A stretch of DNA of 64,000 nt from a virus (Duplodnaviria > Heunggongvirae > Uroviricota > Caudoviricetes), in IMG/VR virus record IMGVR_UViG_3300029305_004380, positions 2,042 through 66,041 of that record; one strand, written 5' to 3'. The translations under genes and the position numbers were made by a program. The notes below the pieces were generated by a model. The model saw only the letters and a program-made list of their open reading frames with translations, did not search any database and had not been told where the DNA came from. Of this stretch, positions 1 to 64,000 are shown one piece after another (within the stretch, counting starts at the first letter, position 1; the number at the start of each line of letters is the position of its first letter).

Positions 1-530
1 ATTTTAACATAAACTGTATCTTCAAATTCTTCACCAAATTGTTTTATATAATACAAATCATGTTGTTTATTAGTGAGTACTTCGTGAAAAATACAGTCAC
101 TGTTTATATCTTGCCCACAATAATGAATTAAATCATTGACCGTTTTACATTGGAGTTTGGCTCTTACTGTTATTGAACAATCAGAGCCATAATGTACAGA
201 CTCAATAATATAGTCTTTCCATTTCTCTGATTCTTTAAGCACCTGTGTAATAGTTATATCTGCAAAACAATCTTTATCTAGACCTTTTTTCATACCTCGG
301 TACATATATGGACGCCTAATAAGGAGTGTATGAAAATTATCGCATGTATTTTGGTCATATTCGTAAGCTCTTTTACAAAAGTCTACAAGAGATTCACCGG
401 CATGTTCAAGAGGTTTAAACTTTATTTTCTCTTTATTTTCTGTTTCAATATAATTAATAAGTATTCTTTCTACATCAGAAGATGTAAATTTTCTACCTTT
501 AACTATAAAGTCATTATCTCTAATAATCAT
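1..530 (-). CDS. hypothetical protein, 5'-partial in window (runs off left edge)
   Basis: Open minus-strand frame of at least 176 codons with no stop from the ATG at 530 down to position 1. Its ATG overlaps the stop of the upstream gene in an ATGA arrangement at 527-530. It falls below the ORF-track length cutoff only because it is truncated by the window edge. Confidence 0.5.
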   Translation of the reverse strand, partial: MIIRDNDFIVKGRKFTSSDVERILINYIETENKEKIKFKPLEHAGESLVDFCKRAYEYDQNTCDNFHTLLIRRPYMYRGMKKGLDKDCFADITITQVLKESEKWKDYIIESVHYGSDCSITVRAKLQCKTVNDLIHYCGQDINSDCIFHEVLTNKQHDLYYIKQFGEEFEDTVYVK

Positions 531-871
531 TCTGCCACCGTCCCATATCTTTTTCCAAGGTCATTTAATGTATCTACCAATTTAGGAGGTACTCCTACCA
601 ATCTTACCGGACCGAAATATCCTTCATAAAATCTATGTCTTCCCCAAGTACAATATAACTTATGCTCTTTATCATATCGAGCAATAAGAGGTTTAGTTAC
701 ATAATGTCCATCATCTGTTATACAATGAATTTGTAAAGTCATCGCTGGTCTTTCACCGTATTTACCAGGAATATCACATCTTGTAACATGTACAATGTGT
801 AATGGATATAACTGAGAAGATGACTCATTATAACAATTGGACACCTGATAAATAGGTATATCATTACACAT
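527..871 (-). CDS. hypothetical protein (114 aa)
   Basis: ORF track. An AAGGAGG ribosome-binding site lies 8 nt upstream of the ATG at 871. Confidence 0.55.
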   Translation of the reverse strand: MCNDIPIYQVSNCYNESSSQLYPLHIVHVTRCDIPGKYGERPAMTLQIHCITDDGHYVTKPLIARYDKEHKLYCTWGRHRFYEGYFGPVRLVGVPPKLVDTLNDLGKRYGTVAE

Positions 872-955
872 TAAACATCATGCCTCCTTTTTTATATCTA
901 CTCTTTAACAATATGTTCGATTATCTCTACACTAAGATTTTCATATTATTTAAAT

Positions 956-1186
956 TTATCTCTTCTTCCAATTATGTTCTGTTTTTACTATTCTTTTCTT
1001 ACAATATCTACAATTGCTTACGTGACCTATAGACTCGTTTTGCCATTCTTCAGGCACGCATTGATGTAACATATCATGAAAAAATATTTTAAACCAACCC
1101 AATTGTACATATCCAATATATAGTACATTTATAAATGGAATACCAAGCATTATAGCAATTAACAAACCTACAAATAATCTAATCAC
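956..1186 (-). CDS. small membrane protein with C-terminal Cys/His cluster (76 aa)
   Basis: ORF track. Hydrophobic N-terminal 40 aa followed by a CxxC...C motif. Confidence 0.45.
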   Translation of the reverse strand: MIRLFVGLLIAIMLGIPFINVLYIGYVQLGWFKIFFHDMLHQCVPEEWQNESIGHVSNCRYCKKRIVKTEHNWKKR

Positions 1187-1250
1187 CTATTATCACTTCT
1201 TTCCACGCTCAATATTAATATATAACTTTATTCTTTTGTCCGTAGGTTAA

Positions 1251-1502
1251 TTATACCTCTTTATCGTTATATATTTCTCCAACCACACCTATTATTCTAC
1301 CAATGAGTTGCCAATCTAATACTTTAGCTACATCGTTTAATTCAAGCAATTGAGCTATACTAAGTTTATTGAGATATTCTGCAATGATATCTATATTAGG
1401 TACATCATCTAAATTCATGCTATAGAATATCTTATCTCTCAGTTCATTCTTCAATCGTCTATTAATTTCGTCATTCATTCCTGTATATACCAAATTGGTC
1501 AT
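1251..1502 (-). CDS. hypothetical protein (83 aa)
   Basis: ORF track; compact minus-strand gene array. Confidence 0.5.
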   Translation of the reverse strand: MTNLVYTGMNDEINRRLKNELRDKIFYSMNLDDVPNIDIIAEYLNKLSIAQLLELNDVAKVLDWQLIGRIIGVVGEIYNDKEV

Positions 1503-1540
1503 AAAATCACCTTCTAATCACTTTACATTAAAAATTATAT

Positions 1541-1774
1541 TTATTTTCTTTTTGGAATAAATGTGCATCTATCTTTCATTACATCTAATAATATTCCTGC
1601 AGTAACTGTTTCGGAAACATATTCCCATTTACCATACACTTTTTTATATAAAGCAAAACTATATATATCATCTAATTCAAATTTATATGTTTTACTTGTA
1701 ATATCATCGCCATATTTTATAACAAATTCATCACCATATTTTATACAAAATGAATTTAAAATATTATTCAGCAT
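1541..1774 (-). CDS. hypothetical protein (77 aa)
   Basis: ORF track. Confidence 0.5.
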   Translation of the reverse strand: MLNNILNSFCIKYGDEFVIKYGDDITSKTYKFELDDIYSFALYKKVYGKWEYVSETVTAGILLDVMKDRCTFIPKRK

Positions 1775-1787
1775 ATTAATATCTCCT

Positions 1788-2087
1788 TCACATAATTTTT
1801 ATATTAAGTAATAATTCTTCTAAAAAATCTTTCAATAAACTGTCTCTCATATCATCTAAAGTATCACAACTTAAACCCCATGAAGTATGTTTATTATTCA
1901 TTTCATATAAATCATAATTATTATCATAACATTTACAACGAAATATAAAATTATCGCCGTCTGAATTAGTAACTTTTACAATAGTTCCAGGTGTAATATC
2001 ATAAATAGTATTTACTATTCTTAATATTTTATTCTTATGAGACTCCATATAATTTCCTCTTTTCAATTTAATATAATAAATTAGCAC
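1788..2087 (-). CDS. hypothetical protein (99 aa)
   Basis: ORF track. Confidence 0.5.
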   Translation of the reverse strand: MLIYYIKLKRGNYMESHKNKILRIVNTIYDITPGTIVKVTNSDGDNFIFRCKCYDNNYDLYEMNNKHTSWGLSCDTLDDMRDSLLKDFLEELLLNIKIM

Positions 2088-2099
2088 GACTATTATTAT

Positions 2100-2699
2100 T
2101 TATTGTTTATCTATGAACATTTTATTTTCCAAAGAAACACCTTCAGATACTTTAATACTATTAGGAACATAATGATAAAATTCATGAATCATAGATTCTG
2201 CATCAGCTTGAGTATAAGCTATAACATTGGTTGTTTTAGTTAAAGGAAATCCATCAACTTTACTTTTTTCATATTTAGAATCCCAGGTCACTGTAAACAA
2301 TTTTAACTCAGGTTGTACAACTTTAGAATATATAGTTTCTGTATCACATACATTTGCATTAGGGTGGGTTGTATCACAATGATAACAAGTGATATCATCT
2401 CCTTCATCCCAAATAGTTAACACTCCGAGTAATAATCCGCATTTAGGACATCTATATACTCTTTCTGTTTTCTTTAATATATTAATATCAACTAAACTAT
2501 CTAATATAGGTGTAGCATTTTCAGGTGATAAATCCATATATTTTGCAAATTGACTTATTCTGATTTTATCATTTTCACCACATTCACTTATAAATCTTAT
2601 AACTCTAGATAAACGTTTTAATGAATGTACATTATCCTGCATAGATGCTGTTATTGATGATAAATTTCCAAGTAATTGTATCATTTGTTCTTTTTGCAT
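2100..2699 (-). CDS. hypothetical protein, possible DNA-binding regulator with CPKC...CYHC zinc ribbon (199 aa)
   Basis: ORF track; internal CxxC-x20-CxxC motif. Confidence 0.5.
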   Translation of the reverse strand: MQKEQMIQLLGNLSSITASMQDNVHSLKRLSRVIRFISECGENDKIRISQFAKYMDLSPENATPILDSLVDINILKKTERVYRCPKCGLLLGVLTIWDEGDDITCYHCDTTHPNANVCDTETIYSKVVQPELKLFTVTWDSKYEKSKVDGFPLTKTTNVIAYTQADAESMIHEFYHYVPNSIKVSEGVSLENKMFIDKQ

Positions 2700-2920
2700 A
2701 ACGTCAACAACCTTTCCTTATCCTGAATATATGAATTTAATTCCATATCTAATAATTTTACTTCACTCATTAAATAACTTAAAATTCTAAAACTATCATA
2801 ATTTGAATCATTAATTGAAGTTTTCTTTATTTGAGTTATTTTGGTTTTAATGTTTATAAGTTTTTTATTTATTGATTTTATTCTTATACTAACATAGAAA
2901 AGCTTTATTCGATTTATCAT
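2681..2920 (-). CDS. hypothetical protein (79 aa)
   Basis: ORF track. Confidence 0.4.
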   Translation of the reverse strand: MINRIKLFYVSIRIKSINKKLINIKTKITQIKKTSINDSNYDSFRILSYLMSEVKLLDMELNSYIQDKERLLTLCKKNK

Positions 2921-2936
2921 ATATGTACTCCTTTAA

Positions 2937-3230
2937 TTATTCTAATTTATCTATATGAATTTCATGAGCATGTTGCAATGATTCATATATCATTGTTAAT
3001 ATAGACTCCCATCCTAATATATTAGCATCATCTATATAAGAATGTAATAATTCATAATGACATCCATTTATGTAATCTTTTACATCAGTCATTGAATACA
3101 TTCCTGAATGTATTATATCTACACTTACAAGTTTACCAATTACATATGATCTTAAATCAGATATAACTAAATCTCTCATATGACATTTTACACTTCTTCT
3201 GTGATTTAATTTATTTAAATCCAATTTCAT
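2937..3230 (-). CDS. hypothetical protein (97 aa)
   Basis: ORF track. Confidence 0.5.
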   Translation of the reverse strand: MKLDLNKLNHRRSVKCHMRDLVISDLRSYVIGKLVSVDIIHSGMYSMTDVKDYINGCHYELLHSYIDDANILGWESILTMIYESLQHAHEIHIDKLE

Positions 3231-3307
3231 ATAATAACCTCCAATATAAATCTATTTGTAAATTTATTTAAAGTCATCTGTGTTAGTTTTTTAATTCAGA
3301 AAACCAT

Positions 3308-3478
3308 TTAAATGTTAATAGATATTCTATTTAATTCTGATTCTAAATATTTTACTTTATTCAACATAAATCTATATTCGTATGGCAAATACAATTTACC
3401 AGAATTTAAACAACCTTTTAATTTTTGTATTTTCTTTTTTATAACAAATGATTTAAATAAATAATAAATTTTTTTCAT
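3308..3478 (-). CDS. small basic protein (56 aa), not in ORF track
   Basis: Manual translation gives MKKIYYLFKSFVIKKKIQKLKGC... A GGAG ribosome-binding site lies 8 nt upstream. It fills an otherwise empty 250 nt gap. Confidence 0.35.
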   Translation of the reverse strand: MKKIYYLFKSFVIKKKIQKLKGCLNSGKLYLPYEYRFMLNKVKYLESELNRISINI

Positions 3479-3482
3479 GATA

Positions 3483-3668
3483 TTACTCCTTTGTATTTTC
3501 TACTTCTTGAATATCTATATCATACAGCTTTCCTACAAAAGTTCTATTATTACTTATAAATTCTCTTACTTTCTTTTTATTATTTTCTACTATAACTTCT
3601 GTCACTTCTTTGTGCTTGTTATTATCGTCTAATATTGTGTATTTACATTTAAACGTCTTCATAATCAT
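3483..3668 (-). CDS. hypothetical protein (61 aa)
   Basis: ORF track. Confidence 0.45.
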   Translation of the reverse strand: MIMKTFKCKYTILDDNNKHKEVTEVIVENNKKKVREFISNNRTFVGKLYDIDIQEVENTKE

Positions 3669-3680
3669 TTCCTCCTTTAG

Positions 3681-3878
3681 TTAGTTAATATCATTTAAAT
3701 CACTTACTATCTTTCTTATCTTTTTTGATGTAATAGTTAATCTATAATACAGTTTATTTATCATGTTATAATTAACAGCTGTTACTGATGTATATTCTAA
3801 TTTATGTAAGGTGAATTCATATTTTTTTCTTAATCTGTTATATCTATGTTGCAGCCATATTCGTTTTACTTTATTCAT
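3681..3878 (-). CDS. hypothetical protein (65 aa)
   Basis: ORF track. Confidence 0.45.
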   Translation of the reverse strand: MNKVKRIWLQHRYNRLRKKYEFTLHKLEYTSVTAVNYNMINKLYYRLTITSKKIRKIVSDLNDIN

Positions 3879-3942
3879 TGTTTACTCCAATCATTATAAT
3901 ATCTAGACTATCTTCTTCTATATATTATAATTAAATATCGCT

Positions 3943-4380
3943 TTAAATATTATTTATTTCTTTTGCGACTAATTTGTATTTAAAATTATCATTTTTATAT
4001 AATAACTGAATTGTTTGTAAAGCTTCATCATAACTCATCAGTTTTGCCTTTTCTTTATCTCTGGTCCAAATAACTTCATTGCAATCATTTAAATTAACAT
4101 TTTGAAATATAGATTGTATATTAAACAAATATAAAATTTCATCTGTATTAGCAGTATTCACTACGCAATATGATTTACCTTCTTTTTCTTCTATTGGTTC
4201 ATCATTTATATTATTTTTCAATATTAGTTGTTTTATGTTATTCAATATATTTAATGTTTTATTGAGTGACTCTAATTCAGTTTGAGCAACATTAGGTTTA
4301 ACCATTGCTCTTTCAATAGATATGTTTATCTTTTTTAATTGTTTATTTATATAATTAAGTTCTTCATTAAAATTTATCAT
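3943..4380 (-). CDS. hypothetical protein (145 aa)
   Basis: ORF track. Confidence 0.5.
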   Translation of the reverse strand: MINFNEELNYINKQLKKINISIERAMVKPNVAQTELESLNKTLNILNNIKQLILKNNINDEPIEEKEGKSYCVVNTANTDEILYLFNIQSIFQNVNLNDCNEVIWTRDKEKAKLMSYDEALQTIQLLYKNDNFKYKLVAKEINNI

Positions 4381-4406
4381 TTTTTATTCCTCCACATAAT
4401 AATTAT

Positions 4407-4607
4407 TTATATTCTTTCCCACCAATTTTCAGGAATTTTATAGTGCCATTTACAATTAGAACAATTTTCTTTATTTTTACAATTAAGACAAATGATGTTT
4501 GAAGCTTCCTGTAATAAACTTGCTATATCTAATAGAATACCTGAATCAGGAGGACTAACATCATCAAAATCTTTTTCTAAATAATTTATTGCTTCTTCAA
4601 CTTTCAT
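4407..4607 (-). CDS. small Cys-rich protein (66 aa)
   Basis: ORF track; CLNCKNKENCSNCKWH cluster. Confidence 0.45.
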   Translation of the reverse strand: MKVEEAINYLEKDFDDVSPPDSGILLDIASLLQEASNIICLNCKNKENCSNCKWHYKIPENWWERI

Positions 4608-4818
4608 GTTTTTCTCTATATTCCTTTATATCATTTTCTGATATGCCCAAAACAGCACTTATTCCATCCAGCATAGAGTCAGTTAATATTTTACTTACCT
4701 CTGCTACGGTAATTCTTCTAACAAGATATTCTGTTCCATCTTTTATTGTTATTACATCAAAATAAATTCCGTCAATCATTGTTTCTTTCTCCTTAATAAA
4801 TATAATTAATTTTAGCAT
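4597..4818 (-). CDS. hypothetical protein (73 aa)
   Basis: ORF track. Confidence 0.45.
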   Translation of the reverse strand: MLKLIIFIKEKETMIDGIYFDVITIKDGTEYLVRRITVAEVSKILTDSMLDGISAVLGISENDIKEYREKHES

Positions 4819-5341
4819 CTATTTTTATTTTTCTAATAGATACTTTCATCTTACTATATATTTTGGCTTGTCTTGCTTGTTCTTCAGCTTCAACCTCTCT
4901 ATTATACAATATAGCATCTTTAATATCGGTAGATAAAAACGTATCAAAACTTTTTACATCTTTTTGACTAAAATATTTTAACATTCCATGTTCCACCGTT
5001 GTAAGAATATATCTTGTCATCTCTGTATTAATATTACCTGAAGATACTTCTCTTGGAATTAATTCTACTTTATCCATAAGATATTGTCTATTTGTTTCTG
5101 AAAGCCAAAGATTAATAAGCCCATAAGTTTTAGAATCTTCAACCACTAATTTTTCAATAGGCTTAATAAATCTTTGTATGCCATTTAAAAATTTAGAATT
5201 AATGGTTTCTATTTCGTATTCTTGAATAGTATGTTTAGCATCATCAATTGTCTTACACCATACTACTTCATCAAGATTATTTTGAAGATTAGGTACTTCA
5301 TTTGATATCCAAATTGTTTGTGTATGTTCTATAGTATTCAT
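4793..5341 (-). CDS. hypothetical protein (182 aa)
   Basis: ORF track. Confidence 0.5.
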   Translation of the reverse strand: MNTIEHTQTIWISNEVPNLQNNLDEVVWCKTIDDAKHTIQEYEIETINSKFLNGIQRFIKPIEKLVVEDSKTYGLINLWLSETNRQYLMDKVELIPREVSSGNINTEMTRYILTTVEHGMLKYFSQKDVKSFDTFLSTDIKDAILYNREVEAEEQARQAKIYSKMKVSIRKIKIDAKINYIY

Positions 5342-5608
5342 TTAATTAAGTCCCCATTTCTTATAAAATTTATTTAAATCATCGTCTGTAATTTTAATTT
5401 TATGTCTAATAAAGTCGCTAGTTACATCATTCATTGCTTCTTTTATTTCATTTATAGTTTTAAACACTTTTCTTAAACGTCCGTTACTATCAAATGCATA
5501 CCGCTCATTGAGAGTAACAATATACAATGGATTTGTTTTATAAATAACAACTTCTATCTTTTTAACTCGTTTATCATCTTTATATAAATCACGCATTAAC
5601 ATTAACAA
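5342..5608 (-). CDS. hypothetical protein (88 aa)
   Basis: ORF track. Confidence 0.5.
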   Translation of the reverse strand: MLMLMRDLYKDDKRVKKIEVVIYKTNPLYIVTLNERYAFDSNGRLRKVFKTINEIKEAMNDVTSDFIRHKIKITDDDLNKFYKKWGLN

Positions 5609-5614
5609 ACACCT

Positions 5615-5968
5615 CTAATTTATTTCCATCCAACCATTCCGTTGAATAATCATCCTCATGTTTTGAACTCCTACTGGATTCATGCTATGAATTCTAATAG
5701 GATAGTTACGTTTAGTTCCTTCAAGCCATTTGAGAAGTTCAATATAATTACCTCCTTGTGATACATACTCTCCAGCATCATGGTCTATATCTATAACTTC
5801 TAATTCAGTTAGTGGGAATTTTAACCCCCATGATTCTTCTTTTATATATCTATTTTCATTTTCCATCTTCATAATGATAGACTTTGCTTTGTTCACGGTC
5901 TTTACCCAAACATACCCTTTTGGTGCAGGCCTTATATCATCAACCCAAATCTTCATAATTTTCCTCAC
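5615..5968 (-). CDS. hypothetical protein (117 aa)
   Basis: ORF track. Confidence 0.5.
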   Translation of the reverse strand: MRKIMKIWVDDIRPAPKGYVWVKTVNKAKSIIMKMENENRYIKEESWGLKFPLTELEVIDIDHDAGEYVSQGGNYIELLKWLEGTKRNYPIRIHSMNPVGVQNMRMIIQRNGWMEIN

Positions 5969-6146
5969 ATACTTTTAATCTATCACATTTATCTACACTT
6001 TTACATATGCATTTAGGTTTACTGTCTACTTCATTAATATATGCTCTCAATGTGCATGCATATACTCCTACAGCATGCGGTATTAATTCTGAAAATAAAC
6101 AATCTCTTGGAGTTTCAGGTAATTTATCTACAACTATTTTCATCAT
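5940..6146 (-). CDS. small Cys-rich protein (68 aa)
   Basis: ORF track. Confidence 0.4.
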   Translation of the reverse strand: MMKIVVDKLPETPRDCLFSELIPHAVGVYACTLRAYINEVDSKPKCICKSVDKCDRLKVCEENYEDLG

Positions 6147-6148
6147 AC

Positions 6149-6853
6149 TTATCCTCCAACGTTATTTTCAGCCATATCTTCTAAAATCATTTTAGCAAAT
6201 TCTTCATGCTGTTTTATAGTTAACATTTTGTTACATGTGTTTGTTCGTCCACAATGTTTATACCAATTAATCATGGTACCTGATAGTTTATGAAGAATAT
6301 ACCACTCATCATTATTATACCAACCTTTAAAGTCATCTGTTTCATACCAAGATTCATTCATAAGAACTTCTGAAACATCTCCATATATTCTTACAAACTC
6401 ATCTCTATCTAAACCATATTGAGGAAGTGTTTCGAATGGACTTTCAGAATTAGCTGTTCTAAGAAGCACATTATATCGTTTTTTAAAATCTTCAAAAGTT
6501 TTCAATTTATCTTTATATTGATGTTCAATAGCTGTTACTACAGACATTTCTAAATCATTAGCAATACTTGTTAACGTTATTGCAGCAATGTACATATTAT
6601 CTACAAATTTCCAAAGGTCTGAATCTTTACACGATGTCCAACCATACATACCGATATATTTCTTTTTACATATAATCTGCTTTAAAACATTTTCGGCTTC
6701 ATTAAAACTTTCATATATTGTAGCATCTCCCAAATTCACAGGAAATTTAATATGTTGAACTTTAAATTCTTTTTCAGATTTAGCTCCACTTCTTATTTCA
6801 TATCCGTATACATTTACGAACTCAGTGTCATTTATTGCAATCACATATGACAT
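6149..6853 (-). CDS. hypothetical protein (234 aa)
   Basis: ORF track. Confidence 0.55.
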   Translation of the reverse strand: MSYVIAINDTEFVNVYGYEIRSGAKSEKEFKVQHIKFPVNLGDATIYESFNEAENVLKQIICKKKYIGMYGWTSCKDSDLWKFVDNMYIAAITLTSIANDLEMSVVTAIEHQYKDKLKTFEDFKKRYNVLLRTANSESPFETLPQYGLDRDEFVRIYGDVSEVLMNESWYETDDFKGWYNNDEWYILHKLSGTMINWYKHCGRTNTCNKMLTIKQHEEFAKMILEDMAENNVGG

Positions 6854-7070
6854 CGTATTCTTTACCTCCTATAATTTTTTTAATAAACCATCTTTCAGGA
6901 CCAGGATTAAATCCAATAATGTATTCTTCATCATTCATATAAACTCTCTTTTTATATTCAAAAGTTAAAGCATTGCTATTATGAAAAATATCTCCAACAT
7001 TTCTAAATACCCAAGGAAGTGGTTGATGATAATTATTAGTCAATTCATTTGCAAATATAATGTATCTCAT
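6828..7070 (-). CDS. hypothetical protein (80 aa)
   Basis: ORF track. Confidence 0.45.
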   Translation of the reverse strand: MRYIIFANELTNNYHQPLPWVFRNVGDIFHNSNALTFEYKKRVYMNDEEYIIGFNPGPERWFIKKIIGGKEYDVICDCNK

Positions 7071-7084
7071 TTTTTGACCTCCAA

Positions 7085-7267
7085 TTATTTCTTAGACACC
7101 CATGTTTCAGAGTCTAATAAGATTACATTTTGTACTATTAACTCATCATTTTCAGAAATAATTACTAGATTTCCATCTGTATAATACCAATGGGTAACGT
7201 TGTCAAAAATATCTTTATGAATTTCACATTCAGAATAATAAGTAATTTTTAAAGTCATTTTTACCAC
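7085..7267 (-). CDS. hypothetical protein (60 aa)
   Basis: ORF track. Confidence 0.4.
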   Translation of the reverse strand: MVKMTLKITYYSECEIHKDIFDNVTHWYYTDGNLVIISENDELIVQNVILLDSETWVSKK

Positions 7268-7695
7268 TCCATATCTAAAAGTTTGAAAATATATTTATTG
7301 AGATGTAAATCGTCATCGGTGATTTTATCATATACCACCATTCCAATTAAAGCTGATGCTAAACTATGAAATGCTCTCGAAATTGATTTATATTTAATAT
7401 GTGGATAATATAAACCATCTTCACCTTTAATAATCTGGTATCTATTACTAATAGCAATATATTCATCAACTTTATGAAAACGTCTAAATTCCGAAACAGC
7501 ATATTCTTTACCGTTAGCTGAACCAGCAATTTTTACTTCATCTTCCGGATTTTCAACAGTTGCTAATTCTTCTTCATAATAAGAGCCATAACCTGCAGGA
7601 TAAAACTTATAAATCGTATTTCCATTATGTTTCTTTTCAATAAGTTTTCCAACTTTATCTTTATATACTACTATATCTTTATAAATATTATCCAT
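7261..7695 (-). CDS. hypothetical protein (144 aa)
   Basis: ORF track. Confidence 0.5.
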   Translation of the reverse strand: MDNIYKDIVVYKDKVGKLIEKKHNGNTIYKFYPAGYGSYYEEELATVENPEDEVKIAGSANGKEYAVSEFRRFHKVDEYIAISNRYQIIKGEDGLYYPHIKYKSISRAFHSLASALIGMVVYDKITDDDLHLNKYIFKLLDMEW

Positions 7696-8221
7696 TCAAT
7701 GCACTCTCCATTTCATCTAATTCATGCACTATCTGTTCATATAACTCATTATTTATAATCTGTTTAATATCTAAATTATTATCAAAGAATTTATTTTTTA
7801 CATTGATAAATAAATCTATAATAGCTCCGTCAAAATTAAATCCAAATGCTCTTTCAGCCTCTATAGGTGATACTAATCTCGATAAACAAAGTAAATAATT
7901 CAATATTGCAGTAATTATAATTCTTTCATCATTATTTATTTCTTTTTCTTCAGAAATAACATTATCCGGATGAGTAAAGTAAGCATATATCTTATCATCA
8001 AGTTTAATACCACCAGGTGCAATATCAGGTTTTGTTCTTAATTCATATCTATAACCCATATTTTGAAATTTTAAAATATATTTAGCAAATGACCCACAAC
8101 CGGTTTCTGTAAATTCAACATTAAATCTATGTTTATTAGCATATTCAAAATCATCTTCATCTAAAAAACAAGAGTTTACAAATAGTGTTTCATTATCTTC
8201 TAACAATTTATAATTATGCAT
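7688..8221 (-). CDS. hypothetical protein (177 aa)
   Basis: ORF track. Confidence 0.5.
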   Translation of the reverse strand: MHNYKLLEDNETLFVNSCFLDEDDFEYANKHRFNVEFTETGCGSFAKYILKFQNMGYRYELRTKPDIAPGGIKLDDKIYAYFTHPDNVISEEKEINNDERIIITAILNYLLCLSRLVSPIEAERAFGFNFDGAIIDLFINVKNKFFDNNLDIKQIINNELYEQIVHELDEMESALNG

Positions 8222-8223
8222 AC

Positions 8224-8565
8224 TTAAACCTCCTTAGCTTCTTCATTACATACTCTTATATAAGCATTTAATTTATCTACTAGCTCTTTTGCTCTTTTAA
8301 GATTTTCCATAACCTTATTTTCTTCTTCCAAATTAAGAGTACCATAACCTGAAAAACAAACCGCAAATCTATCTATAATATACTCATTCATGTTATATTC
8401 ATCATTTAATAATTTACTATATATTTCAGGTTTCCACCAATTTTCTTTATTTTTATCTTCATCATCGGTAAATATTTTATTAACGTATAATTGATATCCA
8501 CTGTTACGAGCATTATATCCGTATGGTTCGCACATGCTCTTAATTGTTTCTATATTATATTTCAT
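8224..8565 (-). CDS. hypothetical protein (113 aa)
   Basis: ORF track. Confidence 0.5.
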   Translation of the reverse strand: MKYNIETIKSMCEPYGYNARNSGYQLYVNKIFTDDEDKNKENWWKPEIYSKLLNDEYNMNEYIIDRFAVCFSGYGTLNLEEENKVMENLKRAKELVDKLNAYIRVCNEEAKEV

Positions 8566-8861
8566 TGTTTGTTCCTCCTATGCACAACTAATATTTCACC
8601 ATTAATTAAATCTGTAAGATTTTTAAGTTCTTCATCAGTTTTAGCTACACGAGTATAAAATCTTACATCTGTTAATGAACCATCTTCAGCATATTCTCTG
8701 GTTGCATAAACTACATGTTCTGCTCCTGAAATTTTAAGATATTCTTCAGCTTCTTTTCTAAAATGATTTAATTCATCCGGTAAATTACGAATAGGCATTT
8801 GACCTGTAATAATTCCTCGATTTAAACCATCGCTTTGTGTCCATCTAATCCAATTATTCAT
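8562..8861 (-). CDS. hypothetical protein (99 aa), first gene behind promoter P4
   Basis: ORF track. A GAGGAG ribosome-binding site precedes the ATG at 8861. Confidence 0.5.
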   Translation of the reverse strand: MNNWIRWTQSDGLNRGIITGQMPIRNLPDELNHFRKEAEEYLKISGAEHVVYATREYAEDGSLTDVRFYTRVAKTDEELKNLTDLINGEILVVHRRNKQ

Positions 8862-8910
8862 AATTGCTCCTCATTTAATGAATTATTTATAATAGTTATT
8901 TACAGTTATA

Positions 8911-8939
8911 ATTATAACATAAATTTTTATAAATGTAAA
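8911..8939 (-). promoter_or_regulatory. sigma-A-type promoter P4 (-35 TTTACA, 17 bp spacer, extended -10 TGTTATAAT)
   Basis: Read on the minus strand: TTTACA at 8939-8934, a 17 bp spacer ending TGT, and TATAAT at 8916-8911. It lies inside a 140 bp AT-rich intergenic region about 45 nt upstream of the start of gene 8861. Confidence 0.6.
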
Positions 8940-9020
8940 TAGATTTTTTATAATTAAATAAAAAATTGTTATAATTATATAAAAATACAAATTATATTTA
9001 TATAATTATAACAATAATAT

Positions 9021-9251
9021 TTAAATATGTTCTATAGAAGAATTATCTTTAAAAAAATCAACCAATATATTTCTTACATATAAATCTTTTTTGTAATATG
9101 AATCATATCCTTTTTCTTTAGCCTTTTTATTTTTATGTACATAATATTCATTCCATACTTTATCTAACGCTTCTTTTTTAGAATTTGCTTTTACTATATA
9201 TTTATCATTATCACCACAAGGAACTATACATTCTACCAAATAAATACTCAC
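9021..9251 (-). CDS. hypothetical protein (76 aa)
   Basis: ORF track. Confidence 0.45.
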   Translation of the reverse strand: MSIYLVECIVPCGDNDKYIVKANSKKEALDKVWNEYYVHKNKKAKEKGYDSYYKKDLYVRNILVDFFKDNSSIEHI

Positions 9252-9266
9252 TCATATTCACTCCTA

Positions 9267-9488
9267 ACTAATCTATAAAATAAACAGTTTTACCTTTTTC
9301 ATATGCTAATGCTATATTTTTAACTAGTGTTTCAGCTTCTTTAGATGAATTAAATGAACCTATAATGGCTCTATTTGAATTATAGTCACTAAATGCTCTA
9401 ACATCTACATGATTTTCATTTTCCTCAATTGTAATAGAAAATTATCATAATTTATGTCTTTTCCATATTTTAAACTTATTACTCTCAT
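9267..9488 (-). pseudogene. small gene interrupted by an apparent -1 frameshift (27-codon start frame, then about 50 codons in the -1 frame)
   Basis: The ATG at 9488 overlaps the stop of gene 9488..9976 (TAATG). That frame stops after MRVISLKYGKDINYDNFLLQLRKMKIM. The -1 frame then continues with no start codon as ...ENENHVDVRAFSDYNSNRAIIGSFNSSKEAETLVKNIALAYEKGKTVYFID to a stop at 9267. Protein-like sequence persists across the break. Confidence 0.3.
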
Positions 9489-9976
9489 TATAAATCTCCT
9501 TTATCACTTATGTAATTGTCCCATATCATTTGTAGATAATCATAATAATCATATTGCATTGCCCATTCTACATCAGATTCTTTATTCCATGAAAATGCTT
9601 TTTTATTTGCAAATAACGCAAGAAATTTATTAAAATACTCTTTTTGACTTAAATTACCATTTATAGGTTCTCCATTAGGAAATAACGTTTTACATACAGG
9701 AACTATAGTTGCAAAATATGTATGAATATCTTTTATATCCATTTCTCTCTGAAACATTAACATCCAAGCAGCTTGATTTAAGTCTTGAATATTCTTACTT
9801 GTAATCTTAATAATATTAGATACTATATCATTAATATAAAGTGATAAATTTTGAGCATTTTCAAGTGAATTAGCAGAATATTTACTGATCATCGTTTTCA
9901 TTATAAATTCTGCATTTTTATCATTAAGTAAATCATTAATTTTTTGTTCATTTTCATCAGATATATATTTATTCAT
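9488..9976 (-). CDS. hypothetical protein (162 aa)
   Basis: ORF track. Confidence 0.5.
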   Translation of the reverse strand: MNKYISDENEQKINDLLNDKNAEFIMKTMISKYSANSLENAQNLSLYINDIVSNIIKITSKNIQDLNQAAWMLMFQREMDIKDIHTYFATIVPVCKTLFPNGEPINGNLSQKEYFNKFLALFANKKAFSWNKESDVEWAMQYDYYDYLQMIWDNYISDKGDL

Positions 9977-9977
9977 A

Positions 9978-10289
9978 TTAATATCCTCCTAATAAATCTC
10001 TTGTTACTTTTCCAGTTAATAAGTCACAAACTGTATTCATATTATGAGTTTTACTTACTAATTCTTTTATATCTTCAGAAGATAAATTAGTTAACTTATT
10101 TAATTCTTCTATAGCTTTATTAGCATGTTCCAATTTAGTTTTAAGTATTTCATTTTCTTTAATAAGTGAATATTTTTCATCCAACAATTCATCTCTACTT
10201 TTTGTTAATGTTTTGATAGTTTTATTTTTAGAATCTATAATTCCTTGAAAATGTTTTTCAGCGGCTGAAAATTTCTTTCCTTTTGACAT
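9978..10289 (-). CDS. coiled-coil protein (103 aa)
   Basis: ORF track; heptad-like K/E/L-rich sequence. Confidence 0.5.
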   Translation of the reverse strand: MSKGKKFSAAEKHFQGIIDSKNKTIKTLTKSRDELLDEKYSLIKENEILKTKLEHANKAIEELNKLTNLSSEDIKELVSKTHNMNTVCDLLTGKVTRDLLGGY

Positions 10290-10294
10290 TTTAC

Positions 10295-10552
10295 TTACAC
10301 CTCTTCCAACACTAAACGTTTAAAATTATTATTTAAAAAACTAACAACTACATTATCCTCGTGAAAATCTGTATATATTTCATCTCTTGTCACGTGTTCA
10401 AGTATTGCGTCGGTAACTATAATACGTCCATACTCTTCTTTTGTTATAAACCTTTTTATTCTAAAAAGTCTTAGATAACTAAATCTATTTTCAGGATTTA
10501 TCCCAATTATAATATCATCACGTTTAAAATTACAATTATAAAATTCATTCAT
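10295..10552 (-). CDS. hypothetical protein (85 aa)
   Basis: ORF track. Confidence 0.5.
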   Translation of the reverse strand: MNEFYNCNFKRDDIIIGINPENRFSYLRLFRIKRFITKEEYGRIIVTDAILEHVTRDEIYTDFHEDNVVVSFLNNNFKRLVLEEV

Positions 10553-10563
10553 TTAAATTCACC

Positions 10564-10938
10564 TCAAAATTGATATTCAGATGCACACTTGTTACAAACC
10601 TTTACTACTTCATTTTCTGAATCTACCGGTTCACCGCAACATTCACATATATTTCCATTAAATCTTTTAGATGGTCTTGTAATAGTTTTCTGTGAAAAAG
10701 TTGCTACTGGTTCTTCAATAGGAACTTCATGATAATCAATTCCTAATATTGTTTCTTCTTCATTTAGCTCTAATTCTCTATCAATAGGAGCTAAACGAAG
10801 TGAATATTTTAACTGATTTTTAGGGTGTCCATTAGTATGTGTAGCAATAGACGTAATATTAGCATCTCCGTGCATATACAAATAATTTCCAATAATTTGA
10901 TGTAATTCTGATAATTTTACTACTCTTTTAGTTTTCAT
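10564..10938 (-). CDS. protein with C-terminal zinc ribbon (124 aa)
   Basis: ORF track; CECCGEP...CNKC motif. Confidence 0.5.
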   Translation of the reverse strand: MKTKRVVKLSELHQIIGNYLYMHGDANITSIATHTNGHPKNQLKYSLRLAPIDRELELNEEETILGIDYHEVPIEEPVATFSQKTITRPSKRFNGNICECCGEPVDSENEVVKVCNKCASEYQF

Positions 10939-11161
10939 TGTATCATCTCCTTTTAATCAATATTGTCAAGTGCATCGATTAATCTTTCATACGACAATGA
11001 TCTTTCAACTCCAAAAACTTCTACGTCATCATCACTTCTTTTTCCACTACTTAATTTTTCAATTGATTCATTTAGCATCGATATTATATTTTTTGCATCT
11101 TCTATTGATAGTGTTATATTTTTCATATTTAGTATCTCCTTTACAACTATAATCTATTACA

Positions 11162-11190
11162 ATTATAACACATTCTTTTATAATTGTAAA
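11162..11190 (-). promoter_or_regulatory. sigma-A-type promoter P1 inside a conserved approximately 70 bp cassette
   Basis: Read on the minus strand: TTTACA at 11190-11185, a 17 bp spacer ending TGT, and TATAAT at 11167-11162. The cassette (about 11150-11225) also carries the upstream direct repeat TTACAATTATAA. Confidence 0.6.
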
Positions 11191-11271
11191 CCGTTTTTTT
11201 ATAATTGTAATTAAACTGTAATATTATTTATCTATTAGCTTTTCAATATTTTTATTATTTGACATAATTAC

Positions 11272-12525
11272 TCACTCCGATGACTTAAAATTATATACAG
11301 GCTTAATAAGCTTTATAATCTCTACTGTATCTTCAATATTATTTACAATATCATTAATATTCTTATATGCTTGAGGAGATTCATCGAGAGTACCTTCATT
11401 AATACATGTAGAATAAATACCTGTCATAGATTCTGCAAAATCAGAAAGACTAATAGTTTCTTTAGCTTTACCTCTACTCATTAATCTACCAGCACCATGA
11501 GGAGCTGAATTATTGTAATCCTCGTTTCCTTTACCTTTACAAATAAGAACTCCATCTCTCATATTAATAGGAATAACTAACATTTGTCCTTCATAAGCAG
11601 CGACCGCACCTTTTCTAATTATGTTATCATCTCCAATATAATTATGAATCGTATCAAACCATTCGGTCTTAATATTATATTTCCCTTTTTGTTTAATTCT
11701 TAACTTTCCACTAGTAGATAATTGAACTTGACAATCATTGAAATAATTCTTTATAAGTTCTTCAGCGATTGTAAATCTATTCAGTGCAGCGTATTTCTGA
11801 CAAATTCTCATATCATGTAAATATTTATCTTTATCTTCACCAATAAGATAAAGTAAATTTTTAGGAATCTTATCTAACTTTGACTTATAATTATTTATGG
11901 CTTCTTGAATATCAGATTCCCTTCCAGATGCTTTCATTTCTGCTATTAAGGAATTTATATTATTCTTATCTTCTTCCTTTCCAGCTTTATTTTGATAATA
12001 CTTACATACGTCTAATCCTAAATGTCTAGAACCAGTATGAATCATAAGATATTTGTTTCCTTCAAAATCTTCATCAATTTCACAAAAATGATTCCCCGAA
12101 CCAAGCGAGCCGATAGCTCTTAATACTTTATCATATTGATGTTTTACCACATCTTTATAACAATACATATTTTCAAGTTCGTCAAATTTCTTTTTCTGTT
12201 TTGAATTAACTTCAAATCCGAAAGCAACATTTTCACGAAGTATTTTATCAAATCTCTTATAATCTATATCAACATTTCCTAATGGAATTGTTAGTACACC
12301 ACAACCAATATCGACTCCAACTAAATTAGGAACTACTTTATCTCCTAAATTAGCTGTAAATCCTATAACACATCCTGCTCCAGCGTGACAATCAGGTTGA
12401 ATTCTTATTTTACAACCTTCAACAAAAGGCTGATTTAATAATTGTATTATCTGACATATACACTCATCTTCTATAACATCTGTAAATACTTTAGCAGTAC
12501 CATATTTTCCTTTAAGTTCTAACAT
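11272..12525 (-). CDS. rtcB: RtcB-family RNA 3'-phosphate/5'-OH ligase (417 aa after start trimming)
   Basis: RtcB signatures QPDCHAGAGCVIG, VGVDIGCGV and GSGNHFCEID. The start is reassigned to the ATG at 12525 (MLELKGK...), which has a GGAGG ribosome-binding site and overlaps the stop of the upstream gene. The ORF-track N-terminus at 12570 is a read-through artefact. Confidence 0.85.
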   Translation of the reverse strand: MLELKGKYGTAKVFTDVIEDECICQIIQLLNQPFVEGCKIRIQPDCHAGAGCVIGFTANLGDKVVPNLVGVDIGCGVLTIPLGNVDIDYKRFDKILRENVAFGFEVNSKQKKKFDELENMYCYKDVVKHQYDKVLRAIGSLGSGNHFCEIDEDFEGNKYLMIHTGSRHLGLDVCKYYQNKAGKEEDKNNINSLIAEMKASGRESDIQEAINNYKSKLDKIPKNLLYLIGEDKDKYLHDMRICQKYAALNRFTIAEELIKNYFNDCQVQLSTSGKLRIKQKGKYNIKTEWFDTIHNYIGDDNIIRKGAVAAYEGQMLVIPINMRDGVLICKGKGNEDYNNSAPHGAGRLMSRGKAKETISLSDFAESMTGIYSTCINEGTLDESPQAYKNINDIVNNIEDTVEIIKLIKPVYNFKSSE

Positions 12526-12526
12526 T

Positions 12527-12838
12527 TTATTCCTCCACTTTTGTAGGTTTATAAAGAGTAGCATCTTCAAGTTCTTCTAAATCGTAAATAATGCTATTAA
12601 GTTTATCTATTACAAGTTCATTAACTTTAAATCCATTTTTATCAATAATACGTTTATCATAACTTATATGATGAATAGCTTCATCTATTCGGCTATATGC
12701 TTCTTTTATTAACCCTTTATATTTTTTATTTTCATTTTCATCTCTTGGAGTTATTTCATAAGCTTTCATAATGTTAATCCTCTCTATAATAAATTCTATA
12801 ATTTTTAAATATAACTCTATTAATAAGTTTAGTCCCAA
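12527..12838 (-). CDS. hypothetical protein (103 aa)
   Basis: ORF track; its stop abuts the rtcB start. Confidence 0.5.
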   Translation of the reverse strand: MGLNLLIELYLKIIEFIIERINIMKAYEITPRDENENKKYKGLIKEAYSRIDEAIHHISYDKRIIDKNGFKVNELVIDKLNSIIYDLEELEDATLYKPTKVEE

Positions 12839-13530
12839 TATGCGTTAATATTTTCATAATCAGGATAATTTTCTTTCATATAAGCGTCTAACTTTACTCT
12901 TAAAGCATCTTTTATCTTATTATCACTGTCATAATCACCTACAGGTGGTATACACTCTGTACTAAAAATAACTATTTCACCATCTTTTACAATTCCTTGA
13001 TAATCTGAATTTTTCCACACTTCATAATCAGAACTTTCATCTGCAACACGAGTCACAATAGTTTGATATCTTGTATTAAAGTTGATAAATGCATCTCTAT
13101 CATAAAATGCAGCTTTATAAAAGAAATCTGCTCTCTTTTTTCCCTTATTGTCAAATAAATTATTCCACATTGAATGGTCCGTTGCTTCAATTTTCCAACC
13201 TTCAGGAAGTACTACATTATAAAATAAATCGTCGCACTCATCAACAATAACAATTCCCATTTTCTCATATTGTTGTCTTGTGTATTTAATGTTATTTTGC
13301 ATAATAATCTTGTGTCTTTCTTCCCATTCCATTGAATCCTCTACACCGTTCCATCTTACCTCATTTGGCAGACAAACGTCATTTAACTTCTTTGGTAGTC
13401 TTTGATTTCTTACAACTGATTGTTGACCTCTTCTTTCCTGATTTTCAATAGCTTTAGAAGGATTTTCACCTTCCATTGCATATAGTATTGCATCCATAAA
13501 AGTAATCATATTATCATTATTCATTTTCAT
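12829..13530 (-). CDS. hypothetical protein (233 aa)
   Basis: ORF track. Confidence 0.5.
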   Translation of the reverse strand: MKMNNDNMITFMDAILYAMEGENPSKAIENQERRGQQSVVRNQRLPKKLNDVCLPNEVRWNGVEDSMEWEERHKIIMQNNIKYTRQQYEKMGIVIVDECDDLFYNVVLPEGWKIEATDHSMWNNLFDNKGKKRADFFYKAAFYDRDAFINFNTRYQTIVTRVADESSDYEVWKNSDYQGIVKDGEIVIFSTECIPPVGDYDSDNKIKDALRVKLDAYMKENYPDYENINAYWD

Positions 13531-13536
13531 TCTCCT

Positions 13537-13821
13537 TTAATTAAAATTAGGTTCGTATTTGACAGCTTTTTGTTCTTTAGTATATTCTACTTTACCACAT
13601 TTCTTACAAGTTCTACTCCATCTATCCACTTTCTTTTCAGTATGACCAACTAATTCAGGATAATAATCTGATCCTTGGAATCTTGTCTCATATCTTGGTT
13701 CTTTTACTATTTCCGGGTCAAACTTTACTTTATCCCATTCATGACAACAATTAGATTGTTCTCTATGTAGTTCTCTTAATTCTCTTTCATATCTAGCTCT
13801 TATTTCTTCTTCTCTTGTCAT
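13537..13821 (-). CDS. zinc-ribbon protein (about 94 aa, start trimmed to the second ATG)
   Basis: CCHEW...CKKCGK motif. A GGAGG ribosome-binding site lies 8 nt upstream of the ATG at 13821. The upstream 18 nt of the ORF-track call is the ribosome-binding region. Confidence 0.5.
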   Translation of the reverse strand: MTREEEIRARYERELRELHREQSNCCHEWDKVKFDPEIVKEPRYETRFQGSDYYPELVGHTEKKVDRWSRTCKKCGKVEYTKEQKAVKYEPNFN

Positions 13822-13835
13822 AATTAAACCTCCAA

Positions 13836-13955
13836 TCATATATATTTACATTTTCTAAAGTTTTGACATTTTCGACATCTAACCCAGTATAAATATTCTT
13901 TACCTTTGGTTATTTTACTTAATTCTTTACAAGATTTATTCATCATATCTTTCAT
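13836..13955 (-). CDS. 39 aa Cys-rich miniprotein (MKDMMNKSCKELSKITKGKEYLYWVRCRKCQNFRKCKYI)
   Basis: Manual translation; the start follows a tandem TAA TAA stop of the upstream small gene. The stop TGA lies in the ribosome-binding-site region of the next gene. Confidence 0.3.
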   Translation of the reverse strand: MKDMMNKSCKELSKITKGKEYLYWVRCRKCQNFRKCKYI

Positions 13956-13959
13956 ATTA

Positions 13960-14127
13960 TTATTCATCAAATTCATCAAATTCATTCACTTCTTCTTTTA
14001 ATTCTTCTAAACAATTTCTACATAATGGAATTCTAATACCATTTACTATCAAAACACCTTTAGTGGTGTTTCCACATATATCGTAGTTTTCATCAAAGTA
14101 ATCTTTTACTTCTAATTTAATAGACAT
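13960..14127 (-). CDS. 55 aa zinc-ribbon miniprotein with acidic FDEFDE tail
   Basis: Manual translation gives MSIKLEVKDYFDENYDICGNTTKGVLIVNGIRIPLCRNCLEEL... A GGAGG ribosome-binding site lies 8 nt upstream. The ATG follows the stop of gene 14131..14349. Confidence 0.35.
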   Translation of the reverse strand: MSIKLEVKDYFDENYDICGNTTKGVLIVNGIRIPLCRNCLEELKEEVNEFDEFDE

Positions 14128-14130
14128 GAT

Positions 14131-14349
14131 TTATTCCTCCAATTCATAATTATGTACTCTACTATAATCTATATTTTCACCCAACCATGACAACATTGTA
14201 GAAGTTAATTCTCCATCAATATATAGATTTACTATCCCGCTATGAATACTTCCATCACTAGCAATTGCAACTTTTTCAAAATTAAATATTTCAAACGTTC
14301 GTCCATCTTTTAAATAACCTTTTGAATTTACGTTTATAATTACCGTCAT
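14131..14349 (-). CDS. hypothetical protein (72 aa)
   Basis: ORF track. Confidence 0.45.
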   Translation of the reverse strand: MTVIINVNSKGYLKDGRTFEIFNFEKVAIASDGSIHSGIVNLYIDGELTSTMLSWLGENIDYSRVHNYELEE

Positions 14350-14412
14350 ATGATACTCCTTATTTGAATAACTGCTTTCTAAGATTTTTATTATTTAAAT
14401 ATTTTTCTTATA

Positions 14413-14688
14413 TTAATAAAATTCTTTTTCAAGACGAATATTATTTTCTTTTACTAATAAACTGAGTTTTTCTTTTTCACAAACCAATTTATTATATTTA
14501 TCTTCAAACATCTTATATTTTTCACAAGTTTTATCGTACGAATTAAAACATTTTATTGCATCGCCTGCCCATTCAATATCTTCATTAATCTTTTTAATCT
14601 GATTTAAAAGTCTCTCTTGACTTCTAATTAATTTTTCAAATTCTTCAAATGAACCATTCTTCCATTTTAACATTTGTTCTAAAGTCAT
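14413..14688 (-). CDS. hypothetical protein (91 aa after trimming; first gene behind P2)
   Basis: Start moved to MTLEQMLKWKNG at 14688, which has an AAGGAGG ribosome-binding site. The upstream 50 codons of the ORF-track call run through promoter P2 and a terminator hairpin. Confidence 0.5.
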   Translation of the reverse strand: MTLEQMLKWKNGSFEEFEKLIRSQERLLNQIKKINEDIEWAGDAIKCFNSYDKTCEKYKMFEDKYNKLVCEKEKLSLLVKENNIRLEKEFY

Positions 14689-14719
14689 TTTATTAACCTC
14701 CTTTATATTTTCTAATATA

Positions 14720-14748
14720 ATTATAACATAAAAATTTATAATTGTAAA
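14720..14748 (-). promoter_or_regulatory. sigma-A-type promoter P2 inside the conserved cassette
   Basis: Read on the minus strand: TTTACA at 14748-14743, a 17 bp spacer ending TGT, and TATAAT at 14725-14720. The start of gene 14688 lies about 30 nt downstream. Confidence 0.65.
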
Positions 14749-14784
14749 CCCTTTTCTTATAATTGTAATAAAACTGTAAAAATA

Positions 14785-14815
14785 AAAGGAGTCTCTTATG
14801 AGACTCCTTTTTATA
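14785..14815 (-). terminator. intrinsic terminator hairpin (GGAGTCTC / GAGACTCC) with flanking A and T runs
   Basis: An 8-10 bp GC-containing stem and a 6 nt loop. A-run on one side and T-run on the other, so it is bidirectional. It is immediately upstream (in transcription order) of the P2 cassette. Confidence 0.6.
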
Positions 14816-15137
14816 TTAATAATATTTAAACTATACACTATATTTTTAATAACTTATCATATAAACAAAACAAACAAATAACTAAAAATCTAATTTATAC
14901 TCATTTTTACTCGGCACAATACATTTACATTCACTTCATAATAAACTTTAAAGAGGTAATCTATATCAAATAGTTTAAATATTATGATTATATTTTATTA
15001 TTAATTTTATCTATTAATAACTGTTTACAAATATTTAATGCAATCACCCATTCAGAATTTATATATTCATCCGATTCAATATAATCATTTATTAATCTTA
15101 TAATTTCTTGATAAGTCATTTCATATCACATCTTTCA

Positions 15138-15659
15138 TCATAATTGAGGTAACATTTCCAATAATTCTTCAATCTTATTTTTAGTATTATCAGATAATAT
15201 CATTTTATCTTTATTATTATCATACCAATGCTTTGCAGTACTTTTAGGATTATTATATTTAAATGATGACCAATCACATAACATTTCTATAATACAATTT
15301 AAAGGCATATCTAATATTTTTTGTTCACCTGAATCTTTTTGTAAAATCCAATATTGCCAATGATGATCATTACATTTTTGATGATGGTTCCAAGCTTCAT
15401 CATATAATGCTTCATTATCGGCACCTGCTTTAGATGGATAAAAATGATGCAAATATGGATAAAATTCTACATCATCATACTTAGATGCATCATGATTATT
15501 TATTTTATGTTCTAATTCATGCTCATTAAAATCAAACATTGTTAAAAGATCATCTTTTATAGATTCATAAGATTTCTTAACGCCATCTATATGATTTTCT
15601 AAATATTTATAATATTCTTCAGATCTATCAGATACTCTTTCAGTTAATATTTTCAACAT
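15138..15659 (-). CDS. HD-like metal-dependent hydrolase family protein, paralogue A (173 aa)
   Basis: Shares the motifs HD-x-SK, LHH, HHW(Q/E)YW and (L/I)CDW with 18677..19219. Confidence 0.5.
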   Translation of the reverse strand: MLKILTERVSDRSEEYYKYLENHIDGVKKSYESIKDDLLTMFDFNEHELEHKINNHDASKYDDVEFYPYLHHFYPSKAGADNEALYDEAWNHHQKCNDHHWQYWILQKDSGEQKILDMPLNCIIEMLCDWSSFKYNNPKSTAKHWYDNNKDKMILSDNTKNKIEELLEMLPQL

Positions 15660-15674
15660 TTATTTTCTCCTTTA

Positions 15675-15716
15675 AAAAATAAACATGAGACATTTTAATC
15701 ATGTCTCATGTTTAAT
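15675..15716 (-). terminator. intrinsic terminator, 13 bp stem (AAACATGAGACAT / ATGTCTCATGTTT)
   Basis: Perfect inverted repeat flanked by A and T runs. It sits between the HU gene and the next gene. Confidence 0.6.
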
Positions 15717-15720
15717 AAAA

Positions 15721-15996
15721 TTATTCATTTATAAGTTTTCTTACAGTAGGTGAAAATCTAAATTTAGGATTTTTCTTAGCAGGACTTACTTTTTCTTCAC
15801 CTGTTTTTGGGTTTCTTACTACTCTTTCAGGTTGATCTATTGCTTCAAATTTTCCAAAACTATAAATTTCTACCTTTTCACCATTCTTTAAATTTTCATT
15901 TACTAATTGTACAAATGTATCAATAACCCCTGTAACAGTGTTAATTGATTCTCCTGTAGATATTGCAATCTTTTCGATTAATTCTTGTTTTTTCAT
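15721..15996 (-). CDS. HU/IHF-family histone-like DNA-binding protein (91 aa after start trimming)
   Basis: MKKQELIEKIA...FGKFE...RNPKTGEE is a classic HU signature. A GGAG ribosome-binding site precedes the ATG at 15996. Confidence 0.8.
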   Translation of the reverse strand: MKKQELIEKIAISTGESINTVTGVIDTFVQLVNENLKNGEKVEIYSFGKFEAIDQPERVVRNPKTGEEKVSPAKKNPKFRFSPTVRKLINE

Positions 15997-16022
15997 AATA
16001 TTTCTCCTTTTATTTAATAATA

Positions 16023-16325
16023 TCACTGCTTATTATATTCATCTAATGCTTTATAAATAGCAGTTTCAAACTTAACACGTGTATCAGCTGTAATAGGATG
16101 ATATATATCAAAAAATCCAGAAACCGGATTATTTTTTTCATCCAATGCAGTGATTTTTTGTGATGGAAATGCAATAAACTTTTTCTTATTTCCATTTTCT
16201 ATTTTTTCAATAACCCTAATATTATGCAAAACCATTTCATTGTCTATTAATACTGAAACTAATGCTTTAACAGGTTTAGTAGGATCATTATAAACTTTTT
16301 TTACTTGAACGCTTGTAATTATCAT
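16023..16325 (-). CDS. spoVG: SpoVG-like protein (100 aa)
   Basis: The pattern VxVL(I)DNEMVLHNIRVIE...FIAFPS...DIYHPIT(A)DTR matches the SpoVG family consensus. Confidence 0.7.
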   Translation of the reverse strand: MIITSVQVKKVYNDPTKPVKALVSVLIDNEMVLHNIRVIEKIENGNKKKFIAFPSQKITALDEKNNPVSGFFDIYHPITADTRVKFETAIYKALDEYNKQ

Positions 16326-16388
16326 GTCTTTTTATCTCCTTAATTATTTTTATATTTATATTTTATTATTTTAAATGTAAAAACGTAT

Positions 16389-17045
16389 TTAATAAATTAA
16401 TTCATTAATAGGAGTGTTATATTTACATATTTTCCAATTTGAACAAAATTTAGAATTATAATTACGTTTTAAACATAATATAGCTGCTTCATTTTCAGTG
16501 CAATTAACATTATATACTTCATTATAAAAGTCTATATTATTAATATTACTAATACTTATTTTATATGAATTATTTGAATTTTTAGTCTTATTAGCAAATC
16601 CTATATGAGTTCTATTAGTAGATATATAATAAAAAGTCCAATAATCTTTATATTTAGTAGTCGGATATAATAGTTCCCATATATATGAACTAAATTTATT
16701 TATTTTATTAGAAATTTTAGCATTATATTCATTAAGTTTAGTATCTATTTCATTATTATTTACGATATTTTGCTGCATAAAATAATTATCATTAATATTT
16801 AAACTAATAAATCTCATATCTTTACTTATTTTTAAAATATAATACAATTTACCATTTCTAAAATTACAATTAAAATATTTGTTTATTTTTCTTAAATCCG
16901 ATATATTCATTAATCTATAAAATAATATGTTAATACAATCTTCTTTCTCTTCTATAATCATATTTCGTACATTATCTATTTTTGTATTTAAACTTATACC
17001 AATTAATATTTTTAAATATTTTAAATTGTTTGCACTTATATTCAT
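16389..17045 (-). CDS. Asn/Ile-rich low-complexity protein (218 aa), unknown
   Basis: ORF track. Extremely AT-rich codons. Lies directly downstream of the MTase-like gene. Confidence 0.4.
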   Translation of the reverse strand: MNISANNLKYLKILIGISLNTKIDNVRNMIIEEKEDCINILFYRLMNISDLRKINKYFNCNFRNGKLYYILKISKDMRFISLNINDNYFMQQNIVNNNEIDTKLNEYNAKISNKINKFSSYIWELLYPTTKYKDYWTFYYISTNRTHIGFANKTKNSNNSYKISISNINNIDFYNEVYNVNCTENEAAILCLKRNYNSKFCSNWKICKYNTPINELIY

Positions 17046-17097
17046 AATAATTCTCCTCTAATGCTTATTTAATGTAATTTGGAATTATATAGTATAT

Positions 17098-18258
17098 TTA
17101 AATTAATTTATCTACATGTTGAAATTCATCTAATGTAAATTCATAAACTTTATTTTGAGTATGATTTTGAAATACAACATCTTTATCACTTATTATATTA
17201 TAATCGTTTGTAAATGTGTTCATTATTTCTTTAGAAATCCATTCTATAAATTTAACCGGAACACCTTGAGCTAAACATTGAATTGTAGGAATTTTACATT
17301 CATTAGGATAAAATATAAAATCATCCGGATAGCCCATTATTCTAGCATATTCTCTTATATATAAATCTCTATTTTCTACAGGATGAATAAATTGAGCTAA
17401 ACTAGTCATTGAAGGAGCCACTCCGTCAAAATCAAGTCTATATGAAGATTTATCCCATAATCTTTCTCCATTATTTTTCTTTTCAATAAAAGATTTTACT
17501 TGTTTTTTATGTTCATTCGGAATTTTTTCAATGTCTAGATTATTTAAATTGTTGTATAATCCACACATTAAAGATTCATTATGTTTTACATATCTATAAA
17601 ATTCTTCCATATTTTTAATAGCTCTGTTATTATCAAATTCCATATTGGGTGTGTCAGGAGTTAAACCTTCAAATATTTCTTTTATTGTTGTTTTATTTTG
17701 TTTAACAAATTTTATTTCAGGTATTTTTTCATATTTATTTTTATTCCAACCTACAATCATAGTTCTTAATCTTCTCATACTTACACCATGATTTCCAGCC
17801 ATATCTCGTATGATTGTAAATTTATACTTTTCACCTAATATATTCACCATATCTTTTAAAATAGGTAATCCTAAAGTCACGACTGTTGGTGCATTTTCTA
17901 TTAAAAATGTATCAGGATTTAAATGATTTATAATATCAAATACTTCATAAAATCTATTATTTACTTTATTATCTACTTTTGCATTTTTATTTATAGAACT
18001 TAATCCAGAGCATGGATTATTTGAATATAATAAGTTATAATGTTTTTCTTTTAAAGTGTCTAAGAATGCATTTTGAGACCACTCTGATGGTCTCTTAATA
18101 TTTATATTAGGATAATTCTTACAAAAATGATACGCATTAGTATCTGTCATATCTTCAGTCATTTCTAAAACAGTATCTATTTTCCATCCTGTATTTAAAT
18201 GTCCTATGGTCTGACTCCCAGAAAATATATATGCACCTATAGCTGATAATTCATTCAT
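17098..18258 (-). CDS. divergent C5-cytosine methyltransferase-fold protein (386 aa)
   Basis: C5-MTase motif order is recognisable: motif I-like IFSGSQTIG (glycines replaced), motif II LEMTED, motif IV NPCSGLS (PCQ becomes PCS), motif VI FLIENAPTV (ENV), motif VIII RRLRTMIVGW and C-terminal motif X-like QGVPVKFI. Confidence 0.7.
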   Translation of the reverse strand: MNELSAIGAYIFSGSQTIGHLNTGWKIDTVLEMTEDMTDTNAYHFCKNYPNINIKRPSEWSQNAFLDTLKEKHYNLLYSNNPCSGLSSINKNAKVDNKVNNRFYEVFDIINHLNPDTFLIENAPTVVTLGLPILKDMVNILGEKYKFTIIRDMAGNHGVSMRRLRTMIVGWNKNKYEKIPEIKFVKQNKTTIKEIFEGLTPDTPNMEFDNNRAIKNMEEFYRYVKHNESLMCGLYNNLNNLDIEKIPNEHKKQVKSFIEKKNNGERLWDKSSYRLDFDGVAPSMTSLAQFIHPVENRDLYIREYARIMGYPDDFIFYPNECKIPTIQCLAQGVPVKFIEWISKEIMNTFTNDYNIISDKDVVFQNHTQNKVYEFTLDEFQHVDKLI

Positions 18259-18282
18259 ATTTTATATTACTCCTTTTTAATT

Positions 18283-18657
18283 TCAATCTAACTCTATTCT
18301 ACCTATAAGATTTGGATGAATAATCATTTCCTTCATATAAGGAGTTAGATCGTAAAAATCATCTTCTCTTAATTTTTTAAATGGACTACACTCCATGCCT
18401 GCAAATAAAAATACACAAATTTCACTGTTATTATCACCTATAGGTTTTAATTTAATATCAGGCTTATTAGATCTACATGTAAAAATTAATCTATATTTTC
18501 TAAACCATTTGGTCATAAATTTAGGACCTTTAATAGTCATAAGATGTTTAATATTATTCTCTTTAGCAGTCCAATCACAAGTATGTATTATGTAATCTTC
18601 ATATATTTTTATTTCGTGTCCATTTGCACCCATGTGAGTATTTATTATTTTATCCAT
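18283..18657 (-). CDS. hypothetical protein (124 aa)
   Basis: ORF track. Confidence 0.5.
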   Translation of the reverse strand: MDKIINTHMGANGHEIKIYEDYIIHTCDWTAKENNIKHLMTIKGPKFMTKWFRKYRLIFTCRSNKPDIKLKPIGDNNSEICVFLFAGMECSPFKKLREDDFYDLTPYMKEMIIHPNLIGRIELD

Positions 18658-18676
18658 GTTTTCTCCTTAGTTAATT

Positions 18677-19219
18677 TCATTTTTCATATGTTTTTTCATA
18701 TTTTTTAATAATATCTTTTAACTTAAATCTACCAGAGCTATAATCATGTAATACATTAAATAAAAATGTATAAGTATCTAAATGTATTTTTATTTTACCA
18801 CTATTGTATAATCTATTAAAAGTTTTAAAAGGAATATCACAGGTCCAATTATCTTTATTATATGCTTTTCCAGCTCCTATCCAATCACATATCATTTCTT
18901 TAACATATTTAATTGGCATTTTTAATGCTTCTCCACCTGAAGAAAGATTATCAATCCAATATTCCCAATGATGTGGATTTCTTCCTCTATGATGTAACCA
19001 TGCGTATGAATATCCTTTTTCATCTTTTTCATTATCAATTGGACTTCTATCACCTGTATAATATTTAGCAGAATTAAAAAATTCAGAAAAACTAAATTTA
19101 GACCAATCATGCATAAATCCTCTAAAAGGAATTCCAGCTTCAACAGATGCTAAAAACACATAATATTTATGTCTGTTTATTATAGCAAAATGTTTTAATA
19201 ATTTTTTATAATATTTCAT
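18677..19219 (-). CDS. HD-like metal-dependent hydrolase family protein, paralogue B (180 aa)
   Basis: H-x25-HD-x-SK, WLHH, HHWEYW and ICDW motifs shared with 15138..15659. Confidence 0.5.
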   Translation of the reverse strand: MKYYKKLLKHFAIINRHKYYVFLASVEAGIPFRGFMHDWSKFSFSEFFNSAKYYTGDRSPIDNEKDEKGYSYAWLHHRGRNPHHWEYWIDNLSSGGEALKMPIKYVKEMICDWIGAGKAYNKDNWTCDIPFKTFNRLYNSGKIKIHLDTYTFLFNVLHDYSSGRFKLKDIIKKYEKTYEK

Positions 19220-19731
19220 TTAGTTCTCCCATTTAACTCATTCATCTTATTTTTAGCATTGTCTATATCAAAAAATATTCTTAATCCCATTGATCTTGAT
19301 AATCTATATGCAGTTTTAATATATGAATTTTTTGTCTGCAACATAACTTTCCAACCTAAACTCGATCTATAGTAAATTTTATCTATGTAAGCTTCTTCAA
19401 TTGTGTATTTACCATTTTTAATTTTCTTAATAACGAATACTGTAAGTCTTTTATTTTGAATATCTATCAAATGTGGAATCGTTAAATAAGCAATTGTATT
19501 GTCATAATTATTTATTCTATCAAGTTTTCTTAAATAATCTAAAGGACCCATACAATTATCCCATAGTAGATCCGAGTAATAATGTTTCTTTTTTAATGAT
19601 TTTTTAAAAGTATTAACTTCTAATTCATTCTTACATTTTTCTATGTACACTTCTGCAGATATTCCATTCACCATGTCTAATGCATACATCTTTGCTTCTT
19701 TTTTAATTTTCTTTAAATTTGTTAAGTTCAT
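19216..19731 (-). CDS. hypothetical protein (171 aa)
   Basis: ORF track. Confidence 0.5.
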   Translation of the reverse strand: MNLTNLKKIKKEAKMYALDMVNGISAEVYIEKCKNELEVNTFKKSLKKKHYYSDLLWDNCMGPLDYLRKLDRINNYDNTIAYLTIPHLIDIQNKRLTVFVIKKIKNGKYTIEEAYIDKIYYRSSLGWKVMLQTKNSYIKTAYRLSRSMGLRIFFDIDNAKNKMNELNGRTK

Positions 19732-19814
19732 AATTTATTTCTCCTTTATATTAAATTTTTATAAATAAACTTCCTATTATTTATAATAGTACACGTATTA
19801 AAATATTATTTTTA

Positions 19815-19848
19815 TTAAAAAAACTCCAAATTTTATTTGGAGTTTTTT
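19815..19848 (-). terminator. intrinsic terminator (AACTCCAAA / TTTGGAGTT) overlapping the stop of the SpoIIID-like gene
   Basis: A 9 bp stem and 5 nt loop, followed by a T7 run in the minus-strand reading. Confidence 0.6.
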
Positions 19849-20093
19849 AGTATTAAATATTTGTGTTTAGTTGCCATGCCACCACGAATATGTTTATCTT
19901 TAAAATTTGATGCAACTAATTTTCTAACTTTTTGATATAATCTTTTATCAATGTATGGTAATTTATAAAGAAAATCGTATGACAATGTAGATTTACCAAT
20001 TCCAAACACTTTAGCAGTTTTTCGTATTGTAGATTTATTATCTACGTAATAAATTGCACAAGCTTTTATTCTATTCTCAAGTTGTTCGTTCAT
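19833..20093 (-). CDS. spoIIID: SpoIIID-like HTH transcriptional regulator (about 86 aa, start trimmed)
   Basis: AKVFGIGKSTLSYD...LP...KHIRGGMATKHKY matches the SpoIIID family (AKEFGVSKSTVHKD...IRHxRGGxATKxKY). A GGAG ribosome-binding site lies 9 nt upstream of the ATG at 20093. Confidence 0.7.
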   Translation of the reverse strand: MNEQLENRIKACAIYYVDNKSTIRKTAKVFGIGKSTLSYDFLYKLPYIDKRLYQKVRKLVASNFKDKHIRGGMATKHKYLILKNSK

Positions 20094-20142
20094 ATAAATC
20101 AACTCCTTTAATTATATTTTATTAAAGGAATCAATAAATATA

Positions 20143-21183
20143 TTATTCTTCATCGTCTTCAAATTTTGGATTTTCTAATAATAAATTATCCACTTTTAAT
20201 TTTATACTATTAAACAATTCAATATCATTATTTAAAGCATCTAACACCTTAGCTTGTCCTTGCCATTTATATTCTTTTTCATTTACTTTTGCATCAAACC
20301 ACGCTCCACCTTTATGAATCACTCCGAATTTAAGAGCTAAATCTAATAAATCTATATCTGTTCTTATTCCATTTCTGTAAAATAAAGAGCATTTAGATAT
20401 TCTTCTATCTGAAGGACATGTTTTTGATTTTACCAATTTTACTTCTATTAAATGACCTTGAGGATTTTCAGATGAACTTGAAATTTCATTGCCTTTTTCA
20501 TCAAGAAATTTTCCTTTACGAGTCATATAACGTTGAGAACATGCAAACTTCCAAGCTCTACCTCCAGGAGTAGTGATAGGATTGTACATATTACCTATAT
20601 TTTCTCTAACTTGATTTATTCCTATAAAACAAATATTATTCCTCTTTATAATAGGTGTGCACTGGTTTACAAATTGTGTTAATGGTAATGCTATTCCACC
20701 ATATGTTTTATCTTCAAATGATTTTTCAGAAGCTTGTTTAGAAAACATTGCTCCTATAGAATCTAAAATCATTAATCCGAAAGCTTCAGTTTCCATAGCT
20801 GCTTTTACTTGATCGAATATTTCTTCAGCGTATTGTCCTATACAATTTAATATAATAACTTTACTAGAATCAACGCCCATATGAGAAGCCCATTTTGCAT
20901 CATAAGTGCCTTCAACATCTATATATAAAATATATTCGTCCGGCCACAATTTTTGAAAATTAGCCATAATATCTAAACACAAGGTTGATTTTCCAGATGA
21001 TTCTTCACCATAAAATTCTATAATTCTTCCTCTTGGAACACCACCATAACTCATATAGTTTAATCTTAAACTGGAAAACGGAATTAAATCTAATTCTTTT
21101 TCTTCCATACCTAATTGTACAATTTCAGAACCATATTGTTTATTTACTTTTTTCATCCAATCCATTAAATTTGTATTAGTCAT
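20143..21183 (-). CDS. recA: RecA recombinase (bacterial type, 346 aa)
   Basis: Walker A GEESSGKST and Walker B ILDSIGA motifs. The L2-region FIGINQVRENIG...TPGGRAWKF and C-terminal HKGGAWF motifs align along the whole length with bacterial RecA. Confidence 0.9.
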   Translation of the reverse strand: MTNTNLMDWMKKVNKQYGSEIVQLGMEEKELDLIPFSSLRLNYMSYGGVPRGRIIEFYGEESSGKSTLCLDIMANFQKLWPDEYILYIDVEGTYDAKWASHMGVDSSKVIILNCIGQYAEEIFDQVKAAMETEAFGLMILDSIGAMFSKQASEKSFEDKTYGGIALPLTQFVNQCTPIIKRNNICFIGINQVRENIGNMYNPITTPGGRAWKFACSQRYMTRKGKFLDEKGNEISSSSENPQGHLIEVKLVKSKTCPSDRRISKCSLFYRNGIRTDIDLLDLALKFGVIHKGGAWFDAKVNEKEYKWQGQAKVLDALNNDIELFNSIKLKVDNLLLENPKFEDDEE

Positions 21184-21258
21184 GTATTTGTAACTCCTTT
21201 ATAAGATAATTTTAAATAAAATCTTTATAATATTTATAATCATTTATTTTAAAATTGT

Positions 21259-21882
21259 TTATTTAAACCTCTTATCTTTTTGTTTACGCGATTTTAATAT
21301 ATATTTTTTATAATCATTATAATCTTTAAATTTGATATATTCACCAGAATAAACATCAAAACATGAATTATCTGCACATAATTCATATGAATTTGTTGAA
21401 CACACAATGAACACATCTTTATCCTTATTATGTTCATCTTCCATAATTGTTTTAAATAAATATTCTTTTATTTCAATAGCATTATCTATGCTTAAACCTG
21501 AATCTATAGCATCAAATAAAATCCATAATTCTTTACTATTTTTATGTTGCTGTACAAACCTTGCAATTTTGCCTGCTATAATACCAAGATTAATATATAT
21601 TTGTTCACCTTCAGATGATTGCATCAGTGTAGCTGCAGTAGTTATATCATCCTCATAAACTCTTTCAGATATTGATGTTGCTCCACCTTCATATTCATTA
21701 CTATAATATATTACTGGGATTTTAGATGATTGCAAAGACTCTTTAATTGATTGTAATAAAGTAGTTTTTCCAGATCCATTGCATCCTATTAAAATAGTAA
21801 CACCTGGATTTATTTCGATTTCTGATTTTTTATAAATGATATCATCGTATGGTTTTCTTGTAATTTTAAAAAATCTACTCAT
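21259..21882 (-). CDS. small ABC-type/SMC-like P-loop ATPase (207 aa)
   Basis: Walker A GCNGSGKTT, ABC-signature-like SEGEQ and Walker B ILFDAID motifs. Confidence 0.55.
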   Translation of the reverse strand: MSRFFKITRKPYDDIIYKKSEIEINPGVTILIGCNGSGKTTLLQSIKESLQSSKIPVIYYSNEYEGGATSISERVYEDDITTAATLMQSSEGEQIYINLGIIAGKIARFVQQHKNSKELWILFDAIDSGLSIDNAIEIKEYLFKTIMEDEHNKDKDVFIVCSTNSYELCADNSCFDVYSGEYIKFKDYNDYKKYILKSRKQKDKRFK

Positions 21883-21894
21883 TTTATGGACTCC

Positions 21895-22221
21895 TTATTC
21901 AATTCTTATAGCTCTATCATCCCAATATTCATTAGCAAAAATTTTAGGACTATTCATTGGAACTTCTGGATTTTCATTATAATATTTAGGAATAATAGTT
22001 ATAGGCATATTCATTATGCACCATTCTTTAGCAGCATTTAATGTTTCACCACTTCTACAAGTCCATAAAATAATTACTAATTCTTGTCCTCGTTTATTTA
22101 CTTCAACATTTTTATCTAACAAATGTTTAATAGTATTTTCTTTTATATTTCCTATTGCAGGATAGTTATGTTCTACTAATGTTCCATCAAAATCAAGAGC
22201 TATATAATATTTATCATACAT
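21895..22221 (-). CDS. small HAD-superfamily phosphatase-like protein (108 aa)
   Basis: N-terminal ALDFDGTL matches the DxDGT HAD motif I; a C-terminal DDR is also present. Confidence 0.4.
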   Translation of the reverse strand: MYDKYYIALDFDGTLVEHNYPAIGNIKENTIKHLLDKNVEVNKRGQELVIILWTCRSGETLNAAKEWCIMNMPITIIPKYYNENPEVPMNSPKIFANEYWDDRAIRIE

Positions 22222-22828
22222 TTTTTACAATCTCTCCTATCATTTCAATCCACCTATTATAGGTTTTTAAATATTCTTCATTAGATATTTCAGTGTATAA
22301 ATCTATTTCTCTTTTACGTTGTCCAGAGTTATCCATTAAATTACAAAACCAACCTATGCTTTCAGTATGAAGTGAAAAAATTTCTTCATACATGTTTTTA
22401 CTCTTAAATGATTTTATAGGAAGATTAAAAACCAAAGTATTCATTTTATATGGATTATTTTCTTCAACATTTAAAATCTTATAATATGCAATAGTTTCTT
22501 CATTTATAAGTCTTTTAAATGTTTTTCCAATATATTCTATATTATTAGCTATATCTTTTTTAGTTTGTTCACAATAATATTTATTAATTTGTTCATTTAA
22601 TTCATCTCTCTGTTTTTCTAAAATTTTAATATCTACTTCATCTTCATCTATCAAATTAATATCTTCTATAAGTTTTGTATTTCCATTTTCTAAAATAATT
22701 AGTTCCGATTTTGATACCCATTTAATCCAGCGATTACATTTTTGACAGTATAATCCAGTGTGAAAATCACCATAACTTAAACGTCCAAGTGTGGGTCCAC
22801 ACTTTTTACATATAGTTTCAATATTCAT
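22214..22828 (-). CDS. zinc-finger protein (204 aa)
   Basis: N-terminal CKKCGP...CQKCNRW motif. Confidence 0.5.
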   Translation of the reverse strand: MNIETICKKCGPTLGRLSYGDFHTGLYCQKCNRWIKWVSKSELIILENGNTKLIEDINLIDEDEVDIKILEKQRDELNEQINKYYCEQTKKDIANNIEYIGKTFKRLINEETIAYYKILNVEENNPYKMNTLVFNLPIKSFKSKNMYEEIFSLHTESIGWFCNLMDNSGQRKREIDLYTEISNEEYLKTYNRWIEMIGEIVKNV

Positions 22829-22842
22829 AATTACTCATTCCT

Positions 22843-23163
22843 TTAATACTTTATTTCATCAGGTGTTAATTTAACAGCTTTTTCTTTTAATTTTTTCACA
22901 TATCGTATTCCTTTATCGTTTACTTTTATTTTAAGTAAACTATCATCTTCTGAAAGTTTCCGCATTTGTTCAGTAATTGGAATTCTATAAGCCATATATA
23001 AATTTTTATAAAATACACTTTCCGAACATTCATCTGCTTTATCACCAGTATAATTTTCAAAAGATTCTGCAGTGCAATCGAATGTTTCTACTTCATAATC
23101 ACCTGAAGGAATACCGATTAATACTTTAGTATTTCTTTTAAATAAAATATCAATAATCTTCAT
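22843..23163 (-). CDS. hypothetical protein (106 aa)
   Basis: ORF track. Confidence 0.5.
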   Translation of the reverse strand: MKIIDILFKRNTKVLIGIPSGDYEVETFDCTAESFENYTGDKADECSESVFYKNLYMAYRIPITEQMRKLSEDDSLLKIKVNDKGIRYVKKLKEKAVKLTPDEIKY

Positions 23164-23179
23164 AATATATATTCCTCAT

Positions 23180-24181
23180 TTACTTATTGAATTTAATAGC
23201 ATTTTCATTAAATAAAGTATTATCACATTCCACAAAATAGTCAAATAGTGGTAACGCTAACTCTCTCATTTGAGGATGAGCAGCTTTGTCACATCTTAAT
23301 TCAAAGAAATGTCCCCATTCATAATTATGAGCAGTCATTATAATTTCAGTTTTTAAACTGTTACCAAGTACACTTCTAGCTTCTTGAGGAGTAGCTCCTA
23401 ATTCTAATAACTCAAAGTATGCTTTTTCTGAAGCTTTTATTGCATCTCTCCAAACATGATACTTGTTTCTTTCAACACTTTGAAGTTCTGCTTCACCATC
23501 AAACATTAATGGGTCAATCACCGTGATATTATTATCAAATTTATCTTTAGAATAATTACAATATCTTGTAGATTCTTGAGCATATGAAGAATCCCTATGT
23601 CTAACGATTTCATGTGATACACCTCTATCACAAATAAATTTAATAGATTTCCATCCGTGCATCCATTGTTCTTCTGGAATTAATGTATTAATATCATCGA
23701 TTTTAGTCCAATTATTTCTATGTACTTTTTTAAATTTATTACCAAATAATTCATCACAATCATAATCTAAGACTATTTGCTCACATAATTCAATTAAATG
23801 TTCTTTCATATAACTATTAGTCTTATAAGCTTCTAATAAATCTAAAAGAGACCTTGCGCTAAACGACAATATATATCTTAATTTTGTTTCAAAATTACCT
23901 TCATCATTACATGAAATAATTTCTGTCGTACTAGATGTTATATATTTTTCATTACTTAATATTTTAAAAAATAAATTATTAGGAGTATTACATTGATATA
24001 CAAATATAAAATGTTCTAACATCGCCCAATGTTTTTTATCATATAAATTTTTAATCATTTTTTTATGACTTTCATCAGTTATTAAATCTTCTGATTTATA
24101 ACAAATTCTTGCAATTTTTTCAATATGTTTTTGAGGATTGTCATCATACATTTCTTTAAATGACGGCTTTATAATTTTCAT
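23180..24181 (-). CDS. thyX: flavin-dependent thymidylate synthase ThyX (333 aa)
   Basis: ThyX signature RHRDSSYAQESTRY (RHR-x6-QESTRY). A GGAG ribosome-binding site is present. Confidence 0.85.
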   Translation of the reverse strand: MKIIKPSFKEMYDDNPQKHIEKIARICYKSEDLITDESHKKMIKNLYDKKHWAMLEHFIFVYQCNTPNNLFFKILSNEKYITSSTTEIISCNDEGNFETKLRYILSFSARSLLDLLEAYKTNSYMKEHLIELCEQIVLDYDCDELFGNKFKKVHRNNWTKIDDINTLIPEEQWMHGWKSIKFICDRGVSHEIVRHRDSSYAQESTRYCNYSKDKFDNNITVIDPLMFDGEAELQSVERNKYHVWRDAIKASEKAYFELLELGATPQEARSVLGNSLKTEIIMTAHNYEWGHFFELRCDKAAHPQMRELALPLFDYFVECDNTLFNENAIKFNK

Positions 24182-24195
24182 AATTTATCTCTCCT

Positions 24196-24900
24196 TTATA
24201 TTAATTCTGTTATATTTCCATTATCTAAATTTACATGTATCTTACATTCATTTATTAACTCGTTATGAACAACTTGTAATTGTGAAGTATTTAGTAAAAT
24301 ACTTTTATAAATACTTAATACATTATCTACAAAAATCACAATATCTACTTTATTCCAAACTTTCTTATGTGACATTAACATATAATTCATAAAAGTTGTT
24401 AAAGTTATACATAATAAATATGGAAAATTATCTGTTGTTGATTTTATAATTACATCATCCATATTATTTGTTCTAACCTCATTAGAATTTAATTGAGGTA
24501 AATCTTTACATTTATCTAATATAGATACTCCATAATCACGATTAAAATCATCCAGTAACATATTTAAGTCTCTGTTACTATTTCCAATAGTGATAATAAA
24601 TCTTTTTAATTTTTCTGCAAACTCTATTATTTGATGTGTATTTAAATTAAATTTTTTATTAATAACTTTTATACTACATAATAATGCTATTACTGAACAT
24701 TTAGTTAAAATTTTATTATCTATACTTTTTCTTATTCTATATACTTCTAACATTTTCTTAGATGATTTTGTTAATTCATTATATCCAGAATCTCTAGCAT
24801 ACTTATTTATATCATCCCAAGTTTTATTTATTTTTTGTTTTTTAATTTCTTCTTTTATTTGCTTTCTTTTTTTCTTTAATTGCAATGCAGTTTTATCCAT
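24196..24900 (-). CDS. hypothetical protein (234 aa)
   Basis: ORF track. Confidence 0.5.
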   Translation of the reverse strand: MDKTALQLKKKRKQIKEEIKKQKINKTWDDINKYARDSGYNELTKSSKKMLEVYRIRKSIDNKILTKCSVIALLCSIKVINKKFNLNTHQIIEFAEKLKRFIITIGNSNRDLNMLLDDFNRDYGVSILDKCKDLPQLNSNEVRTNNMDDVIIKSTTDNFPYLLCITLTTFMNYMLMSHKKVWNKVDIVIFVDNVLSIYKSILLNTSQLQVVHNELINECKIHVNLDNGNITELI

Positions 24901-24963
24901 TTCTTTTTATCCTTTTTATTTCTTTTCTTATATAATATAATAGACTAAATTATAAAAAATTAT

Positions 24964-25332
24964 TTAATGATAACCATATTCACTATCTATTTTTAAATCA
25001 GAAGATATACATTCATTATCATATAATTTATTTAAAGAGTTTATTTGTTCCTTAGTTATTTTTTTAGGATTAATATATGTGTTATACCAAACTGAAATAC
25101 ATCCTGTCATATTGACGAGTTCTAACATTACATCACACCAAATATCTAAAATATCAAATAATACTTCTCTTTCATAACATGTAAGATTAATTAATTTTTC
25201 TTGATGACTTGGAATTGCATATGATATATCTCCATCAGGATGAATTAATACTTCACAATAGTTTATATAATTTTCATTGTGATACTTTATAAATTCATCT
25301 ATTTTCATTTTATCAGTTCTCATAATAATCAT
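24964..25332 (-). CDS. hypothetical protein (122 aa)
   Basis: ORF track. Confidence 0.5.
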   Translation of the reverse strand: MIIMRTDKMKIDEFIKYHNENYINYCEVLIHPDGDISYAIPSHQEKLINLTCYEREVLFDILDIWCDVMLELVNMTGCISVWYNTYINPKKITKEQINSLNKLYDNECISSDLKIDSEYGYH

Positions 25333-25997
25333 CCTTCTTTTATAGCGGTTGTTCCAAATCTCTTACCTTCTGTATAACCATTTAATTCTGCATGTACACT
25401 AGTTGATTTATTTTTTATTACTCTTTCTTTTTGTGCAAAATCTTTAGTAAAATTAGAAAAATTAGTTTGTACTTCTTTATCAACCTGAACCATTAATGCA
25501 TATTTTTCTTGTTTGTTTTGTTCTTCATATTTTGCTTGAATGCCTGCAACAAATCCATTAAACCAAGAATATTTAATTCCTTTAGCGGTCCCAAATATAT
25601 CTCTATATTCTCTTGCATATTTTTCTGCTTTTTCTTCTGCAATTTCATATGCACAGTTTATAATTTCTGTAACACATTCAACATCTGTTTTAAAACCAAA
25701 TAATGTAACTCTATGAATTTTGCCATGAGTTGTAATATATTTAAGTACTCCGAAATTTTTAGTAAATACATCTATTAACATGTATATCCAAGGAATAGTT
25801 GCATTGTAATTATTTAATTCCATTTTGACGATTTCTTTATCATCTTCTTTTAAAATATCTTTTTCTTCAAGTTTATGTTTTAACATTAATTTTCTCGCAG
25901 TTGTTAAAGCACTTAATGCTTCAGCTTCAGTACAACCATTTTCAACAGTTTTATTCAATAAATGTTTTATTTTGTTTAATATAGAATTATCACACAT
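25329..25997 (-). CDS. DUF2786-like phage protein (222 aa)
   Basis: The N-terminal pattern IKHLLNKTVENGCTEAEALSALTTARKLMLKHKL is typical of the DUF2786 N-terminal helix. Confidence 0.5.
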   Translation of the reverse strand: MCDNSILNKIKHLLNKTVENGCTEAEALSALTTARKLMLKHKLEEKDILKEDDKEIVKMELNNYNATIPWIYMLIDVFTKNFGVLKYITTHGKIHRVTLFGFKTDVECVTEIINCAYEIAEEKAEKYAREYRDIFGTAKGIKYSWFNGFVAGIQAKYEEQNKQEKYALMVQVDKEVQTNFSNFTKDFAQKERVIKNKSTSVHAELNGYTEGKRFGTTAIKEG

Positions 25998-26015
25998 ACT
26001 TTTTTCTCCTTATAA

Positions 26016-26189
26016 TTATTTTGCAGGCCAATTAACTATCATATAATGAAGCCAATTCCAATCACTATAATGAGGATCGATACTTCCACTTTTTACTGAC
26101 ATTTCCAAAAAACATAAGATAAATGATATCAAAAATATCATTGATACAATATAGAGCATGTTTTCTAAAAATTTAAATAATTTCTTCAT
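26016..26189 (-). CDS. 57 aa hydrophobic membrane miniprotein, not in ORF track
   Basis: Manual translation gives MKKLFKFLENMLYIVSMIFLISFILCFLEMSVKSGSIDPHYSDWNWLHYMIVNWPAK. An AAGGAG ribosome-binding site is present. It is the first gene behind P3. Confidence 0.35.
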   Translation of the reverse strand: MKKLFKFLENMLYIVSMIFLISFILCFLEMSVKSGSIDPHYSDWNWLHYMIVNWPAK

Positions 26190-26238
26190 AGTTATTTCTC
26201 CTTTTAAATAATTTTAGCTTTTGTTTTATTATGTTTTA

Positions 26239-26267
26239 ATTATAACATATTTTCTTACATTTGTAAA
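26239..26267 (-). promoter_or_regulatory. sigma-A-type promoter P3 inside the conserved cassette
   Basis: Read on the minus strand: TTTACA at 26267-26262, a 17 bp spacer ending TGT, and TATAAT at 26244-26239. Confidence 0.65.
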
Positions 26268-26295
26268 CCCTTTTCTTATAATTGTAATAAAACTG

Positions 26296-26332
26296 TAAAA
26301 AAGGATTAGACGTTTAATCTAATCCTTTTAAA
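26296..26332 (-). terminator. intrinsic terminator (AGGATTAGA / TCTAATCCT)
   Basis: A 9 bp stem and 7 nt loop with A and T runs. It lies at the stop of gene 26333..26971 and directly upstream of P3. Confidence 0.6.
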
Positions 26333-26971
26333 TTATCTCGGTTCTAAATACAATGAACTCCAATAATCACTATATTGTAATATCGTTAATAATTTATTCT
26401 GTTTAAAATTAACTTTTTCAACCTTATCATATGGTGAATTATGATATAATATTGCAACCCATTCGTCTTCATCTAAATCTATAAATTTTTGTAAAATATA
26501 TAATGATTCGGATTCATGTGGGTTATATTCTGCTTCATCAAACAAATACGGTGGAGTAGCTTTATAACCCGCAGCTTTTTGCTTTTCAGTTGGCTCATTT
26601 TCAATATAATCATCGTGTTTTCCTAAATCATGAAATAATGCATCTGTAATTACTTTATATATAGGAATATCACAATTGAGTGATTTATTTAAATTTAAAG
26701 CTGTTTTTGTAACTAAATTCGAATGTAAAAGCAAACCATGTCTTATACATAGATGATACTTTGTAGATGCAGGTGCTTGTATGAAATGACTTTCATTAAT
26801 AATAAATGTTATTAATTTTTCAAAATCGTTAAATCTTTTTTGTAATTTTTCTCTTAATGAAATATCTTCACAACCATTTATGTAAAGTTGTAAATTTGTT
26901 TGAGCTTTATTACAAAAATTTTCAAACGTTTTTATTTCTCTTTCAATTTCTTCTTGATTTAATTCTCTCAT
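26333..26971 (-). CDS. HD-domain phosphohydrolase (212 aa)
   Basis: H-x28-LFHDLGKH classic HD motif, with downstream conserved His and Asp residues. Confidence 0.65.
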   Translation of the reverse strand: MRELNQEEIEREIKTFENFCNKAQTNLQLYINGCEDISLREKLQKRFNDFEKLITFIINESHFIQAPASTKYHLCIRHGLLLHSNLVTKTALNLNKSLNCDIPIYKVITDALFHDLGKHDDYIENEPTEKQKAAGYKATPPYLFDEAEYNPHESESLYILQKFIDLDEDEWVAILYHNSPYDKVEKVNFKQNKLLTILQYSDYWSSLYLEPR

Positions 26972-27026
26972 AATTTATTTCTCCTTTTCTTTATTAACTA
27001 TAATTGCAAACTTAAACATTTATTAT

Positions 27027-27224
27027 TTATAAATTATCAATTTTATTTAAATTAAATGTTTTACCTCTTGGTCCTTTTTTGTATACAATGCATTTATCAT
27101 CTGCATCACAAGGTCTCATATGTCCTGTGAACAATATATATTCACATGTCCATGGAAACATAGATGATGCTCTATATATACAAGTATTGCATTTACATTT
27201 TTTATACTTATTCATATGCATCAA
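27027..27224 (-). CDS. small Cys-rich protein (65 aa)
   Basis: ORF track; CKCNTC...C...C...C pattern. Confidence 0.4.
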   Translation of the reverse strand: MMHMNKYKKCKCNTCIYRASSMFPWTCEYILFTGHMRPCDADDKCIVYKKGPRGKTFNLNKIDNL

Positions 27225-27232
27225 ATTCCTTT

Positions 27233-29830
27233 TTAATTTATTTTATCGATTTTGTATATATAATTATGTTTAATTTCTTTATAAATATATTTCTCTATAA
27301 TCGGATATATATATGTTTGAATATATAATAAATACAATAATTTGTAAAGTTTTTCATCACATGCATGTTCACTATAATATCTAAATTTTGAATTTCTCAT
27401 TTCATCAATAAATATATCTTTAATTTCATCATATCTTGTATGAGCAGTCTCAAAATTATTTATTACAAAACATGTAGTTTCAATAAATGTTAAAAACCAA
27501 TTTTCATTTTTAAAATCTTTATCATCAATATAAAATTCACCGTTATTCCACACATTGTGTTTTTTAGCATATGTCTTTATTTCATCTACAATATATCCTA
27601 ATTTTTTAATATCTAAAGCTTCTCGTTCATTTATTTCTTCAATTGATGTATCACTATCAAATGATTCTTCATAAAAAGATTTATCAACTTCATCATATGT
27701 TAATTCAGGATGAGTTACTAAATCACTTAATTTTGCAAATGTTCTTTTTGTAGATGGTCCACATACACATCTGATATGAGTGGCATAATATAAGTCAATG
27801 TTTAATTTATTAGGCTTTATTTTATCATAATTGTCATTAAATAAATTAGATAGTTTTAAATACTCACCGGCCATTAAATATTTAGCGAACTGTTTAGCTC
27901 GTCTGTCAGTAAAATTTCTAACATTATTAATTATTTTCCAATGTGAAATAAGTTCTTTCCAATTATATTTAGAAATATCATCTACATACTGTGTAATTAA
28001 TTGTTCTTCATAAAATTCTCTATCTGTTAAAAACTTATAAGCAATTTTAAAATATTTAATTAAATAACTATAATCTAATGATGAATAATATCCAGTTGTG
28101 CTATCTCTTGAAGAACCAAATTGACCAATCTTTTTAGTATCTATAAAATACTTCATCCATATAGAATTCATATATTCAAGATTAATAAATTCAGAAGTCT
28201 CTACTTCAAAATTAGCCTTATTTTTTCTTTCATTCCACCAATCGTCTTTTTTAACAGCTATAAAAATTCTATCATTTTCAATAAGATTAATTTTATAAAG
28301 TCCAGAAGATACTTTACAATCTCTTGTAGTATTCAATTCTCCTCGAGCTCTATTGGCACTATATGTCTTACCATTACTTTCTCGAATAGATTGAATAACT
28401 AAAATAGTATCTCCAACATGATTATATTCATTTATATTTTCTACAAAGTCGGCAAAATTTCCATATCTATTATCATCTAACCAAGCATTTGCATAATTAT
28501 GAATAATATATTTAGATGTAAATCTAATATCTACTTTTTCAGGTACAGTAAGTATTTCTCTATGTTCAATTAGTCCTTGAACTACACTTAAAGCAAAATA
28601 TCTCGAAACGGCTTCACCAATAGGAGTGTTAGGAGTTTTATCATTTTCATCTATTTGTTTTACTTCAGGTTTATATATTACATCTTCTATGAAAGATAAT
28701 TTATGCTCATCCATATCAGTTTTGTCATTATCCCATTCTTCTTCAAGCCAACCCACATATAAATTTTCACCATTTCTAACAACAAATCCAATTTTATTTC
28801 CATGCAACATATCGTATGACTCTAAAATATCATCATCACTGTTGTAAAAATAATTTTTATTTGTTTTAGAACATCTAAAAAATGATATACATTTTAGTTG
28901 AGGACAAAACATTTCCATAACGGAATCCGAATATTTAAGTACTTCTTCTAAAAGTTTATAATTGCCTTCAATATCATCAGTATATATACTCATGGTTTTA
29001 GCTAAATCTTCATTAAGATATAACATTTTTTGATTAAGCACTATAGGTGTTTCTTCTGATTCTTTTTTACCTTCTCTTAATTGAATTAATTCTACAGTTT
29101 CACCTGCAAAACATCTAATAGAATAAATGTTTGTTTTCAACATAAAGATTTGCTGTTTTAATGCTTTTAATTTTTCATTAAATTCAGCCATCTTTTCATC
29201 AAGTTCAGCTATCATTGCTTGTTTCTTAGCCTCAAGTAAATTCATCTTTTCATCTATTTCTTTTTGAATTTTGGCTAATTCATCAGTTTTAGCATTTTTT
29301 ACATTTTCTATTTGTGATTTTAAATTATCCATTAATGTTGTTACTTTCTTTTGCTCACTTTTAACATCATTAATAGATAAATTTGTAATTTCAGCCGGTA
29401 GTTTACTTTCGGTTGCAGGAGTATTTCCATTTATTAACATTCTCTTTACTTCATTTAATGAATACTGAGAATAATCTGTTTCAGGTATAAATTCAACAAA
29501 ATCTTCAAGAATAAATATAGATACTTTACCATAAGATACTACTACATATTTATCAATATGCATATCTACGTTCCATGTAAAATTATTTAATTTAATATAT
29601 GCATCTACAGTTTTAGCATTATCATATCTTAATATATTAACTCCATCTGGTTTAGAATTACAATACTGTTTATTTAATATATTATCAATTGCTTTTGAAA
29701 TAACTTGAGTATCTTTTTCATTCCATTTACCATAAAAATATTGCATATATTCATCGTTAAATTTTACAACATCAAAATTTTCAGATTGAATATACTCCAA
29801 ATATTCATTAAGTTTGATATTAGATTTCAT
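27233..29830 (-). CDS. large protein of unknown function with central coiled-coil (865 aa)
   Basis: ORF track. K/E/L heptad region around residues 150-230. No catalytic motif recognised. Confidence 0.6.
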   Translation of the reverse strand: MKSNIKLNEYLEYIQSENFDVVKFNDEYMQYFYGKWNEKDTQVISKAIDNILNKQYCNSKPDGVNILRYDNAKTVDAYIKLNNFTWNVDMHIDKYVVVSYGKVSIFILEDFVEFIPETDYSQYSLNEVKRMLINGNTPATESKLPAEITNLSINDVKSEQKKVTTLMDNLKSQIENVKNAKTDELAKIQKEIDEKMNLLEAKKQAMIAELDEKMAEFNEKLKALKQQIFMLKTNIYSIRCFAGETVELIQLREGKKESEETPIVLNQKMLYLNEDLAKTMSIYTDDIEGNYKLLEEVLKYSDSVMEMFCPQLKCISFFRCSKTNKNYFYNSDDDILESYDMLHGNKIGFVVRNGENLYVGWLEEEWDNDKTDMDEHKLSFIEDVIYKPEVKQIDENDKTPNTPIGEAVSRYFALSVVQGLIEHREILTVPEKVDIRFTSKYIIHNYANAWLDDNRYGNFADFVENINEYNHVGDTILVIQSIRESNGKTYSANRARGELNTTRDCKVSSGLYKINLIENDRIFIAVKKDDWWNERKNKANFEVETSEFINLEYMNSIWMKYFIDTKKIGQFGSSRDSTTGYYSSLDYSYLIKYFKIAYKFLTDREFYEEQLITQYVDDISKYNWKELISHWKIINNVRNFTDRRAKQFAKYLMAGEYLKLSNLFNDNYDKIKPNKLNIDLYYATHIRCVCGPSTKRTFAKLSDLVTHPELTYDEVDKSFYEESFDSDTSIEEINEREALDIKKLGYIVDEIKTYAKKHNVWNNGEFYIDDKDFKNENWFLTFIETTCFVINNFETAHTRYDEIKDIFIDEMRNSKFRYYSEHACDEKLYKLLYLLYIQTYIYPIIEKYIYKEIKHNYIYKIDKIN

Positions 29831-29867
29831 TAGTAAATCCTCCTTTGTATAAGTATAATAGTATCAT

Positions 29868-30032
29868 TTAATGAGTATTATCTACTATTATTTCACATAC
29901 ATTTGAAGGATAACTACTTCCAGCACAATACCAGCAATCATATTCTGGTTTATATAACCAAACACCATCAACTACATTTGCTCCTACTTTCATAGAACCT
30001 CTAAACATTTTATAACCTTCACACGTTAACAT
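29868..30032 (-). CDS. 54 aa Cys-rich miniprotein, first gene behind P7
   Basis: Manual translation gives MLTCEGYKMFRGSMKVGANVVDGVWLYKPEYDCWYCAGSSYPSNVCEIIVDNTH. An AGAAGGA ribosome-binding site is present. Confidence 0.3.
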   Translation of the reverse strand: MLTCEGYKMFRGSMKVGANVVDGVWLYKPEYDCWYCAGSSYPSNVCEIIVDNTH

Positions 30033-30064
30033 TTATTATTCCTTCTTTCAATTTTTGTATTATA

Positions 30065-30093
30065 ATTATATCAAATATAAATATAAATGTAAA
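30065..30093 (-). promoter_or_regulatory. sigma-A-type promoter P7 (TTTACA, 17 bp spacer, TGATATAAT)
   Basis: Read on the minus strand: TTTACA at 30093-30088, a 17 bp spacer, TGA then TATAAT at 30070-30065. It lies directly downstream of terminator 30130-30178. Confidence 0.55.
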
Positions 30094-30129
30094 CAAAAAA
30101 TTTATAATTATTTGCAAACTTATACATTT

Positions 30130-30178
30130 TTAACAAAAATCAAGAGTTGAATTGTAAAATGTATTCAACTCTTGATAT
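30130..30178 (-). terminator. intrinsic terminator, 14 bp stem (ATCAAGAGTTGAAT / ATTCAACTCTTGAT)
   Basis: Perfect 14 bp inverted repeat and 10 nt loop, with a T-run in the minus-strand sense. Confidence 0.6.
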
Positions 30179-30314
30179 ATTATGATTAATATTTTTTTAA
30201 TTCTCTTTTAAGTTTATTCACTATGTTATGATTTTCTTTCTTAGGTTGTCTACTTTCTAATAATGAAATTCTATTCATAATCATTAATTTTGTTTTCATA
30301 CTTATACTCTCCTT

Positions 30315-30668
30315 TTATTCTTTATAAAAAATTAATTTATACACACAAGTATGTGTAGTTAATTTATCAATATTTATGTCTTCTATTATTAATTCTATTC
30401 CCATATCTGCATATTGTGATATGAGTATTTTACCTATCTCCAACATGATATTTTGTATATCATCTATTTTTAATCTATAATTATCCAAATTAATAGTAAA
30501 AACATATGTGATTTGTCTTGATGATTTTAGGTTTACTTCTTTTTCATAATCTATAACATATTTATTATCAACTATAAGTTGAAAATTCATAGGTATTTTT
30601 AATTTCTTAGGATTATAAAAATTTATTTGCATATTAATCATTTCTCCATTCTTCACATTTGAATCCAT
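30315..30668 (-). CDS. hypothetical protein (117 aa)
   Basis: ORF track. Confidence 0.5.
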   Translation of the reverse strand: MDSNVKNGEMINMQINFYNPKKLKIPMNFQLIVDNKYVIDYEKEVNLKSSRQITYVFTINLDNYRLKIDDIQNIMLEIGKILISQYADMGIELIIEDINIDKLTTHTCVYKLIFYKE

Positions 30669-31005
30669 TTAATCTTAACCAATTAGATACAAGATGTCTA
30701 TGACAAAAATCTTCCGATTTTTCATAACAAATTAATGCAATATCATTTGATTGTTTGTCACATAATTGTTCTAATTCCATTACCACTTCTGAGGCATCCA
30801 GATTATCCAGAATTTCTTTTTTAAATTGTTCTATATAATAACCATTATCTTTATTTTTCTTCCATTCTATAAAAAATTGATATTTAGGAGCCAATCTTTT
30901 ATATTGTAATCCATCCCACCAATCTGGAGCTTTTCCACAAATAGATATTGGAATTATATTTTTAGGTAACTTTTTTAAATTTCCAAAATAACTAGTATAT
31001 ATCAC
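30634..31005 (-). CDS. hypothetical protein (123 aa)
   Basis: ORF track; GGAG ribosome-binding site. Confidence 0.5.
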   Translation of the reverse strand: MIYTSYFGNLKKLPKNIIPISICGKAPDWWDGLQYKRLAPKYQFFIEWKKNKDNGYYIEQFKKEILDNLDASEVVMELEQLCDKQSNDIALICYEKSEDFCHRHLVSNWLRLNGFKCEEWRND

Positions 31006-31019
31006 TCATATCATCTCCT

Positions 31020-31190
31020 TTAACATATATTTAAGATAATATAACTAATTATAAATATCAATCCAGTTAGTATATATGCTCCAATTGGTAAAAATACTAA
31101 ACGTCCAAAATATGAATAATCATTTTTAAATACAAATATAAAACTTATTCCTATAATTAATAATATAACACCAAAAATTAAAATATCCAT
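31020..31190 (-). CDS. 56 aa two-TM membrane miniprotein immediately downstream of the flotillin gene
   Basis: Manual translation gives MDILIFGVILLIIGISFIFVFKNDYSYFGRLVFLPIGAYILTGLIFIISYIILNIC. Not in ORF track (under 60 aa). Confidence 0.35.
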   Translation of the reverse strand: MDILIFGVILLIIGISFIFVFKNDYSYFGRLVFLPIGAYILTGLIFIISYIILNIC

Positions 31191-31208
31191 TTCAACCCAA
31201 CTTATTTA

Positions 31209-32786
31209 TTATTCATCAATATTATCTTCAAGATATGGATTTACTACTTCAGGAAGAGATTCCTTTTCATCATTATTAATAACTGTATTATTTTCAGATG
31301 TACTTAATACACCTAAACCTTTAAGAGGTTCTGCAACTGCTTTAACGGCCTCTGAAACTGAATCATTAAATGATTTACCATTAAGAGCATTATTAGAAAC
31401 ATCTAAATGTTTCATAAGAGTAGGAATTTGTGCAAGAGTATCAAATAATACATTGTTGCCCATACCTGTTCCTGAACCACCAATGTTTACAAATTCTGCA
31501 TTCTTTCCAACTTCAGCCATTACAGTAGCCATATTTGTTGCAATCTGTACTCTTGCTTCATTTTCAATCTTAATTTTTTCAATTTCAAAATTAACCTTAC
31601 CATTTCCTGCTCTTGCTTCAGCTAATGCTTTTTCACCTTCAGCTTCGGCAAGTTTTTTCGCTTTAATTGCTTCAGCTTCTGCAATACCTTGTTTAGTAGT
31701 AATTTCAGCTTGAGTTTCACCTTCAAGTTTTATTTTATTTGCATTAGCTTGAGCTTCTCTTTCAATTGCATTTGCTTTACCAATAGCTTCTTGCTCTAAT
31801 ACTTTAGCTCTTGCTTCTGCATTAATAGTGGAAACGTTTGCTGTTTCTTGAGCTTTAATTTCCGCTTGAACTTTTTCAGCTTCAGCTCTAGTTTTAATAA
31901 CTTCCTTTTCTTTAATTGCGGCTAGATTAGCTTGTTCTTGTCTGACAACTTCAACTTTACCTTCTTGTGCAGCAACTTCTTGCATACGAATAGTTTTCTG
32001 AAGTTCACCTGCAATTGCAGCGTCTGCATTGGCTTTATCTGTTTCCGCTTTGAATTCGGCAATTTTTAAATTATTATTTTTAGTTTTTTCAGCAATTTCA
32101 AGTTCTGTATCAAGTTCACTTTGTTTAGCTATTTTTTCTGATTCTGCATTTTGTTGTCTGATTTGCTGATCAGCCATAGCTCTTACTTGTTCAGCTTCTT
32201 TTCTCTTTTCTTCTCTATCTTTAGCAGCAATATCTTCATAATAACCATTGTTATCTGTAACTTCACCTATATTAAGTGAGATTAATTTAAGACCCATATC
32301 TTTAAGTTCATCTGCAACAGCTTCTTGCACCGTTTGTTTAAACTGTTCTTTTTTAGTAGCTACTTCTTCTGGAGTCATAGTTGCAACAGTGCCAAGTACA
32401 CATCCAGCCAATGTTCTTTTAACATCTTCTTTAATACCATCACTTTTACGTTCTTTAAAAGATACTATTGCTTTAGCAAGAACTTCAGTATCAGATGAAT
32501 CAGGTCTAATTTGAGCAGTCCAATTAATAACGATAGGTACACCTGTCTTTGTCATAATTTCATCTTTATCAGCTGTAACAGTTAACATACATAAATCGAA
32601 TGTATCTGCTCTTCTAAAAATAGGAATTACAAGTCCACCTCCAGAAACTTTATAGATAGGCTCTTTTCCGCCTGTTATTATTAATACTTTATCTACAGGC
32701 ACTGTTTTATATATTTTACAAAGTAAAATAATAAAAGCCACAATAAATAAAATTATTACCCCACCGATTATTAAATATTTTTCCAT
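31209..32786 (-). CDS. flotillin-like SPFH/band-7 protein, FloT-like (525 aa)
   Basis: N-terminal TM helix, an SPFH domain (VPVDKVLIITGG...IPIFRRADTFDL...) and a long Ala/Glu-rich coiled-coil flotillin domain. An AAGGAG ribosome-binding site is present. Local GC is visibly higher than the surrounding sequence. Confidence 0.8.
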   Translation of the reverse strand: MEKYLIIGGVIILFIVAFIILLCKIYKTVPVDKVLIITGGKEPIYKVSGGGLVIPIFRRADTFDLCMLTVTADKDEIMTKTGVPIVINWTAQIRPDSSDTEVLAKAIVSFKERKSDGIKEDVKRTLAGCVLGTVATMTPEEVATKKEQFKQTVQEAVADELKDMGLKLISLNIGEVTDNNGYYEDIAAKDREEKRKEAEQVRAMADQQIRQQNAESEKIAKQSELDTELEIAEKTKNNNLKIAEFKAETDKANADAAIAGELQKTIRMQEVAAQEGKVEVVRQEQANLAAIKEKEVIKTRAEAEKVQAEIKAQETANVSTINAEARAKVLEQEAIGKANAIEREAQANANKIKLEGETQAEITTKQGIAEAEAIKAKKLAEAEGEKALAEARAGNGKVNFEIEKIKIENEARVQIATNMATVMAEVGKNAEFVNIGGSGTGMGNNVLFDTLAQIPTLMKHLDVSNNALNGKSFNDSVSEAVKAVAEPLKGLGVLSTSENNTVINNDEKESLPEVVNPYLEDNIDE

Positions 32787-32986
32787 AATTTATTAATCTC
32801 CTTTTTATGTAACATATTTTTTAGTAACATCAACACCATTATCAAAAATGATATAATCTTTACTTTTGACAATTGTTTTAAATAAATTTATATCTTCGTA
32901 GTTTTGTTTGCATTTTAAATTAGTTAACTCATATTCTTTATAATAAATTTCAAATCTAAATTTTTCCACAACTAATATCTCCTAAT

Positions 32987-33262
32987 TTAATCTATAAAAT
33001 CATGTATCATCTCAATATAAGGTAATGTGCAATTACAAACATTTATGGAATGTTTATTATATTGTTCACACCCTATACAACACTTAGGAGTTTCGCCTGT
33101 ATGCAAATATGAATTATTATTTAAAGGAATAAAATTGTCATTTATTGTTTTGATAATTTTAACTGAATAATCTATTAACAATTGCTTTTCATTTTCCGTT
33201 TTATTGACTAATTCTTCATTTAAAGTTATTAAAATTTTATCTTTTACTTCATTAATATTCAT
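32987..33262 (-). CDS. small Cys-rich protein (91 aa)
   Basis: ORF track; CCIGCEQ...CNC motif. Confidence 0.45.
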   Translation of the reverse strand: MNINEVKDKILITLNEELVNKTENEKQLLIDYSVKIIKTINDNFIPLNNNSYLHTGETPKCCIGCEQYNKHSINVCNCTLPYIEMIHDFID

Positions 33263-33265
33263 AAA

Positions 33266-33535
33266 TTAAATTCCTTTTACTTTTATATATTTATTAAAAT
33301 TTTCATCTACATCAAAATGAGATTTTGCATCAAATTTAATATGATTCAATAACATACTTATTAATTCTCTTGCAATTACTTCACCATTAGGTATAGCTTT
33401 ATAACTATATATTGTCTCATCATCGACATTAATATAATATTCACATTCGCCAATTGTCAAATAAATTCTTTTTATTTTAAAAATATTTATAGCGCTGAGT
33501 CCATTATTATAAATCAAATATGAATTTTCAAACAA
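33266..33535 (-). CDS. hypothetical protein (89 aa)
   Basis: ORF track. Confidence 0.45.
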   Translation of the reverse strand: MFENSYLIYNNGLSAINIFKIKRIYLTIGECEYYINVDDETIYSYKAIPNGEVIARELISMLLNHIKFDAKSHFDVDENFNKYIKVKGI

Positions 33536-33538
33536 TTA

Positions 33539-34039
33539 TTATTCCTCCTTAGATATAAAAAATTTTTCTGCAAGTTGTTTATATATTGCAGTTTTTCTAT
33601 TTTTGTCGTATTTACAATACATTATTGCATCTACTAATGCTTCTTTATATATACTTTCTACATATAATAATTTTTCAAATAACAACATTTTATCATTTTC
33701 TTCTAAATCAGTATTGTTTATAATTTGCAAATATTGTTCTTTATACTTACGTGTCTTAAAAGCATTTATATCGCATGATTCATATTTATGAGGAACTATA
33801 GTTTTGCAATAATTATCTAATGAAATAATAAATTTTTTATAAGGTATGATTTCATATTTATTAATACTTTTAAGAGTATCATAAAATTCTTTAACTTCTA
33901 AATATGATTCATTATTACATTGGTTTAAATAACATACATTTAAGCCATTCAATATTTCATATAATTTATTTATACCATGTAATAATAATTCATTATTATG
34001 TTCTAAAATTCTTAATTTTAATTTACGTTTATTAAACAT
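33539..34039 (-). CDS. hypothetical protein (166 aa)
   Basis: ORF track. Confidence 0.5.
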   Translation of the reverse strand: MFNKRKLKLRILEHNNELLLHGINKLYEILNGLNVCYLNQCNNESYLEVKEFYDTLKSINKYEIIPYKKFIISLDNYCKTIVPHKYESCDINAFKTRKYKEQYLQIINNTDLEENDKMLLFEKLLYVESIYKEALVDAIMYCKYDKNRKTAIYKQLAEKFFISKEE

Positions 34040-34056
34040 TTAATTCACCTCCTTTT

Positions 34057-34512
34057 TTATAAACTTATGTTATTTGAAATAGCATTGCCTATGATAGTTA
34101 ATGATTCAGGTGTCTTAACAAATGAATCAGTCATTAAATAATAATTAGAATTAAAATCTTGTAACACAAGCCCGTCCATATATACTGTAAATCCATCAAA
34201 TTCAATTGGTCCTTTATAATATTTTACTATAAATTCACTCACTGAATCATCAAAATTCACACTTAATATATCATTACTGAATATAGGAGATTTATTTTTA
34301 TCAACTAATGATGTAATTTTACAAATATCATTTTCACTAACTGATATTTTATCATTTTCGGTTGTTAAATAATATAATATACTTTCATCGTCTATTATTT
34401 TTTCATAATCTCCATATACCCATTCATTGTTAATATATGCTTTACAAGTAATATTCATATTTTTTACTCCTCCATTAAACTTTATATATAATATAATTGT
34501 TTTTAAACGCAT
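34057..34512 (-). CDS. hypothetical protein (151 aa)
   Basis: ORF track. Confidence 0.5.
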   Translation of the reverse strand: MRLKTIILYIKFNGGVKNMNITCKAYINNEWVYGDYEKIIDDESILYYLTTENDKISVSENDICKITSLVDKNKSPIFSNDILSVNFDDSVSEFIVKYYKGPIEFDGFTVYMDGLVLQDFNSNYYLMTDSFVKTPESLTIIGNAISNNISL

Positions 34513-34527
34513 ATATTATTTAAAAAC

Positions 34528-34567
34528 AAAAAATAAACCTCATTTTATATGAGGTTTATTTTTTTGG
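34528..34567 (-). terminator. intrinsic terminator (AAACCTCAT / ATGAGGTTT) with A7 and T7 flanks
   Basis: A 9 bp stem and 5 nt loop. It is bidirectional and sits between the tRNA region and gene 34512. Confidence 0.6.
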
Positions 34568-34803
34568 ATAAATTGTAAGTGGATAACAGTTAGAGTCTTC
34601 AAGGTTTTAAGCCTTGAGCTATTGAGCATTAGCCGTATTTTTAACAAAGACTCATGTATAATGAATATTATGTGAAAGAATAAGTATAGCAAAGTAAAAA
34701 CCATAACTTATTTTAATACAAAAAATGGTTGTATGTTAAAACCACACAATGTTTATTTAGAAAGGAATGCAAAATAATGTATTTAAATCACATAATATTC
34801 ATT

Positions 34804-34930
34804 TGGTCGGAATTAAGAGATTCGAACTCTTCTTAATAAATTAATTGTCAAATACAAAATTTTTAAAGGGGAAGTTTCATTTAGTATATTTTAATTTATT
34901 AAGTGTATAACCACTTTATACCTAATTCCG
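34804..34930 (-). ncRNA. aberrant tRNA-like element: intact acceptor stem, D-arm and T-arm with CCA, but a 13 bp helix plus 46 nt loop where the anticodon arm should be
   Basis: Minus-strand read: CGGAATT-AG-GTAT-AAAGTGGTT-ATAC-A-[CTTAATAAATTAA ...46 nt... TTAATTTATTAAG]-AAGAG-TTCGAAT-CTCTT-AATTCCG-A-CCA. The 7 bp acceptor is perfectly paired and the T-loop is canonical. No 5+7+5 anticodon arm can be drawn. Confidence 0.4.
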
Positions 34931-35097
34931 AAATACCGTGTTTTATAAATGTTAAGTACTATGCATTCATATTTTTATTTAAAGTATAAAAACATACACG
35001 GTGATGAAAAACTCCATTTTTTAAAGTAAAAAATATGTAAAACTCAGTTTATTCTATACTTGTAAAAGATTTTCTTTGCGCAACCCGAAAACAGGTT

Positions 35098-35186
35098 TGG
35101 TGCAAGAGAAGGGATTCGAACCCTCAATTCCTCACGGACGACGGATTTTAAGTCCGTTGCATATACCAAAATTCTGCCACTCTTGC
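35098..35186 (-). tRNA. tRNA-Leu (anticodon UAA), type II with long variable arm, CCA encoded
   Basis: Manual cloverleaf. Acceptor GCAAGAG/CTCTTGC, 3 bp D-stem, anticodon stem ACGGA/TCCGT, loop CT-TAA-AA, 15 nt variable arm, T-arm GAGGG-TTCGAAT-CCCTT, discriminator A, CCA. Length 89 nt. Confidence 0.85.
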
Positions 35187-35359
35187 ATGTAAATCATAAG
35201 AATCACCCACTAATTATTAAATAATAACCACTACATTTATATTTAATAATTGCCCACTATCTTACATTAAATCTCTAAAGATTCTACCCGTATGCTTTAT
35301 TAATTAAAAAAGTTGAACAGAAAAAATGAAACAAAGCTATTCATATTACTATGAATATT

Positions 35360-35433
35360 TGGCTGGGGTAAATGGAATCGAACCAATACTCTAAGAATCA
35401 AAATCTTATGTACTACCGTTATACTATACCCCA
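35360..35433 (-). tRNA. tRNA-Gln (anticodon UUG), CCA encoded
   Basis: Manual cloverleaf. Acceptor TGGGGTA/TACCCCA, D-stem GTAT/GTAC, anticodon stem TAAGA/TCTTA, loop TT-TTG-AT, T-loop TTCGATT, discriminator G, CCA. Length 74 nt. Confidence 0.8.
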
Positions 35434-35662
35434 ATATATTAAATATTAAAGGTTGAAAATATATTAAATAATTAAGAAAAGAGGATTTACCAGGAACTCA
35501 ATTCTGGTAAAAAGGTAAATGTTATACTTTCGGAAAATTATTCGAAATGAATATTTTCAACCTTTAATAATTTAAACTAAGTTTAATTTATTCCATCTTA
35601 TATTTATTATAATAGTTTAACTCTAAAGTTATTATTTATTTTTATGATTTTTTTACGATTTT

Positions 35663-36181
35663 TTATGATCTTTTATATAAACCTAATTCTTCCATTCTTT
35701 TTGATATTAATTTTTTACAAGAACTTAATAATTCCTGAGCAATATCCATTTTTTGAGAAATAATTTTAACTGATCGTTTCCATGTAGTTTCCAATAACAT
35801 TTCTTCTTTTATTGCTAATTCAGCACCTGATTTTTTATCAGCGATAGTACCTTCTTGTATAATAAATGCTTCGTTATAATTAGTTTGCTTTATTATTTTA
35901 GATAAATCTTCTTTAATACCAACTTTCATCAATACATTATTAAGTTCGTATATTAATATAGGCAATCTAATAATTAATTTCTCTAATTCTTTGTCAGATA
36001 TTTCATAATTTTCTTTATTTATCTTCTTATGCATTATATTCATAAGTTCATCTAATTCTAAAGTAAGCTCATTTATACGATCTATTATGGTTTTACCTAT
36101 TATAGATTCTGCATGTTCTAATAACTCATCGCAATTTTGTAATTTAATTTCACTAATAATGTCTTTTAAAAAATCGGCCAT
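35663..36181 (-). CDS. hypothetical protein (172 aa)
   Basis: ORF track. Confidence 0.5.
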   Translation of the reverse strand: MADFLKDIISEIKLQNCDELLEHAESIIGKTIIDRINELTLELDELMNIMHKKINKENYEISDKELEKLIIRLPILIYELNNVLMKVGIKEDLSKIIKQTNYNEAFIIQEGTIADKKSGAELAIKEEMLLETTWKRSVKIISQKMDIAQELLSSCKKLISKRMEELGLYKRS

Positions 36182-36192
36182 AATTATTTCCT

Positions 36193-36735
36193 TTATTTAC
36201 CTGAATTTCCAAATCCAGTATCTCCTCGATTGGTATTCATAATTTCTTCTTTTGTCAAACCAGTTTCTTTCATATAATCTTCTAGAGATACCCATTCAAT
36301 GCTGTAAGTTTTATAAATATCTAAACTGCACGGTCTTTCTCCTTTTTCAATGGTAATATCTTTGTCTGTCACATTGTACAAAAGAGCATTGATACAACCA
36401 CGATAATTCAAATCTACATGCGCAGGTCCCACTAATAAACCTTCAAGCCATCTACCACCTCTTGTTCTACATGCAATACCAAAACCTTCAGGAATAATAG
36501 TTCCAATACCAAGTGATACTTTAGCTGAACCATGAGCTGGAATCGTTACTGTTTCATGAGCATATGCATCATATCCAATATCACCTTCTTTATTTCTCTT
36601 AGGAAGCATTAATTCACCATCTCCTGAAAAATCAAGATATGGTACCTGTATTGTATTTTCAGTACAATTCATTGTTTCCATCATATGTTCCAATGTTGTT
36701 ATCCTATTTTCTAATTGTGCTAATACTTTATTCAT
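36193..36735 (-). CDS. dUTPase-family (trimeric dUTPase/dCTP-deaminase fold) enzyme with N-terminal coiled-coil extension (180 aa)
   Basis: dUTPase motifs: IGYDAYA (motif 1), RTRGG (motif 2-like) and GPAHVDLNYRG (motif 3, D...YRG). Confidence 0.65.
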   Translation of the reverse strand: MNKVLAQLENRITTLEHMMETMNCTENTIQVPYLDFSGDGELMLPKRNKEGDIGYDAYAHETVTIPAHGSAKVSLGIGTIIPEGFGIACRTRGGRWLEGLLVGPAHVDLNYRGCINALLYNVTDKDITIEKGERPCSLDIYKTYSIEWVSLEDYMKETGLTKEEIMNTNRGDTGFGNSGK

Positions 36736-36854
36736 ATTATGTACTCTCCTTTGTTTTTTCTTATTTATTATAATATGTTATCAGATTAAATATTATTTAA
36801 AAGATAATAATTTATATTATGTTTTAATTTAAATGTCTTAGAATGCATTCTGAA

Positions 36855-38135
36855 TTACACGTTTATATAATTATTTTTAGCATCTTCTAATAATTGACCA
36901 TCTCTCCAAATATTAAAACAATGATTTTCAGTGAGATCAATAATATTCTTATTTTTAAATTGTTCTCTTACTTTTCTCCAATTTATACCTACATTATCTA
37001 AACCTCTTTGATGAATCCATTTAATATATTCTATATGACCAAAATTATTTTTCATTTCCTGTTGTTGCTGAGTAAATCTTTCTTGAATACTATCAAAATT
37101 CATAGTACCCATTGCAACTGAACTGTATGTCATCCATCTAAATTCACAATTTATAAGACCTGCTTCTAATCCTCTAATAAGTAAATCTAAATCATCATGT
37201 CCATTGCCTATAAGAGTTCTATAATTTAAACCAGACTCTTTAAGTCTCTTTAAATTTAAACAAACAGTTCCTGTAGGAAGTCCTGATAATAATCTCATTG
37301 ATTTTTCTACATTTATAAAATCAGGAACCCAACTAAATCCTTGCATCATACCTGTGGTAAACATCACATTATATTTTTTAGCAACATATTCCATACCAAT
37401 CTGCCACATTGCCATAGTTTTTCCAAAGTTTTGTGTAGTAACTCCTTGAGCTTTTGGTTCACCATTTGCTCTAAACCAAGGAACCGTATGACAAAAATTA
37501 GTAATATCATCGTCACACATAAATATAAAATCATATTTCTTAGAAAAAGCATTTACAATTTGTTCTCTAGTTTTTCCAATGTCATCTATTAATTCATCAG
37601 GAAATGCTTTTATATGTATATAATCATTATATTTTATATACTCTGATGCTTCATACAGTTCTTTTTGAGATTGTCTCACAATAATATAAATTGGATATTC
37701 ATAACCAGGAACAACTATGTCTTTAATCCATTTTACAAAACCACAATTAGGTCTATTATATGATGGAATTACTATAGGGAATAATCTATCCTTTACAATA
37801 TCATACGCTGCTTCATAAAGTTTGTTACTCCAACAATCAACTGCTAATAGCTCTTCAGTTGTAACTTTCGGAGCTTTAACTCTTGGAGTTTTTTCATATT
37901 TCATTTTTTTACCTTCAATATATTGCTCTAAAGATATATTTTTTTTATTTAATTCATCTTTTAATTTTATTACCTCCTCCCAACATTTTTTACACTTTTC
38001 ATCGACACAATCATTACATTCTTTATCACAATTTATAACCGCTTCAACATATGAACTCATGTTTGAAATATTTTTAGGACATTTAAATTCATTTGCTAAA
38101 ACATTTAATATTGTGTCAGTTTTTAATTTTGCCAT
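36855..38135 (-). CDS. putative glycosyltransferase (GT-A-like) with N-terminal Cys-rich zinc-binding region (426 aa)
   Basis: PIVIPSYNRP resembles the GT2 N-terminal strand motif. An acidic DDD (FMCDDDITNF) lies about 85 residues downstream, as a DxD motif would. N-terminal CxxC-x-CxxC cluster. This is a tentative fold assignment. Confidence 0.35.
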   Translation of the reverse strand: MAKLKTDTILNVLANEFKCPKNISNMSSYVEAVINCDKECNDCVDEKCKKCWEEVIKLKDELNKKNISLEQYIEGKKMKYEKTPRVKAPKVTTEELLAVDCWSNKLYEAAYDIVKDRLFPIVIPSYNRPNCGFVKWIKDIVVPGYEYPIYIIVRQSQKELYEASEYIKYNDYIHIKAFPDELIDDIGKTREQIVNAFSKKYDFIFMCDDDITNFCHTVPWFRANGEPKAQGVTTQNFGKTMAMWQIGMEYVAKKYNVMFTTGMMQGFSWVPDFINVEKSMRLLSGLPTGTVCLNLKRLKESGLNYRTLIGNGHDDLDLLIRGLEAGLINCEFRWMTYSSVAMGTMNFDSIQERFTQQQQEMKNNFGHIEYIKWIHQRGLDNVGINWRKVREQFKNKNIIDLTENHCFNIWRDGQLLEDAKNNYINV

Positions 38136-38151
38136 TTTTATTCCTCCTTTT

Positions 38152-38874
38152 TTAATATCCCATTTTGTCTGTTAATGTTTCATCATTTATTATCCAATCA
38201 TTAACTTCTTTTATAATAAAATTATCATTAGGCCTTGCAAACACCACATATTTAATACCTGCATTAATGATTATTTTTTTACACATTTGACACGATTCTA
38301 AATTCTCTATAATATTTCCATCAATATCACTTCCATATAAATATAAAGTAGAATCAATCATTTTTTCTCTTTCAGCATTTATAATTGCATTCATTTCACT
38401 ATGAACACTTCTACATAATTCATATCTTTCTCCTCTTGGAATATTCATTTGTTCTCTTCTACAATATCCTAAATCGATACAATTCATAGTTAATCTGGGA
38501 GAGCCATTATATCCTGTAGAAATTATAGTGTCATTTTTAACAATAACAGAACCATATTTTTTCCTTAAACAGGTAGATCTAGTAGATACTTCTTTTGCAA
38601 TATTTAAATAATATACATGCTTAGAAGGTCTTTCACATGTTTTATCATTTAATTTGTTGTATTGTTCACTGCATTTATTGCAATAATGATGTTTTTCATA
38701 TACATTCCATCCAGATTCATTATATGCACCAACTAAAAGTTTAAAATTATTTATACCTTTAAAAATCATCTTTTTATCACATATATAACATTTAAAATTT
38801 ATGCAATTTTCATTTTTATATTTACTATCTAAATATTTTTTATTCAAACTATTTATTAAATCTATATTTTTCAT
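38152..38874 (-). CDS. dCMP deaminase with N-terminal zinc-finger extension (240 aa)
   Basis: Cytidine/dCMP deaminase zinc motifs HSEMNAI (H-x-E) and SCQMCKK (PCxxC-type) with correct spacing. Confidence 0.8.
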   Translation of the reverse strand: MKNIDLINSLNKKYLDSKYKNENCINFKCYICDKKMIFKGINNFKLLVGAYNESGWNVYEKHHYCNKCSEQYNKLNDKTCERPSKHVYYLNIAKEVSTRSTCLRKKYGSVIVKNDTIISTGYNGSPRLTMNCIDLGYCRREQMNIPRGERYELCRSVHSEMNAIINAEREKMIDSTLYLYGSDIDGNIIENLESCQMCKKIIINAGIKYVVFARPNDNFIIKEVNDWIINDETLTDKMGY

Positions 38875-38954
38875 TAAACACTCATTCCTTCATTAATTAT
38901 AAACTATAATACACAATAAATATAATTGTATTTACGTAATGTTATTATTTCTAT

Positions 38955-40721
38955 TTATGAAATTTCTATAGAAGATATTTGATTTTTATCTTTAGTAACC
39001 GTAATCATATGATCCATTGCTATTTCTTTAATATCTCTATGAGAAATTATAAATGTTGTTTCAACGTCTTGCATTTCATTACAAATTAAATCTAATATGA
39101 TATTAAATGATATTTCATCACATCCATCAAATATTTCATCTAATATTAATATATTTGATGAAATAGAATTCATTAATTGTGCTAAAAATCTCTGAGCAAT
39201 TATAATAGCTATATCTACTTTTTTTCTTTCACCACCTGATAATTGTTCGTATGTTTTTTCGTTAAGATAAATATCTAATTTGTTATCTCCTTCAATAACT
39301 ATTGTTTCATTTTCAAACAACAAACTTGATAATTCTTTTAATTTTGTATTAAGTCCAATAATGACATTATTTAACAAATATGATTTAAAATGTGTTGTAG
39401 ATAATCTCACACAATGCTGAATTAATGATAATTCTCTATTTAAATCTTTTAATTTATCATTATTTTTATTTATATTTTCTGCGTATGAACATACTTCATC
39501 ACTTAGTTCATAAATTTTATTTTGAAATTCAAAAACGTTATTTCTTAAACTTGCAATTTTTGTATCTTTTTGCAACTCTTGTTCATATTCAGCATGCAAT
39601 AAATTTAAATTATTTTTTAATTCATTCAATGAACTTGACATACTATTTAATTTAGTATACATGTTATTAGATATAATGTTTTGTGTTTCATAATCTTTTT
39701 GTTTACATTCTATTTCATTTGTTAATCTTGTGATTTCGTCATTTAATTCAGTGATATGATTTTTTATATGTTCATTTGATGAATAATCTTCTAATACAGT
39801 TCCGCACGTAGGACAAATCTTATTGTTCGAATACTTATTTACTTCTATTTTTAAATTTTTAATTTTATTATTATTTTCATCAATTGCATGTTTTAATGTA
39901 AATAATAATTGTTGTTGTTTATTAAATTTATCATTCACTGCTTCTTTTTGTGTTTCTAATGTCTTTATTTTTTTATTAATCTCATCAATATCATTTTGGC
40001 TAATATTAGATTTTTGATTAATCAACTCTCTTATTTGTTGTTGTGCATTCACCATCGATTGTTGAGTATCATCTGCTAATTTAAGTTGCATATCCATTTT
40101 AGCTCTTAATTCAGTCGTAGATAATTCATTATTCTTAATATTATAAATAACTTTACCTTCTTTAGTTTTAAGATTATTTACGAAATCTTCTAATCTATCA
40201 TTTATATGATACAATGACTCCAAAAGTTCTTTTCTTTCTTTAGGAGAATAAGTTGCAAATTTATTATTAAATCCTTGTGATAAAAATATAATTTGTGAAA
40301 ATATTTCATTGTCTATTTTTATAATATCTTTTATGATTTTATCTGAATCAGTTTTATTTCTTCCTGAAATATCTTCATTGTTTTTTAAAATAGTTAAATT
40401 AGTTTTATATTCTTTATGTTTCTGTGAACGCCGTATGATATAATTAGTATTGTCTACATCAACATTTAATTCCACAAAACAGCCATTTTTATAAAATTTA
40501 TTAACTACATCATTTGTAACTCCTGCTGGAGTTTTACCAAATAAGCACCAACATATACTTGATAATAATGAAGATTTACCAGCTCCATTAGATTTAGTTT
40601 TAGAATCATATTTATTAATACCTTTGATAAAACATGTTCCTAAATTATTAAAAGCAATTTCAGCTTTACCTAATGATTGAAAGCCTTCTAATCTCATAGA
40701 ATTGAATTTTAAATTAATCAT
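38955..40721 (-). CDS. sbcC: SbcC/Rad50-like ATPase, T4 gp46-like (588 aa)
   Basis: N-terminal Walker A GAGKSSLL, a long central coiled-coil with CPTCG zinc hook, and C-terminal LSGGERKK signature plus D-loop ILDEIFDG. Confidence 0.8.
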   Translation of the reverse strand: MINLKFNSMRLEGFQSLGKAEIAFNNLGTCFIKGINKYDSKTKSNGAGKSSLLSSICWCLFGKTPAGVTNDVVNKFYKNGCFVELNVDVDNTNYIIRRSQKHKEYKTNLTILKNNEDISGRNKTDSDKIIKDIIKIDNEIFSQIIFLSQGFNNKFATYSPKERKELLESLYHINDRLEDFVNNLKTKEGKVIYNIKNNELSTTELRAKMDMQLKLADDTQQSMVNAQQQIRELINQKSNISQNDIDEINKKIKTLETQKEAVNDKFNKQQQLLFTLKHAIDENNNKIKNLKIEVNKYSNNKICPTCGTVLEDYSSNEHIKNHITELNDEITRLTNEIECKQKDYETQNIISNNMYTKLNSMSSSLNELKNNLNLLHAEYEQELQKDTKIASLRNNVFEFQNKIYELSDEVCSYAENINKNNDKLKDLNRELSLIQHCVRLSTTHFKSYLLNNVIIGLNTKLKELSSLLFENETIVIEGDNKLDIYLNEKTYEQLSGGERKKVDIAIIIAQRFLAQLMNSISSNILILDEIFDGCDEISFNIILDLICNEMQDVETTFIISHRDIKEIAMDHMITVTKDKNQISSIEIS

Positions 40722-41839
40722 TTGTTTCCTCCCAACAGTGTAATATACTCATCTATGTTTCCTTTTAAATCATCTCTATTTGAAAGAAATTTAATAAACT
40801 CAGATTCAATATCTACATCCTTATTTATGTGCATATAATTATCATTCTGGACTTCTTTATTATATGTAAATATAAATCTATATTTTATAATATTTGGAAT
40901 ATCTGAAAGGGCTTTTTCAATATCTTCTTTTAAACTAAAATCACATTTAATTTTAACTATTATTTGATTATTTGTAGACTTTAAATCTTTACAAACAGAT
41001 TGTATATCTTCAAGACCATTTATATTATAACTCTTAAATAAAATTGAATGTGGATTTACAAACTGTTCAATATCCCCATTATCTGTATCAAATATATAAC
41101 ATGCAGGAACATGATTATTGCTGTCTGCAAAACTATGACTGGTCAATGATCCAACATTATATATCTTTTTATCATTTTTATTATATATTAATTCGTGACA
41201 ATGTATGTGACCATTTATTATTACATCAAAATGTTCAGCTAAATAATCTGTTGGAATATGATTTTCTATTTTTTTACTACCAAATAAAGTAGATCCATTT
41301 ATATCTCCATGCATAAATAATATTGCTTTAGAATTTAATCTCGGATATTCTATTAACATTTCATCTACAACTTTTATAAAATCTTTAGCTTCTTGAAAAT
41401 TAACAGCATAACAATCCCAAGCACCGCATGTATCAGATGGATTAGTATTAAAATACATATATTTATCAACCAATTGAGTATATCCACATAATTTTAAAAA
41501 TTCTAAAGAATTAAAAGTGTCATTTAATTTATCATGATTTCCAACAATACTAACATCTAATGAAGGATACCATGATAAAATTTCATATGGCTTATATATA
41601 TCATTTATAGTATGAACCAAAGTATGCATTTCATCAGAACTTATAACATGTGAGTCATATAAATCTCCACAATTTACTACTGTGTCTACTTTATTTTTTG
41701 CAAATATATCATAAGCCCATTTAATTGATTTTTTACACATATCTAATCTAGTTGTATATATTTCATTTTCTAAATAAGTAGGCATATTCCCGCTGTTATG
41801 TGAAATATGTACATCTGAATAAATTCCTATTTTTGCCAT
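40718..41839 (-). CDS. sbcD: SbcD/Mre11-like nuclease, T4 gp47-like (373 aa)
   Basis: Calcineurin-like phosphoesterase motifs DVH, GDLYD, GNHD, HGD and GHIH in canonical order. Overlaps sbcC by 4 nt. Confidence 0.8.
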   Translation of the reverse strand: MAKIGIYSDVHISHNSGNMPTYLENEIYTTRLDMCKKSIKWAYDIFAKNKVDTVVNCGDLYDSHVISSDEMHTLVHTINDIYKPYEILSWYPSLDVSIVGNHDKLNDTFNSLEFLKLCGYTQLVDKYMYFNTNPSDTCGAWDCYAVNFQEAKDFIKVVDEMLIEYPRLNSKAILFMHGDINGSTLFGSKKIENHIPTDYLAEHFDVIINGHIHCHELIYNKNDKKIYNVGSLTSHSFADSNNHVPACYIFDTDNGDIEQFVNPHSILFKSYNINGLEDIQSVCKDLKSTNNQIIVKIKCDFSLKEDIEKALSDIPNIIKYRFIFTYNKEVQNDNYMHINKDVDIESEFIKFLSNRDDLKGNIDEYITLLGGNK

Positions 41840-41857
41840 TTATAAACTTCCTTTCAT

Positions 41858-43159
41858 TTAAAAATCAATATTTCTATCTTTAAGTGATTTTTTTATTAAA
41901 TATTTTCTATTAGATAATTGTTTAGGTGTTATATTTAATGTTCCACATATAGTATCAACATCATACGTATTACAATCGTTTAGAAATTGTTTTAATCCTT
42001 CTATGTCATCATATTTAATAGTTGGCTGCCAGTTCTTTGGTCTTTTACCTTTTTTCTTATTTTTATCAGAGACTAATAGTTTATCATTATTCATTTCATT
42101 TTTAGTGTCTACCTCTGGTTTATTTTTTTCGTTATCTATTAAATCTTTATAATTAATACCTTTTCTTTTTAAAAATGATTGTATTGCACTTTTTTTATCA
42201 TAAAGTTTTTGAATATTTTCTAAGTTGTATTTTTTCATACAAGATGCTTTACTCATACTATAATAATCTTTTATAAATTGTGTTGAAAATTCAATTGTAT
42301 ATCTTACCGTGTTTGCTTTTCTATTATCTTTTTTCTCAATATCTTCTTCTTTGATTGCTTCATTTGAAGATTTAATTGATTGTTCAAATATATTTTTCGC
42401 AGGAGTTAATGTATTTCCAATAGATTTGTATAAATATATTAAAGAATTTAAAATATCATCTAATTTTTTAGAATTAGCAACATATAAATCTTTTACTATT
42501 TTTAAATCCTCATGAAATGAAACGGTTGACTTATTTGTTTCATCTATCATTGATTTTAAGTTGGTTATATTATCATTTGTGGTTATAAACTTATTTTGTA
42601 TGTCTGTAAAAGAATTAATATAATTAACAGTGTCTCTACTATTCACATTGTTAACGTGTTCTTCATATTTAGTAAATTTATCTTCAATATATTTATCAAA
42701 CTTAGCAGTTTTTTGTTTGATAATTAAATTTAAAGTAGATTCCAGTTTATTTAAAAAATCAAGAGAAGATAATTCCCGTTCTGATATATTTAAATCAAAT
42801 TCTACAGCAAGGGCTATATCTATTTTTTTCATAACTAATTCAGATAATCTACCTATATATTCACCTAAATCATGTTTATTAATACACCTACATTGTTCTA
42901 ATAAAATTACTTGCGGTCTACCTTCAAATTCATAATAAACTTGATATGGTCCTACTGAAGATTTAGGTCTGGTGGTTATAGGAGCTATAGTTACTACATC
43001 ACCTTTTTTATTTCCTATATCATTTGATATAATAACTACTGGTCTTTTTTTACCTTCAATTCTATTAGGTTGTATATCTCCTAAATCATAATAATAAACA
43101 TTTCCTCTACTAAATACGTCCAACATTAATCTTTCTCCTTTGTATAACAATTTATCCAT
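41858..43159 (-). CDS. MazF/PemK/EndoA-family endoribonuclease domain fused to about 300 aa C-terminal extension (433 aa)
   Basis: Residues about 15-125 match the EndoA/MazF family closely: RGNVYYYDLG...GKKRPVVIISNDIGN...VAPIT...VILLEQCRCINK...KIDIALAVEF. The rest is coiled-coil, Lys-rich, with a possible C-terminal HTH. Confidence 0.7.
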   Translation of the reverse strand: MDKLLYKGERLMLDVFSRGNVYYYDLGDIQPNRIEGKKRPVVIISNDIGNKKGDVVTIAPITTRPKSSVGPYQVYYEFEGRPQVILLEQCRCINKHDLGEYIGRLSELVMKKIDIALAVEFDLNISERELSSLDFLNKLESTLNLIIKQKTAKFDKYIEDKFTKYEEHVNNVNSRDTVNYINSFTDIQNKFITTNDNITNLKSMIDETNKSTVSFHEDLKIVKDLYVANSKKLDDILNSLIYLYKSIGNTLTPAKNIFEQSIKSSNEAIKEEDIEKKDNRKANTVRYTIEFSTQFIKDYYSMSKASCMKKYNLENIQKLYDKKSAIQSFLKRKGINYKDLIDNEKNKPEVDTKNEMNNDKLLVSDKNKKKGKRPKNWQPTIKYDDIEGLKQFLNDCNTYDVDTICGTLNITPKQLSNRKYLIKKSLKDRNIDF

Positions 43160-43262
43160 TTTATTAACTTCCTATATAATATAATAGCAGTAATATAAGT
43201 TTATTATTTAATAATTCATAAATTTATAATTATACTTATATTTCTTATAATTCTATTTATAC

Positions 43263-43296
43263 AAAAAATAAAGCGATGAAAAACATCGCTTTATAA
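43263..43296 (-). terminator. intrinsic terminator (AAAGCGATG / CATCGCTTT)
   Basis: A 9 bp stem and 5 nt A loop, with A and T runs both sides. Confidence 0.55.
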
Positions 43297-43483
43297 TAAA
43301 TATGTGTTATATAATTTATTTTCAAGAAATTTAGGAATTTTTATTTTCTTAATTGTTATATAATTCCTATAATTTTCATCTTTAATTCTATATTTTACGT
43401 TTTTGTGTAACACTGTTTTTGTGTTTATATCAAAATATCTTCGATTAAATACCAAACATTTTATCATATTTGCAAACTCCCAA

Positions 43484-44221
43484 TTATATCAATTTATTAT
43501 GTAATTGTTTCATATGTTTCTTTACCATTCCTGCCCAATCAGAACCATCGGGACAGTATTTTGATTCAATAGAGTCAATTGAAGTTCTAGAGCCATAGCT
43601 ATTATGTATTAATTTTCCAAAATACATTATACATTCATGTTGGCTACTAAATTTCATCCACCCTGACTTTCCTCTAAAACCAAAATAATTATGAGTATTA
43701 GCTTTCTTAGTACCGTAAGCTGATTCATGCATTGCAACCGCCATAGCAAATAATGCATTCACTTCATGTTCATTTTCCATTTGAAAAAATGATTCACCAG
43801 TATTTGCTAATCCTGTACCTTCAAGCATTTTATTTAATTGTTTTATTGAATATCCACTTTTAGAATGAGGATTATAGTTAATCGTATTAGGAATGTTATC
43901 AACATTGTTAATATCATCTAACTGTAATTTTAATTGTTCTATTTCAGCTTTTAATTGTTGTATTTGAGTTTCATATTCTGCATTTTGTGTTTTTAAGTCG
44001 TTTATAATATCGTTTTGTTCATTATAAACAAGTCTTGTATTAAAAAAATATGAATTACGTAAAGGTAATTGTAAATCATCAATCAATCTATATCTAAACG
44101 GCATAATATCTACCGATTGAGATTGTGAAGCGCTGCATACCATAGATGAATTTATAGTCCAAATTAAAATAATCATAACACACATTAATATTTTTATAAT
44201 TTTACTTCTTAATAATTTCAT
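43484..44221 (-). CDS. secreted GH73-type glucosaminidase (peptidoglycan hydrolase) with signal peptide and coiled-coil linker (245 aa)
   Basis: N-terminal signal/TM. C-terminal AMAVAMHESAYG...NYFGFRG resembles the FlgJ/LytD glucosaminidase core. Confidence 0.6.
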   Translation of the reverse strand: MKLLRSKIIKILMCVMIILIWTINSSMVCSASQSQSVDIMPFRYRLIDDLQLPLRNSYFFNTRLVYNEQNDIINDLKTQNAEYETQIQQLKAEIEQLKLQLDDINNVDNIPNTINYNPHSKSGYSIKQLNKMLEGTGLANTGESFFQMENEHEVNALFAMAVAMHESAYGTKKANTHNYFGFRGKSGWMKFSSQHECIMYFGKLIHNSYGSRTSIDSIESKYCPDGSDWAGMVKKHMKQLHNKLI

Positions 44222-44293
44222 TTACTTTAACTCCTTACTTAGTTAATTATGTTGATTGCTAACATAAGGATAATTTCAATTAATTTTAATTAA

Positions 44294-44584
44294 TTATTCA
44301 ATTATTGCCAATATCTCAGATTGTTTAACTATCCTATAATTTTCGTTTTCAATGTTTATTTCACTGCCTATCCATTCAGGCACTATAACCTTATCTCCAG
44401 GTTTTACTACAATTTTAACATCAACATCATTTATTATTCCACCAGGTCCAACTTCTATAACCTCGTGTATATATTTATTAATATCATTTTTTGCGTTGTT
44501 TGTTAATATGATAGATGTTTTTTGTATTTCTTCGAATTTACATTTCTTAATAATTACTCTATCTAATGTAGGATTAATATTCAT
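44294..44584 (-). CDS. groES: GroES-family co-chaperonin (96 aa after start trimming)
   Basis: INPTLDRVIIKK...SIILT...EVIEVGPG...VKPGDKVIV...YRIVKQSEILAIIE aligns along the full length with bacterial GroES. Confidence 0.75.
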   Translation of the reverse strand: MNINPTLDRVIIKKCKFEEIQKTSIILTNNAKNDINKYIHEVIEVGPGGIINDVDVKIVVKPGDKVIVPEWIGSEINIENENYRIVKQSEILAIIE

Positions 44585-44704
44585 AAGTGTTACACTCTCC
44601 AAATCATGTTATTTATTTCAGTATAAATAAATTACCTAATAATCATGTAAAAATTTCATTATATCACCTCCAAATTAAATACTATTTATATTTTATAGGT
44701 TTAA

Positions 44705-44757
44705 TAAAAAATTTGAATTCATTATTTAAAATTTAATTATAATGAATTCAAATTTTT
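44705..44757 (-). terminator. intrinsic terminator, 13 bp stem (TTTGAATTCATTA / TAATGAATTCAAA)
   Basis: Perfect inverted repeat with A and T runs. It follows the SSB gene. Confidence 0.55.
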
Positions 44758-44778
44758 AACATTATTTTAAATATTAGA

Positions 44779-45828
44779 TTATACGCATTCTGAATCCCAC
44801 GGACATGCTGCGCACTCTTCATTATATTTATTATCACCATAACATGGTGGTCTTTCACCTAAAGGTTTAGATGTACTAACTGCATCAATATTACTTAAAT
44901 CTTCAGTCACACTTAAATTTATCTGCTCAGGTGTTACAGTAGACGCTAATAAATCAACTGAAGATGAAGTATTCACCGTTTGTTGAGGTTGATTTTGTAC
45001 TGGATTAGGTACACTCATAGGAGCAGCTTGCATATGTGCTTTTGTTACATCAACATTTCCAAAATATTGATTATTTATTGCTTCTACTATAGTTTTTTGA
45101 ATTTTTACATATTCATCTGTAGGTTTTGATGCAAACTTTACTTCTCTTAAATCTGGCATTTTAGACATAAATTCATTAAATGCACTTTCATCCGGTTCTC
45201 CTGATTCAGTTACACATAATGTAGAACTTGTACCTTTTGGATAAAAAGTATATTCTGGAAAACCATTAGCTTGTGTACCAACTTTAAGAGTAATATTTCT
45301 TGTTGTATTATTAACAAATAAGGTTTCAATTTCATCTTGAAATTCAACAATGAGTTTACTTAATTCATTTATAACTGATTTTGGAAACATGAATAATACT
45401 ATATCTCCTGATTTAGGAGTATTATTTCCATCTCCAAAATAATTATCAGGAGAATAACCAATCAATTTAGCAAACATTATTCCTCTTTTCTTAAAGCCAT
45501 ATGTTCTAAATACGTTTTTGTCATCTAATGTATTTTGAACATTTTCTATTGCATTACATATAGGACAATCCATACCATACATATGACGAAAACAAGGAAC
45601 TGATATTTTTTTATTATCAGCTTTATAATCATGAAATGTTAATTCTCGGTATAATAAACCTGATGGTTCATTACCAATAAATTTAAGTTCCAATCTACCA
45701 TTTGCATATGGATATAATGTTTTATATCCTAATCCTCCGCCGCTAGATGTATTAGATGCATCTGCTTGTTTTTGCATTTCTTTTGCTACAAGGTCTGTAA
45801 AATTAAATGCCATTTTAAATTCCTCCAT
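44779..45828 (-). CDS. T4 gp32-like single-stranded DNA-binding protein (349 aa)
   Basis: The LKFIGNEPS...FHDYK...PCFRH...DCPICN His/Cys zinc-site arrangement and an acidic Asp/Glu-rich C-terminus are typical of gp32-family SSBs. Confidence 0.55.
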   Translation of the reverse strand: MEEFKMAFNFTDLVAKEMQKQADASNTSSGGGLGYKTLYPYANGRLELKFIGNEPSGLLYRELTFHDYKADNKKISVPCFRHMYGMDCPICNAIENVQNTLDDKNVFRTYGFKKRGIMFAKLIGYSPDNYFGDGNNTPKSGDIVLFMFPKSVINELSKLIVEFQDEIETLFVNNTTRNITLKVGTQANGFPEYTFYPKGTSSTLCVTESGEPDESAFNEFMSKMPDLREVKFASKPTDEYVKIQKTIVEAINNQYFGNVDVTKAHMQAAPMSVPNPVQNQPQQTVNTSSSVDLLASTVTPEQINLSVTEDLSNIDAVSTSKPLGERPPCYGDNKYNEECAACPWDSECV

Positions 45829-45872
45829 TTGTTTTATAATTTTTATATTAATTAAAATTAATACCTATATTA

Positions 45873-46823
45873 TTAATAATCAAAATACGATAAAATATTA
45901 TTTAGTGTACTATTTATAAATGGTAATTTCTTATATTCACAATATTCTTTAAATTCTTTTTCACCCATATCTGCAGGATCTCTATCTTCAGGAAGTTTTA
46001 TATTATATATGTTACTTTGAGTATATTTATTTAATGCATTCATTAATTTCATATTTCCTAATTGTCCTGTTTCGTCTCCATCTAAACAACAATATATTTC
46101 TTCAAATTCATAATCACTTATTAATTTTATTTGTCTATCAGATATACTTGAACCAAAAATACTTATTACATCTTTTCCAGCTAAAATTGCACTAAATACA
46201 CCTTCTACAATATAAATTCTTTTTTGTTTTTTATTTTGATTATGCAAATTAAATACTATATTACTTTTATCTACATCTTCAGGATTTAAATATTTAGGTT
46301 CCATATTTAAATAGCTACGTCCTTGATAAAAATCAGTCCATTTTGAAATTATCATGTTAGGAACAACTATTCTACCAAAATATTCATTTATTCCATTCAT
46401 TATATTATAATACATTATATGTTCGTCTGTTATTTTTCTATTTTGTAAATATTCATATCCTACGCTATCTTTTTTTAATTCCATCACATTATTAAGTTCT
46501 AATAATTTATTACTATCTAAATGTTCTTCATTATTTTCTTCTATAAAATAATCGGTAATTAAAGGAATTATTTTTTCTGAATTACTAAGTTTATGTTTTA
46601 CAATTATTCCACTTGTATTACATTTAAAACAATGATATATAGTAGTTTTAACATCTACTACAAACTTATGAGATTTATCAGATTTTCCTCTAACTGATTC
46701 ACAAAATGGACAATTATAATCTAAATTCCCTTTTGCGTTAATTCTGTAATCATTTCCAAATTTATTTATAATTTTATCTATATTTATTTTTTCAATTTCA
46801 CTGTAATTAAAATATGACTTCAT
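45873..46823 (-). CDS. DnaG-type DNA primase with zinc ribbon and TOPRIM domain (316 aa)
   Basis: CPFC...CFKC zinc ribbon. TOPRIM motifs EG (IVEGVFSAI) and DGDETG. Confidence 0.75.
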   Translation of the reverse strand: MKSYFNYSEIEKINIDKIINKFGNDYRINAKGNLDYNCPFCESVRGKSDKSHKFVVDVKTTIYHCFKCNTSGIIVKHKLSNSEKIIPLITDYFIEENNEEHLDSNKLLELNNVMELKKDSVGYEYLQNRKITDEHIMYYNIMNGINEYFGRIVVPNMIISKWTDFYQGRSYLNMEPKYLNPEDVDKSNIVFNLHNQNKKQKRIYIVEGVFSAILAGKDVISIFGSSISDRQIKLISDYEFEEIYCCLDGDETGQLGNMKLMNALNKYTQSNIYNIKLPEDRDPADMGEKEFKEYCEYKKLPFINSTLNNILSYFDY

Positions 46824-46883
46824 AACTATTCTCTTTATCTTATATTATTTCTTTATTATTATAATAGTGTTTTTATTTGTTTT

Positions 46884-48473
46884 TTATTTTATATCTTCCC
46901 ATTCTTTAAATTTTTCTTCTAATTGTACTATAGTACAATTTTTTATCATGTCATCTGAATTATTAATTCCTAATACTTTTTTATATTTTACCATTCTTTC
47001 TCTGAATTGTTTATTTAACATATTATCTTCTAAATCATTAAAATCTACAATATATGCATATTTACCAGTTTTTGATCTTCTAAGAGCTCTACCTACAGAT
47101 TGAAGAGTAGTACGATCGCTTTTACCTCCTTGAGCTAATATACATACGTCTACTTTACTCAAGTCCAATCCTTCTTGTATACAACTACTACCTATGATTA
47201 TTTTAACTTTATCTTTATCAAATAATTTTAATGCACTATTAAAGTCTTTTTCAATTTTACCATTTCTTTTATTTACTTTTTCATATGTTTGTCCACCAAA
47301 ACAAGTTCTAGCTATATCTCCATATCCTAAATTATATATTTCTTGTAAAATATTTCTGCCCCAATCAAGTATATTCATTAAAATTATAACTTTACGATTA
47401 TATTTTGCAAATGTAACAGCAGCCTCTGCTATTAATTTTGTTCTTTTTTCAGATTGTAATCTAATCTTTCGAACATTATGCCATGTATAATCTATTTTTT
47501 CTTCATCAATAATTTCATTTGCATCATTGTGAATAACACATAATTTAGGATATGCAAGCTGATTATTTTCTATTAATTCATCGCCGTCTACTTTCATTAT
47601 TATAGGTCCGCAATTACCTATTCTTTTTAATTCTTCATAATTAAAGTCATCTATGCACTTACCATCTACGTGATAATGCGAAATGAATGTAGCAGACAGT
47701 CCTATAGAATATATTAAATTACCCATATGATAAGTAGGTAATGACCAAGTAGTACTACCGCCATGATGAGATTCATCTATAAATTGAACTTCAACTTTAT
47801 CTAATACATGTTTACTATTTTTTAAATCATTACATAAACTCATAGGATGAGCTAAATTTACTTTATTGGACATTATCATTCTTGTCTCTCTATAATCATT
47901 AACAGGAATTTTATATTTTTTAAATCTACGTTTTATACCATTTAATAACTCTATAGTAGGTTCTAAAACTAAAGTAGTTGGATATTTTTCATTCTTTGAT
48001 TTCATTATTTGCAAAGTTGCACACATTATCTCTGTTTTACCGAATCCAGTAGCGGCTTGTATAATTCCTCGTTTGTATTGAAAAATTCTCTTAATTGCTT
48101 CTATTTGATTATCATACAATGATATTCCTGGTAAAATGTTTCTATAATTTTCAATATTATCTATTATGTCTACAACATCATATAATGCATGTTGTTTATT
48201 TGTGCAATTTTCAACATCACTATTTATAAATAAATATTTCACATATTTTAATAAACCGAATGGAACATACATCCAATTATCTTTTACTTCATATAATTGT
48301 TTACTAACTGTAATACTTGAATGTTTTTGTGTTAATCTCTTTAAATCTCTGTCATATACTTTCTTAACTTGTAATTCTTTTTCAACAATTGTCAATAAAT
48401 CTTTCATATCATAATAACTTGGATCATCTTCACTTATCATGATCCAATTATTTTTATTTATTTTTACACTCAT
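46884..48473 (-). CDS. SF2 DNA helicase, DEAD/DEAH-like, UvsW-like (529 aa)
   Basis: Walker A AATGFGKTE, motif II DESHH, motif III SAT, and motif VI QSVGRALR. Confidence 0.75.
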   Translation of the reverse strand: MSVKINKNNWIMISEDDPSYYDMKDLLTIVEKELQVKKVYDRDLKRLTQKHSSITVSKQLYEVKDNWMYVPFGLLKYVKYLFINSDVENCTNKQHALYDVVDIIDNIENYRNILPGISLYDNQIEAIKRIFQYKRGIIQAATGFGKTEIMCATLQIMKSKNEKYPTTLVLEPTIELLNGIKRRFKKYKIPVNDYRETRMIMSNKVNLAHPMSLCNDLKNSKHVLDKVEVQFIDESHHGGSTTWSLPTYHMGNLIYSIGLSATFISHYHVDGKCIDDFNYEELKRIGNCGPIIMKVDGDELIENNQLAYPKLCVIHNDANEIIDEEKIDYTWHNVRKIRLQSEKRTKLIAEAAVTFAKYNRKVIILMNILDWGRNILQEIYNLGYGDIARTCFGGQTYEKVNKRNGKIEKDFNSALKLFDKDKVKIIIGSSCIQEGLDLSKVDVCILAQGGKSDRTTLQSVGRALRRSKTGKYAYIVDFNDLEDNMLNKQFRERMVKYKKVLGINNSDDMIKNCTIVQLEEKFKEWEDIK

Positions 48474-48500
48474 TATATATCACATCATTTCAATTACAAA

Positions 48501-49511
48501 TTATACTGCATCTTTTATATTATGTCTTGTTAACGCCAATGCTTCAAATATTATATTTGTATTAATTGTTTTTATTTCATATCTGTTTAATAACGCTAAT
48601 ACATCATTTACATTTTTATTTTTGTATACTTTTCTTATAGCCTCATATATTGCATTTTCATTTATTTCAAAATCTTGTATTCTATTTAAATCTATCAATT
48701 CCATATTGATTAGAAACTGATTTTCATTAAAATTCATATATGCTTTCTTAAATTTAAGATTATTGTTTTTACAAAATTCTTTTAACTTATTTTCATCACT
48801 TATTATATTTACACAATCATGTTTTTTCAATAAATCATATAATTCAAAAAATTCTTTTGCTGTTTTTTCTCCCACCCTAAAACATGCTCCAGGTATATTA
48901 TCAGAATCATCTCCACATAAAGCTTTAGTTCTAATAAAATCATGAATAGTACTAAAATTATGTTCATGTAAAAAACTATGTAATTCAACGCTTGTATTTT
49001 TCATAGGTTGCCTTACTTTACAATTTTCACTCAATAACTGAAGCAAATCTCTATCATCGGTAATGACTTTTGATTTTTCACAATGTTTAGATAACCAATA
49101 CATTAAATCATCACCTTCAGTTTTTTTAAACAATAATGAAGGTATACCGAACAAATTTAATATTTCAATTAATTTTTTTCTTTGTAATTTATAATTATAT
49201 ACATAATCTTCATCTAATTCATCATCTGTCATTTGATAAAATGGTTTTATTGAAGGATCGTTTAATTTATCTTTATGTTGTTTATAATTATCATAAGCAC
49301 TTAATCTTCTATCGGATAATCCATCATCCCAACACACTATAGGAAAGTAATTCTCATTTAATCTAATCTCTTTTTGAAACATATTAAGAAAAGAATAAAT
49401 ACCACCTGTTCTTTCTAATTTTGAATTTCTAAGATCAAATAAATGTTGTTGTTTTAATCCTCTATGAAGCATGTATGAACCATCAAAAATCAATAATCTT
49501 TTTAATTGCAT
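48501..49511 (-). CDS. 5'-3' exonuclease / flap endonuclease (T4 RNase H-like, 336 aa)
   Basis: N-terminal LLIFDGSYMLHRG PIN-like 5'-nuclease signature, conserved acidic clusters, and a C-terminal helix-hairpin-helix region. Confidence 0.8.
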   Translation of the reverse strand: MQLKRLLIFDGSYMLHRGLKQQHLFDLRNSKLERTGGIYSFLNMFQKEIRLNENYFPIVCWDDGLSDRRLSAYDNYKQHKDKLNDPSIKPFYQMTDDELDEDYVYNYKLQRKKLIEILNLFGIPSLLFKKTEGDDLMYWLSKHCEKSKVITDDRDLLQLLSENCKVRQPMKNTSVELHSFLHEHNFSTIHDFIRTKALCGDDSDNIPGACFRVGEKTAKEFFELYDLLKKHDCVNIISDENKLKEFCKNNNLKFKKAYMNFNENQFLINMELIDLNRIQDFEINENAIYEAIRKVYKNKNVNDVLALLNRYEIKTINTNIIFEALALTRHNIKDAV

Positions 49512-49524
49512 TAATTACTCTCCT

Positions 49525-50451
49525 TTAATGAATAAATTTACTAACATTCATGTTATTTAACATATATATTAGTTCTTCATTTTTTAATAGTTTATTATCC
49601 AAAATTTCATTTTTAGATTTATTACTTAAAATATCAAAATCATGCATTATTTCACTTAATATGTCTCTATAATTTCTATCATCATAATATTCAAAATAAT
49701 ATATATCTTCTTTTCCTTTTTTATATATTTCATTCATAGTTGTAATATATTTTTCATTATCTGTTATAAAATTTTCTTTATAACAATGCAAACTACCGAA
49801 TAGATGCGTATAAGTTCCCATTTCAACATTCAATTCTTTTGCCATCATCATTTGCCAAATAATAAATTGTGTCATATCATTAGGTAATCCGAACCAAATA
49901 TCACAACTTCTCATATACACAATACAATTTAATTTATTATCTCTAAGTAAAAATTGTATTGATGATGTACAAGGAGTATCATCATCTTGTCTATGCTTCA
50001 TTATAGGTATTTGCCAAATAGCTTGTCTAGAATATGGGTCTCTTTTTAATAATTCAACTGTTGCATCAAAAACTGTTAATTCTGGATTTTTATTATCTTT
50101 TTGAACAAATATATAATGTCCATAATTAGAATTAACAAGACCTTTTTCATCACCATCTTTATTAACTAAATCGTTCCAAATATTTGCAGGTGCATCTTTC
50201 ACATCTCTACTTCCATTTAAATACCACATGCATTCTTTTGCAAGATAAATAGGACTTAACTTTCTAATAGGTGACCACATTAAACAATTTTGTGGTTCCA
50301 ATATTCTAAACCCAATACCTACACTTTCATTAGTAACTCTACCACGAGCACATGAATTATAGAAATTATCAATAGAATGATCAACGTCGGTGTGTCCTAA
50401 TTCATCATATAATACACTCCAAGCTTCTACTGCAGTTTTAAAATTATACAT
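49525..50451 (-). CDS. ThyA-family pyrimidine C5-hydroxymethylase/methylase with dCMP-hydroxymethylase-type active site (308 aa)
   Basis: Whole-length ThyA-fold match (NSNYG, YMRSCDIWFG). The catalytic Cys is in PCT rather than PCH. The ThyA Asn177 position is Asp (LPNDMTQF versus ThyA LPFNIASY). That is the substitution that distinguishes dCMP hydroxymethylase from thymidylate synthase. Confidence 0.7.
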   Translation of the reverse strand: MYNFKTAVEAWSVLYDELGHTDVDHSIDNFYNSCARGRVTNESVGIGFRILEPQNCLMWSPIRKLSPIYLAKECMWYLNGSRDVKDAPANIWNDLVNKDGDEKGLVNSNYGHYIFVQKDNKNPELTVFDATVELLKRDPYSRQAIWQIPIMKHRQDDDTPCTSSIQFLLRDNKLNCIVYMRSCDIWFGLPNDMTQFIIWQMMMAKELNVEMGTYTHLFGSLHCYKENFITDNEKYITTMNEIYKKGKEDIYYFEYYDDRNYRDILSEIMHDFDILSNKSKNEILDNKLLKNEELIYMLNNMNVSKFIH

Positions 50452-50493
50452 AATTTTTATTTCTCCTTTATATCATATATAAATATATAATAA

Positions 50494-51072
50494 TTATTTG
50501 TAATTCATTTTATTTTTATCCTGTAAAACGCTTTTATCAAATCTTAATACTTCTGATATGCAAATTGCATCTGCTAAATCTGCATTCAATTCATATATTA
50601 TTTCTTTTTTTCTTGTTTTTATAATTTTATCAATAAGATCTACATGTTTATATTTATGTCTAACATATCTTAATGCATCATTTTTGTCACATTTAGCAGA
50701 ACCTAAAACTTTTGCTTTCCAACTTCTTACATCTACTTGATAAATATCAAATAAATCACTAAATTCATTAATAATAGTTGTTTGCACTTTATTTAATGAT
50801 AATATGGTGGGCAATTGAATTTTTCCATAACTAAATAATCTTATAGATTCAAATATTAAAATGTCCACACCATATTTATCATTAAAACAAGTAATAATCT
50901 CAAGCATCTTTTTTCTATGTTCCAAATTGTTTTTTACATTACTTGGATGAATACTTTTATAATCAATAAGTGTTTTAGCTTCATTATCATATAATGCAAA
51001 TCCCATACGAGTACTACCACCTATGTCAACAGCTAAAACTTTATTATATTCTTTTTCTTTTTTTCGTCTCAT
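50494..51072 (-). CDS. RuvC-like Holliday junction resolvase (192 aa)
   Basis: N-terminal VLAVDIGGSTRMGFA (RuvC/YqgF-type first acidic motif), plus downstream acidic residues. Confidence 0.6.
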   Translation of the reverse strand: MRRKKEKEYNKVLAVDIGGSTRMGFALYDNEAKTLIDYKSIHPSNVKNNLEHRKKMLEIITCFNDKYGVDILIFESIRLFSYGKIQLPTILSLNKVQTTIINEFSDLFDIYQVDVRSWKAKVLGSAKCDKNDALRYVRHKYKHVDLIDKIIKTRKKEIIYELNADLADAICISEVLRFDKSVLQDKNKMNYK

Positions 51073-51075
51073 TAC

Positions 51076-51372
51076 TTATTTATTCAATAACTCCCTATTT
51101 ATTTTTTTCTTAAAATTATCTGACGGAATAAATTTCAATTTAACATTCTTAATAACTTCACCTGACTTAGTGCCTTGATGCTTTATTTCTGAAGTTATAT
51201 AACCAATATCTCCAATCCATAATTCTTTTCTATTGAGTAATGCATCTTCTACTTCTCTAGCAAATTCTTTTTTATACTTGTCATATAATGCATTATCAAT
51301 AAACTTTTCATCATTAATAACGTCTTTTAATTTTTCATATAAAATTCCTTGAATAATTGTTGTATCTTGCAT
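51076..51372 (-). CDS. hypothetical protein (98 aa)
   Basis: ORF track. Confidence 0.45.
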   Translation of the reverse strand: MQDTTIIQGILYEKLKDVINDEKFIDNALYDKYKKEFAREVEDALLNRKELWIGDIGYITSEIKHQGTKSGEVIKNVKLKFIPSDNFKKKINRELLNK

Positions 51373-51434
51373 AATCTATTAATCTCCTTTTTAATATTAT
51401 AATTATATTTTAATTGTATCACACATACAAATAA

Positions 51435-53450
51435 TTATAGTATGTGTTTAGTAGAATAGTGAGAATTTTTATCATCGATAATATTTCTAATATCTTGTTC
51501 TGTTATTTTTTCAATACCCAATTCATCTGCTTTTACATTTTTACTTGATCCACTATTAGGATTATCAGTTACTAGATATTTAATATCTTTAGTAATTGAT
51601 GATTTAATTTCATATCCATTATCATTCAAATATTTCTCAAATTCTTTTCTTGGAACAGATAATTTTCCAGTTATAACGACAGGAATCATTATTTCTTTTT
51701 CTTCAACTTTAAAATCAACTCTATGTTCTACATAAAATGCATTTTTAAATTTAGATAAACCATCTGGAGTATTGAACATTATATTGGTCAATGCAGGACC
51801 TACTAAATTTTCAGTCAACTTTAATCCTTCACATCTAAATAAATCAATATCTTTAATTTCCATAAATTCTTCAAACAAACCTATAAATTCTTCATTAGAT
51901 GCTAATTTTTCTGCATTCTTAATGCCTAAAGACTTAATATTTAAAGCTACTAATAAATCTTTAAATGATATTTTTTGATTAAATAACTTATCTAACACTA
52001 GATTAAATTTACCTTTATGAGTATTTGAAGCCATTCCAGAATACTCTAAATCCATATAAGTTTTATCATACAATTCATTTAATGAATTTATATTAAGTTC
52101 TTTAAAAAATGAATCTGTAAGGGTTTCTGAAATTCCTTCAATAGGTGCTATTGTTCTAACCCATACTTTAAGATTTTGTTCATCTCTATTTGAACACTCT
52201 TTATTTTTACATACTAAATCTACACCATCCCATTCTAACTTAGAATTACAGAATGGACATAACATTTCATCTAATTTTTTTCTACCATTTCCATTAGAAC
52301 CAGAAATAACTTTAATGATATATGGAATAACTTCTCCGCTTCTAGTAAGTACTATTTTAGCTCCAACATCTAAATCATTTTCATATACATATTTAGCATT
52401 AAAAGCGGTTGCATTACTTACTGTCGCTCCTGATAATTCAACTGGGGCTACATTTATAACAGGAATCGCTTTATTACCTTTTGACATTTTCCATCTAATA
52501 TTTTCTATTACTGTTTCAGCTGTTTCAGTTATAAATTTATAAGCAATTTCATTATTATTTATAACAATATTAATATAATTTTTATTTTTATCAAATTCAA
52601 TATTTCTATTTCTTTTACTAATTACAATACCATCACATAAATACTTAGTATTAAACTTTTTATATATGTCTTCTAATGATTCTTGTGAAATTAAAGAACC
52701 ATTATCTTCTATATAATCAACAATAAACTCCGGCTTTATAAACTTTCTTAAAAATTTAATATCATATTTATTTGCATTCATGACATTGTCTATATAAATT
52801 TTATTGTATATAAGTGAAGAATTATCAGCACAACCAACTACTTTGTAAAACACCAAATCAATATACTCTAAATCAGTAGTTAATTCATCTCTTCCTATTA
52901 TTCCTGCTGCAACATTTCTTTGATTTTGATCTTCAGTTACAATTCCTTTAGATAACATTTTATTCCAATTTTCATTTGAAATACAAAGTTCACCTCTAAT
53001 TGCACCTGTAAAATCAAATTCATTCGGAATGTTAAATTCTTTTTCAACAATTTTTAACACTTTATCTGTTCTATTTATACCAATTTCTCCATTACCTCTT
53101 GTAAGAGCTTTTACAAGTTTTCCATCAACAAAGTAACAAACCATTGACAAGCCATCTAACTTCGCACTTAATAAAATATCTTCATTTATAAATTCTTTAG
53201 GAATATCTTGTATGCTTCTTGGCTTTTTATCAATTCCAGATACTTTTCCGTATATATGATTTTCTTTTTCTCCAACATTTTTGAGTGGATCATAACCCCA
53301 CCCTACAGATTTTAAAATTCTAGAATTAGGATTAGCACCCTTTAAATATTCTATCAATGCGTCAAATTCATTATCACTCATTATAGGAGTTCCTGAATAA
53401 TAATTTTGAGATGCTTCTATGATTTTAGCTTCAAGTTGTTCTATAGTCAT
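51435..53450 (-). CDS. ligA: NAD-dependent DNA ligase LigA (671 aa)
   Basis: Adenylation motif KLDG (SAKLDGLSM), OB-fold, a Zn finger CPFC...C...C, HhH and C-terminal BRCT-like region. GGAGG ribosome-binding site. Confidence 0.9.
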   Translation of the reverse strand: MTIEQLEAKIIEASQNYYSGTPIMSDNEFDALIEYLKGANPNSRILKSVGWGYDPLKNVGEKENHIYGKVSGIDKKPRSIQDIPKEFINEDILLSAKLDGLSMVCYFVDGKLVKALTRGNGEIGINRTDKVLKIVEKEFNIPNEFDFTGAIRGELCISNENWNKMLSKGIVTEDQNQRNVAAGIIGRDELTTDLEYIDLVFYKVVGCADNSSLIYNKIYIDNVMNANKYDIKFLRKFIKPEFIVDYIEDNGSLISQESLEDIYKKFNTKYLCDGIVISKRNRNIEFDKNKNYINIVINNNEIAYKFITETAETVIENIRWKMSKGNKAIPVINVAPVELSGATVSNATAFNAKYVYENDLDVGAKIVLTRSGEVIPYIIKVISGSNGNGRKKLDEMLCPFCNSKLEWDGVDLVCKNKECSNRDEQNLKVWVRTIAPIEGISETLTDSFFKELNINSLNELYDKTYMDLEYSGMASNTHKGKFNLVLDKLFNQKISFKDLLVALNIKSLGIKNAEKLASNEEFIGLFEEFMEIKDIDLFRCEGLKLTENLVGPALTNIMFNTPDGLSKFKNAFYVEHRVDFKVEEKEIMIPVVITGKLSVPRKEFEKYLNDNGYEIKSSITKDIKYLVTDNPNSGSSKNVKADELGIEKITEQDIRNIIDDKNSHYSTKHIL

Positions 53451-53462
53451 AATTTTCCTCCT

Positions 53463-54164
53463 TTATTTTTCATTATCTGCATTAGTACAACTCTGTTCAA
53501 TTGCATAAGGTATATTGTTTTTTATTTCTCCTGCTCTTACTATTGCTTCTGCCAATTCATTAATTCTTGCTTCTCTTGCTTCTTTTTCTTTTTTAGCAAT
53601 ATATTTCATCAATCTTTCATGATTCTTTTTACGCTTTGCTTCAATTCTAGCTTCCTCTTCTTTAGCTTTTTCTTCAGCTTTAATCTTATTATTGTATAAC
53701 TTTAAAGCTTTTGAAATTAGATTATTAAACTTAGCACCACCTAAAAGATGTTTCGCAATGCAAACCATAATTGCTGTTTCCAAATTAAATTCATCGTCTT
53801 CATGACAAATAGATTTTTCAATAGTGTCATCATCAAATGTGACTTGCACCACTTTATTAGGTATTATGATTTCAACATCTTTAATTTTCATATTGCGATT
53901 CACCGCTGTTATACAATCTTTTGTCATTTCTACATTTAAATACTGAGGTCTACAAATAACACTATTTGAGCAAATATGCTCTATATCATTAATATTGGTA
54001 TATAAATTATTTATAACAGCAGTACCAGTGCTAATATTTTCATCATAACTCAATCCACGTTGATTATAAAATGCATTATTTGTAGTGGTTGATAAAGATG
54101 ACATGACAGCTTCACCATATCGTTTATTAATTTCTGTTTTATTAGGATTACTCATAAATTTCAT
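53463..54164 (-). CDS. hypothetical protein with C-terminal K/E/A coiled-coil (233 aa)
   Basis: ORF track. Confidence 0.5.
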   Translation of the reverse strand: MKFMSNPNKTEINKRYGEAVMSSLSTTTNNAFYNQRGLSYDENISTGTAVINNLYTNINDIEHICSNSVICRPQYLNVEMTKDCITAVNRNMKIKDVEIIIPNKVVQVTFDDDTIEKSICHEDDEFNLETAIMVCIAKHLLGGAKFNNLISKALKLYNNKIKAEEKAKEEEARIEAKRKKNHERLMKYIAKKEKEAREARINELAEAIVRAGEIKNNIPYAIEQSCTNADNEK

Positions 54165-54170
54165 TCTCCT

Positions 54171-54554
54171 TTATTTATCAAAATTTCTTATTTCATTTAT
54201 ACTAAATCCACTAACATCGCAATTAGGATTATCAGTAGGAGTATATTTAGCACCCTCAATGGACGGATTCATAAACTCTAACATTGCAAAATTTGCTACA
54301 TCAGCTAAATATTCAGTGTTTCCAGTTTCTAAATATTTATCTAATCTTATTTTTAAATTTTCAATAGCATTCATACACTTATAAGTTCCATAATTATCTT
54401 TTAAAGGACCATATTTATAGTATGACATAATCATCATATCTTTACGAATTTTATCAAACTGTTCAGAATATTCAGTTTTTAATATTTTTTCTCTATATTG
54501 TGCAAGTGCTAAACTTGCTTCAAATCCCTCATGTTTTCCGTATGCATTACTCAT
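54171..54554 (-). CDS. hypothetical protein (127 aa)
   Basis: ORF track. Confidence 0.45.
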   Translation of the reverse strand: MSNAYGKHEGFEASLALAQYREKILKTEYSEQFDKIRKDMMIMSYYKYGPLKDNYGTYKCMNAIENLKIRLDKYLETGNTEYLADVANFAMLEFMNPSIEGAKYTPTDNPNCDVSGFSINEIRNFDK

Positions 54555-54909
54555 TTACATCAACTCCGTTTTTATCGCAATAATTTACACATTGCATCAT
54601 ATATTTAAAAGTATTACTATCAATAACGAAATAATCTTTTCCTTCTGGAGAAAAACGAAAAGCTAAAGTACCATAATCTTTCATCTGTTCGAATGTTTGT
54701 TCTTTTAATTTTTCAAGTATTGATTTTTTTACACTATAACTATCCTTTTCAGTGGTTACAGTCTTACATTCAAAAAACCAATTATCGGTTAATACATCTC
54801 CGCCGCCAGTGGGAGTTCCCCCACTGGCGACTTGCACTTGACCATTTACTAAATTTGCTACTTGTTTTTCTTGTAATAAACTAGCTTCTTTTTTTGTATA
54901 CTCTTTCAT
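54547..54909 (-). CDS. small protein with possible PD-(D/E)xK nuclease motif (120 aa)
   Basis: GGDVLTDNWFFECK contains D...ExK-like spacing. Weak. Confidence 0.35.
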   Translation of the reverse strand: MKEYTKKEASLLQEKQVANLVNGQVQVASGGTPTGGGDVLTDNWFFECKTVTTEKDSYSVKKSILEKLKEQTFEQMKDYGTLAFRFSPEGKDYFVIDSNTFKYMMQCVNYCDKNGVDVNE

Positions 54910-54912
54910 ATA

Positions 54913-55299
54913 TTACTCCTCATCTTCTGAGTCTATTTTGACATCTAATGTAATCGTACTATTCAGAGGATATAATTCTCCTGTATATTCTTTTGCATCA
55001 ATTACTTCAAACAATTTTAAATCATCAATAATGTCTAAAGATACATCTTTTGGATTTTCTGGGTTTATTTCTGTTTCATAATCACTCCATACATGATTAC
55101 ATTCTTTATTACGCTTTATTTCATAAAGAGTTGTAATAGCATCATGAATTTGAGAAAAACAAGTTACATTATATCTTATTAAATCTGTTATTATTGTATA
55201 AGTCTTATTAATTCCAAGTCCCATAAACACTGAACCAGGCATTACATCTGTTTCTATTATATGAACAGGCTGATTTTTATCTATTCCAATAAACCACAT
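54913..55299 (-). CDS. hypothetical protein (128 aa)
   Basis: ORF track. Confidence 0.45.
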   Translation of the reverse strand: MWFIGIDKNQPVHIIETDVMPGSVFMGLGINKTYTIITDLIRYNVTCFSQIHDAITTLYEIKRNKECNHVWSDYETEINPENPKDVSLDIIDDLKLFEVIDAKEYTGELYPLNSTITLDVKIDSEDEE

Positions 55300-55302
55300 T
55301 CT

Positions 55303-56328
55303 TTAAAACTCCTTCTTATAATTAATTCTCTTGAGTTCATACATTTTTCCAAGACCAGGAACCATTGTGGTTTGACAATATTTTTCTTTTGTTCTTGGAA
55401 TTTTTACCATTTCTGACCAATCATAATTTCCTTTTGTTTTAGAACTTTCAATTGCAAATACTACACATCTGTTGATGAATCTTAAATTTCTAAGTTTTTT
55501 ATTGATTTCTTTTTTAACTTTAGAAGCCTCAATTATATTTACACATTTATTAATATATTCGCTAATAACTTCATCTTCATTTTTAATCTCATATACCACA
55601 CATTCGCAAAGAATTTTATCACCTTTTCTTTCTTCACCAAGATAAGGTTCATTATAGTATATACTATCTTCAGAAAATTCTGGAATAATTTGTCCTTCTT
55701 CTTTAAATTTCTTAATAATCTTATTTACTTCTTTAAGTGTATTAGAAAGCTTATTTTCCATATCCATATTTTCATAAAGTCCAATCTGTAATGGTTGAGC
55801 CCACGCATAAGATATAATAGGTAACTCATTTAATTTAACTTTATAAAGAAAATCAGGTACGTAAGAATGATTATTTGCAACTTCTATTCCATTATAATAA
55901 AGTACTCCCGCATTTCTTAAATCATTAAATGTTTCTTCCGATAATTTAGCGATAATATAATCTATTGTCAACTGTCCATCTCTTATTATTGTATATGTTC
56001 TAAATATCTTTTTAGGTTCTAATCTTATTGAACCATCTTCATTCTCAAATTCTACATATACATCTACTTCTCCGGTCACCGAAATATTAAATCTTTCCTG
56101 ATTAGATTGAATTGCAGTAATTGCAATTGTTTTACCTGCTTCAATAGGATTAAAGTGAATTCTTGAATCAGTTGTTGTTTTCTTTTCAGCTGAATAACTT
56201 AAAGGAATATAACAAATACAATTTTCATCTTCAATAAGACTTCTTAAAATATTAATTACATTTGCATTAGGTGAACCTTTAACTAATCCTCTAATACCTT
56301 TACCAATAAATTGTTTTTCATTTTTCAT
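55303..56328 (-). CDS. hypothetical protein (341 aa), first gene behind P5
   Basis: ORF track; AAAGGAGAATG ribosome-binding site. Confidence 0.5.
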   Translation of the reverse strand: MKNEKQFIGKGIRGLVKGSPNANVINILRSLIEDENCICYIPLSYSAEKKTTTDSRIHFNPIEAGKTIAITAIQSNQERFNISVTGEVDVYVEFENEDGSIRLEPKKIFRTYTIIRDGQLTIDYIIAKLSEETFNDLRNAGVLYYNGIEVANNHSYVPDFLYKVKLNELPIISYAWAQPLQIGLYENMDMENKLSNTLKEVNKIIKKFKEEGQIIPEFSEDSIYYNEPYLGEERKGDKILCECVVYEIKNEDEVISEYINKCVNIIEASKVKKEINKKLRNLRFINRCVVFAIESSKTKGNYDWSEMVKIPRTKEKYCQTTMVPGLGKMYELKRINYKKEF

Positions 56329-56359
56329 ATTTCATTCTCCTTTGTGATTTGATATTATA

Positions 56360-56388
56360 ATTATAACATAATTTTTTATATTTGTAAA
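56360..56388 (-). promoter_or_regulatory. sigma-A-type promoter P5
   Basis: Read on the minus strand: TTTACA at 56388-56383, a 17 bp spacer ending TGT, and TATAAT at 56365-56360. Confidence 0.6.
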
Positions 56389-56461
56389 TAGTTATTTTTA
56401 CAATTAATTTAATTTTGTAACAATTTAACAATATGCTATTATATTTATTAGTCATTTTTTT

Positions 56462-56510
56462 ACAATTAAAAAGTCCTTCAATATAATTATTAAAGGACTT
56501 GTATATTTTT
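56462..56510 (-). terminator. hairpin (AAGTCCTT / AAGGACTT, 14 nt loop) following the sigma-factor gene
   Basis: An 8 bp stem and a T-rich tract. It lies immediately after the stop of the sigma gene. Confidence 0.45.
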
Positions 56511-56513
56511 TAA

Positions 56514-57230
56514 TTAATATGCATATAATTCATACAGAAGATCTTTTATATCTTGTCGAATCAACGTGGTGCAATTATCTGTTGCTCTCATGCCTAAACA
56601 TTTATAAACAGCATTATATGTGAATTTTGTCATGCTATCCAGAATGCCTCTTTTTTCATCATCGAGTGAATTATAAAATTCATTATAAATGCTTCTTATC
56701 TTTGTAGATGGACCATCAAACTCTTTAATGTACCGCGTTGCGATAAGATATTTAACTTTATTATCAAAAATATCATCTAATAATTCTTCTAATGATATTC
56801 TTAATATAATACTGTCTGTTTCATTTAATTTATGAGAAGATGCTTTATATTCTATTTTTTGTTTTTCAGTGTTTAATGCTGAAGTATATCCTCTATCATG
56901 ACCGTTAAATATTTCAGTACTAAAATCATCAATATTTTCCATTTGTTTAGATACGTACATGCATTTTGCAAGTATTGCATTTTGTGCAACTCTTATTAAA
57001 TAAGAAAGTTCTAATTCATTTCCTCTTAGTTTATATTTATCAATCGCTTCATATATTTTAAGCCAAGCTTCTTGTTTTAAATCATCGACTTGAAAATACG
57101 GATTTGTTGCTACATATTTTAATGCTATATTATTTATAACTTGATTAAGCTTTCTATGCACCTCCTTATTATATACTCCATCTAATGTAATTAATACATT
57201 ATTTTTGTTTACTTTTGTAGTGGTTTCCAT
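56514..57230 (-). CDS. phage-encoded sigma-70-family sigma factor (238 aa)
   Basis: The region-2-like segment DDLKQEAWLKIYEAIDKYK...YLIRVAQNAI resembles sigma-70 region 2.1-2.4. Its position between the structural and replication modules is typical of a late or middle sigma factor. Confidence 0.55.
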   Translation of the reverse strand: METTTKVNKNNVLITLDGVYNKEVHRKLNQVINNIALKYVATNPYFQVDDLKQEAWLKIYEAIDKYKLRGNELELSYLIRVAQNAILAKCMYVSKQMENIDDFSTEIFNGHDRGYTSALNTEKQKIEYKASSHKLNETDSIILRISLEELLDDIFDNKVKYLIATRYIKEFDGPSTKIRSIYNEFYNSLDDEKRGILDSMTKFTYNAVYKCLGMRATDNCTTLIRQDIKDLLYELYAY

Positions 57231-57281
57231 TTTTTCTTTTTCCTTTCATCATATTTTTTAAGGTGTGTTAATCACAGTTTG

Positions 57282-57310
57282 AATTATAACATATATTTTT
57301 TTAGTTGTAA
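57282..57310 (-). promoter_or_regulatory. sigma-A-type promoter P6 upstream of the sigma-factor gene
   Basis: Read on the minus strand: TTTACA at 57310-57305, a 17 bp spacer ending TGT, and TATAAT at 57287-57282. Confidence 0.6.
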
Positions 57311-57384
57311 ATAAAAATTTTGTAATTTTTTGGAATATTGTATAAGTTGTATCAATGATGGTTATAATATTAGGTTAAATTTAA

Positions 57385-57420
57385 TAAAAAATAAAGACGC
57401 TTAATCATAAAGCGTCTTCA
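57385..57420 (-). terminator. intrinsic terminator (AAGACGCTT / AAGCGTCTT) after the tail-fibre gene
   Basis: A 9 bp stem and 7 nt loop, followed by TTTATTTTTTATT in the minus-strand sense. Confidence 0.6.
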
Positions 57421-57444
57421 TATATTTAAAATTATATATTTATT

Positions 57445-60400
57445 TTATTGTGTCATAATCAATGCTAATACTTTATATTGATTATCTTCTTCAAAATATT
57501 TAGGTTCACATAATGCTTTTCCTATCATAGTACCCATTGTATTATAAACTGATTTAGTAGCTTTACCTTTTTCTATAGAAGATGTCAACATGTCTCCAGG
57601 TCTTATATTAGAATTTTCAACAACATTTACCCATACTTTTCCCACCACAGCAACTGTAAAATATTCATTTTGTAAATCAATAATATCTTGACTCTTATTA
57701 ATTCTATTACCACCTGCAAGAAATGCATATGAATTAGATTGAACACCTACTACTAATTTATTTTCAAATCCATCACAAATAGTATATTTACCTGTTTCAG
57801 GATTTAAAGCAATTAAAGTTCCAGGAGTAGCGATTTCTTCTATATTATCTTTTTCAAATGTTTCAGCAAAATCATTATATACTGCATTATAAACTCTACC
57901 ATGACAAATAGTAACACCTAAATGATTATTTGCATTTAATCCATCTCCTACTAGTGACGGATTATTTATATCTCCTGATATAGATAAACCTGCATTCTCT
58001 AATAAAAGAAAGTCTCTAATTTTATTTGTAGGATTATAATGAGTATATCCATTGTGGTCCATATATGTTTCAAATACTCCATTGTTATCTACATTTGAAT
58101 ATTTAGTAGCAAGTCCTTGATCCGAATTCATATTATCATGTACATATGATAAAACCACAGGTGGAGTATTTTCTAATGTTTCTGAATTTGTTTTTCCAAC
58201 AGAACCATTATATCTCCATATAATTTGATTAGCACGTTGATTTGCAACAGTAGTATTAAATTCTATATTATAAGTACTACCTAATTTTCTACCATCATTT
58301 TTATCATGTTCTTCATCATAAGAGCCACCATTTGTGACATCTTTATCATTATCATATCTAAATTTTGTAAATCTTACCCATTCTTTGTCATCAGTATATG
58401 CATTATATGAATCACTTATATCATCATTTGTAGATAATAAATCCGAACATCCAATATTACCGGCTGAAACGATACCTGCTATTTCTTTATAAGTAGGAAA
58501 TTCATGTCCACTTATAGGAGTAGACATTTTGTTAAATACCGAAATATTATCTACTGTTTGTTCCAAATAAGTATATATATCTTTAGACTTTAATAAAAGT
58601 TTATGATTAGTATTTAATTCAGCATTATTATTTATAAAATCATTCTCTTTTTCAGTACCAATTTGAATACTTTTTTCTACTATAGATTTACTAGTATAAA
58701 TTCCAGGCTGAACATTTATATAAGAAATTTTATTGTTATTATCTCCTTCATTTAAGATTTCAATAGTATTTAATTTAACATTTGATTCATTTCCTAATGA
58801 AGTAGATTTAATTCTTAAATTTCCTAAAGTCAAATATGGATCGGTATACCCACCAATTAAATTGTTATGATAGTTATGCCATGCATTTTTACCAATACCT
58901 AATGTAAAATGCAATGTATCATTTGTATTACCCAATTGTTGAGTACCTCTAGTTCCTGTTCTATGAGCTTCATATGCGTGATCAGCCATACTAATTACAT
59001 TATTATCTACTCTAAAATCTATGTTACGTCCATTTTTAGACGCTGAAAATAATTGTATACCTGAGCCATAATGAAATCCTTCAAATTCATCTTCATTGTC
59101 TATAAACTTAGTATTATCAGATACTTTATCATTATATGAATCTATAAATATTTCACCATTTTTAAAGTTAATAGATGATTTTCTATTACTATTATCAGAA
59201 TTTTCAATAATAAATTTAGAACTATTTACATTGTCTGTTTTCTCTTTATCATAAATCAATCCAGAATCATTTTCATTATAGTGCACCATACGAGTATAAT
59301 TTGATATATTATTATCTGTAACAGAATCACCACTATGAATTCTTAAGCCTGTATCTCCATATTTTTGTGATATAAGAGCTGCATGAATACCTGTATAACC
59401 GTAATTAAAATCTGTAGTATGTTTATATGTTCCAGGAACTATTGTCATTATAGTTCCACCAACATTATAATCAAAATTGTTATTTTTTACACTCGCATTA
59501 TTATCTCTTACTAAATCACCATATGTTCTTGGACTAATAAGAACACTATCTTGAAAATTATCATGTGTTCCATCTTTTATATAATCATATTCATCAAAAT
59601 ATTCTCTAAGTGCATCAATAGATAAATTATTAAATCTTAAAGCTCCAGTCATATAATCTCCATATTTAGAAACTAACCAATCAGGAATATGGCTTATATA
59701 ATCTTGTAAATCAGTTGTATGACTAGCAGGTTTTGTTCTTTGTCCTCTATTTAACTCAATCGGATTATGCGCAGTATCATAACTATACAAAGATGTATGA
59801 ATTTGACTCATATTATCTCTCAATGTATCATATTTTGTAGTTTTATGACCATAAACATCAATTTCAACTGAATCTCCAGAGTACTTATGATTTTTCAATG
59901 GATCTTGTTCAAACCCGTGATATATAATTCTATCTCCAAACTGCGTACCATCTCTAACAATAGAACCATTTTGAACCCAAGCTCTACCTAAAATCAATAT
60001 ATTATCATAATTGCATTCTAACTGACAATCATCAAACCATTTTAAATAAATACCTGATAATATTTCTGATTCACCTACATGAGCTTCTTTATTTACTACA
60101 TCACCTAATATATGATTACTAGCATCATATGAAATTGAAATTCCTAATGTATATTGTGATATAATACCAGAACTATAAGTACCATCATCATTCATTATTC
60201 TATTATCAGGAACTTTAATTTCAATGCTGTTTTTAGTTACAAATCTATACCCATTGATAACTGCTTCACCTGGTGAAATTGTAACAGCTGTTCTGTTTGC
60301 ATTAACTGCTAATGCAAAATGATTATATTTTAAAACAAAATTTTTATCAAATATATCTCTATAGATATTTCTTAGATTTTCTTCTGTGGTAAGTTTTCCT

Positions 60401-60555
60401 TCATCTAAAGCATTACTAGATGGGAATACTTGGGCATCTTTAGCAAAATAATAATATGAATCATCTCTTAATTCCCAATTTCCAAATTCCATTATTTCAC
60501 CCACTTTAAATAAATTTATTTTATATTTGTATTTTAAAAATAATAGGTAACTCAA
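57445..60555 (-). CDS. tail fibre / receptor-binding protein (up to 1036 aa; true start may be the internal MEFGNWE at about 60492)
   Basis: A very long Asn/Gly/Ser/Thr/Tyr-rich beta-structure-like sequence. The C-terminal approximately 150 aa (NDFAETFEK...LIALNPETGKY...) resembles intramolecular chaperone domains of phage fibres. It sits in a structural cluster. Confidence 0.6.
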   Translation of the reverse strand: MSYLLFLKYKYKINLFKVGEIMEFGNWELRDDSYYYFAKDAQVFPSSNALDEGKLTTEENLRNIYRDIFDKNFVLKYNHFALAVNANRTAVTISPGEAVINGYRFVTKNSIEIKVPDNRIMNDDGTYSSGIISQYTLGISISYDASNHILGDVVNKEAHVGESEILSGIYLKWFDDCQLECNYDNILILGRAWVQNGSIVRDGTQFGDRIIYHGFEQDPLKNHKYSGDSVEIDVYGHKTTKYDTLRDNMSQIHTSLYSYDTAHNPIELNRGQRTKPASHTTDLQDYISHIPDWLVSKYGDYMTGALRFNNLSIDALREYFDEYDYIKDGTHDNFQDSVLISPRTYGDLVRDNNASVKNNNFDYNVGGTIMTIVPGTYKHTTDFNYGYTGIHAALISQKYGDTGLRIHSGDSVTDNNISNYTRMVHYNENDSGLIYDKEKTDNVNSSKFIIENSDNSNRKSSINFKNGEIFIDSYNDKVSDNTKFIDNEDEFEGFHYGSGIQLFSASKNGRNIDFRVDNNVISMADHAYEAHRTGTRGTQQLGNTNDTLHFTLGIGKNAWHNYHNNLIGGYTDPYLTLGNLRIKSTSLGNESNVKLNTIEILNEGDNNNKISYINVQPGIYTSKSIVEKSIQIGTEKENDFINNNAELNTNHKLLLKSKDIYTYLEQTVDNISVFNKMSTPISGHEFPTYKEIAGIVSAGNIGCSDLLSTNDDISDSYNAYTDDKEWVRFTKFRYDNDKDVTNGGSYDEEHDKNDGRKLGSTYNIEFNTTVANQRANQIIWRYNGSVGKTNSETLENTPPVVLSYVHDNMNSDQGLATKYSNVDNNGVFETYMDHNGYTHYNPTNKIRDFLLLENAGLSISGDINNPSLVGDGLNANNHLGVTICHGRVYNAVYNDFAETFEKDNIEEIATPGTLIALNPETGKYTICDGFENKLVVGVQSNSYAFLAGGNRINKSQDIIDLQNEYFTVAVVGKVWVNVVENSNIRPGDMLTSSIEKGKATKSVYNTMGTMIGKALCEPKYFEEDNQYKVLALIMTQ

Positions 60556-60576
60556 TTATTGTCAAGTTACCTATTA
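60530..60576 (-). terminator. hairpin (ATAGGTAACT / AGTTACCTAT) with downstream T-run
   Basis: A 10 bp stem and 12 nt loop, lying between the structural genes. Confidence 0.45.
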
Positions 60577-60599
60577 GTGAATATAAAGTTAATAAGCAA

Positions 60600-61496
60600 T
60601 TATATTTTTCTCAACTTAAATGGAGTGTCAGAAACAAAATCCATAGTTAATTCTTGCGGTCCGCTTTCGCCGTCTCCATCATCGATATAAGTTACTTCAA
60701 AATAAGATATATATTTATTTAACTTTTCATCATAAGTTAAAAACTTTATAGCCATTTTACCATCTTCTTCTACTTCTTCACCTTCGCCAATGATATAATA
60801 TTTTTTATTGTTATATATTATTCTATTTATTGCTTCAGACGGATCAATTGCAAGATTATAGTTATTTTCATCTTCATCTTTATAATTAGCTATTTTTTGT
60901 TTAATATCTTCATCAGATAAATTTTCCATTTTTATAGTTTTAGGAATTAAATCTATTGATTTAGTAGTATAAGCGCCACCTATACCCGAAGTAGCCTCAT
61001 TCATTGAACTTGTATATTCATAAATAGAATCAATAATGTGATATATTTCACATAATGATTCTCCGATATTTGCAGGAATTGCACCATTTTTATTAACATA
61101 TAATTCTAATGAATCTAAACCATCTCTAATATATTCTATTTTTTGAATAACGTCTTTTCCATCCATAGATTCTACTTTTATATTTTTACGTTCATGTAAT
61201 CCAAAACAGGTTGCATTAATTTCTTCAGAAATATCATTTAAAATATTAACGTTTTCAATGTTTTTAGGTTCTACATCCCAACTACCTAAATAATTATCTT
61301 TAATATAAAATGTTAAAGTATAAATTTCTCCATCATATTCACTAACACCTGTTATTTCATTGTCTAAATCATCAAGAATAATATCTAGTGCTTTATCTCC
61401 TAATTCATCCATTTCTTGTACAAATTGTCTACGTTCATCAATACTAGTTTCAACAATTTTTTTCTTACAATTATCTTTTAATATCATGATATTCAC
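60600..61496 (-). CDS. acidic structural/assembly protein (298 aa)
   Basis: ORF track; located in the virion gene cluster. Confidence 0.45.
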   Translation of the reverse strand: MNIMILKDNCKKKIVETSIDERRQFVQEMDELGDKALDIILDDLDNEITGVSEYDGEIYTLTFYIKDNYLGSWDVEPKNIENVNILNDISEEINATCFGLHERKNIKVESMDGKDVIQKIEYIRDGLDSLELYVNKNGAIPANIGESLCEIYHIIDSIYEYTSSMNEATSGIGGAYTTKSIDLIPKTIKMENLSDEDIKQKIANYKDEDENNYNLAIDPSEAINRIIYNNKKYYIIGEGEEVEEDGKMAIKFLTYDEKLNKYISYFEVTYIDDGDGESGPQELTMDFVSDTPFKLRKI

Positions 61497-61500
61497 TCCT

Positions 61501-61743
61501 TTAATTTATTATTTCATAATTAGTATCAAAACATTTATTTCTTTTCCATACTATAGAACCGTCTTTATATTTAACAGCCCACCAACCTATTCTTGTATGC
61601 AAAGTGTTCATATTTATTTGATTAGAACCTGCTAATAAACTTTGTAAGTCTTTTATGCTATTTGCGGTTCCGTCAAAATGCACAGCTTTAACATTTTCAT
61701 TGAACATTATATCTTTACAATTTTTAAATGCCATTTTACTCAC
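61501..61743 (-). CDS. small structural-cluster protein (80 aa)
   Basis: ORF track. Confidence 0.4.
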   Translation of the reverse strand: MSKMAFKNCKDIMFNENVKAVHFDGTANSIKDLQSLLAGSNQINMNTLHTRIGWWAVKYKDGSIVWKRNKCFDTNYEIIN

Positions 61744-61745
61744 CT

Positions 61746-63971
61746 TTATTTTCTATTATCATTTCTTATAAATTCAGGTCTTACAAAAAATTCATCGTTG
61801 TTAAAGTTAGCATAACGTGAATAAGTAAGCTTGTTGACTTTAAACATTATTTTTATTGATGTAGGAATTTTATTTAATTTAAATTGAACATGTCCTGTGC
61901 TATAATCTATACTTCCTTGTCCATTTAAAAGACCAGGTGTACCATTTATATTGCCTGAACCTGTATCTGCTAATATTTCTTCATCTCCATTAATGTATAT
62001 AAATAAACTATACGGTTTAATAGGATAAGCTTTAATAATATTACCTATTGAATCTTTAATAGGATTTCCATTAAAATCTTGTCCTAAGAAAAAATTAAAT
62101 TCAGTTTGATCATCATGAATATCATATAATTGTATATATTCACCTGTTATATCTTCTCTACATGCAGGTTCAAATATAAAACTATCATTTTCAACAATGG
62201 GTTCACCGTACATGTCTGATATAACTCCTGTATTTTCATCATATGATCTTCCTTTACTATACCAATATTCTCCTCTTTTTATGAATATTTCACCTGTTAA
62301 TCTATCAATTATTTCTCCTGTAGATTCATTATATATATTATCCACAATATCCCATACTTCTCTTATAACATTTAAATCTACATATTGTTTAATAACGTCA
62401 TCTGATAACTTTAATATATCATCATAAGATAGTTTTGGATCTAATTTACATAAATCGTCTATTTGTCTATATGATAATTTTAATTTTCTATGAGCATCAG
62501 AACCATCAGGCATATACATTCTTGAATCATATTCTATAGTATAATTAGTATCTTCTAATTCTCCTAATAAATTATATTTTTGTATTTTGAATTGTGCATC
62601 ATCTGTGTTTATAACATAACCAGTAAATACAGGTGTTAAACCCGTCCAATTATAAATTCTTTTATTGTATATTTCATATTCTCTTGGCTCATACACACCG
62701 AATAATCCAATAGTGTAATCCAATCCATCTTCTCTTATTATTCTATTACCTGCATTTTTTCCATATCCATCTCCACCAGGAGTTATATTATTATCATTTT
62801 CATTGTCATTTTCAACTTCAACTTTTATATTAGTAGTACTATTAGGCTTAAAAATAGGTTCTGATGAATTATCATATACATCTTTATATACATCTTCATA
62901 TTCAGATAATTTTTCTAATTCTACTGAAGTACATCCAAGAGATGTCATATAATATCCAGTATATTCATGATTTTCATTATAAATCATATATTTATTCTTA
63001 ATAACAAATCCTGTAGGATTTCCAAATATTGATCTTTTAATCCTTCTATATTGAACCGCAGATGTATTTAAATCTACATGCCAAATATTTTTATCTGTTT
63101 TCATTATGCATTCAATAACATCCATATAATTTACGGGTTCATTAAAATCTAATGTCTCACAATTAAATCGTTTTATCAGATTATCATTTATTCTATTCAT
63201 TAATGAATTATTATCTTCTATATTAATAGGCTTCCTTAAAAATATCTGTCCATTTATAGACCAATCTATCCAATCAACATAATTTTCTAAATATACATTA
63301 ATATTAGTAGGAATAGTCTTATATGATTGTAATTCACCTATGATATTTTCTTTAAATAATTCATCTTTATTTATTATGCCTACATCACTGAATGCATAAA
63401 TGTAATCACTGCCGTAATCATTATAATCATTTTTTCTAACAATATATAAATTAACCTGATTTTCAGTCATTTCATTTGCATAAGGATCAGTTTGTATATC
63501 TGTAGCTATAACATTAGCAACTGATTCAATTCTATTAACCGCTTTTTCAAAATCTCTCAATATGACTAAAGTGTCTATGGTATTTATGTAATTTTCTGCA
63601 TTTTTTCTAGCTTCTATACATGTTTCAGGATTACATCCATATGTAGAAGCTGTATTAAATAATGTTACATTTTCTAAAGCAGTAGATATATTTACATTTT
63701 CATCCATTACATAACATGATGATGAATCCATTTGAGTTAATACGTTTTCTTCAATTTCTCCATTTTTACCATCTGAAACTACAGCAAATATTTTAAATTT
63801 AGTAATAACGTACTTTGTATTCCAATATGTAGGTAATATAATAAAAGGTATTCCTGAAACATCTACATCTAACTCAAATACTTTATCCATAGTAGTTGAT
63901 AAATTTATATTTTCAACCAAAGTCCATTCATTATTAGCAAAAGGTGTTTCATCATTATCTACTAACATCAC
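61746..63971 (-). CDS. large tail/baseplate protein (741 aa)
   Basis: ORF track; Asn/Tyr/Gly-rich, adjacent to the fibre gene. Confidence 0.5.
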   Translation of the reverse strand: MMLVDNDETPFANNEWTLVENINLSTTMDKVFELDVDVSGIPFIILPTYWNTKYVITKFKIFAVVSDGKNGEIEENVLTQMDSSSCYVMDENVNISTALENVTLFNTASTYGCNPETCIEARKNAENYINTIDTLVILRDFEKAVNRIESVANVIATDIQTDPYANEMTENQVNLYIVRKNDYNDYGSDYIYAFSDVGIINKDELFKENIIGELQSYKTIPTNINVYLENYVDWIDWSINGQIFLRKPINIEDNNSLMNRINDNLIKRFNCETLDFNEPVNYMDVIECIMKTDKNIWHVDLNTSAVQYRRIKRSIFGNPTGFVIKNKYMIYNENHEYTGYYMTSLGCTSVELEKLSEYEDVYKDVYDNSSEPIFKPNSTTNIKVEVENDNENDNNITPGGDGYGKNAGNRIIREDGLDYTIGLFGVYEPREYEIYNKRIYNWTGLTPVFTGYVINTDDAQFKIQKYNLLGELEDTNYTIEYDSRMYMPDGSDAHRKLKLSYRQIDDLCKLDPKLSYDDILKLSDDVIKQYVDLNVIREVWDIVDNIYNESTGEIIDRLTGEIFIKRGEYWYSKGRSYDENTGVISDMYGEPIVENDSFIFEPACREDITGEYIQLYDIHDDQTEFNFFLGQDFNGNPIKDSIGNIIKAYPIKPYSLFIYINGDEEILADTGSGNINGTPGLLNGQGSIDYSTGHVQFKLNKIPTSIKIMFKVNKLTYSRYANFNNDEFFVRPEFIRNDNRK

Positions 63972-64000
63972 ACTTGTCTCATCTATATTATATTGATTAA

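Follow-up and report, generated by a model that had tools for sequence, protein, structure and literature searches.

A tRNA-Pro-derived, anticodon-less, tRNA-shaped gene carrying a long hairpin in a phage RNA cluster

Within its tRNA cluster, phage T4 encodes two stable RNAs, species 1 and 2 (rnaC and rnaD), which are small non-tRNA RNAs of unknown function that are co-transcribed and co-processed with the phage tRNAs; they are not known to derive from tRNA-Pro. tRNA-like structures also serve as natural processing signals, as exemplified by tRNA punctuation in mitochondria. The mascRNA of MALAT1 is a further natural signal of this kind (PMC8457004), and in the engineered 'tRNA scaffold' for recombinant RNA, a cargo hairpin replaces the anticodon arm (PMC3401473). 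Bacterial Y RNAs, including YrlA, are tRNA mimics that are bound by Ro60 (Chen et al. 2014, PMC4201824); some of them are substrates of RNase P as well as of the CCA-adding enzyme, some are encoded by phages, and they are often linked to RtcB operons (PMC4201824). In YrlA, modules resembling the D arm, the T arm and the acceptor are carried on a long helix at the site of the anticodon arm. In the tRNA-like domain of tmRNA, an acceptor/T-arm minihelix with a CCA end is joined to a long helix (P2).

RNAs that mimic tRNAs or derive from them are already known, and the phage element described here adds a variant in which a hairpin stands where the anticodon would be; literature searches yielded no account of an element like it. 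With the tRNA scaffold and the natural processing signals it shares a foreign helix placed on a tRNA body at the site of the anticodon stem. Those precedents are artificial or eukaryotic, unlike the phage element, and in them this design confers RNase P and 3' processing as well as nuclease resistance; for the phage element, such processing and stability would be predicted from its sequence determinants.

The element lies in a 64,000-nt stretch of phage DNA (hereafter, the window), which has a G+C content of 25% and carries all of its large ORFs on the minus strand. The window encodes RtcB, a MazF/PemK-domain fusion protein, an NAD-dependent ligase, SbcCD-like proteins, RecA, ThyX, a dUTPase and a TET-associated glycosyltransferase-like protein. 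The nearest cultured relatives of the phage show only ~32% identity in a helicase, and homologues of a neighbouring 172-aa protein are found in a family of gut phages of ~200 kb. The element is part of a non-coding stretch of ~1.1 kb that comprises, in the order of transcription, tRNA-Gln(UUG), tRNA-Leu(UAA), a 167-nt spacer, the element, two structured regions termed domains A and B, and a terminator. The first gene of this cluster, tRNA-Gln(UUG) (35360..35433, minus strand; Rfam 63 bits), and tRNA-Leu(UAA) (35098..35186, minus strand; Rfam 57 bits), which lies upstream of the element in the same orientation, were both called by ARAGORN as well, which confirms the two neighbours named in an earlier, sequence-only reading of the locus. 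Domain A (34660..34803, minus strand) is a structured RNA that begins one base after the CCA of the element and has a 16-bp closing stem and a multi-branch core. In domain B (34593..34653, minus strand), a 7-bp stem encloses a D-arm-like hairpin and the hairpin CAAGG-CUUAAAA-CCUUG, the loop of which is identical to the anticodon loop of tRNA-Leu(UAA). The cluster is closed by an intrinsic terminator (34528..34564, minus strand), a 16-bp stem followed by a T run, and this is the only terminator-like site between 34300 and 35800. The stretch from 34520 to 34805 folds at -65.2 kcal/mol, with z = -7.0 relative to shuffled sequences.

The tRNA-like element itself comprises 127 nt on the minus strand (34804..34930), with the 5' end of the RNA at 34930 and the 3' end at 34804, and reads CGGAATT AG GTAT AAAGTGGTT ATAC A, CTTAATAAATTAA, 46 nt, TTAATTTATTAAG, AAGAG TTCGAAT CTCTT AATTCCG A CCA. 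The 5' strand of the acceptor stem, CGGAATT (34924..34930), begins with C1 G2 G3, which is of the proline type, and forms seven Watson-Crick pairs with 34808-34814; the 3' strand AATTCCG is followed by the discriminator A73 and an encoded CCA (34804..34814). The D arm, GTAT-AAAGTGGTT-ATAC (34905..34921), has a 4-bp stem, contains G18 and G19, and is preceded by A8 and G9. The T arm, AAGAG-TTCGAAT-CTCTT (34815..34831), has a 5-bp stem and a canonical TTCGAAT loop with T54, T55, C56 and A58. Between these two arms lies a perfect 13-bp inverted repeat made up of CTTAATAAATTAA (34891..34903) and TTAATTTATTAAG (34832..34844), the latter placed directly against the T stem without a linker. The inner 46 nt (34845..34890) form, in the minimum free energy (MFE) fold, two predicted 4-bp helices and an 18-nt terminal loop. 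All parts named here are on the minus strand.

The 7-bp acceptor, the GG-containing D loop, the TTCGAAT T loop and the encoded CCA reported by the sequence-only reading are all read in the minus-strand sequence, and its perfect 13-bp helix enclosing 46 nt is seen both in the sequence and in the MFE fold. Its figure of 59 nt for the insert corresponds to 13 + 46; the whole replacement is 72 nt, a hairpin that stands in the place of tRNA positions 27-48. The unconstrained MFE fold is exactly the four-way cloverleaf (-23.1 kcal/mol, z = -2.66; 2 of 200 shuffles fold as well), and all 29 base pairs of its four helices are intact. As that reading had also stated, no 5-7-5 anticodon arm can be drawn: neither UGG nor any other anticodon loop with a 5-bp stem is present at the right place. 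Since a long A/U-rich hairpin sits where the anticodon should be, this acceptor/T-arm look-alike cannot decode. A possible 7-nt loop, CUUCCCC (34874-34868, minus strand), can be drawn within the 18-nt terminal loop; it is closed by three A-U pairs only, lies ~24 bp away from the junction, and cannot serve as an anticodon.

The core residues of the element are unusual. Position 8 is A, where U is near-universal, position 21 is U, which is normally A, position 15 is A, and there is no position 48; U8, A21 and the 15-48 pair of a canonical elongator tRNA are absent. The variable loop is also missing, and the long helix meets the T stem directly. The G+C content of the tRNA-like core is 36%, as in the tRNAs of the same phage, and that of the insert is 17%, resembling spacer DNA. 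The insert is not repeated elsewhere, being neither a dispersed repeat nor a miniature transposon, and it matched no known motif. Targets complementary to its C-rich apical loop are not enriched in the window (21 matches vs 15.9 expected). The window contains 9 perfect inverted repeats that are 13 bp or longer and enclose no more than 60 nt, vs 0.27 expected from first-order Markov simulations. When the window was scanned for the combination of a 7-bp acceptor, a 5-bp T stem and a T-loop motif, five matches were obtained in 64 kb, and a TTCGAAT loop together with an ACCA tail occurred only in tRNA-Leu and the element; the other matches were A/T-only with TTTAA-type loops. The arrangement of the element is more than a chance product of A/T-rich DNA.

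The acceptor and T arm also point to the kind of tRNA from which the element is derived. A signature query, GTTCGAATCNNNNAATTCCGACCA, was searched in IMG/VR, in JGI metagenomes and in 185,579 species genomes (one genome each). It opens with the final T-stem base and the six T-loop bases that end the loop, leaves four T-stem positions free, and continues through the 3' strand of the acceptor to A73 and CCA. All 13 matches were ARAGORN tRNA-Pro(UGG) genes of 77-79 nt, mostly located in phage-type tRNA arrays; among the 12 matches listed with sequence, the 5' acceptor strand was CGGAATT in eight and CGGAGTT in four. In bacteria, C1-G72 and A73 are proline determinants, and G35, G36, G37 and the G15-C48 pair are further strong ones (PMC9976931). 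The element has the acceptor determinants C1-G72 and A73; G35, G36, G37 and the G15-C48 pair are missing from it. In the related phage L017, the tRNA calls in the covered part of the cluster end with a canonical tRNA-Pro(UGG). Like the phage tRNA-Pro(UGG) genes in arrays, the element has the same acceptor 3' strand, A73 and CCA, a canonical T loop and a cluster setting; unlike them, it lacks the anticodon arm, the variable loop and G35/G36/G37, and has A8, U21 and the 72-nt hairpin. Its description as a tRNA-Pro-derived, anticodon-less, tRNA-shaped gene is well supported. The earlier proposal of an insertion-disrupted tRNA came near to this, with an acceptor and T arm of the tRNA-Pro(UGG) type and a hairpin that replaces the anticodon arm and the variable loop.

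As to what such a gene would do, we tentatively favour, at a little short of an even chance, a tRNA-Pro-derived non-decoding RNA that would be co-transcribed, matured in a tRNA-like manner and stable, its body acting as a scaffold or punctuation for the hairpin and the adjoining structured RNA. Its source would be a phage tRNA-Pro(UGG) in which the anticodon arm and the variable loop were swapped for the 72-nt A/U-rich hairpin, and in which the parts read by the tRNA maturation machinery (the acceptor/T-arm minihelix, the D arm with G18 and G19, A73 and CCA) were retained; the hairpin would stack at the place of the anticodon stem. Co-transcription with tRNA-Gln and tRNA-Leu, an RNase P cut at C1 and 3' trimming to CCA would probably give a stable RNA of ~127 nt. 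Such an RNA would find no ribosomal use, and its charging by ProRS would be poor at best because it has neither G35, G36 and G37 nor the 15-48 pair. It would be likely to serve as a natural 'tRNA scaffold', in which the tRNA body lends processing and stability to a hairpin payload; alternatively or in addition, it may be a punctuation mark between the tRNAs and domains A and B.

The sequence-only reading had also considered an intron-containing tRNA. From such a pre-tRNA, the insert would be excised, and the phage RtcB ligase would join the halves into a functional tRNA. An RtcB gene is indeed present, and internal tRNA insertions of 40-90 nt are common in distant relatives; this explanation is nevertheless extremely improbable. 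ARAGORN did not call the element as a tRNA with or without intron options, and it called no tmRNA; its intron, overlap and lowered-score options returned only junk calls, at thresholds of 80-90%. The Rfam tRNA model did not match the element at the gathering threshold or even at E<=10, whether 1 kb or 156 nt was searched. Among the other Rfam families at E<=10, a CRISPR-DR5 match was insignificant (17 bits, E=2.5), as was a Plastid-psbl-rps4 match, which is on the opposite strand and merely reads the T arm. Moreover, every contiguous segment of 20-75 nt of the central region was removed and ARAGORN was run on each of the resulting 1708 variants; none was called as a tRNA at the default or the 95% threshold, and the control tRNA-Leu was found. 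When the same deletions were applied to 11 long tRNA-like elements of relatives, 8 of the 11 gave 730-1282 calls each, and three D-arm-less elements gave 0-42 calls. Because most long tRNAs of the relatives give hundreds of calls, the negative result is meaningful, and the element is not a spliceable pre-tRNA. No anticodon loop on a 5-bp stem lies at the right place, and splicing would leave no variable loop. A group I intron was rejected, since the 72-nt insert is far too short, has no group I core and gave no Rfam intron match, and so was a bulge-helix-bulge intron, since all 13 bp of the helix stack without interruption and no 3-nt bulge is present. A Pfam scan of 30 window ORFs (64 kb of genome) detected no splicing endonuclease domain.

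Just as improbable is a view of the element as the tRNA-like domain of a molecule akin to tmRNA or to a Y RNA (YrlA), or as a phage attachment site with a partial host tRNA gene. The acceptor and T-arm features that are kept, together with a long helix at the site of the anticodon arm, are shared with these RNAs (PMC4201824). However, the tmRNA-like domain suggested by the sequence-only reading finds no support: tmRNA is marked by the alanine identity pair G3-U70, by pseudoknots and a tag reading frame, and by the absence of a D stem, whereas the element has G3-C70, a full 4-bp D stem, no pseudoknots and no tag ORF, and was matched by neither ARAGORN's tmRNA search nor an Rfam tmRNA model. The topology of YrlA is permuted, with both RNA termini placed in the long Ro-binding stem and a closed stem-loop as the 'acceptor'; in contrast, the termini of the element are at the acceptor stem and not in the long stem. 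Neither a Ro60 gene nor the GNCGAAN0-1G motif nor an Rfam Y-RNA match was found with the element, and no TROVE/Ro60 domain was detected in the neighbouring ORFs or in the other scanned window ORFs of at least 150 aa. The scanned window ORFs were likewise without a CCA-adding enzyme domain. An attP carrying a host tRNA fragment was rejected because the exact 26-nt 3' half of the element, GAGTTCGAATCTCTTAATTCCGACCA, is absent from all of the 185,579 species genomes, so that the element is no host tRNA fragment of an attachment site, and because both tRNA halves are present in it.

tRNA-like features could also make the RNA a decoy. For anticodon nucleases, the target proposed by the sequence-only reading, the element would be a poor and unlikely decoy because the anticodon loop that such enzymes recognise is missing; the hairpin of domain B, which lies ~150 nt downstream and carries a copy of the tRNA-Leu(UAA) anticodon loop, would suit this idea better. 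That the RNA acts as a decoy or sponge for some factor recognising the acceptor, the T arm or the D loop, and not the anticodon, is distinctly improbable. The determinants in these three parts are intact and include the proline-type C1-G72 and A73 (PMC9976931), the window holds RNA repair and cleavage genes (RtcB and the MazF/PemK-domain protein), and in the relatives L014/L015/L097, RlaP and a CCA-adding enzyme are encoded at the corresponding locus. Set against this, there is no specific partner, conservation is limited to one lineage, a single gene would face the whole cellular tRNA pool, and the best-documented tRNA-directed defences, the anticodon nucleases, are excluded as a target by the lack of an anticodon loop. 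Candidate partners would be ProRS, an enzyme of tRNA modification or processing, or a host toxin by which the acceptor stem or the CCA end is modified or cleaved. The RtcB gene to which the sequence-only reading attached relevance is confirmed (11272..12570), but it is 22 kb from the element and without any link to it.

One independent copy of the element was found, in strain L019 (ENA ERZ27303200, positions 923-1048), where it is ~97% identical; this strain was reached through the single homologue cluster of the downstream 151-aa protein. A second contig, L110, comes from the same sample as the window and hence provides no independent copy. The covariance model R1 detected no further copy in ~1.35 Mb of related loci, only generic tRNA cores. 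The element is missing from the syntenic relative L096, and the L097 contig stops inside tRNA-Leu. Exact and gapped DNA patterns of the element gave no match in IMG/VR, or one chance match in a coding region (L002), and blastn against 50,697 phage records returned matches to the two true tRNAs only. Searches of IMG/VR with single neighbour proteins gave no match, and an alignment-based neighbour-protein search found only relatives at 29-41% identity.

Relative to L019, no change is seen in the 323 nt of the two tRNAs and their spacer, as against 3 in the 127 nt of the element, 14 in the 149 nt of domain A and 2 in the 65 nt of domain B. The changes in the element are an unpaired G9 that becomes U, the closing G-C pair of the D stem that becomes G-U, and a U-run next to a bulge that is shortened by one U; all three are compatible with the fold, with a chance probability of such structure-neutrality of ~0.15-0.2. 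Where only one partner of a predicted pair in domains A and B has changed, pairing is retained in 7 of 7 cases, and several of these pair via a G-U that is possible only in the minus-strand RNA. This pattern, drawn from comparing two sequences, argues that the RNA cluster is expressed as structured RNA.

Non-canonical elements abound in the tRNA clusters of this lineage. In L005/L006, a 74-nt RNA (4293-4366) has an acceptor, a T arm, an ACCA end and a 12-bp A/U helix that abuts the T stem. In L010/L011, a tRNA-Asn gene is interrupted by an Endonuclease_7-type ORF, and what is left of the gene on the 3' side forms a 65-nt acceptor/T-arm mini element (5411-5475); both acceptor strands of this mini element differ together from those of the intact tRNA-Asn of L013. 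A ROOL RNA lies between tRNAs in L017. Among distant IMG/VR relatives, about two dozen elements of roughly 55-170 nt have perfect acceptor and T arms and are missed by ARAGORN. One family in these distant relatives has a conserved hairpin-ACAGCA module with compensatory changes, which either follows the D arm and precedes a normal anticodon arm or is set in frames that lack a D arm, and a second family has a conserved GGGAGUG...UGCUCCC form. Homology of the window insert with these modules was rejected, as nothing is shared beyond CTTAA after position 26.

These comparisons bear on the main rival of the proposed scaffold or punctuation role, namely that the element is a young tRNA-Pro pseudogene, in which recombination or an insertion put spacer-like palindromic DNA into the anticodon region and left a functionless remnant that has not decayed as yet. 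We judge this somewhat unlikely. The element is confined to one lineage, its insert is spacer-like in composition and has no recognisable motif, and the residues A8 and U21, together with the lack of a variable loop, suggest a tRNA core under relaxed constraint. Moreover, relatives (L010/L011) have tRNA genes that an Endonuclease_7-type ORF has physically split, with fragments left behind, and the element has three changes relative to L019 where the true tRNAs and their spacer have none. A functionless remnant is harder to reconcile, however, with 29 of 29 intact helix pairs and a canonical T loop, G18 G19, A73 and CCA, or with a helix that replaces positions 27-48 exactly and in register with the D and T stems. 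All three L019 differences are structure-neutral, the rate of change is ~4x below that of the adjacent domain A, and relatives repeatedly carry elements of an analogous kind. The event behind such a pseudogene could, for example, be tied to the homing-endonuclease traffic and recombination among tRNA genes that is seen in relatives.

The scaffold or punctuation role that we favour draws on the anatomy of the element, its proline signature, the lack of a restorable anticodon arm, the same-strand, RNA-only operon with its terminator, and persistence in L019. Precedents in the lineage (the elements of L005/L006 and L010/L011, and the payloads with covariation in distant relatives) add to it. Several observations count against it. 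The two haplotypes, being ~97% identical and the only ones, offer no real covariation test; model R1 finds no other copy, and the element is absent from L096. The L-shape may not form, given that near-universal core residues give way to A8 and U21 and that a variable loop is lacking. Finally, the insert is spacer-like (17% G+C), motif-free and unrepeated, with no enrichment of targets for its C-rich loop.

Should this RNA be produced in stable form, it would represent a natural analogue of the engineered tRNA scaffold and a further type of viral tRNA mimic that is missed by standard annotation, as ARAGORN and Rfam both fail on it. If it is merely a pseudogene, it would be a record of how fast phage tRNA genes get remodelled. 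It is conceivable, albeit unlikely, that this lineage and its wider relatives routinely use tRNA bodies as scaffolds for the expression and stability of small functional RNAs, and as punctuation for them. The elements of the window, L005/L006 and L010/L011 and the hairpin-ACAGCA and GGGAGUG families would then form one large unannotated class, the payloads of which could have host or phage factors as targets, perhaps within circuits of counter-defence or RNA repair that involve the phage RtcB and MazF-like proteins. In the related loci, non-canonical tRNA-like genes are frequent in the tRNA arrays of low-GC gut and rumen phages; thus, phage 'tRNA clusters' may hide many non-decoding RNAs, and the broader pattern of unannotated tRNA-framed RNAs in phages may be a more valuable lead than the single element.

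The element, a 127-nt anticodon-less tRNA-Pro(UGG)-type gene, is followed on the same strand by two further structured domains and a terminator. Domain A (window 34660-34803, minus strand), about 145 nt of structured RNA, begins one base past the CCA of the element and is closed by a 16-bp stem, AAUGAAUAUUAUGUGA/UCACAUAAUAUUCAUU. When the window is compared with L019, a second strain carrying the element, domain A is the site of greatest divergence (14 events), and all changes within its predicted pairs preserve pairing. Domain B (window 34593-34653, minus strand) is delimited by a 7-bp stem, GAGUCUU/AAGACUC. Within this stem lie two hairpins, one resembling a D arm and the other reading CAAGG-CUUAAAA-CCUUG. 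Because the CUUAAAA loop has the same sequence as the anticodon loop of the adjacent tRNA-Leu(UAA), domain B looks like a tRNA-Leu mimic without a T arm. The sequence-only reading had listed an anticodon-nuclease decoy among the possible roles of the 127-nt element; domain B is the better candidate for such a decoy. A 54-aa ORF (window 34540-34704, minus strand), which overlaps both domains and the terminator, has no PHROG match and is probably not a gene.

Upstream, the spacer between tRNA-Gln and tRNA-Leu (window about 35190-35297) contains three spaced copies of an AGUGGG/GUAGUGG motif, preceded by GGGUAGAAUCUUUAGAGAU. The motif is recognisably kept in relatives whose 172-aa protein, the product of a neighbouring gene, is 84-85% identical (L096 12990-13080; L097 14536-14640), and may serve as a phage promoter or bind a protein.

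Related phages also carry non-canonical elements in or near their tRNAs. At locus L017, a ROOL RNA (7110-7720; Rfam, 263 bits) lies within the tRNA cluster, between tRNA-Asn and tRNA-Pro(UGG). L013 carries a phage gene for a 90-nt tRNA-Asn(GUU) (4859-4948) with a long class II-like variable arm, an unusual feature in asparagine tRNAs. At L010 (4574-5475), and in the same arrangement at L011, an ORF whose product has an Endonuclease_7 domain and zinc fingers breaks a tRNA-Asn-like gene in two. The 3' remnant of that gene at L010 is an acceptor/T-arm mini element, UCCUUUU...AAAAGGA-GCCA (5411-5475), in which both acceptor strands are changed relative to the intact L013 gene. L005 and L006 encode a 74-nt tRNA-like RNA (4293-4366) in which a 12-bp A/U helix replaces the D arm and the anticodon arm; it receives the ARAGORN call 'Phe-AAA' and no Rfam call. 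Elsewhere within L005 3600-5760 there are a weak tRNA at 4470-4544, a T arm standing alone near 4855, and an ORF (5093-5600) framed by GGAGAGU...ACUCUCC-UCCA. Moreover, two T-arm-like sequences, GGGGUUCGAGUCCCU and ACGGUUCGAUUCCGA, occur in tandem at L097 13640-13700, with no recognisable acceptor stems.

In distant relatives, two families combine tRNA-like frames with other sequences. In the first, a conserved hairpin-ACAGCA module sits inserted in tRNA or tRNA-like frames; its hairpin is GAAUCAUG..(G)UGGUUC, after which come AUACAGCA and a UUUUCU tract (L031 16049-16162; L093 15021-15139; L037 6693-6817; L036 15367-15484 and 14981-15079; L060 14841-14957 and 14555-14657; L055 12317-12432 and 11950-12047). 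Compensatory changes occur at three stem positions of the module. Six module-type elements, namely those of L031, L093, L037 and L036 (15367-15484), together with L046 15680-15804 and L060 15133-15266, score in Rfam as tRNA with a large insertion. The second family is highly conserved, 112-114 nt long, and belongs to no Rfam family; a GGGAGUG/UGCUCCC acceptor-like stem and a canonical T arm accompany a payload, about 75 nt long, that is not tRNA (L036 15249-15360; L038 14821-14934; L055 12199-12310; L073 14687-14797; L087 5149-5262; L080 15436-15549).

Genes for RNA enzymes are present in the window and in relatives. In the closest relatives by the 172-aa protein, genes for an RlaP nucleotidyltransferase and a CCA-adding enzyme lie between the gene for that protein and the tRNAs (L014 4998-7470; L015 2242-4680; L097 10998-13470); the same position in the window is occupied by the cluster of tRNAs and non-coding RNAs. 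Conserved across the phage family of the window is a PemK/MazF-domain protein (window 41858-43159, minus strand; L096 3329-4402; L097 3071-4249), which carries the toxin domain at its N terminus and a long extension at its C terminus, and whose gene adjoins SbcCD-like genes. This protein and RtcB (window 11272-12570) would form a cleave-and-ligate pair of RNA enzymes.

Follow-up and report, generated by a model that had tools for sequence, protein, structure and literature searches.

Gene order around the fused MazF-type gene

The gene described here lies in a 64-kb window (the whole stretch of phage DNA that was analysed, 64,000 nucleotides in length) and occupies, on the minus strand, an open reading frame (ORF) that is present exactly as the original prediction gave it. 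The features of the locus, in order of descending coordinates, are the following.

43484-44221: glucosaminidase gene
43291-43467, minus strand: conserved basic 58-aa ORF (pI 10), with 43-52% identity to ORFs of 59/60 aa located after the glucosaminidase gene in the related loci L002-L004
43268-43294, minus strand: intrinsic terminator-like hairpin with a T-run, directly 3′ of the 58-aa ORF and followed by an AT-rich spacer of ~110 nt
41858-43159, minus strand: MazF-fusion ORF taken from the ORF list (433 aa, stop codon included), with its full-length architecture kept in the homologue P0002 and others
43124-43126, minus strand: probable true start of the fusion gene, Met12 of the listed ORF (ATG 43126-43124), preceded by the ribosome-binding site AAGGAG (43140-43135) at a spacing of 8 nt
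42785-43126, minus strand: MazF/PemK/EndoA-type endoribonuclease domain (residues 12-125 of the listed ORF), with the catalytic equivalents R39 and T62 and with R64, E88 and Q89 also conserved
42410-42784, minus strand: post-MazF linker (SERELSSLDFLNKLE...) and three long predicted helices, ending in a conserved ...LDxILxSLIxLYK motif; no Pfam, PHROG or PDB match
42149-42313, minus strand: repeat module A (residues 283-337), ~55 aa, three/four-helix, HTH-like and basic (RYTIEFSTQFIKDYY...KKYNL...FLKRKGINY)
41861-42025, minus strand: repeat module B (residues 379-433), the terminal copy (WQPTIKYDD..FLNDCN..TLNITPKQLSNRKYLIKKSLKDRNIDF)
40718-41839, minus strand: SbcD/Mre11-like phosphoesterase gene (Pfam Metallophos, PHROG 100), 18 nt downstream of the fusion gene
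38955-40721, minus strand: SbcC/Rad50-like ATPase gene (Pfam AAA_23 and SbcC_Walker_B), overlapping the stop codon of SbcD and forming one unit with it

The true start of the fusion gene is probably Met12, which would give a product of 422 aa; all homologues of the protein begin at the position aligned with this residue. Since a terminator parts the 58-aa ORF from the fusion gene, the latter heads its own transcription unit. A scan of the coding strand of the spacer for sigma-70-like promoters found none that passed, and the 131 nt upstream of the fusion ORF contain no other ORF; in relatives, an analogous hairpin and then an extended -10 promoter precede the SLT gene. The glucosaminidase gene had been named as the adjacent upstream gene, which is incorrect, as the 58-aa ORF intervenes. 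In relatives this small ORF is itself parted from the fusion gene by a gene for an acidic protein, usually with SLT before that.

On the downstream side, SbcD is the invariant neighbour of the fusion gene in all related loci, with 1-nt adjacency or overlap in two of them (L001 and L003), and the two genes are probably co-transcribed. More specifically, the fusion gene sits in a block that runs from helicase, primase, gp32-like SSB and GroES through SbcCD to dCMP deaminase and a DNA glycosyltransferase, i.e. in a replication/nucleotide-modification module, and these neighbours bear out its earlier assignment as a phage gene. The source phage is an uncultivated, virulent-type, low-GC relative of the Herelleviridae, and its host is probably a low-GC Firmicute.

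The extension of ~300 aa that follows the MazF domain, as originally reported, is real and is neither a frameshift nor an assembly artefact, since more than 20 distinct sequences, at 26-43% identity, show the same arrangement in one ORF. The fusion gene is a rare, clade-specific phage gene, yet one with an architecture conserved across deep divergence. Among 1.84 billion representatives searched, 17 matches had this architecture, and all 14 family matches in a collection of 5.8 billion proteins carry PF02452. The full-family profile gave no fusion match in 185,579 species genomes, one contig with the fusion in IMG/VR and, in metagenomes, one new contig together with the contig already matched in IMG/VR; a scan of IMG/VR with a two-sequence tail profile gave no matches. 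In GenBank no near-identical phage was found, and none of the phage matches there covers more than 34% of the fusion protein, while the literature search found neither a MazF fusion of such a kind nor a characterised phage MazF-like protein. Between the window and a related locus (L153), the fusion protein is 35% identical and the adjacent SbcD 65% identical, a rate of evolution that is typical of host-interaction proteins.

Domain architecture of the fusion protein

The N-terminal part of the protein is a MazF/PemK domain, in agreement with the original prediction. Pfam PF02452 matches residues 18-119 (E=3.2e-20; score 72.8 bits, cut-off 23.1; profile positions 2-107 of 109), the PHROG 1936 'MazF-like growth inhibitor' profile matches with E=5.6e-18, and phmmer aligns the domain with the MazF structures of S. 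aureus and B. subtilis (E~1e-13). In this alignment GKKRPVV, APITTR and VILLEQ stand opposite GGVRPVV, AAITGR and VILLEQ of S. aureus MazF, and the protein has the SH3-like beta-barrel of the MazF/Kid/CcdB fold. The motifs that had been quoted for the domain (RPVVIISNDIGN, VILLEQ and IDIALAVEF) are present, but the one given as 'VAPIT' actually reads 'IAPIT'.

The catalytic residues, whose loss would count against the predicted endoribonuclease, are retained. R39 and T62 align with Arg25 and Thr48 of B. subtilis MazF, two positions at which mutants of Bacillus MazF are inactive (PMC7354611), and the catalytic columns of 22 family members hold Arg in 21, Thr in 21, R64 in all 22, Glu in 21 and Gln in 21. 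Therefore, with the catalytic Arg and Thr conserved across the family, an active RNase is more likely than a dead decoy. The site of EndoA and SaMazF, UACAU, is not avoided on the phage mRNA strand (111 observed versus ~111-117 expected), so self-sparing by motif avoidance is not seen; the motif of the fusion enzyme itself may differ.

Directly after the MazF core, the linker contains a strongly conserved segment, DLNxxxxELxSxEFLxRLD (44% mean identity), and the regions of linker and helices have identities of 44%, 29% and 37%. AF2 places the helices at residues 121-160, 165-196 and 201-238 (Met12 numbering; pLDDT ~50-85); in the monomer model (pTM 0.31) the start of the linker is of low confidence and the remainder is an extended helix. 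The three-helix region that follows the linker is, according to this model, probably a helical or coiled-coil stalk. The tail as a whole had been described as Lys-rich, which is accurate for module A and the spacer after it, both of them basic, but not for the stalk, which is slightly acidic (pI 5.4). The post-MazF segment bears some likeness to the part of Bacillus/Staphylococcus MazE that binds the toxin, its C-terminus. The idea of an in-cis MazE-like peptide was nevertheless rejected as unsupported, as the linker profile finds no MazE or other antitoxin among PDB sequences (E<=10) and, further, 'DLN' aligns with the C-terminal end of MazF itself.

Modules A and B are homologous to each other (hhalign probability 97.3%, E=2.7e-11), and proteins of the family carry one to three copies. 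Module A is modelled by AF2 with a pLDDT of ~92 and matches the family HMM with E=1.5e-20. Module B (pLDDT ~90; E=1.7e-24; helices at 375-387, 390-397 and 401-417 in Met12 numbering) is the most strongly conserved stretch of the tail, with a mean pairwise identity of 47%, and is found in all complete family members. The three-helix geometry comes from AF2, which models the modules with confidence. Searched individually against Pfam, the modules gave nothing above threshold, and their profile found nothing significant among PDB sequences. Three fold searches, including one with a shallow model in which the MazF part is poorly modelled, were dominated by the MazF domain and returned only MazF/Kid/CcdB or noise, with no fold for the modules; HTH_Mga gave weak matches to 3 of 25 modules (E>=0.008). 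Nucleic-acid binding by the modules is a tentative proposal, drawn from their three-helix geometry, the basic charge of module A and the weak HTH_Mga matches. Judged by sequence, the modules are a previously undescribed small domain, and the novelty of the protein is its architecture of stalk and repeat modules.

Antitoxin question and possible functions

A canonical MazE/PemI antitoxin gene (RHH or AbrB fold), adjacent to and co-transcribed with the fusion gene, is absent: the only upstream ORF is that of 58 aa, and the downstream gene is SbcD. Type II MazEF toxins are single-domain proteins of ~110 aa, and the fusion protein has 422-433 aa with a conserved extension of 300 aa. The 58-aa ORF was rejected as an antitoxin candidate, being basic, followed by a terminator, without an antitoxin domain and one to two genes away in relatives. 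An RNA antitoxin in the spacer was likewise rejected for lack of meaningful tandem repeats and Rfam matches: positions 40500-45000, searched for tandem RNA repeats (as in a type III ToxIN-like antitoxin) and structured RNA, hold only AT-rich, low-scoring micro-repeats and gave no Rfam match.

The earlier observation that no antitoxin-like ORF is visible holds for the window, but relatives carry a conserved small acidic gene directly upstream. In 12 of the 12 other loci examined, a distance of 70-80 nt separates this gene (109-142 aa, pI 4.0-4.7) from the fusion gene, and the 32 clusters of its family occur only in the clade and on the contigs of the fusion gene. The acidic protein is 60-85% identical among relatives and is far better conserved than the fusion protein. 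No homologue was found in the 64-kb window by tblastn or by an HMM search of the six-frame translation; the protein gave no match against antitoxin families or solved antitoxins, and PADLOC-DB gave no match for the fusion protein, the acidic protein or the 58-aa ORF. From its position and composition, the acidic protein of relatives may be the cognate neutraliser, so the fusion family is not obviously antitoxin-less. The presence of this gene in the classic antitoxin position of all 12 other loci speaks against a shut-off reading, in that it fits a toxin-antitoxin (TA) or regulated system at least equally well.

The more general assertion that MazF toxins are always paired fails for phages: short MazF-like genes occur on at least 226 contigs of IMG/VR and in many phages of GenBank, and the two records that were inspected annotate no antitoxin. 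Genes of this solitary kind are common in phages and widespread in virulent ones, and an 'orphan phage MazF' is therefore not new.

The reading that we favour, and that we give about an even chance of being correct, is that the fusion is a sequence-specific endoribonuclease deployed by the phage for RNA cleavage in infection, analogous to T4 RegB and targeted or dimerised by its tail. Like other MazFs, the MazF/EndoA catalytic domain would recognise a short sequence motif in single-stranded RNA and cleave there via Arg39/Thr62. MazF acts as a dimer, so the helical stalk probably joins two chains and keeps them together, and flexible K/N/E-rich spacers would link it to the two HTH-like modules of ~55 aa, which probably direct the enzyme to nucleic acid or a host factor, or anchor it there. 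The protein would be made in the replication phase and cleave host and/or early phage RNA, with host take-over or mRNA turnover as the outcome, a role filled in T4 by RegB, whose toxin fold is RelE-like. A lytic phage need not keep its host alive, so a toxin can be carried without an antitoxin; in relatives, the small acidic protein may modulate or neutralise the enzyme, and the phage of the window is without that gene.

The acidic gene is also central to an explanation that is possible but unlikely, namely that the fusion protein is the toxin half of a phage-borne two-gene TA-like module (for superinfection exclusion, abortive infection against competing phages, or addiction) with the acidic protein as antitoxin, the phage of the window having lost both the antitoxin and SLT genes and kept an orphan toxin. 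The size, charge and invariable position of the acidic gene suit a type II antitoxin, as does its restriction to the clade and contigs of the fusion gene, whereas its product resembles no antitoxin family or solved antitoxin, PADLOC matches number zero, and its conservation above that of the fusion protein is the opposite of what is usual in a co-evolving TA pair. Moreover, the window phage has an intact fusion gene with full catalytic residues and no acidic homologue, and therefore the partner is dispensable, at least within these 64 kb of a source contig of 114.6 kb; the core replication operon of a virulent-type phage would also be an unusual site for a defence cassette. A quite improbable alternative is that the MazF fold is non-catalytic and serves (i) as a decoy or anti-defence protein that titrates out the MazE of the host or, through heterodimer formation, poisons its MazF, or (ii) as a DNA/RNA-binding regulator or SbcCD accessory that uses the groove and modules only to bind. 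Host MazF is reported to be an anti-phage factor counteracted by Bacillus phages (PMC10769878), a crystal structure of E. coli MazF contains a substrate analogue of single-stranded DNA (PDB 5cr2), the linkage to the SbcD/SbcC operon is invariant and the tail consists of repeated small helical modules. The tie to SbcCD is adjacency alone, however, and the conservation of Arg/Thr and LLEQ in 21-22 of the 22 members argues for retained catalysis, since nothing would keep them in a protein that serves purely for binding or as a decoy.

That the original prediction of a self-regulated toxin applies is very unlikely. Under such a scheme, comparable to CapRel, the linker helix, stalk or modules of a single chain would block the RNA groove of MazF until a trigger arrives (a competing phage, a host factor or DNA binding). 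The conserved DLN segment right after the MazF core is compatible with this, as are the presence of this same post-MazF tail in many short phage MazF-like proteins and the lone fusion gene of the window, but the linker profile has no antitoxin match in PDB sequences even at E<=10, and the model, with its low pTM, shows a poorly defined linker start and otherwise an extended helix. Similarly remote is a targeted nuclease partnered with the SbcD/SbcC-like complex, in place of a generic shut-off toxin; here a dimeric MazF RNase would be brought by its modules and stalk to specific nucleic-acid structures, for instance transcripts or RNA-DNA hybrids at replication/recombination intermediates, or host nucleoid-associated RNA, with the acidic protein of relatives as a new kind of dedicated inhibitor; if true, this would add a new domain family and a new coupling of a toxin-fold RNase with DNA-end processing.

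Relation to known systems

MazF is among the best-studied bacterial toxins and is known almost only as the ~110-aa partner of MazE. Here, a clade of large uncultivated phages has kept a MazF with intact catalytic residues, a new repeat domain and a tie to an SbcCD operon. If active, the protein would provide a new sequence-specific RNase and a new small binding domain, and the loci with and without the acidic upstream gene would offer a natural test case for phage control or omission of toxin neutralisation; if it is inactive, or a standard TA toxin with an odd tail, the significance would be modest.

The closest known proteins are the Firmicute MazF/EndoA (YdcE)/PemK toxins (S. aureus 4MZM, B. 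subtilis 4MDX/1NE8, B. cereus 7BXY), to which the fusion is 36-43% identical over ~110 residues and with which it shares the catalytic Arg/Thr and LLEQ. In contrast to these, it is ~4 times longer (422-433 versus ~115 aa), adds a helical stalk and two novel modules, and is encoded by a phage in a replication/recombination operon without an adjacent MazE-type (RHH/AbrB) antitoxin gene. The solitary PHROG 1936 genes of virulent phages (such as Lactobacillus phages Maenad and ATCC 8014-B2, Psychrobacillus phage Perkons) are, like the fusion, phage-borne MazF domains without a recognised antitoxin annotated, and the profile match to the fusion takes in the short post-MazF tail; unlike the fusion, these proteins have 110-180 aa, no stalk or repeat modules and no linkage to SbcCD. 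In fused TA proteins such as CapRel(SJ46) and EzeT, which are carried by a phage or mobile element, a single polypeptide combines a toxin domain with a long additional region, but they belong to other toxin families, and the tail of the fusion does not resemble any known antitoxin domain.

T4 RegB is an early endoribonuclease with the RelE/YoeB toxin fold and no known antitoxin, and inactivates mRNAs as part of the infection programme (PMC3014915). The likeness to the fusion is an analogy of role, that of a phage sequence-specific endoribonuclease with a TA toxin fold, the activity being predicted in the present case. RegB is of the RelE/YoeB and not the MazF type, is small and single-domain, is unrelated in sequence and belongs to another phage lineage and host; the fusion, if active, would be the Gram-positive-phage counterpart of T4 RegB, a toxin-fold RNase for take-over.

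The MazF domain and the gene start

With a GC content of 22-29%, the window carries all of its substantial ORFs on the minus strand. The features at the gene of interest, which encodes a toxin-like domain fused to a long extension (the fusion), are the following.

41858..43159 (-): fusion ORF, 433 aa
43126-43124 (-): internal ATG (Met12 of the fusion), with AAGGAG upstream at a spacing of 8 nt
43294-43268 (-): terminator-like hairpin after the 58-aa ORF, followed by ~110 nt of AT-rich spacer and then the fusion
43291-43467 (-): 58-aa ORF, basic (pI 10), conserved in the clade after the glucosaminidase gene (43-52% identity)

The N-terminal domain of MazF/PemK/EndoA type, originally recognized by eye, is confirmed by database matches. 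Specifically, residues 18-119 match Pfam PemK_toxin (PF02452; E=3.2e-20; 72.8 bits where the gathering threshold is 23.1), the protein matches PHROG 1936 'MazF-like growth inhibitor' (E=5.6e-18), and phmmer against PDB sequences retrieves S. aureus MazF, B. anthracis MoxT, B. cereus MazF and B. subtilis EndoA/YdcE (E ~1e-13 to 1e-12). The motifs quoted in that prediction are present, save that 'VAPIT' reads 'IAPIT'. Since Met12 is preceded by AAGGAG and coincides with the start in all fusion homologues, the true product is probably 422 aa.

HMMER aligns GKKRPVV, APITTR and VILLEQ of the fusion with GGVRPVV, AAITGR and VILLEQ of S. aureus MazF, and places R39 and T62 at Arg25 and Thr48 of Bacillus MazF; mutants at these two residues are neither active as RNases nor toxic (PMC7354611). 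In the 22 family members the catalytic columns are occupied by R (21/22), T (21/22, with one S), R64 (22/22), E88 (21/22) and Q89 (21/22), and judging by these residues the domain looks catalytically competent.

The C-terminal extension and its distribution

The 300-aa extension has zero matches in Pfam and PHROGs. Its layout was read from the deeper AF2 model (Met12 numbering).

Post-MazF linker: short, low confidence
121-160, 165-196 and 201-238: three long stalk helices
239-272: first spacer, disordered
278-329: module A, helical, confident (pLDDT ~92)
332-362: second spacer, disordered
375-417: module B, three helices, confident (pLDDT ~90)

Modules A and B are homologous (hhalign profile-profile probability 97.3%, E=2.7e-11), and a module HMM detects 1-3 copies per family member, with the terminal copy in all complete members. 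Each is modelled as three helices of 13, 7-8 and 17 residues with a turn between the last two, a predicted geometry that suggests an HTH; module profiles gave nothing significant against PDB sequences or Pfam, HTH_Mga matched weakly in 3 of 25 modules, and all three fold searches of the fusion were dominated by the MazF domain. By mean pairwise identity the MazF core (59%) and terminal module B (47%) are the best conserved parts, the post-MazF linker (44%) and module A (40%) come next, and the middle helices and spacers are poorly conserved (18-30%).

A full-length query of a 5.8-billion-protein collection returned only the fusion itself and one relative (34% identity, 97% coverage), and when 1.84 billion representatives were searched exhaustively by HMMER with a profile of the tail, 17 proteins were recovered; setting aside fragments and a handful of outliers (P0003, P0009, P0013, P0017), these have the MazF-stalk-module architecture. 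A profile search of the same 5.8-billion-protein collection gave 14 clusters, each of which carries PF02452. In IMG/VR a single contig is of the fusion type among at least 226 that carry short MazF-like genes, and the JGI/ENA metagenome contigs add one further fusion, on a 226-kb contig. Among 185,579 species-representative genomes there was no fusion, only short MazF domains, chiefly in Clostridia; GenBank phages contain no DNA resembling the window, and tblastn there reaches the MazF part only (<=34% of the protein). Therefore, the fusion is real, rare and limited to one small, uncultivated phage clade, to which Bacillus SP-15 and Herelleviridae-type phages of Firmicutes are the nearest cultured phages by helicase (25-35% identity).

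Two variants deserve mention. In P0003 (248 aa) a signal-peptide/TM-like N-terminus replaces the MazF domain ahead of modules A and B; this is a chimeric assembly or else a naturally occurring variant with the modules on another N-terminus. The short MazF-like genes of IMG/VR (L013 9989-10525 and many of L008-L086) encode ~110-180 aa where read, and because many of their products align with the fusion to ~residue 137, past the MazF core, phage MazF-like proteins in general seem to share a short C-terminal tail that is conserved.

Gene order and the acidic neighbour

At every locus examined, helicase, primase, gp32-like SSB, GroES, glucosaminidase and a ~59-aa ORF lie in this order upstream of the fusion, and SbcD-like, SbcC-like, dCMP deaminase, DNA glycosyltransferase and dUTPase genes follow one another downstream. 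The fusion-SbcD junction is an 18-nt gap in the window, direct adjacency in the related contig L001 and an overlap in L003. The fusion diverges fast relative to its neighbours (35% identity between the window and L153, against 65% for SbcD). Extra genes separate SbcD from SbcC in L001 (3700-4545), L003 (11736-12590) and L007 (12528-13436), and none does in the window; they look like mobile homing-endonuclease insertions, and the one scanned, that of L001, matched HNH_3 below threshold and AP2 weakly.

In relatives, an SLT transglycosylase gene (none in L003), with an analogous hairpin and a strong extended -10 promoter upstream of it, and then an acidic 109-142-aa ORF stand between the ~59-aa ORF and the fusion; the window, unlike them, has neither gene.

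Acidic gene directly upstream of the fusion in related loci
L001: 804-1133
L002: 9595-9924
L003: 8638-8982
L004: 2488-2817
L007: 9523-9951
L087: 5590-5922
L150-L153: 6001-6330
L154: 940-1281
L155: 1878-2219

The claim that the toxin has no antitoxin thus holds for the 64-kb window, which contains no coding sequence for the acidic protein, but its relatives have this protein as a candidate partner (pI 4.0-4.7), in the classical antitoxin position in 12/12 other loci. It is 60-85% identical among most members, forms 32 clusters in this clade only, and is unmatched in Pfam, PHROGs, PADLOC, NCBIfam and PDB sequences. The 58-aa ORF was rejected as an antitoxin, being basic, cut off from the fusion by a terminator and, in relatives, 1-2 genes away from it; the post-MazF linker was tested as a mimic of the MazE toxin-binding tail and found unsupported. 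The surroundings of the fusion contain neither tandem RNA repeats nor Rfam families.

Other genes of the window include the following.

49525-50451 (-): thymidylate-synthase homologue (possible dNMP hydroxymethylase)
38152-38874 (-): dCMP deaminase
35098-35186 (-): tRNA-Leu(UAA)
35360-35433 (-): tRNA-Gln(UUG)

Beside the deaminase lies a glycosyltransferase (36855-38135 (-)) of TAGT type (PF20691), also matching PHROG 842 (beta-glucosyl-HMC-alpha-glucosyltransferase); relatives have a T4 AGT-type enzyme (PF11440) in this position (L002 15122-16426, L003 15188-16492, L087 11096-12412), apparently the result of an exchange of DNA-glycosylation enzymes between related phages. Together, the synthase homologue, deaminase and glycosyltransferase suggest hypermodified, glycosylated hydroxymethyl-pyrimidine DNA, like that of SPO1, SP-15 or T4-type phages. 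The gp32-like SSB (window 44779-45828 (-); L087 2221-3354) has a conserved Cys-rich C-terminal tail (CYGDNKYNEECAACPWDSECV), possibly a zinc-binding motif. A GroES/Cpn10 co-chaperonin (44294-44602 (-); Pfam E=1.6e-17) sits in the replication module and is kept in all related loci; in L003 a Tad8-family protein (7241-7468; PF25189) is encoded in the interval from SSB to GroES, and the window offers no convincing match to it (best tblastn E=0.049).

Proposed role and comparison with known systems

Conserved catalytic residues, a conserved multi-domain tail with a duplicated new module, strict SbcCD linkage and fast divergence characterize the fusion, which a virulent-type phage carries in its replication/nucleotide-modification module. 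We give an even chance to a role as a sequence-specific endoribonuclease that the phage would deploy in its replication phase, cutting host RNA and/or early phage RNA, with the helical stalk stabilising a dimer and the C-terminal modules targeting it. The site U^ACAU is cleaved by B. subtilis and S. aureus MazF (PMC5408214); UACAU is not depleted on the phage mRNA strand (111 observed vs 111-117 expected), a count uninformative either way because the fusion may cut at another site.

The acidic neighbour is what a two-gene toxin-antitoxin or exclusion module would display, one whose antitoxin the window phage would have lost, and we hold this reading to be rather unlikely. A non-catalytic decoy, regulator or SbcCD accessory is less probable again, and the conserved catalytic residues speak against it; a self-inhibited single-chain toxin we rate as the most doubtful of these readings. 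The computational results agree with the two-gene module and the self-inhibited toxin as well as they do with the endoribonuclease that we favour.

The functional precedent for an endoribonuclease role of the fusion is T4 RegB, which acts early as an RNase, has a RelE/YoeB toxin fold and is not known to have an antitoxin (PMC3014915). No published account of such a MazF fusion was found in the literature; with its new domain family the fusion is a clearly delimited curiosity that lends itself to testing, and an ordinary explanation for it is plausible. By HMM, fold and catalytic residues, the defining features tested, the fusion belongs to the MazF/PemK superfamily, but it departs from canonical MazEF in lacking an adjacent MazE-type antitoxin and in being larger than a single domain. 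An orphan phage MazF is not in itself new, as a catalogued family (PHROG 1936) already covers solitary MazF-like genes of virulent phages; the novelty lies in the conserved combination of a stalk with a repeated new module, in the operon that links the fusion to SbcCD and in an acidic neighbour peculiar to the clade.

What the first reader, a model, noticed from the sequence alone, without database searches (positions are those of the whole stretch)
49525..50451. ThyA-fold enzyme with the dCMP-hydroxymethylase active-site signature, alongside a separate ThyX: candidate hydroxymethyl- or methyl-cytosine DNA in a Firmicute phage
The ThyA-family protein shows two substitutions that separate cytosine-specific hydroxymethylases from thymidylate synthases. 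The ThyA Asn177 position is Asp (LPNDMTQF versus ThyA LPFNIASY). The residue after the catalytic Cys is Thr (PCT) rather than the PCH seen in thymidylate synthases. From memory, the surrounding sequence (NSNYG, CTSSIQFLLRDNKLN, YMRSCDIWFG) appears closer to the T4 gp42 type than to bacterial ThyA. Thymidylate synthesis is already covered by ThyX (23180..24181). The window also encodes dCMP deaminase (38152..38874) and a dUTPase/dCTP-deaminase-fold enzyme (36193..36735). This is the enzyme set T-even phages use to exclude dCTP and build hmC DNA, and a glycosyltransferase-like gene sits next to the dUTPase. If correct, this would be a hydroxymethyl-pyrimidine genome in an AT-rich, spore-former-type phage. 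That is not the usual context for this chemistry.
Basis: partly seen in the sequence, partly recalled or inferred. Interest (0 to 1): 0.8.

Follow-up and report, generated by a model that had tools for sequence, protein, structure and literature searches.

The report
Phage dCMP hydroxymethylase with DNA glycosyltransferase
A large, AT-rich, uncultured phage of Gram-positive (Bacillota-type) bacteria carries a thymidylate-synthase-like enzyme whose active site matches the enzymes that make 5-hydroxymethyl-dCMP, plus a DNA sugar-transferase, so it very probably replaces cytosine with sugar-decorated hydroxymethylcytosine as phage T4 does; this strategy is known, here seen in a new phage lineage.

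Summary
ORF 49525..50451 (minus strand, 308 aa) is a ThyA-fold protein. In a 131-sequence alignment numbered on E. coli ThyA it has D143 / C146 / T147 / D169 / D177 with R126 / S167. T4 gp42 has the same residues.

Every other characterised class differs:
- ThyA: L143 / H147 / N177
- SPO1 dUMP hydroxymethylase: N177
- RB69 5-hydroxy-dCMP synthase: N169
- PaMx74 5mC-type enzyme: N143 / P147
- MilA CMP hydroxymethylase: K126 / A167

All 35 orthologs keep the signature. A pLDDT 94.8 model matches MilA and T4 dCMP hydroxymethylase ahead of thymidylate synthases.

The context fits. ThyX, a dCMP deaminase, a dUTPase-fold gene and a GT-A glycosyltransferase of Pfam family TAGT (which includes the T2/T6 hmC glucosyltransferase) are present. 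The deaminase–GT block is conserved in relatives.

Caveats: the window has no dNMP kinase or T4-type dCTPase, an intact-looking C5 DNA methylase is present, phylogeny is unresolved, and there is no chemical evidence.

The novelty claim is overstated. Enterococcus phages VPE25/VFW (2016), MetaGPA (2021) and Pyle et al. (2023) already document this chemistry in Firmicute phages and metaviromes. Verdict: a new member of a known kind, of modest interest.

The parts
49525..50451 (-). Predicted dCMP hydroxymethylase (5-hydroxymethyl-dCMP synthase), ThyA fold, 308 aa. It has a MilA-like C-terminal helical extension after about residue 230.
   Evidence: PF00303 at 4.6e-24, far below all NCBIfam ThyA equivalog cutoffs. 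Signature D143/C146/T147/D169/D177 with R126/S167. AF2 model pLDDT 94.8. Foldseek ranks MilA (4e-20) above T4 dCH (4e-16) above ThyA (from 5e-14).
49876..49878 (-). Codon for Asp192, equivalent to E. coli ThyA Asn177. This is the cytosine-versus-uracil determinant.
   Evidence: Its role is established in the literature quoted.
49966..49971 (-). Codons for the catalytic Cys161 (ThyA C146) and Thr162 (ThyA H147).
   Evidence: MetaGPA ranked positions 177 and 147 as the top two residues associated with C-modified phage DNA.
49978..49980 (-). Codon for Asp158, equivalent to ThyA Leu143. An acidic residue here correlates with a hydroxymethyl rather than a methyl product.
   Evidence: Rationale from NAR 2026.
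49900..49902 (-). Codon for Asp184, equivalent to ThyA Asp169. It is retained, which argues against the flavin-dependent 5-hydroxy-dCMP synthase class (D169N).
36855..38135 (-). GT-A-fold DNA glycosyltransferase of the TAGT family (PF20691), 426 aa. It has a Cys-rich helical N-terminal extension of about 115 aa and a DXD motif (D208-D210).
   Evidence: Pfam 31.8 bits against a 27.5 cutoff. phrog_842 beta-glucosyl-HMC-alpha-glucosyltransferase at 9.3e-10. Invariant DDD. AF2 pLDDT 90.3. BFVD top hits are TAGT proteins at 1.4e-16. PDB top hits are TarP, RmlT and TarS.
38152..38874 (-). dCMP deaminase, 240 aa, with an N-terminal CxxC...CxxC extension. It is predicted to supply dUMP for ThyX.
   Evidence: PF00383 at 9.8e-18. 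HSE and CQMC motifs. It is adjacent to the GT in the window and in relatives L012 and L094.
36193..36735 (-). Trimeric dUTPase-fold nucleotidohydrolase, 180 aa. It is a candidate dUTPase and possibly a dCTPase, but its specificity is unknown.
   Evidence: PF00692 at 2.2e-13. PDB dUTPases at 2.6e-15. 32% identical to the dUTPase homolog that lies between the ThyA-like gene and the beta-GT in Enterococcus phage VPE25. No similarity to T4 gp56.
23180..24181 (-). ThyX, the flavin-dependent thymidylate synthase. It is the genuine dTMP source.
   Evidence: PF02511 at 2.2e-36. RHRDSS motif.

Best explanation
The 308-aa protein is a folate-dependent dCMP hydroxymethylase, functionally equivalent to T4 gp42.

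Inferred mechanism, by analogy with the T4 and MilA structures:
- Cys161 attacks C6 of dCMP.
- Asp192 reads and protonates the N3/N4 face of cytosine, where thymidylate synthases use Asn to read uracil.
- The methylene of CH2-THF is transferred to C5. Asp184, Trp and Gly keep the folate site intact.
- After THF is eliminated, water adds to the exocyclic methylene. Water is admitted because Asp158 replaces the hydrophobic Leu143 of ThyA. No hydride is transferred, so the products are 5-hydroxymethyl-dCMP and THF.
- Arg142 and Ser182 make the enzyme specific for deoxyribose.

Inferred pathway:
- hm-dCMP is phosphorylated by a kinase that was not found in this window (phage-encoded elsewhere, or host).
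- The phage replisome incorporates it. The gene sits within the replication module.
- The TAGT-family GT-A glycosyltransferase at 36855..38135 then glycosylates hmC in DNA.
- dTMP is made separately: dCMP deaminase produces dUMP and ThyX converts it to dTMP.
- Both C1 enzymes regenerate THF, which fits with no DHFR being detected.

Shown here: the fold, every diagnostic residue, conservation across the family, and gene linkage. Inferred: the activity, the extent of C replacement, and the identity of the sugar.
For: Diagnostic residues. D143/C146/T147/D169/D177 and R126/S167 are identical to T4 gp42. They differ from each other validated class at that class's diagnostic position: E. coli ThyA, SPO1 gp29, RB69 gp48, the PaMx74 5mC-type enzyme and MilA. 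The meaning of each position comes from experimental papers.

Conservation. The signature is invariant in the 35 orthologs and in the 44-sequence family alignment.

Not a genuine ThyA. The best NCBIfam equivalog score is 79.6 bits against a cutoff of 327.

Solved relatives. By sequence the best is MilA at 3.6e-22. By fold the order is MilA, then T4 dCH, then ThyA, with the flavin dCMP monooxygenase 9iqc only at rank 43. The model has pLDDT 94.8.

Glycosyltransferase. It passes the PF20691 threshold, and that family contains the T2/T6 beta-glucosyl-HMC-alpha-glucosyltransferase. The GT-A fold and DXD motif are confirmed.

Linkage. The dCMP deaminase-GT block is conserved in two relatives. One has tandem GT paralogs and the other adds a sugar nucleotidyltransferase. 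The ThyA-like and GT orthologs share the 58.9 kb contig; P0029 and P0134 each report a longest contig of 258,185 bp, which suggests a second shared contig. Of 79 distant Asp-type homolog neighbourhoods, 12 carry a TAGT-like gene and 24 carry a deaminase.

T4-like layout. ThyX and the deaminase are both retained and no DHFR was found, unlike 5mC phages.
Against: No enzymology and no DNA chemistry exists for this lineage.

No dNMP kinase and no T4 gp56-type dCTPase were found in the 64 kb window. The P-loop ORF at 21259..21882 is ABC/Rad50-like. However, the window covers only part of a genome of at least 114 kb.

A C5-cytosine DNA methyltransferase with intact PC and ENx motifs is encoded at 17098..18258. 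It would have no substrate if every C were hmC. That hints at incomplete replacement or a role on other DNA.

The phylogeny does not place the clade with any validated enzyme, and deep-node bootstraps are only 7-31%. The assignment therefore rests on a handful of diagnostic positions. The position 143 rule is described in the literature only as a correlation.
Confidence: 0.77

Rival explanations
1. It is a dCMP methyltransferase of the XP12/PaMx74 type and makes 5-methyl-dCMP, so the phage DNA carries 5mC rather than 5hmC.
For: Asp at position 177 is shared with 5mC-type enzymes. A dCMP-deaminase-family gene is present, as in 5mC phages. The window also encodes a C5 DNA methylase, which shows that 5mC chemistry is used by this phage.
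Against: Position 143 is Asp, as in all validated hydroxymethylases. PaMx74 has N143 and P147. 5mC phages make dTTP by deaminating 5m-dCTP and do not need a separate thymidylate synthase, and PaMx74 encodes a DHFR beside its ThyA homolog. This window keeps ThyX and has no DHFR. A conserved DNA glycosyltransferase needs a hydroxyl acceptor.
Confidence: 0.07
2. It has a ThyA fold but makes a product outside the four known classes, and the glycosyltransferase decorates that product. Alternatively, the adjacent deaminase converts hm-dC nucleotides to hm-dU nucleotides.
For: The clade is deep-branching, and no characterised member lies inside its 100%-supported 16-member group. It has an extra C-terminal extension shared only with MilA. 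The 2026 discovery of 5hoC synthases shows that this fold still hides new chemistry. Some phage dCMP-deaminase homologs do deaminate 5hm-dC nucleotides.
Against: Every residue within reach of C5 that distinguishes the known classes matches T4 gp42 exactly. The folate-site residues are retained. ThyX provides dTMP, so hmU replacement of T is not needed.
Confidence: 0.08
3. It is a flavin-dependent 5-hydroxy-dCMP synthase of the RB69 gp48 / DLP3 gp80 type, feeding an ether-linked glycosyl-5-hydroxycytosine.
For: It has Asp177, an acidic residue at 143 and an associated glycosyltransferase, which is the same overall layout as RB69 and DLP3. One relative has a sugar nucleotidyltransferase in the cassette.
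Against: The diagnostic D169N change is absent. D184 is invariant across the family, as are W80 and G173, which RB69 gp48 has lost. The solved flavin enzyme 9iqc ranks only 43rd in the fold search.
Confidence: 0.03
4. It is a CMP hydroxymethylase of the MilA/BcmA type acting on ribonucleotides, with a role in a small molecule or RNA rather than in DNA.
For: MilA is the top hit by both sequence and fold and shares the C-terminal extension. BcmA occurs in Clostridium.
Against: The two residues shown by mutagenesis to set ribose preference, K126' and A167, are R and S here, as in the deoxy-specific enzymes. The gene sits between RuvC-like and 5'-3' exonuclease genes in a phage replication module.
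Confidence: 0.03
5. It is an ordinary thymidylate synthase, or a dUMP hydroxymethylase, that is simply redundant with ThyX.
For: Pfam and PHROGs label it 'thymidylate synthase'.
Against: N177D, H147T and L143D are all present and invariant. Scores are far below every ThyA equivalog cutoff. The dUMP hydroxymethylase SPO1 gp29 keeps N177.
Confidence: 0.02

Closest known systems
Phage T4 gp42, dCMP hydroxymethylase (EC 2.1.2.8; PDB 1B5E, 6A9A), with the T-even hmC glucosylation pathway
   Same: ThyA fold. Identical residues at all class-diagnostic positions: D143, C146, T147, D169, N176, D177, R126, S167, H207 and Y209. It is encoded among replication genes. It is accompanied by a dCMP deaminase, a separate thymidylate synthase and a DNA glycosyltransferase.
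   Different: Only about 26-28% identity, with no resolved phylogenetic link. It is about 60 residues longer, with a C-terminal helical extension. The partner thymidylate synthase is ThyX, not ThyA/td, and there is no DHFR. The GT is a solitary GT-A TAGT, not GT-B alpha/beta-GT. No gp56-type dCTPase or gp1-type kinase was seen in the window.
MilA, CMP 5-hydroxymethylase of Streptomyces rimofaciens (PDB 5B6D, 5JNH)
   Same: It is the best solved relative by sequence (3.6e-22) and by fold (4e-20, about 304 aligned columns). It shares D143, T147, D177 and the C-terminal extension.
   Different: MilA has K126'/A167, which give ribose preference, and it works in antibiotic biosynthesis. The focal protein has R/S and a phage replication context.
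ThyA-like + dUTPase + beta-glucosyltransferase clusters of Firmicute phages (Enterococcus phages VPE25/VFW; Lactobacillus phage ATCCB)
   Same: Gram-positive hosts. The same DCDD signature in the ThyA homolog. A dUTPase homolog 32% identical to the window's. VPE25 and VFW DNA resists bisulfite conversion.
   Different: Those are 80-86 kb siphophages that use a T4-like GT-B beta-GT. Their ThyA homologs are about 33-35% identical to the focal protein. Here the GT is a GT-A TAGT and the phage is a much larger myovirus-type lineage.
Metavirome 'ThyS + GT-A' cytosine hypermodification clusters (Pyle et al. bioRxiv 2023; MetaGPA, Yang et al. eLife 2021)
   Same: Asp177/non-His147 ThyA homologs associated with C-modified contigs. 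JGT/TarP-like GT-A DNA glycosyltransferases co-occur with ThyA homologs. dCMP deaminase is frequently linked.
   Different: Those are catalogue-level descriptions. This specific clade and its AT-rich phage lineage, with contigs from 59 kb up to a reported 258 kb, were not characterised in any paper I could find.

Membership tests
dCMP hydroxymethylase (T4 gp42 type, 5hm-dCMP synthase) | ThyA fold with a catalytic Cys at the position of E. coli C146 | tested here: met
   PF00303 at 4.6e-24. C161 aligns to C146. AF2 and Foldseek results.
dCMP hydroxymethylase (T4 gp42 type, 5hm-dCMP synthase) | Asp instead of Asn at position 177 (cytosine specificity) | tested here: met
   D192, invariant in the family.
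dCMP hydroxymethylase (T4 gp42 type, 5hm-dCMP synthase) | Acidic residue at position 143, giving water access and a hydroxymethyl rather than methyl product | tested here: met
   D158, invariant. T4, MilA and SPO1 all have D. ThyA has L and PaMx74 has N.
dCMP hydroxymethylase (T4 gp42 type, 5hm-dCMP synthase) | Folate-site Asp169 retained | tested here: met
   D184, invariant.
dCMP hydroxymethylase (T4 gp42 type, 5hm-dCMP synthase) | Deoxyribose-specific Arg126' and Ser167 | tested here: met
   R142 and S182. Rule from MilA mutagenesis.
dCMP hydroxymethylase (T4 gp42 type, 5hm-dCMP synthase) | Monophyly with an experimentally validated dCMP hydroxymethylase | tested here: inconclusive
   NJ tree. 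The focal clade is well supported, but deep nodes have only 7-31% bootstrap and no validated enzyme lies inside its clade.
dCMP hydroxymethylase (T4 gp42 type, 5hm-dCMP synthase) | Catalyses dCMP + CH2-THF + H2O -> 5hm-dCMP + THF | not testable with these tools
   Needs an enzyme assay or in vivo LC-MS.
Thymidylate synthase ThyA (EC 2.1.1.45) | Asn177, His147 and Leu143, and a score above the NCBIfam equivalog cutoffs | tested here: not met
   The residues are D, T and D. The best equivalog score is 79.6 bits against a 327-bit cutoff.
5-hydroxy-dCMP synthase (RB69 gp48 / DLP3 gp80, flavin-dependent) | D169N substitution | tested here: not met
   D184 is retained, whereas the RB69 gp48 control shows N.
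dCMP methyltransferase (XP12 / PaMx74 type, 5m-dCMP) | Asp177 with a non-acidic residue at 143; a reductive reaction, typically with DHFR nearby and no separate thymidylate synthase | tested here: not met
   Focal has D143/T147 against PaMx74's N143/P147. ThyX is present and no DHFR was found. Only one 5mC-type control sequence was available.
CMP hydroxymethylase (MilA / BcmA) | Lys126' and Ala167 (ribose preference) | tested here: not met
   The residues are R and S.
dUMP hydroxymethylase (SPO1 gp29) | Asn177 with an acidic residue at 143 | tested here: not met
   Focal has D177; the SPO1 control has N177.
TAGT DNA glycosyltransferase (Pfam PF20691; includes T2/T6 beta-glucosyl-HMC-alpha-glucosyltransferase), for ORF 36855..38135 | Passes the Pfam gathering threshold | tested here: met
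   31.8 bits against 27.5. phrog_842 at 9.3e-10.
TAGT DNA glycosyltransferase (Pfam PF20691; includes T2/T6 beta-glucosyl-HMC-alpha-glucosyltransferase), for ORF 36855..38135 | GT-A fold with an R...DDD active-site motif | tested here: met
   Invariant R154 and D208-D210. pLDDT 90.3 model. BFVD TAGT hits at 1.4e-16 with TM 0.85. TarP and RmlT are top in the PDB, as reported for phage GT-A DNA GTs.
TAGT DNA glycosyltransferase (Pfam PF20691; includes T2/T6 beta-glucosyl-HMC-alpha-glucosyltransferase), for ORF 36855..38135 | Transfers a sugar to 5hmC (or glucosyl-5hmC) in DNA | not testable with these tools
   Needs an in vitro assay on T4 gt- DNA or in vivo reconstitution.

The most novel reading that the evidence does not exclude
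The lineage makes a cytosine hypermodification that has not been described. One possibility is 5hmC carrying a non-glucose or branched glycan. Features pointing that way are the N-terminally extended TAGT enzyme, the tandem TAGT paralogs in one relative and the dedicated sugar nucleotidyltransferase in another. A second possibility is a mixed 5mC/5hmC genome in which the intact C5 DNA methylase and the pre-replicative hydroxymethylase both contribute. Either way it would be in a group of uncultured, AT-rich, jumbo-sized Bacillota phages.
Probability: 0.2. Interest if true: 0.5.

Novelty: new member of a known kind. Interest (0 to 1): 0.3.

Why it matters
If confirmed, it extends T4-style pre-replicative hmC synthesis plus DNA glycosylation to a deep-branching, uncultured lineage of large AT-rich phages of Gram-positive bacteria. 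In this version ThyX replaces ThyA/DHFR and a solitary GT-A (TAGT) transferase replaces the GT-B alpha/beta-GTs.

On the practical side, such DNA resists many restriction enzymes, and possibly Cas nucleases. It biases bisulfite- and enzyme-based sequencing and is under-recovered in some library preparations. The enzymes could also be mined as tools: a divergent hydroxymethylase and a DNA glycosyltransferase of unknown sugar specificity.

The window is also a clean worked example of the four-position code (143/147/169/177, plus 126/167) that now separates six product classes of ThyA homologs. That code could correct database annotations. For example, Agathobaculum phage AB434P2's 'deoxyuridylate hydroxymethyltransferase' has Asp177.

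The principle itself is already established, so the finding is incremental.

Tried and rejected
- **Close phage relatives by DNA:** none in 50,697 GenBank phage records.
- **Retrieving the source contig:** the identical protein is listed from a 114,610 bp JGI contig, but its gene position is not on record. The single metagenome scan returned only a 58%-identical relative, L096. Its extra 10 kb holds baseplate gp25 and cell-wall hydrolases, with no nucleotide-metabolism genes.
- **P-loop ORF 21259..21882 as the hm-dCMP kinase:** rejected. Only the P-loop matches Thymidylate_kin, and the PDB hits are ABC/Rad50 ATPases.
- **dUTPase-fold ORF as a T4 gp56 homolog:** rejected, with no similarity. 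Its dCTPase activity remains untestable.
- **TET/JBP + C5-MTase + TAGT post-replicative route as the source of 5hmC:** no TET/JBP domain was found in any ORF scanned, which covers all ORFs of at least 140 aa except one of 144 aa. The MTase is 19 kb from the GT, while the GT is glued to the deaminase.
- **Phylogeny to assign the class:** unresolved.
- **C5-MTase conservation in relatives:** an IMG/VR close-relative scan and local tblastn found nothing. The fetched loci do not cover the syntenic region, so this is inconclusive.
- **XP12 enzyme as the 5mC control:** I could not find an accession. PaMx74 was used instead.
- **Literature search for this lineage or for DUF488 links:** nothing specific.
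Full report
**1. What is there.**
The window is uniformly AT-rich (GC 23-27%). It is almost entirely coded on the minus strand: 89 of the 91 ORFs of at least 60 aa, covering 89% of the sequence. The flagged ORF is real: 49525..50451, minus strand, 308 aa, ATG start, preceded by an AAAGGAG Shine-Dalgarno sequence.
- It hits Pfam Thymidylat_synt at 4.6e-24 and PHROG 'thymidylate synthase' families.
- Against NCBIfam's ThyA equivalog models it scores at most 79.6 bits, where the cutoff is 327. It has the ThyA fold but is not a bona fide thymidylate synthase.

**2. The two flagged substitutions are correctly aligned.**
HMMER alignments to solved structures put query PCTSSIQF opposite ThyA PCHAMFQF, T4 gp42 MCTNTVQY and MilA ACTLALQF. 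They put query GLPNDMTQF opposite ThyA GVPFNIASY, T4 GFRNDYAWQ and MilA GAVSDVFSF. The best solved relative by sequence is MilA, the CMP 5-hydroxymethylase (3.6e-22). A bacterial ThyA follows at 2e-17 and T4 dCMP hydroxymethylase at 1.3e-15.

**3. What those positions mean, from the literature.**
- MetaGPA (Yang et al., eLife 2021, PMC8670742) found that positions 177 and 147 are the two residues most associated with cytosine-modified phage contigs.
- Lee et al. (NAR 2026, PMC13326640) summarise and extend the code. C146 is catalytic. N177D gives dCMP as substrate. L143 to D/E correlates with hydroxymethyl rather than methyl products. D169N marks a newly found class of flavin/O2-dependent 5-hydroxy-dCMP synthases (RB69 gp48, DLP3 gp80, RL38JI).
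- Zhao et al. (Sci Rep 2016, PMC5175136) showed by mutagenesis that K126'/A167 give MilA and BcmA their ribose preference, whereas deoxy-specific enzymes have R and S.

**4. Rigorous test.**
I fetched validated references from annotated records: T4 gp42, RB69 gp48, SPO1 gp29 and the ThyA homolog of the 5mC phage PaMx74. I also took predicted enzymes from Enterococcus VPE25, Lactobacillus ATCCB, and Agathobaculum, Bacteroides and Acinetobacter phages. MilA was included as a partial sequence taken. The E. coli ThyA sequence I recalled reproduced all 17 published residue numbers I checked.

| Enzyme | 143 / 146 / 147 / 169 / 177 | Other |
|---|---|---|
| Focal protein | D / C / T / D / D | R126, S167; E58, W80, Y94, R166, G173, H207, Y209 intact |
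| T4 gp42 | identical to the focal protein | identical at all listed positions |
| E. coli ThyA | L / C / H / D / N | |
| SPO1 gp29 | D / C / N / D / N | |
| RB69 gp48 | E / C / T / N / D | |
| PaMx74 | N / C / P / D / D | |
| MilA | D / C / T / D / D | K126, A167 |

These values come from MAFFT L-INS-i alignments of 131 and 21 sequences. The focal protein therefore matches only the 5hm-dCMP class. The D143/C146/D169/D177 signature is shared by the focal protein, all 35 orthologs (55-71% identity) and 127 of the 131 aligned sequences. D158, C161, D184 and D192 are invariant in a 44-sequence alignment.

**5. Structure.**
An AlphaFold2 model built on that alignment is very confident (mean pLDDT 94.8, pTM 0.93). 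Foldseek against the PDB gives this order:
- seven MilA chains first (4e-20 to 2e-18, about 302-308 aligned columns, so the C-terminal helical extension is shared with MilA);
- T4 dCMP hydroxymethylase next (4e-16 to 6e-15);
- thymidylate synthases after that (5e-14 and weaker);
- the flavin-dependent dCMP monooxygenase 9iqc only at rank 43.

**6. Phylogeny is not decisive.**
In a bootstrapped NJ tree the focal orthologs form a 100% clade inside a 100% 16-member clade composed only of uncharacterised metagenomic proteins. The deeper nodes that would link it to T4, MilA, SPO1 or the Firmicute-phage enzymes have 7-31% support. The protein is therefore not specifically 'T4-like' in descent. The assignment rests on the active-site code and the fold ranking.

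**7. Companion genes.**
- **ThyX (23180..24181).** PF02511 at 2.2e-36, RHRDSS motif.
- **dCMP deaminase (38152..38874).** PF00383 at 9.8e-18, HSE and CQMC zinc motifs, and an N-terminal CxxC...CxxC extension.
- **Trimeric dUTPase-fold ORF (36193..36735).** PF00692 at 2.2e-13, PDB dUTPases at 2.6e-15, motif V present.
- **Glycosyltransferase (36855..38135, 426 aa).** It passes Pfam's threshold for PF20691 TAGT (31.8 against 27.5 bits) and hits phrog_842 'beta-glucosyl-HMC-alpha-glucosyltransferase' at 9.3e-10. PF20691 contains the T2/T6 enzyme that extends glucosyl-hmC. It has the GT-A fold, and solitary TAGT homologs occur in 288 of 753 GT-encoding phage genomes (PMC13216743). The GT family here has invariant R154 and D208-D209-D210. 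Its model (pLDDT 90.3) matches TAGT-domain phage proteins (1.4e-16, TM 0.85) and a Klebsiella phage beta-glucosyl-HMC-alpha-glucosyltransferase in BFVD. In the PDB it matches TarP, RmlT and TarS, the pattern Pyle et al. describe for phage GT-A DNA glycosyltransferases.

**8. Linkage in relatives.**
The ThyA-like gene sits in a conserved replication module (NAD ligase, RuvC-like, ThyA-like, 5'-3' exonuclease, helicase, primase) on related contigs of 58.9 and 184 kb.
- The 58.9 kb contig also carries SbcCD, dCMP deaminase (54% identity) and two tandem TAGT paralogs (39% and 44%).
- A 224 kb contig has SbcCD, deaminase, GT (62%), a 138-aa ORF, a 567-aa sugar nucleotidyltransferase (PF00483) and a dUTPase.
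- The ThyA-like ortholog P0029 and the GT ortholog P0134 each report a longest contig of 258,185 bp, which suggests they also share that contig.
- Across 79 IMG/VR neighbourhoods of more distant Asp-type homologs, 12 contain a TAGT-like gene, 15 contain a match to at least one of four GT queries, and 24 contain a deaminase.

**9. Why hmC rather than 5mC, beyond position 143.**
In 5mC phages the deaminase homolog makes dTTP from 5m-dCTP, which removes the need for a second thymidylate synthase (bioRxiv 10.1101/2024.12.05.627091). PaMx74's ThyA homolog sits next to a DHFR, as expected for a reductive methylation. This window keeps ThyX, and no DHFR was detected by Pfam or six-frame search. Both a hydroxymethylase and ThyX return THF rather than DHF. 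A conserved DNA glycosyltransferase also needs a hydroxyl acceptor.

**10. What is missing or awkward.**
- **No dNMP kinase.** The P-loop ORF at 21259..21882 is ABC/Rad50-like. RB69 thymidylate kinase finds nothing in the window.
- **No T4-type dCTPase.** gp56 has no similarity to the dUTPase-fold ORF and no six-frame match.
- **No TET/JBP**.
- **Limited coverage.** The window is only part of a genome of at least 114 kb. Ten kb beyond its end, in the relative L096, is baseplate and lysin territory.
- **A C5 DNA methyltransferase.** The ORF at 17098..18258 has intact motif IV (PC) and motif VI (ENA). It would be pointless on fully hmC DNA. I could not determine whether it is conserved in relatives.

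**11. Host and novelty.**
No GenBank phage is close at the DNA level. The nearest RecA is from Clostridium sporogenes phages (40%). The nearest helicases are from Bacillus SP-15, Streptococcus and Listeria myophages (32-35%). The lysins are of Gram-positive type (glucosaminidase in the window, Amidase_2-SH3 in the relative), and the RBS is a strong GGAG type. 'Firmicute phage' is therefore supported.

The chemistry is not new to that host range.
- Enterococcus phages VPE25 and VFW have bisulfite-resistant cytosines and a T4-like beta-GT (Duerkop et al. 2016). Their ThyA homolog, dUTPase and beta-GT are adjacent.
- Lactobacillus phage ATCCB has a ThyA homolog next to a beta-GT. Both carry the same DCDD signature.
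- MetaGPA and Pyle et al. already show that Asp177 homologs, and their pairing with GT-A transferases, are common in metaviromes. IMG/VR alone returned at least 576 relatives.

**12. Verdict.**
It is refined by rejecting the 5mC, 5hoC, CMP and dUMP alternatives. It is a new, deep-branching member of a known kind, in an uncultured lineage of large AT-rich Bacillota phages. Interest is modest (0.3). The residual novelty lies in the unknown sugar, the solitary extended TAGT, and the coexisting C5 methylase.

Noticed in passing
window 17098-18258 (-): A C5-cytosine DNA methyltransferase (PF00145 at 3e-26) with intact PC (motif IV) and ENA (motif VI) motifs but a divergent motif I (FSGSQ). It would have no substrate on fully hmC DNA, so it suggests incomplete replacement or action on other DNA.
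   Followed up: partly
window 41858-43159 (-); also L012 2959-4305, L002 18245-19285, L094 5110-6321: A 433-aa protein with an N-terminal PemK/MazF toxin domain (3.2e-20) plus a long C-terminal region. It is conserved immediately upstream of SbcD-SbcC in all relatives examined, which is an unusual fixed position for a toxin-type RNase domain in a lytic-looking phage.
   Followed up: no
window 30634-31005 (-); L001 9542-9916: A DUF488-N3a protein ('active DUF488-N3 subclade'). Its 52%-identical ortholog in the relative contig lies directly upstream of the ThyA-like gene, next to a nucleoside 2-deoxyribosyltransferase-like gene (PF15891). It may be an additional nucleotide-metabolism partner. 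A literature search found nothing.
   Followed up: partly
window 15138-15659 and 18677-19219 (-); L002 13538-14227: Two paralogous DUF5662 proteins (1.6e-31 and 3.7e-35). In a relative, a DUF5662 gene is inserted between the helicase and the primase. The function is unknown.
   Followed up: no
window 36855-38135 (-), residues 1-115; L012 8984-11077; L094 11773-13476: The window's TAGT has a Cys-rich helical N-terminal extension of about 115 aa that is absent from the roughly 340-aa relatives. One relative has two tandem TAGT paralogs. Another has a 567-aa NTP_transferase (sugar nucleotidyltransferase) in the cassette. This points to lineage-specific variation in the DNA glycan.
   Followed up: partly
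window 38152-38874 (-), residues ~25-70: The dCMP deaminase carries an N-terminal extension with CxxC...CxxC (a zinc-ribbon-like arrangement) ahead of the catalytic domain.
   Followed up: no
window 57445-60555 (-) and 61746-63971 (-); L096 9380-17169: Two very large ORFs (1036 aa and 741 aa) have no Pfam or PHROG match. The second is probably cut by the window edge, because its ortholog is 948 aa. In the relative they sit next to baseplate gp25 and cell-wall hydrolases, so they are probably tail or baseplate proteins.
   Followed up: partly
window 11272-12570 (-); L001 10-1092 and 3063-3617: An RtcB RNA ligase (7.2e-56) in the window. The relative also encodes an RNA ligase and a Tpt1-like 2'-phosphotransferase (PF01885). 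This looks like an RNA/tRNA repair toolkit, presumably a counter to host anticodon nucleases.
   Followed up: no
window 35098-35186 and 35360-35433 (-): Two tRNA genes, tRNA-Leu(UAA) and tRNA-Gln(UUG). Both decode A-ending codons, which fits the 25% GC genome.
   Followed up: no
window 31209-32786 (-) and 56514-57230 (-): A 525-aa SPFH/Band_7 protein (8.4e-23), and a sigma-70 region-2-only protein (5.1e-07) that is likely a phage sigma factor.
   Followed up: no
L009 2959-3621 (Agathobaculum phage AB434P2, OP172633.1): The gene annotated 'deoxyuridylate hydroxymethyltransferase' has Asp at position 177 and the full DCDD signature. It is more likely a dCMP hydroxymethylase, so the annotation is probably wrong.
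   Followed up: partly
L010 109-915 and 2989-3669 (Bacteroides phage BF503P2, OP172671.1): This phage has two ThyA-like paralogs, both annotated as dCMP hydroxymethyltransferase. Copy 'a' lacks the otherwise conserved E58, W80 and G173 (it has L, Y and L), which suggests a diverged or different activity.
   Followed up: no
P0085 (492 aa): A natural fusion of a thymidylate-kinase domain (PF02223) with an Asp-type ThyA-like domain. It supports kinase-hydroxymethylase coupling in distant relatives, although no kinase was found in this window.
   Followed up: no
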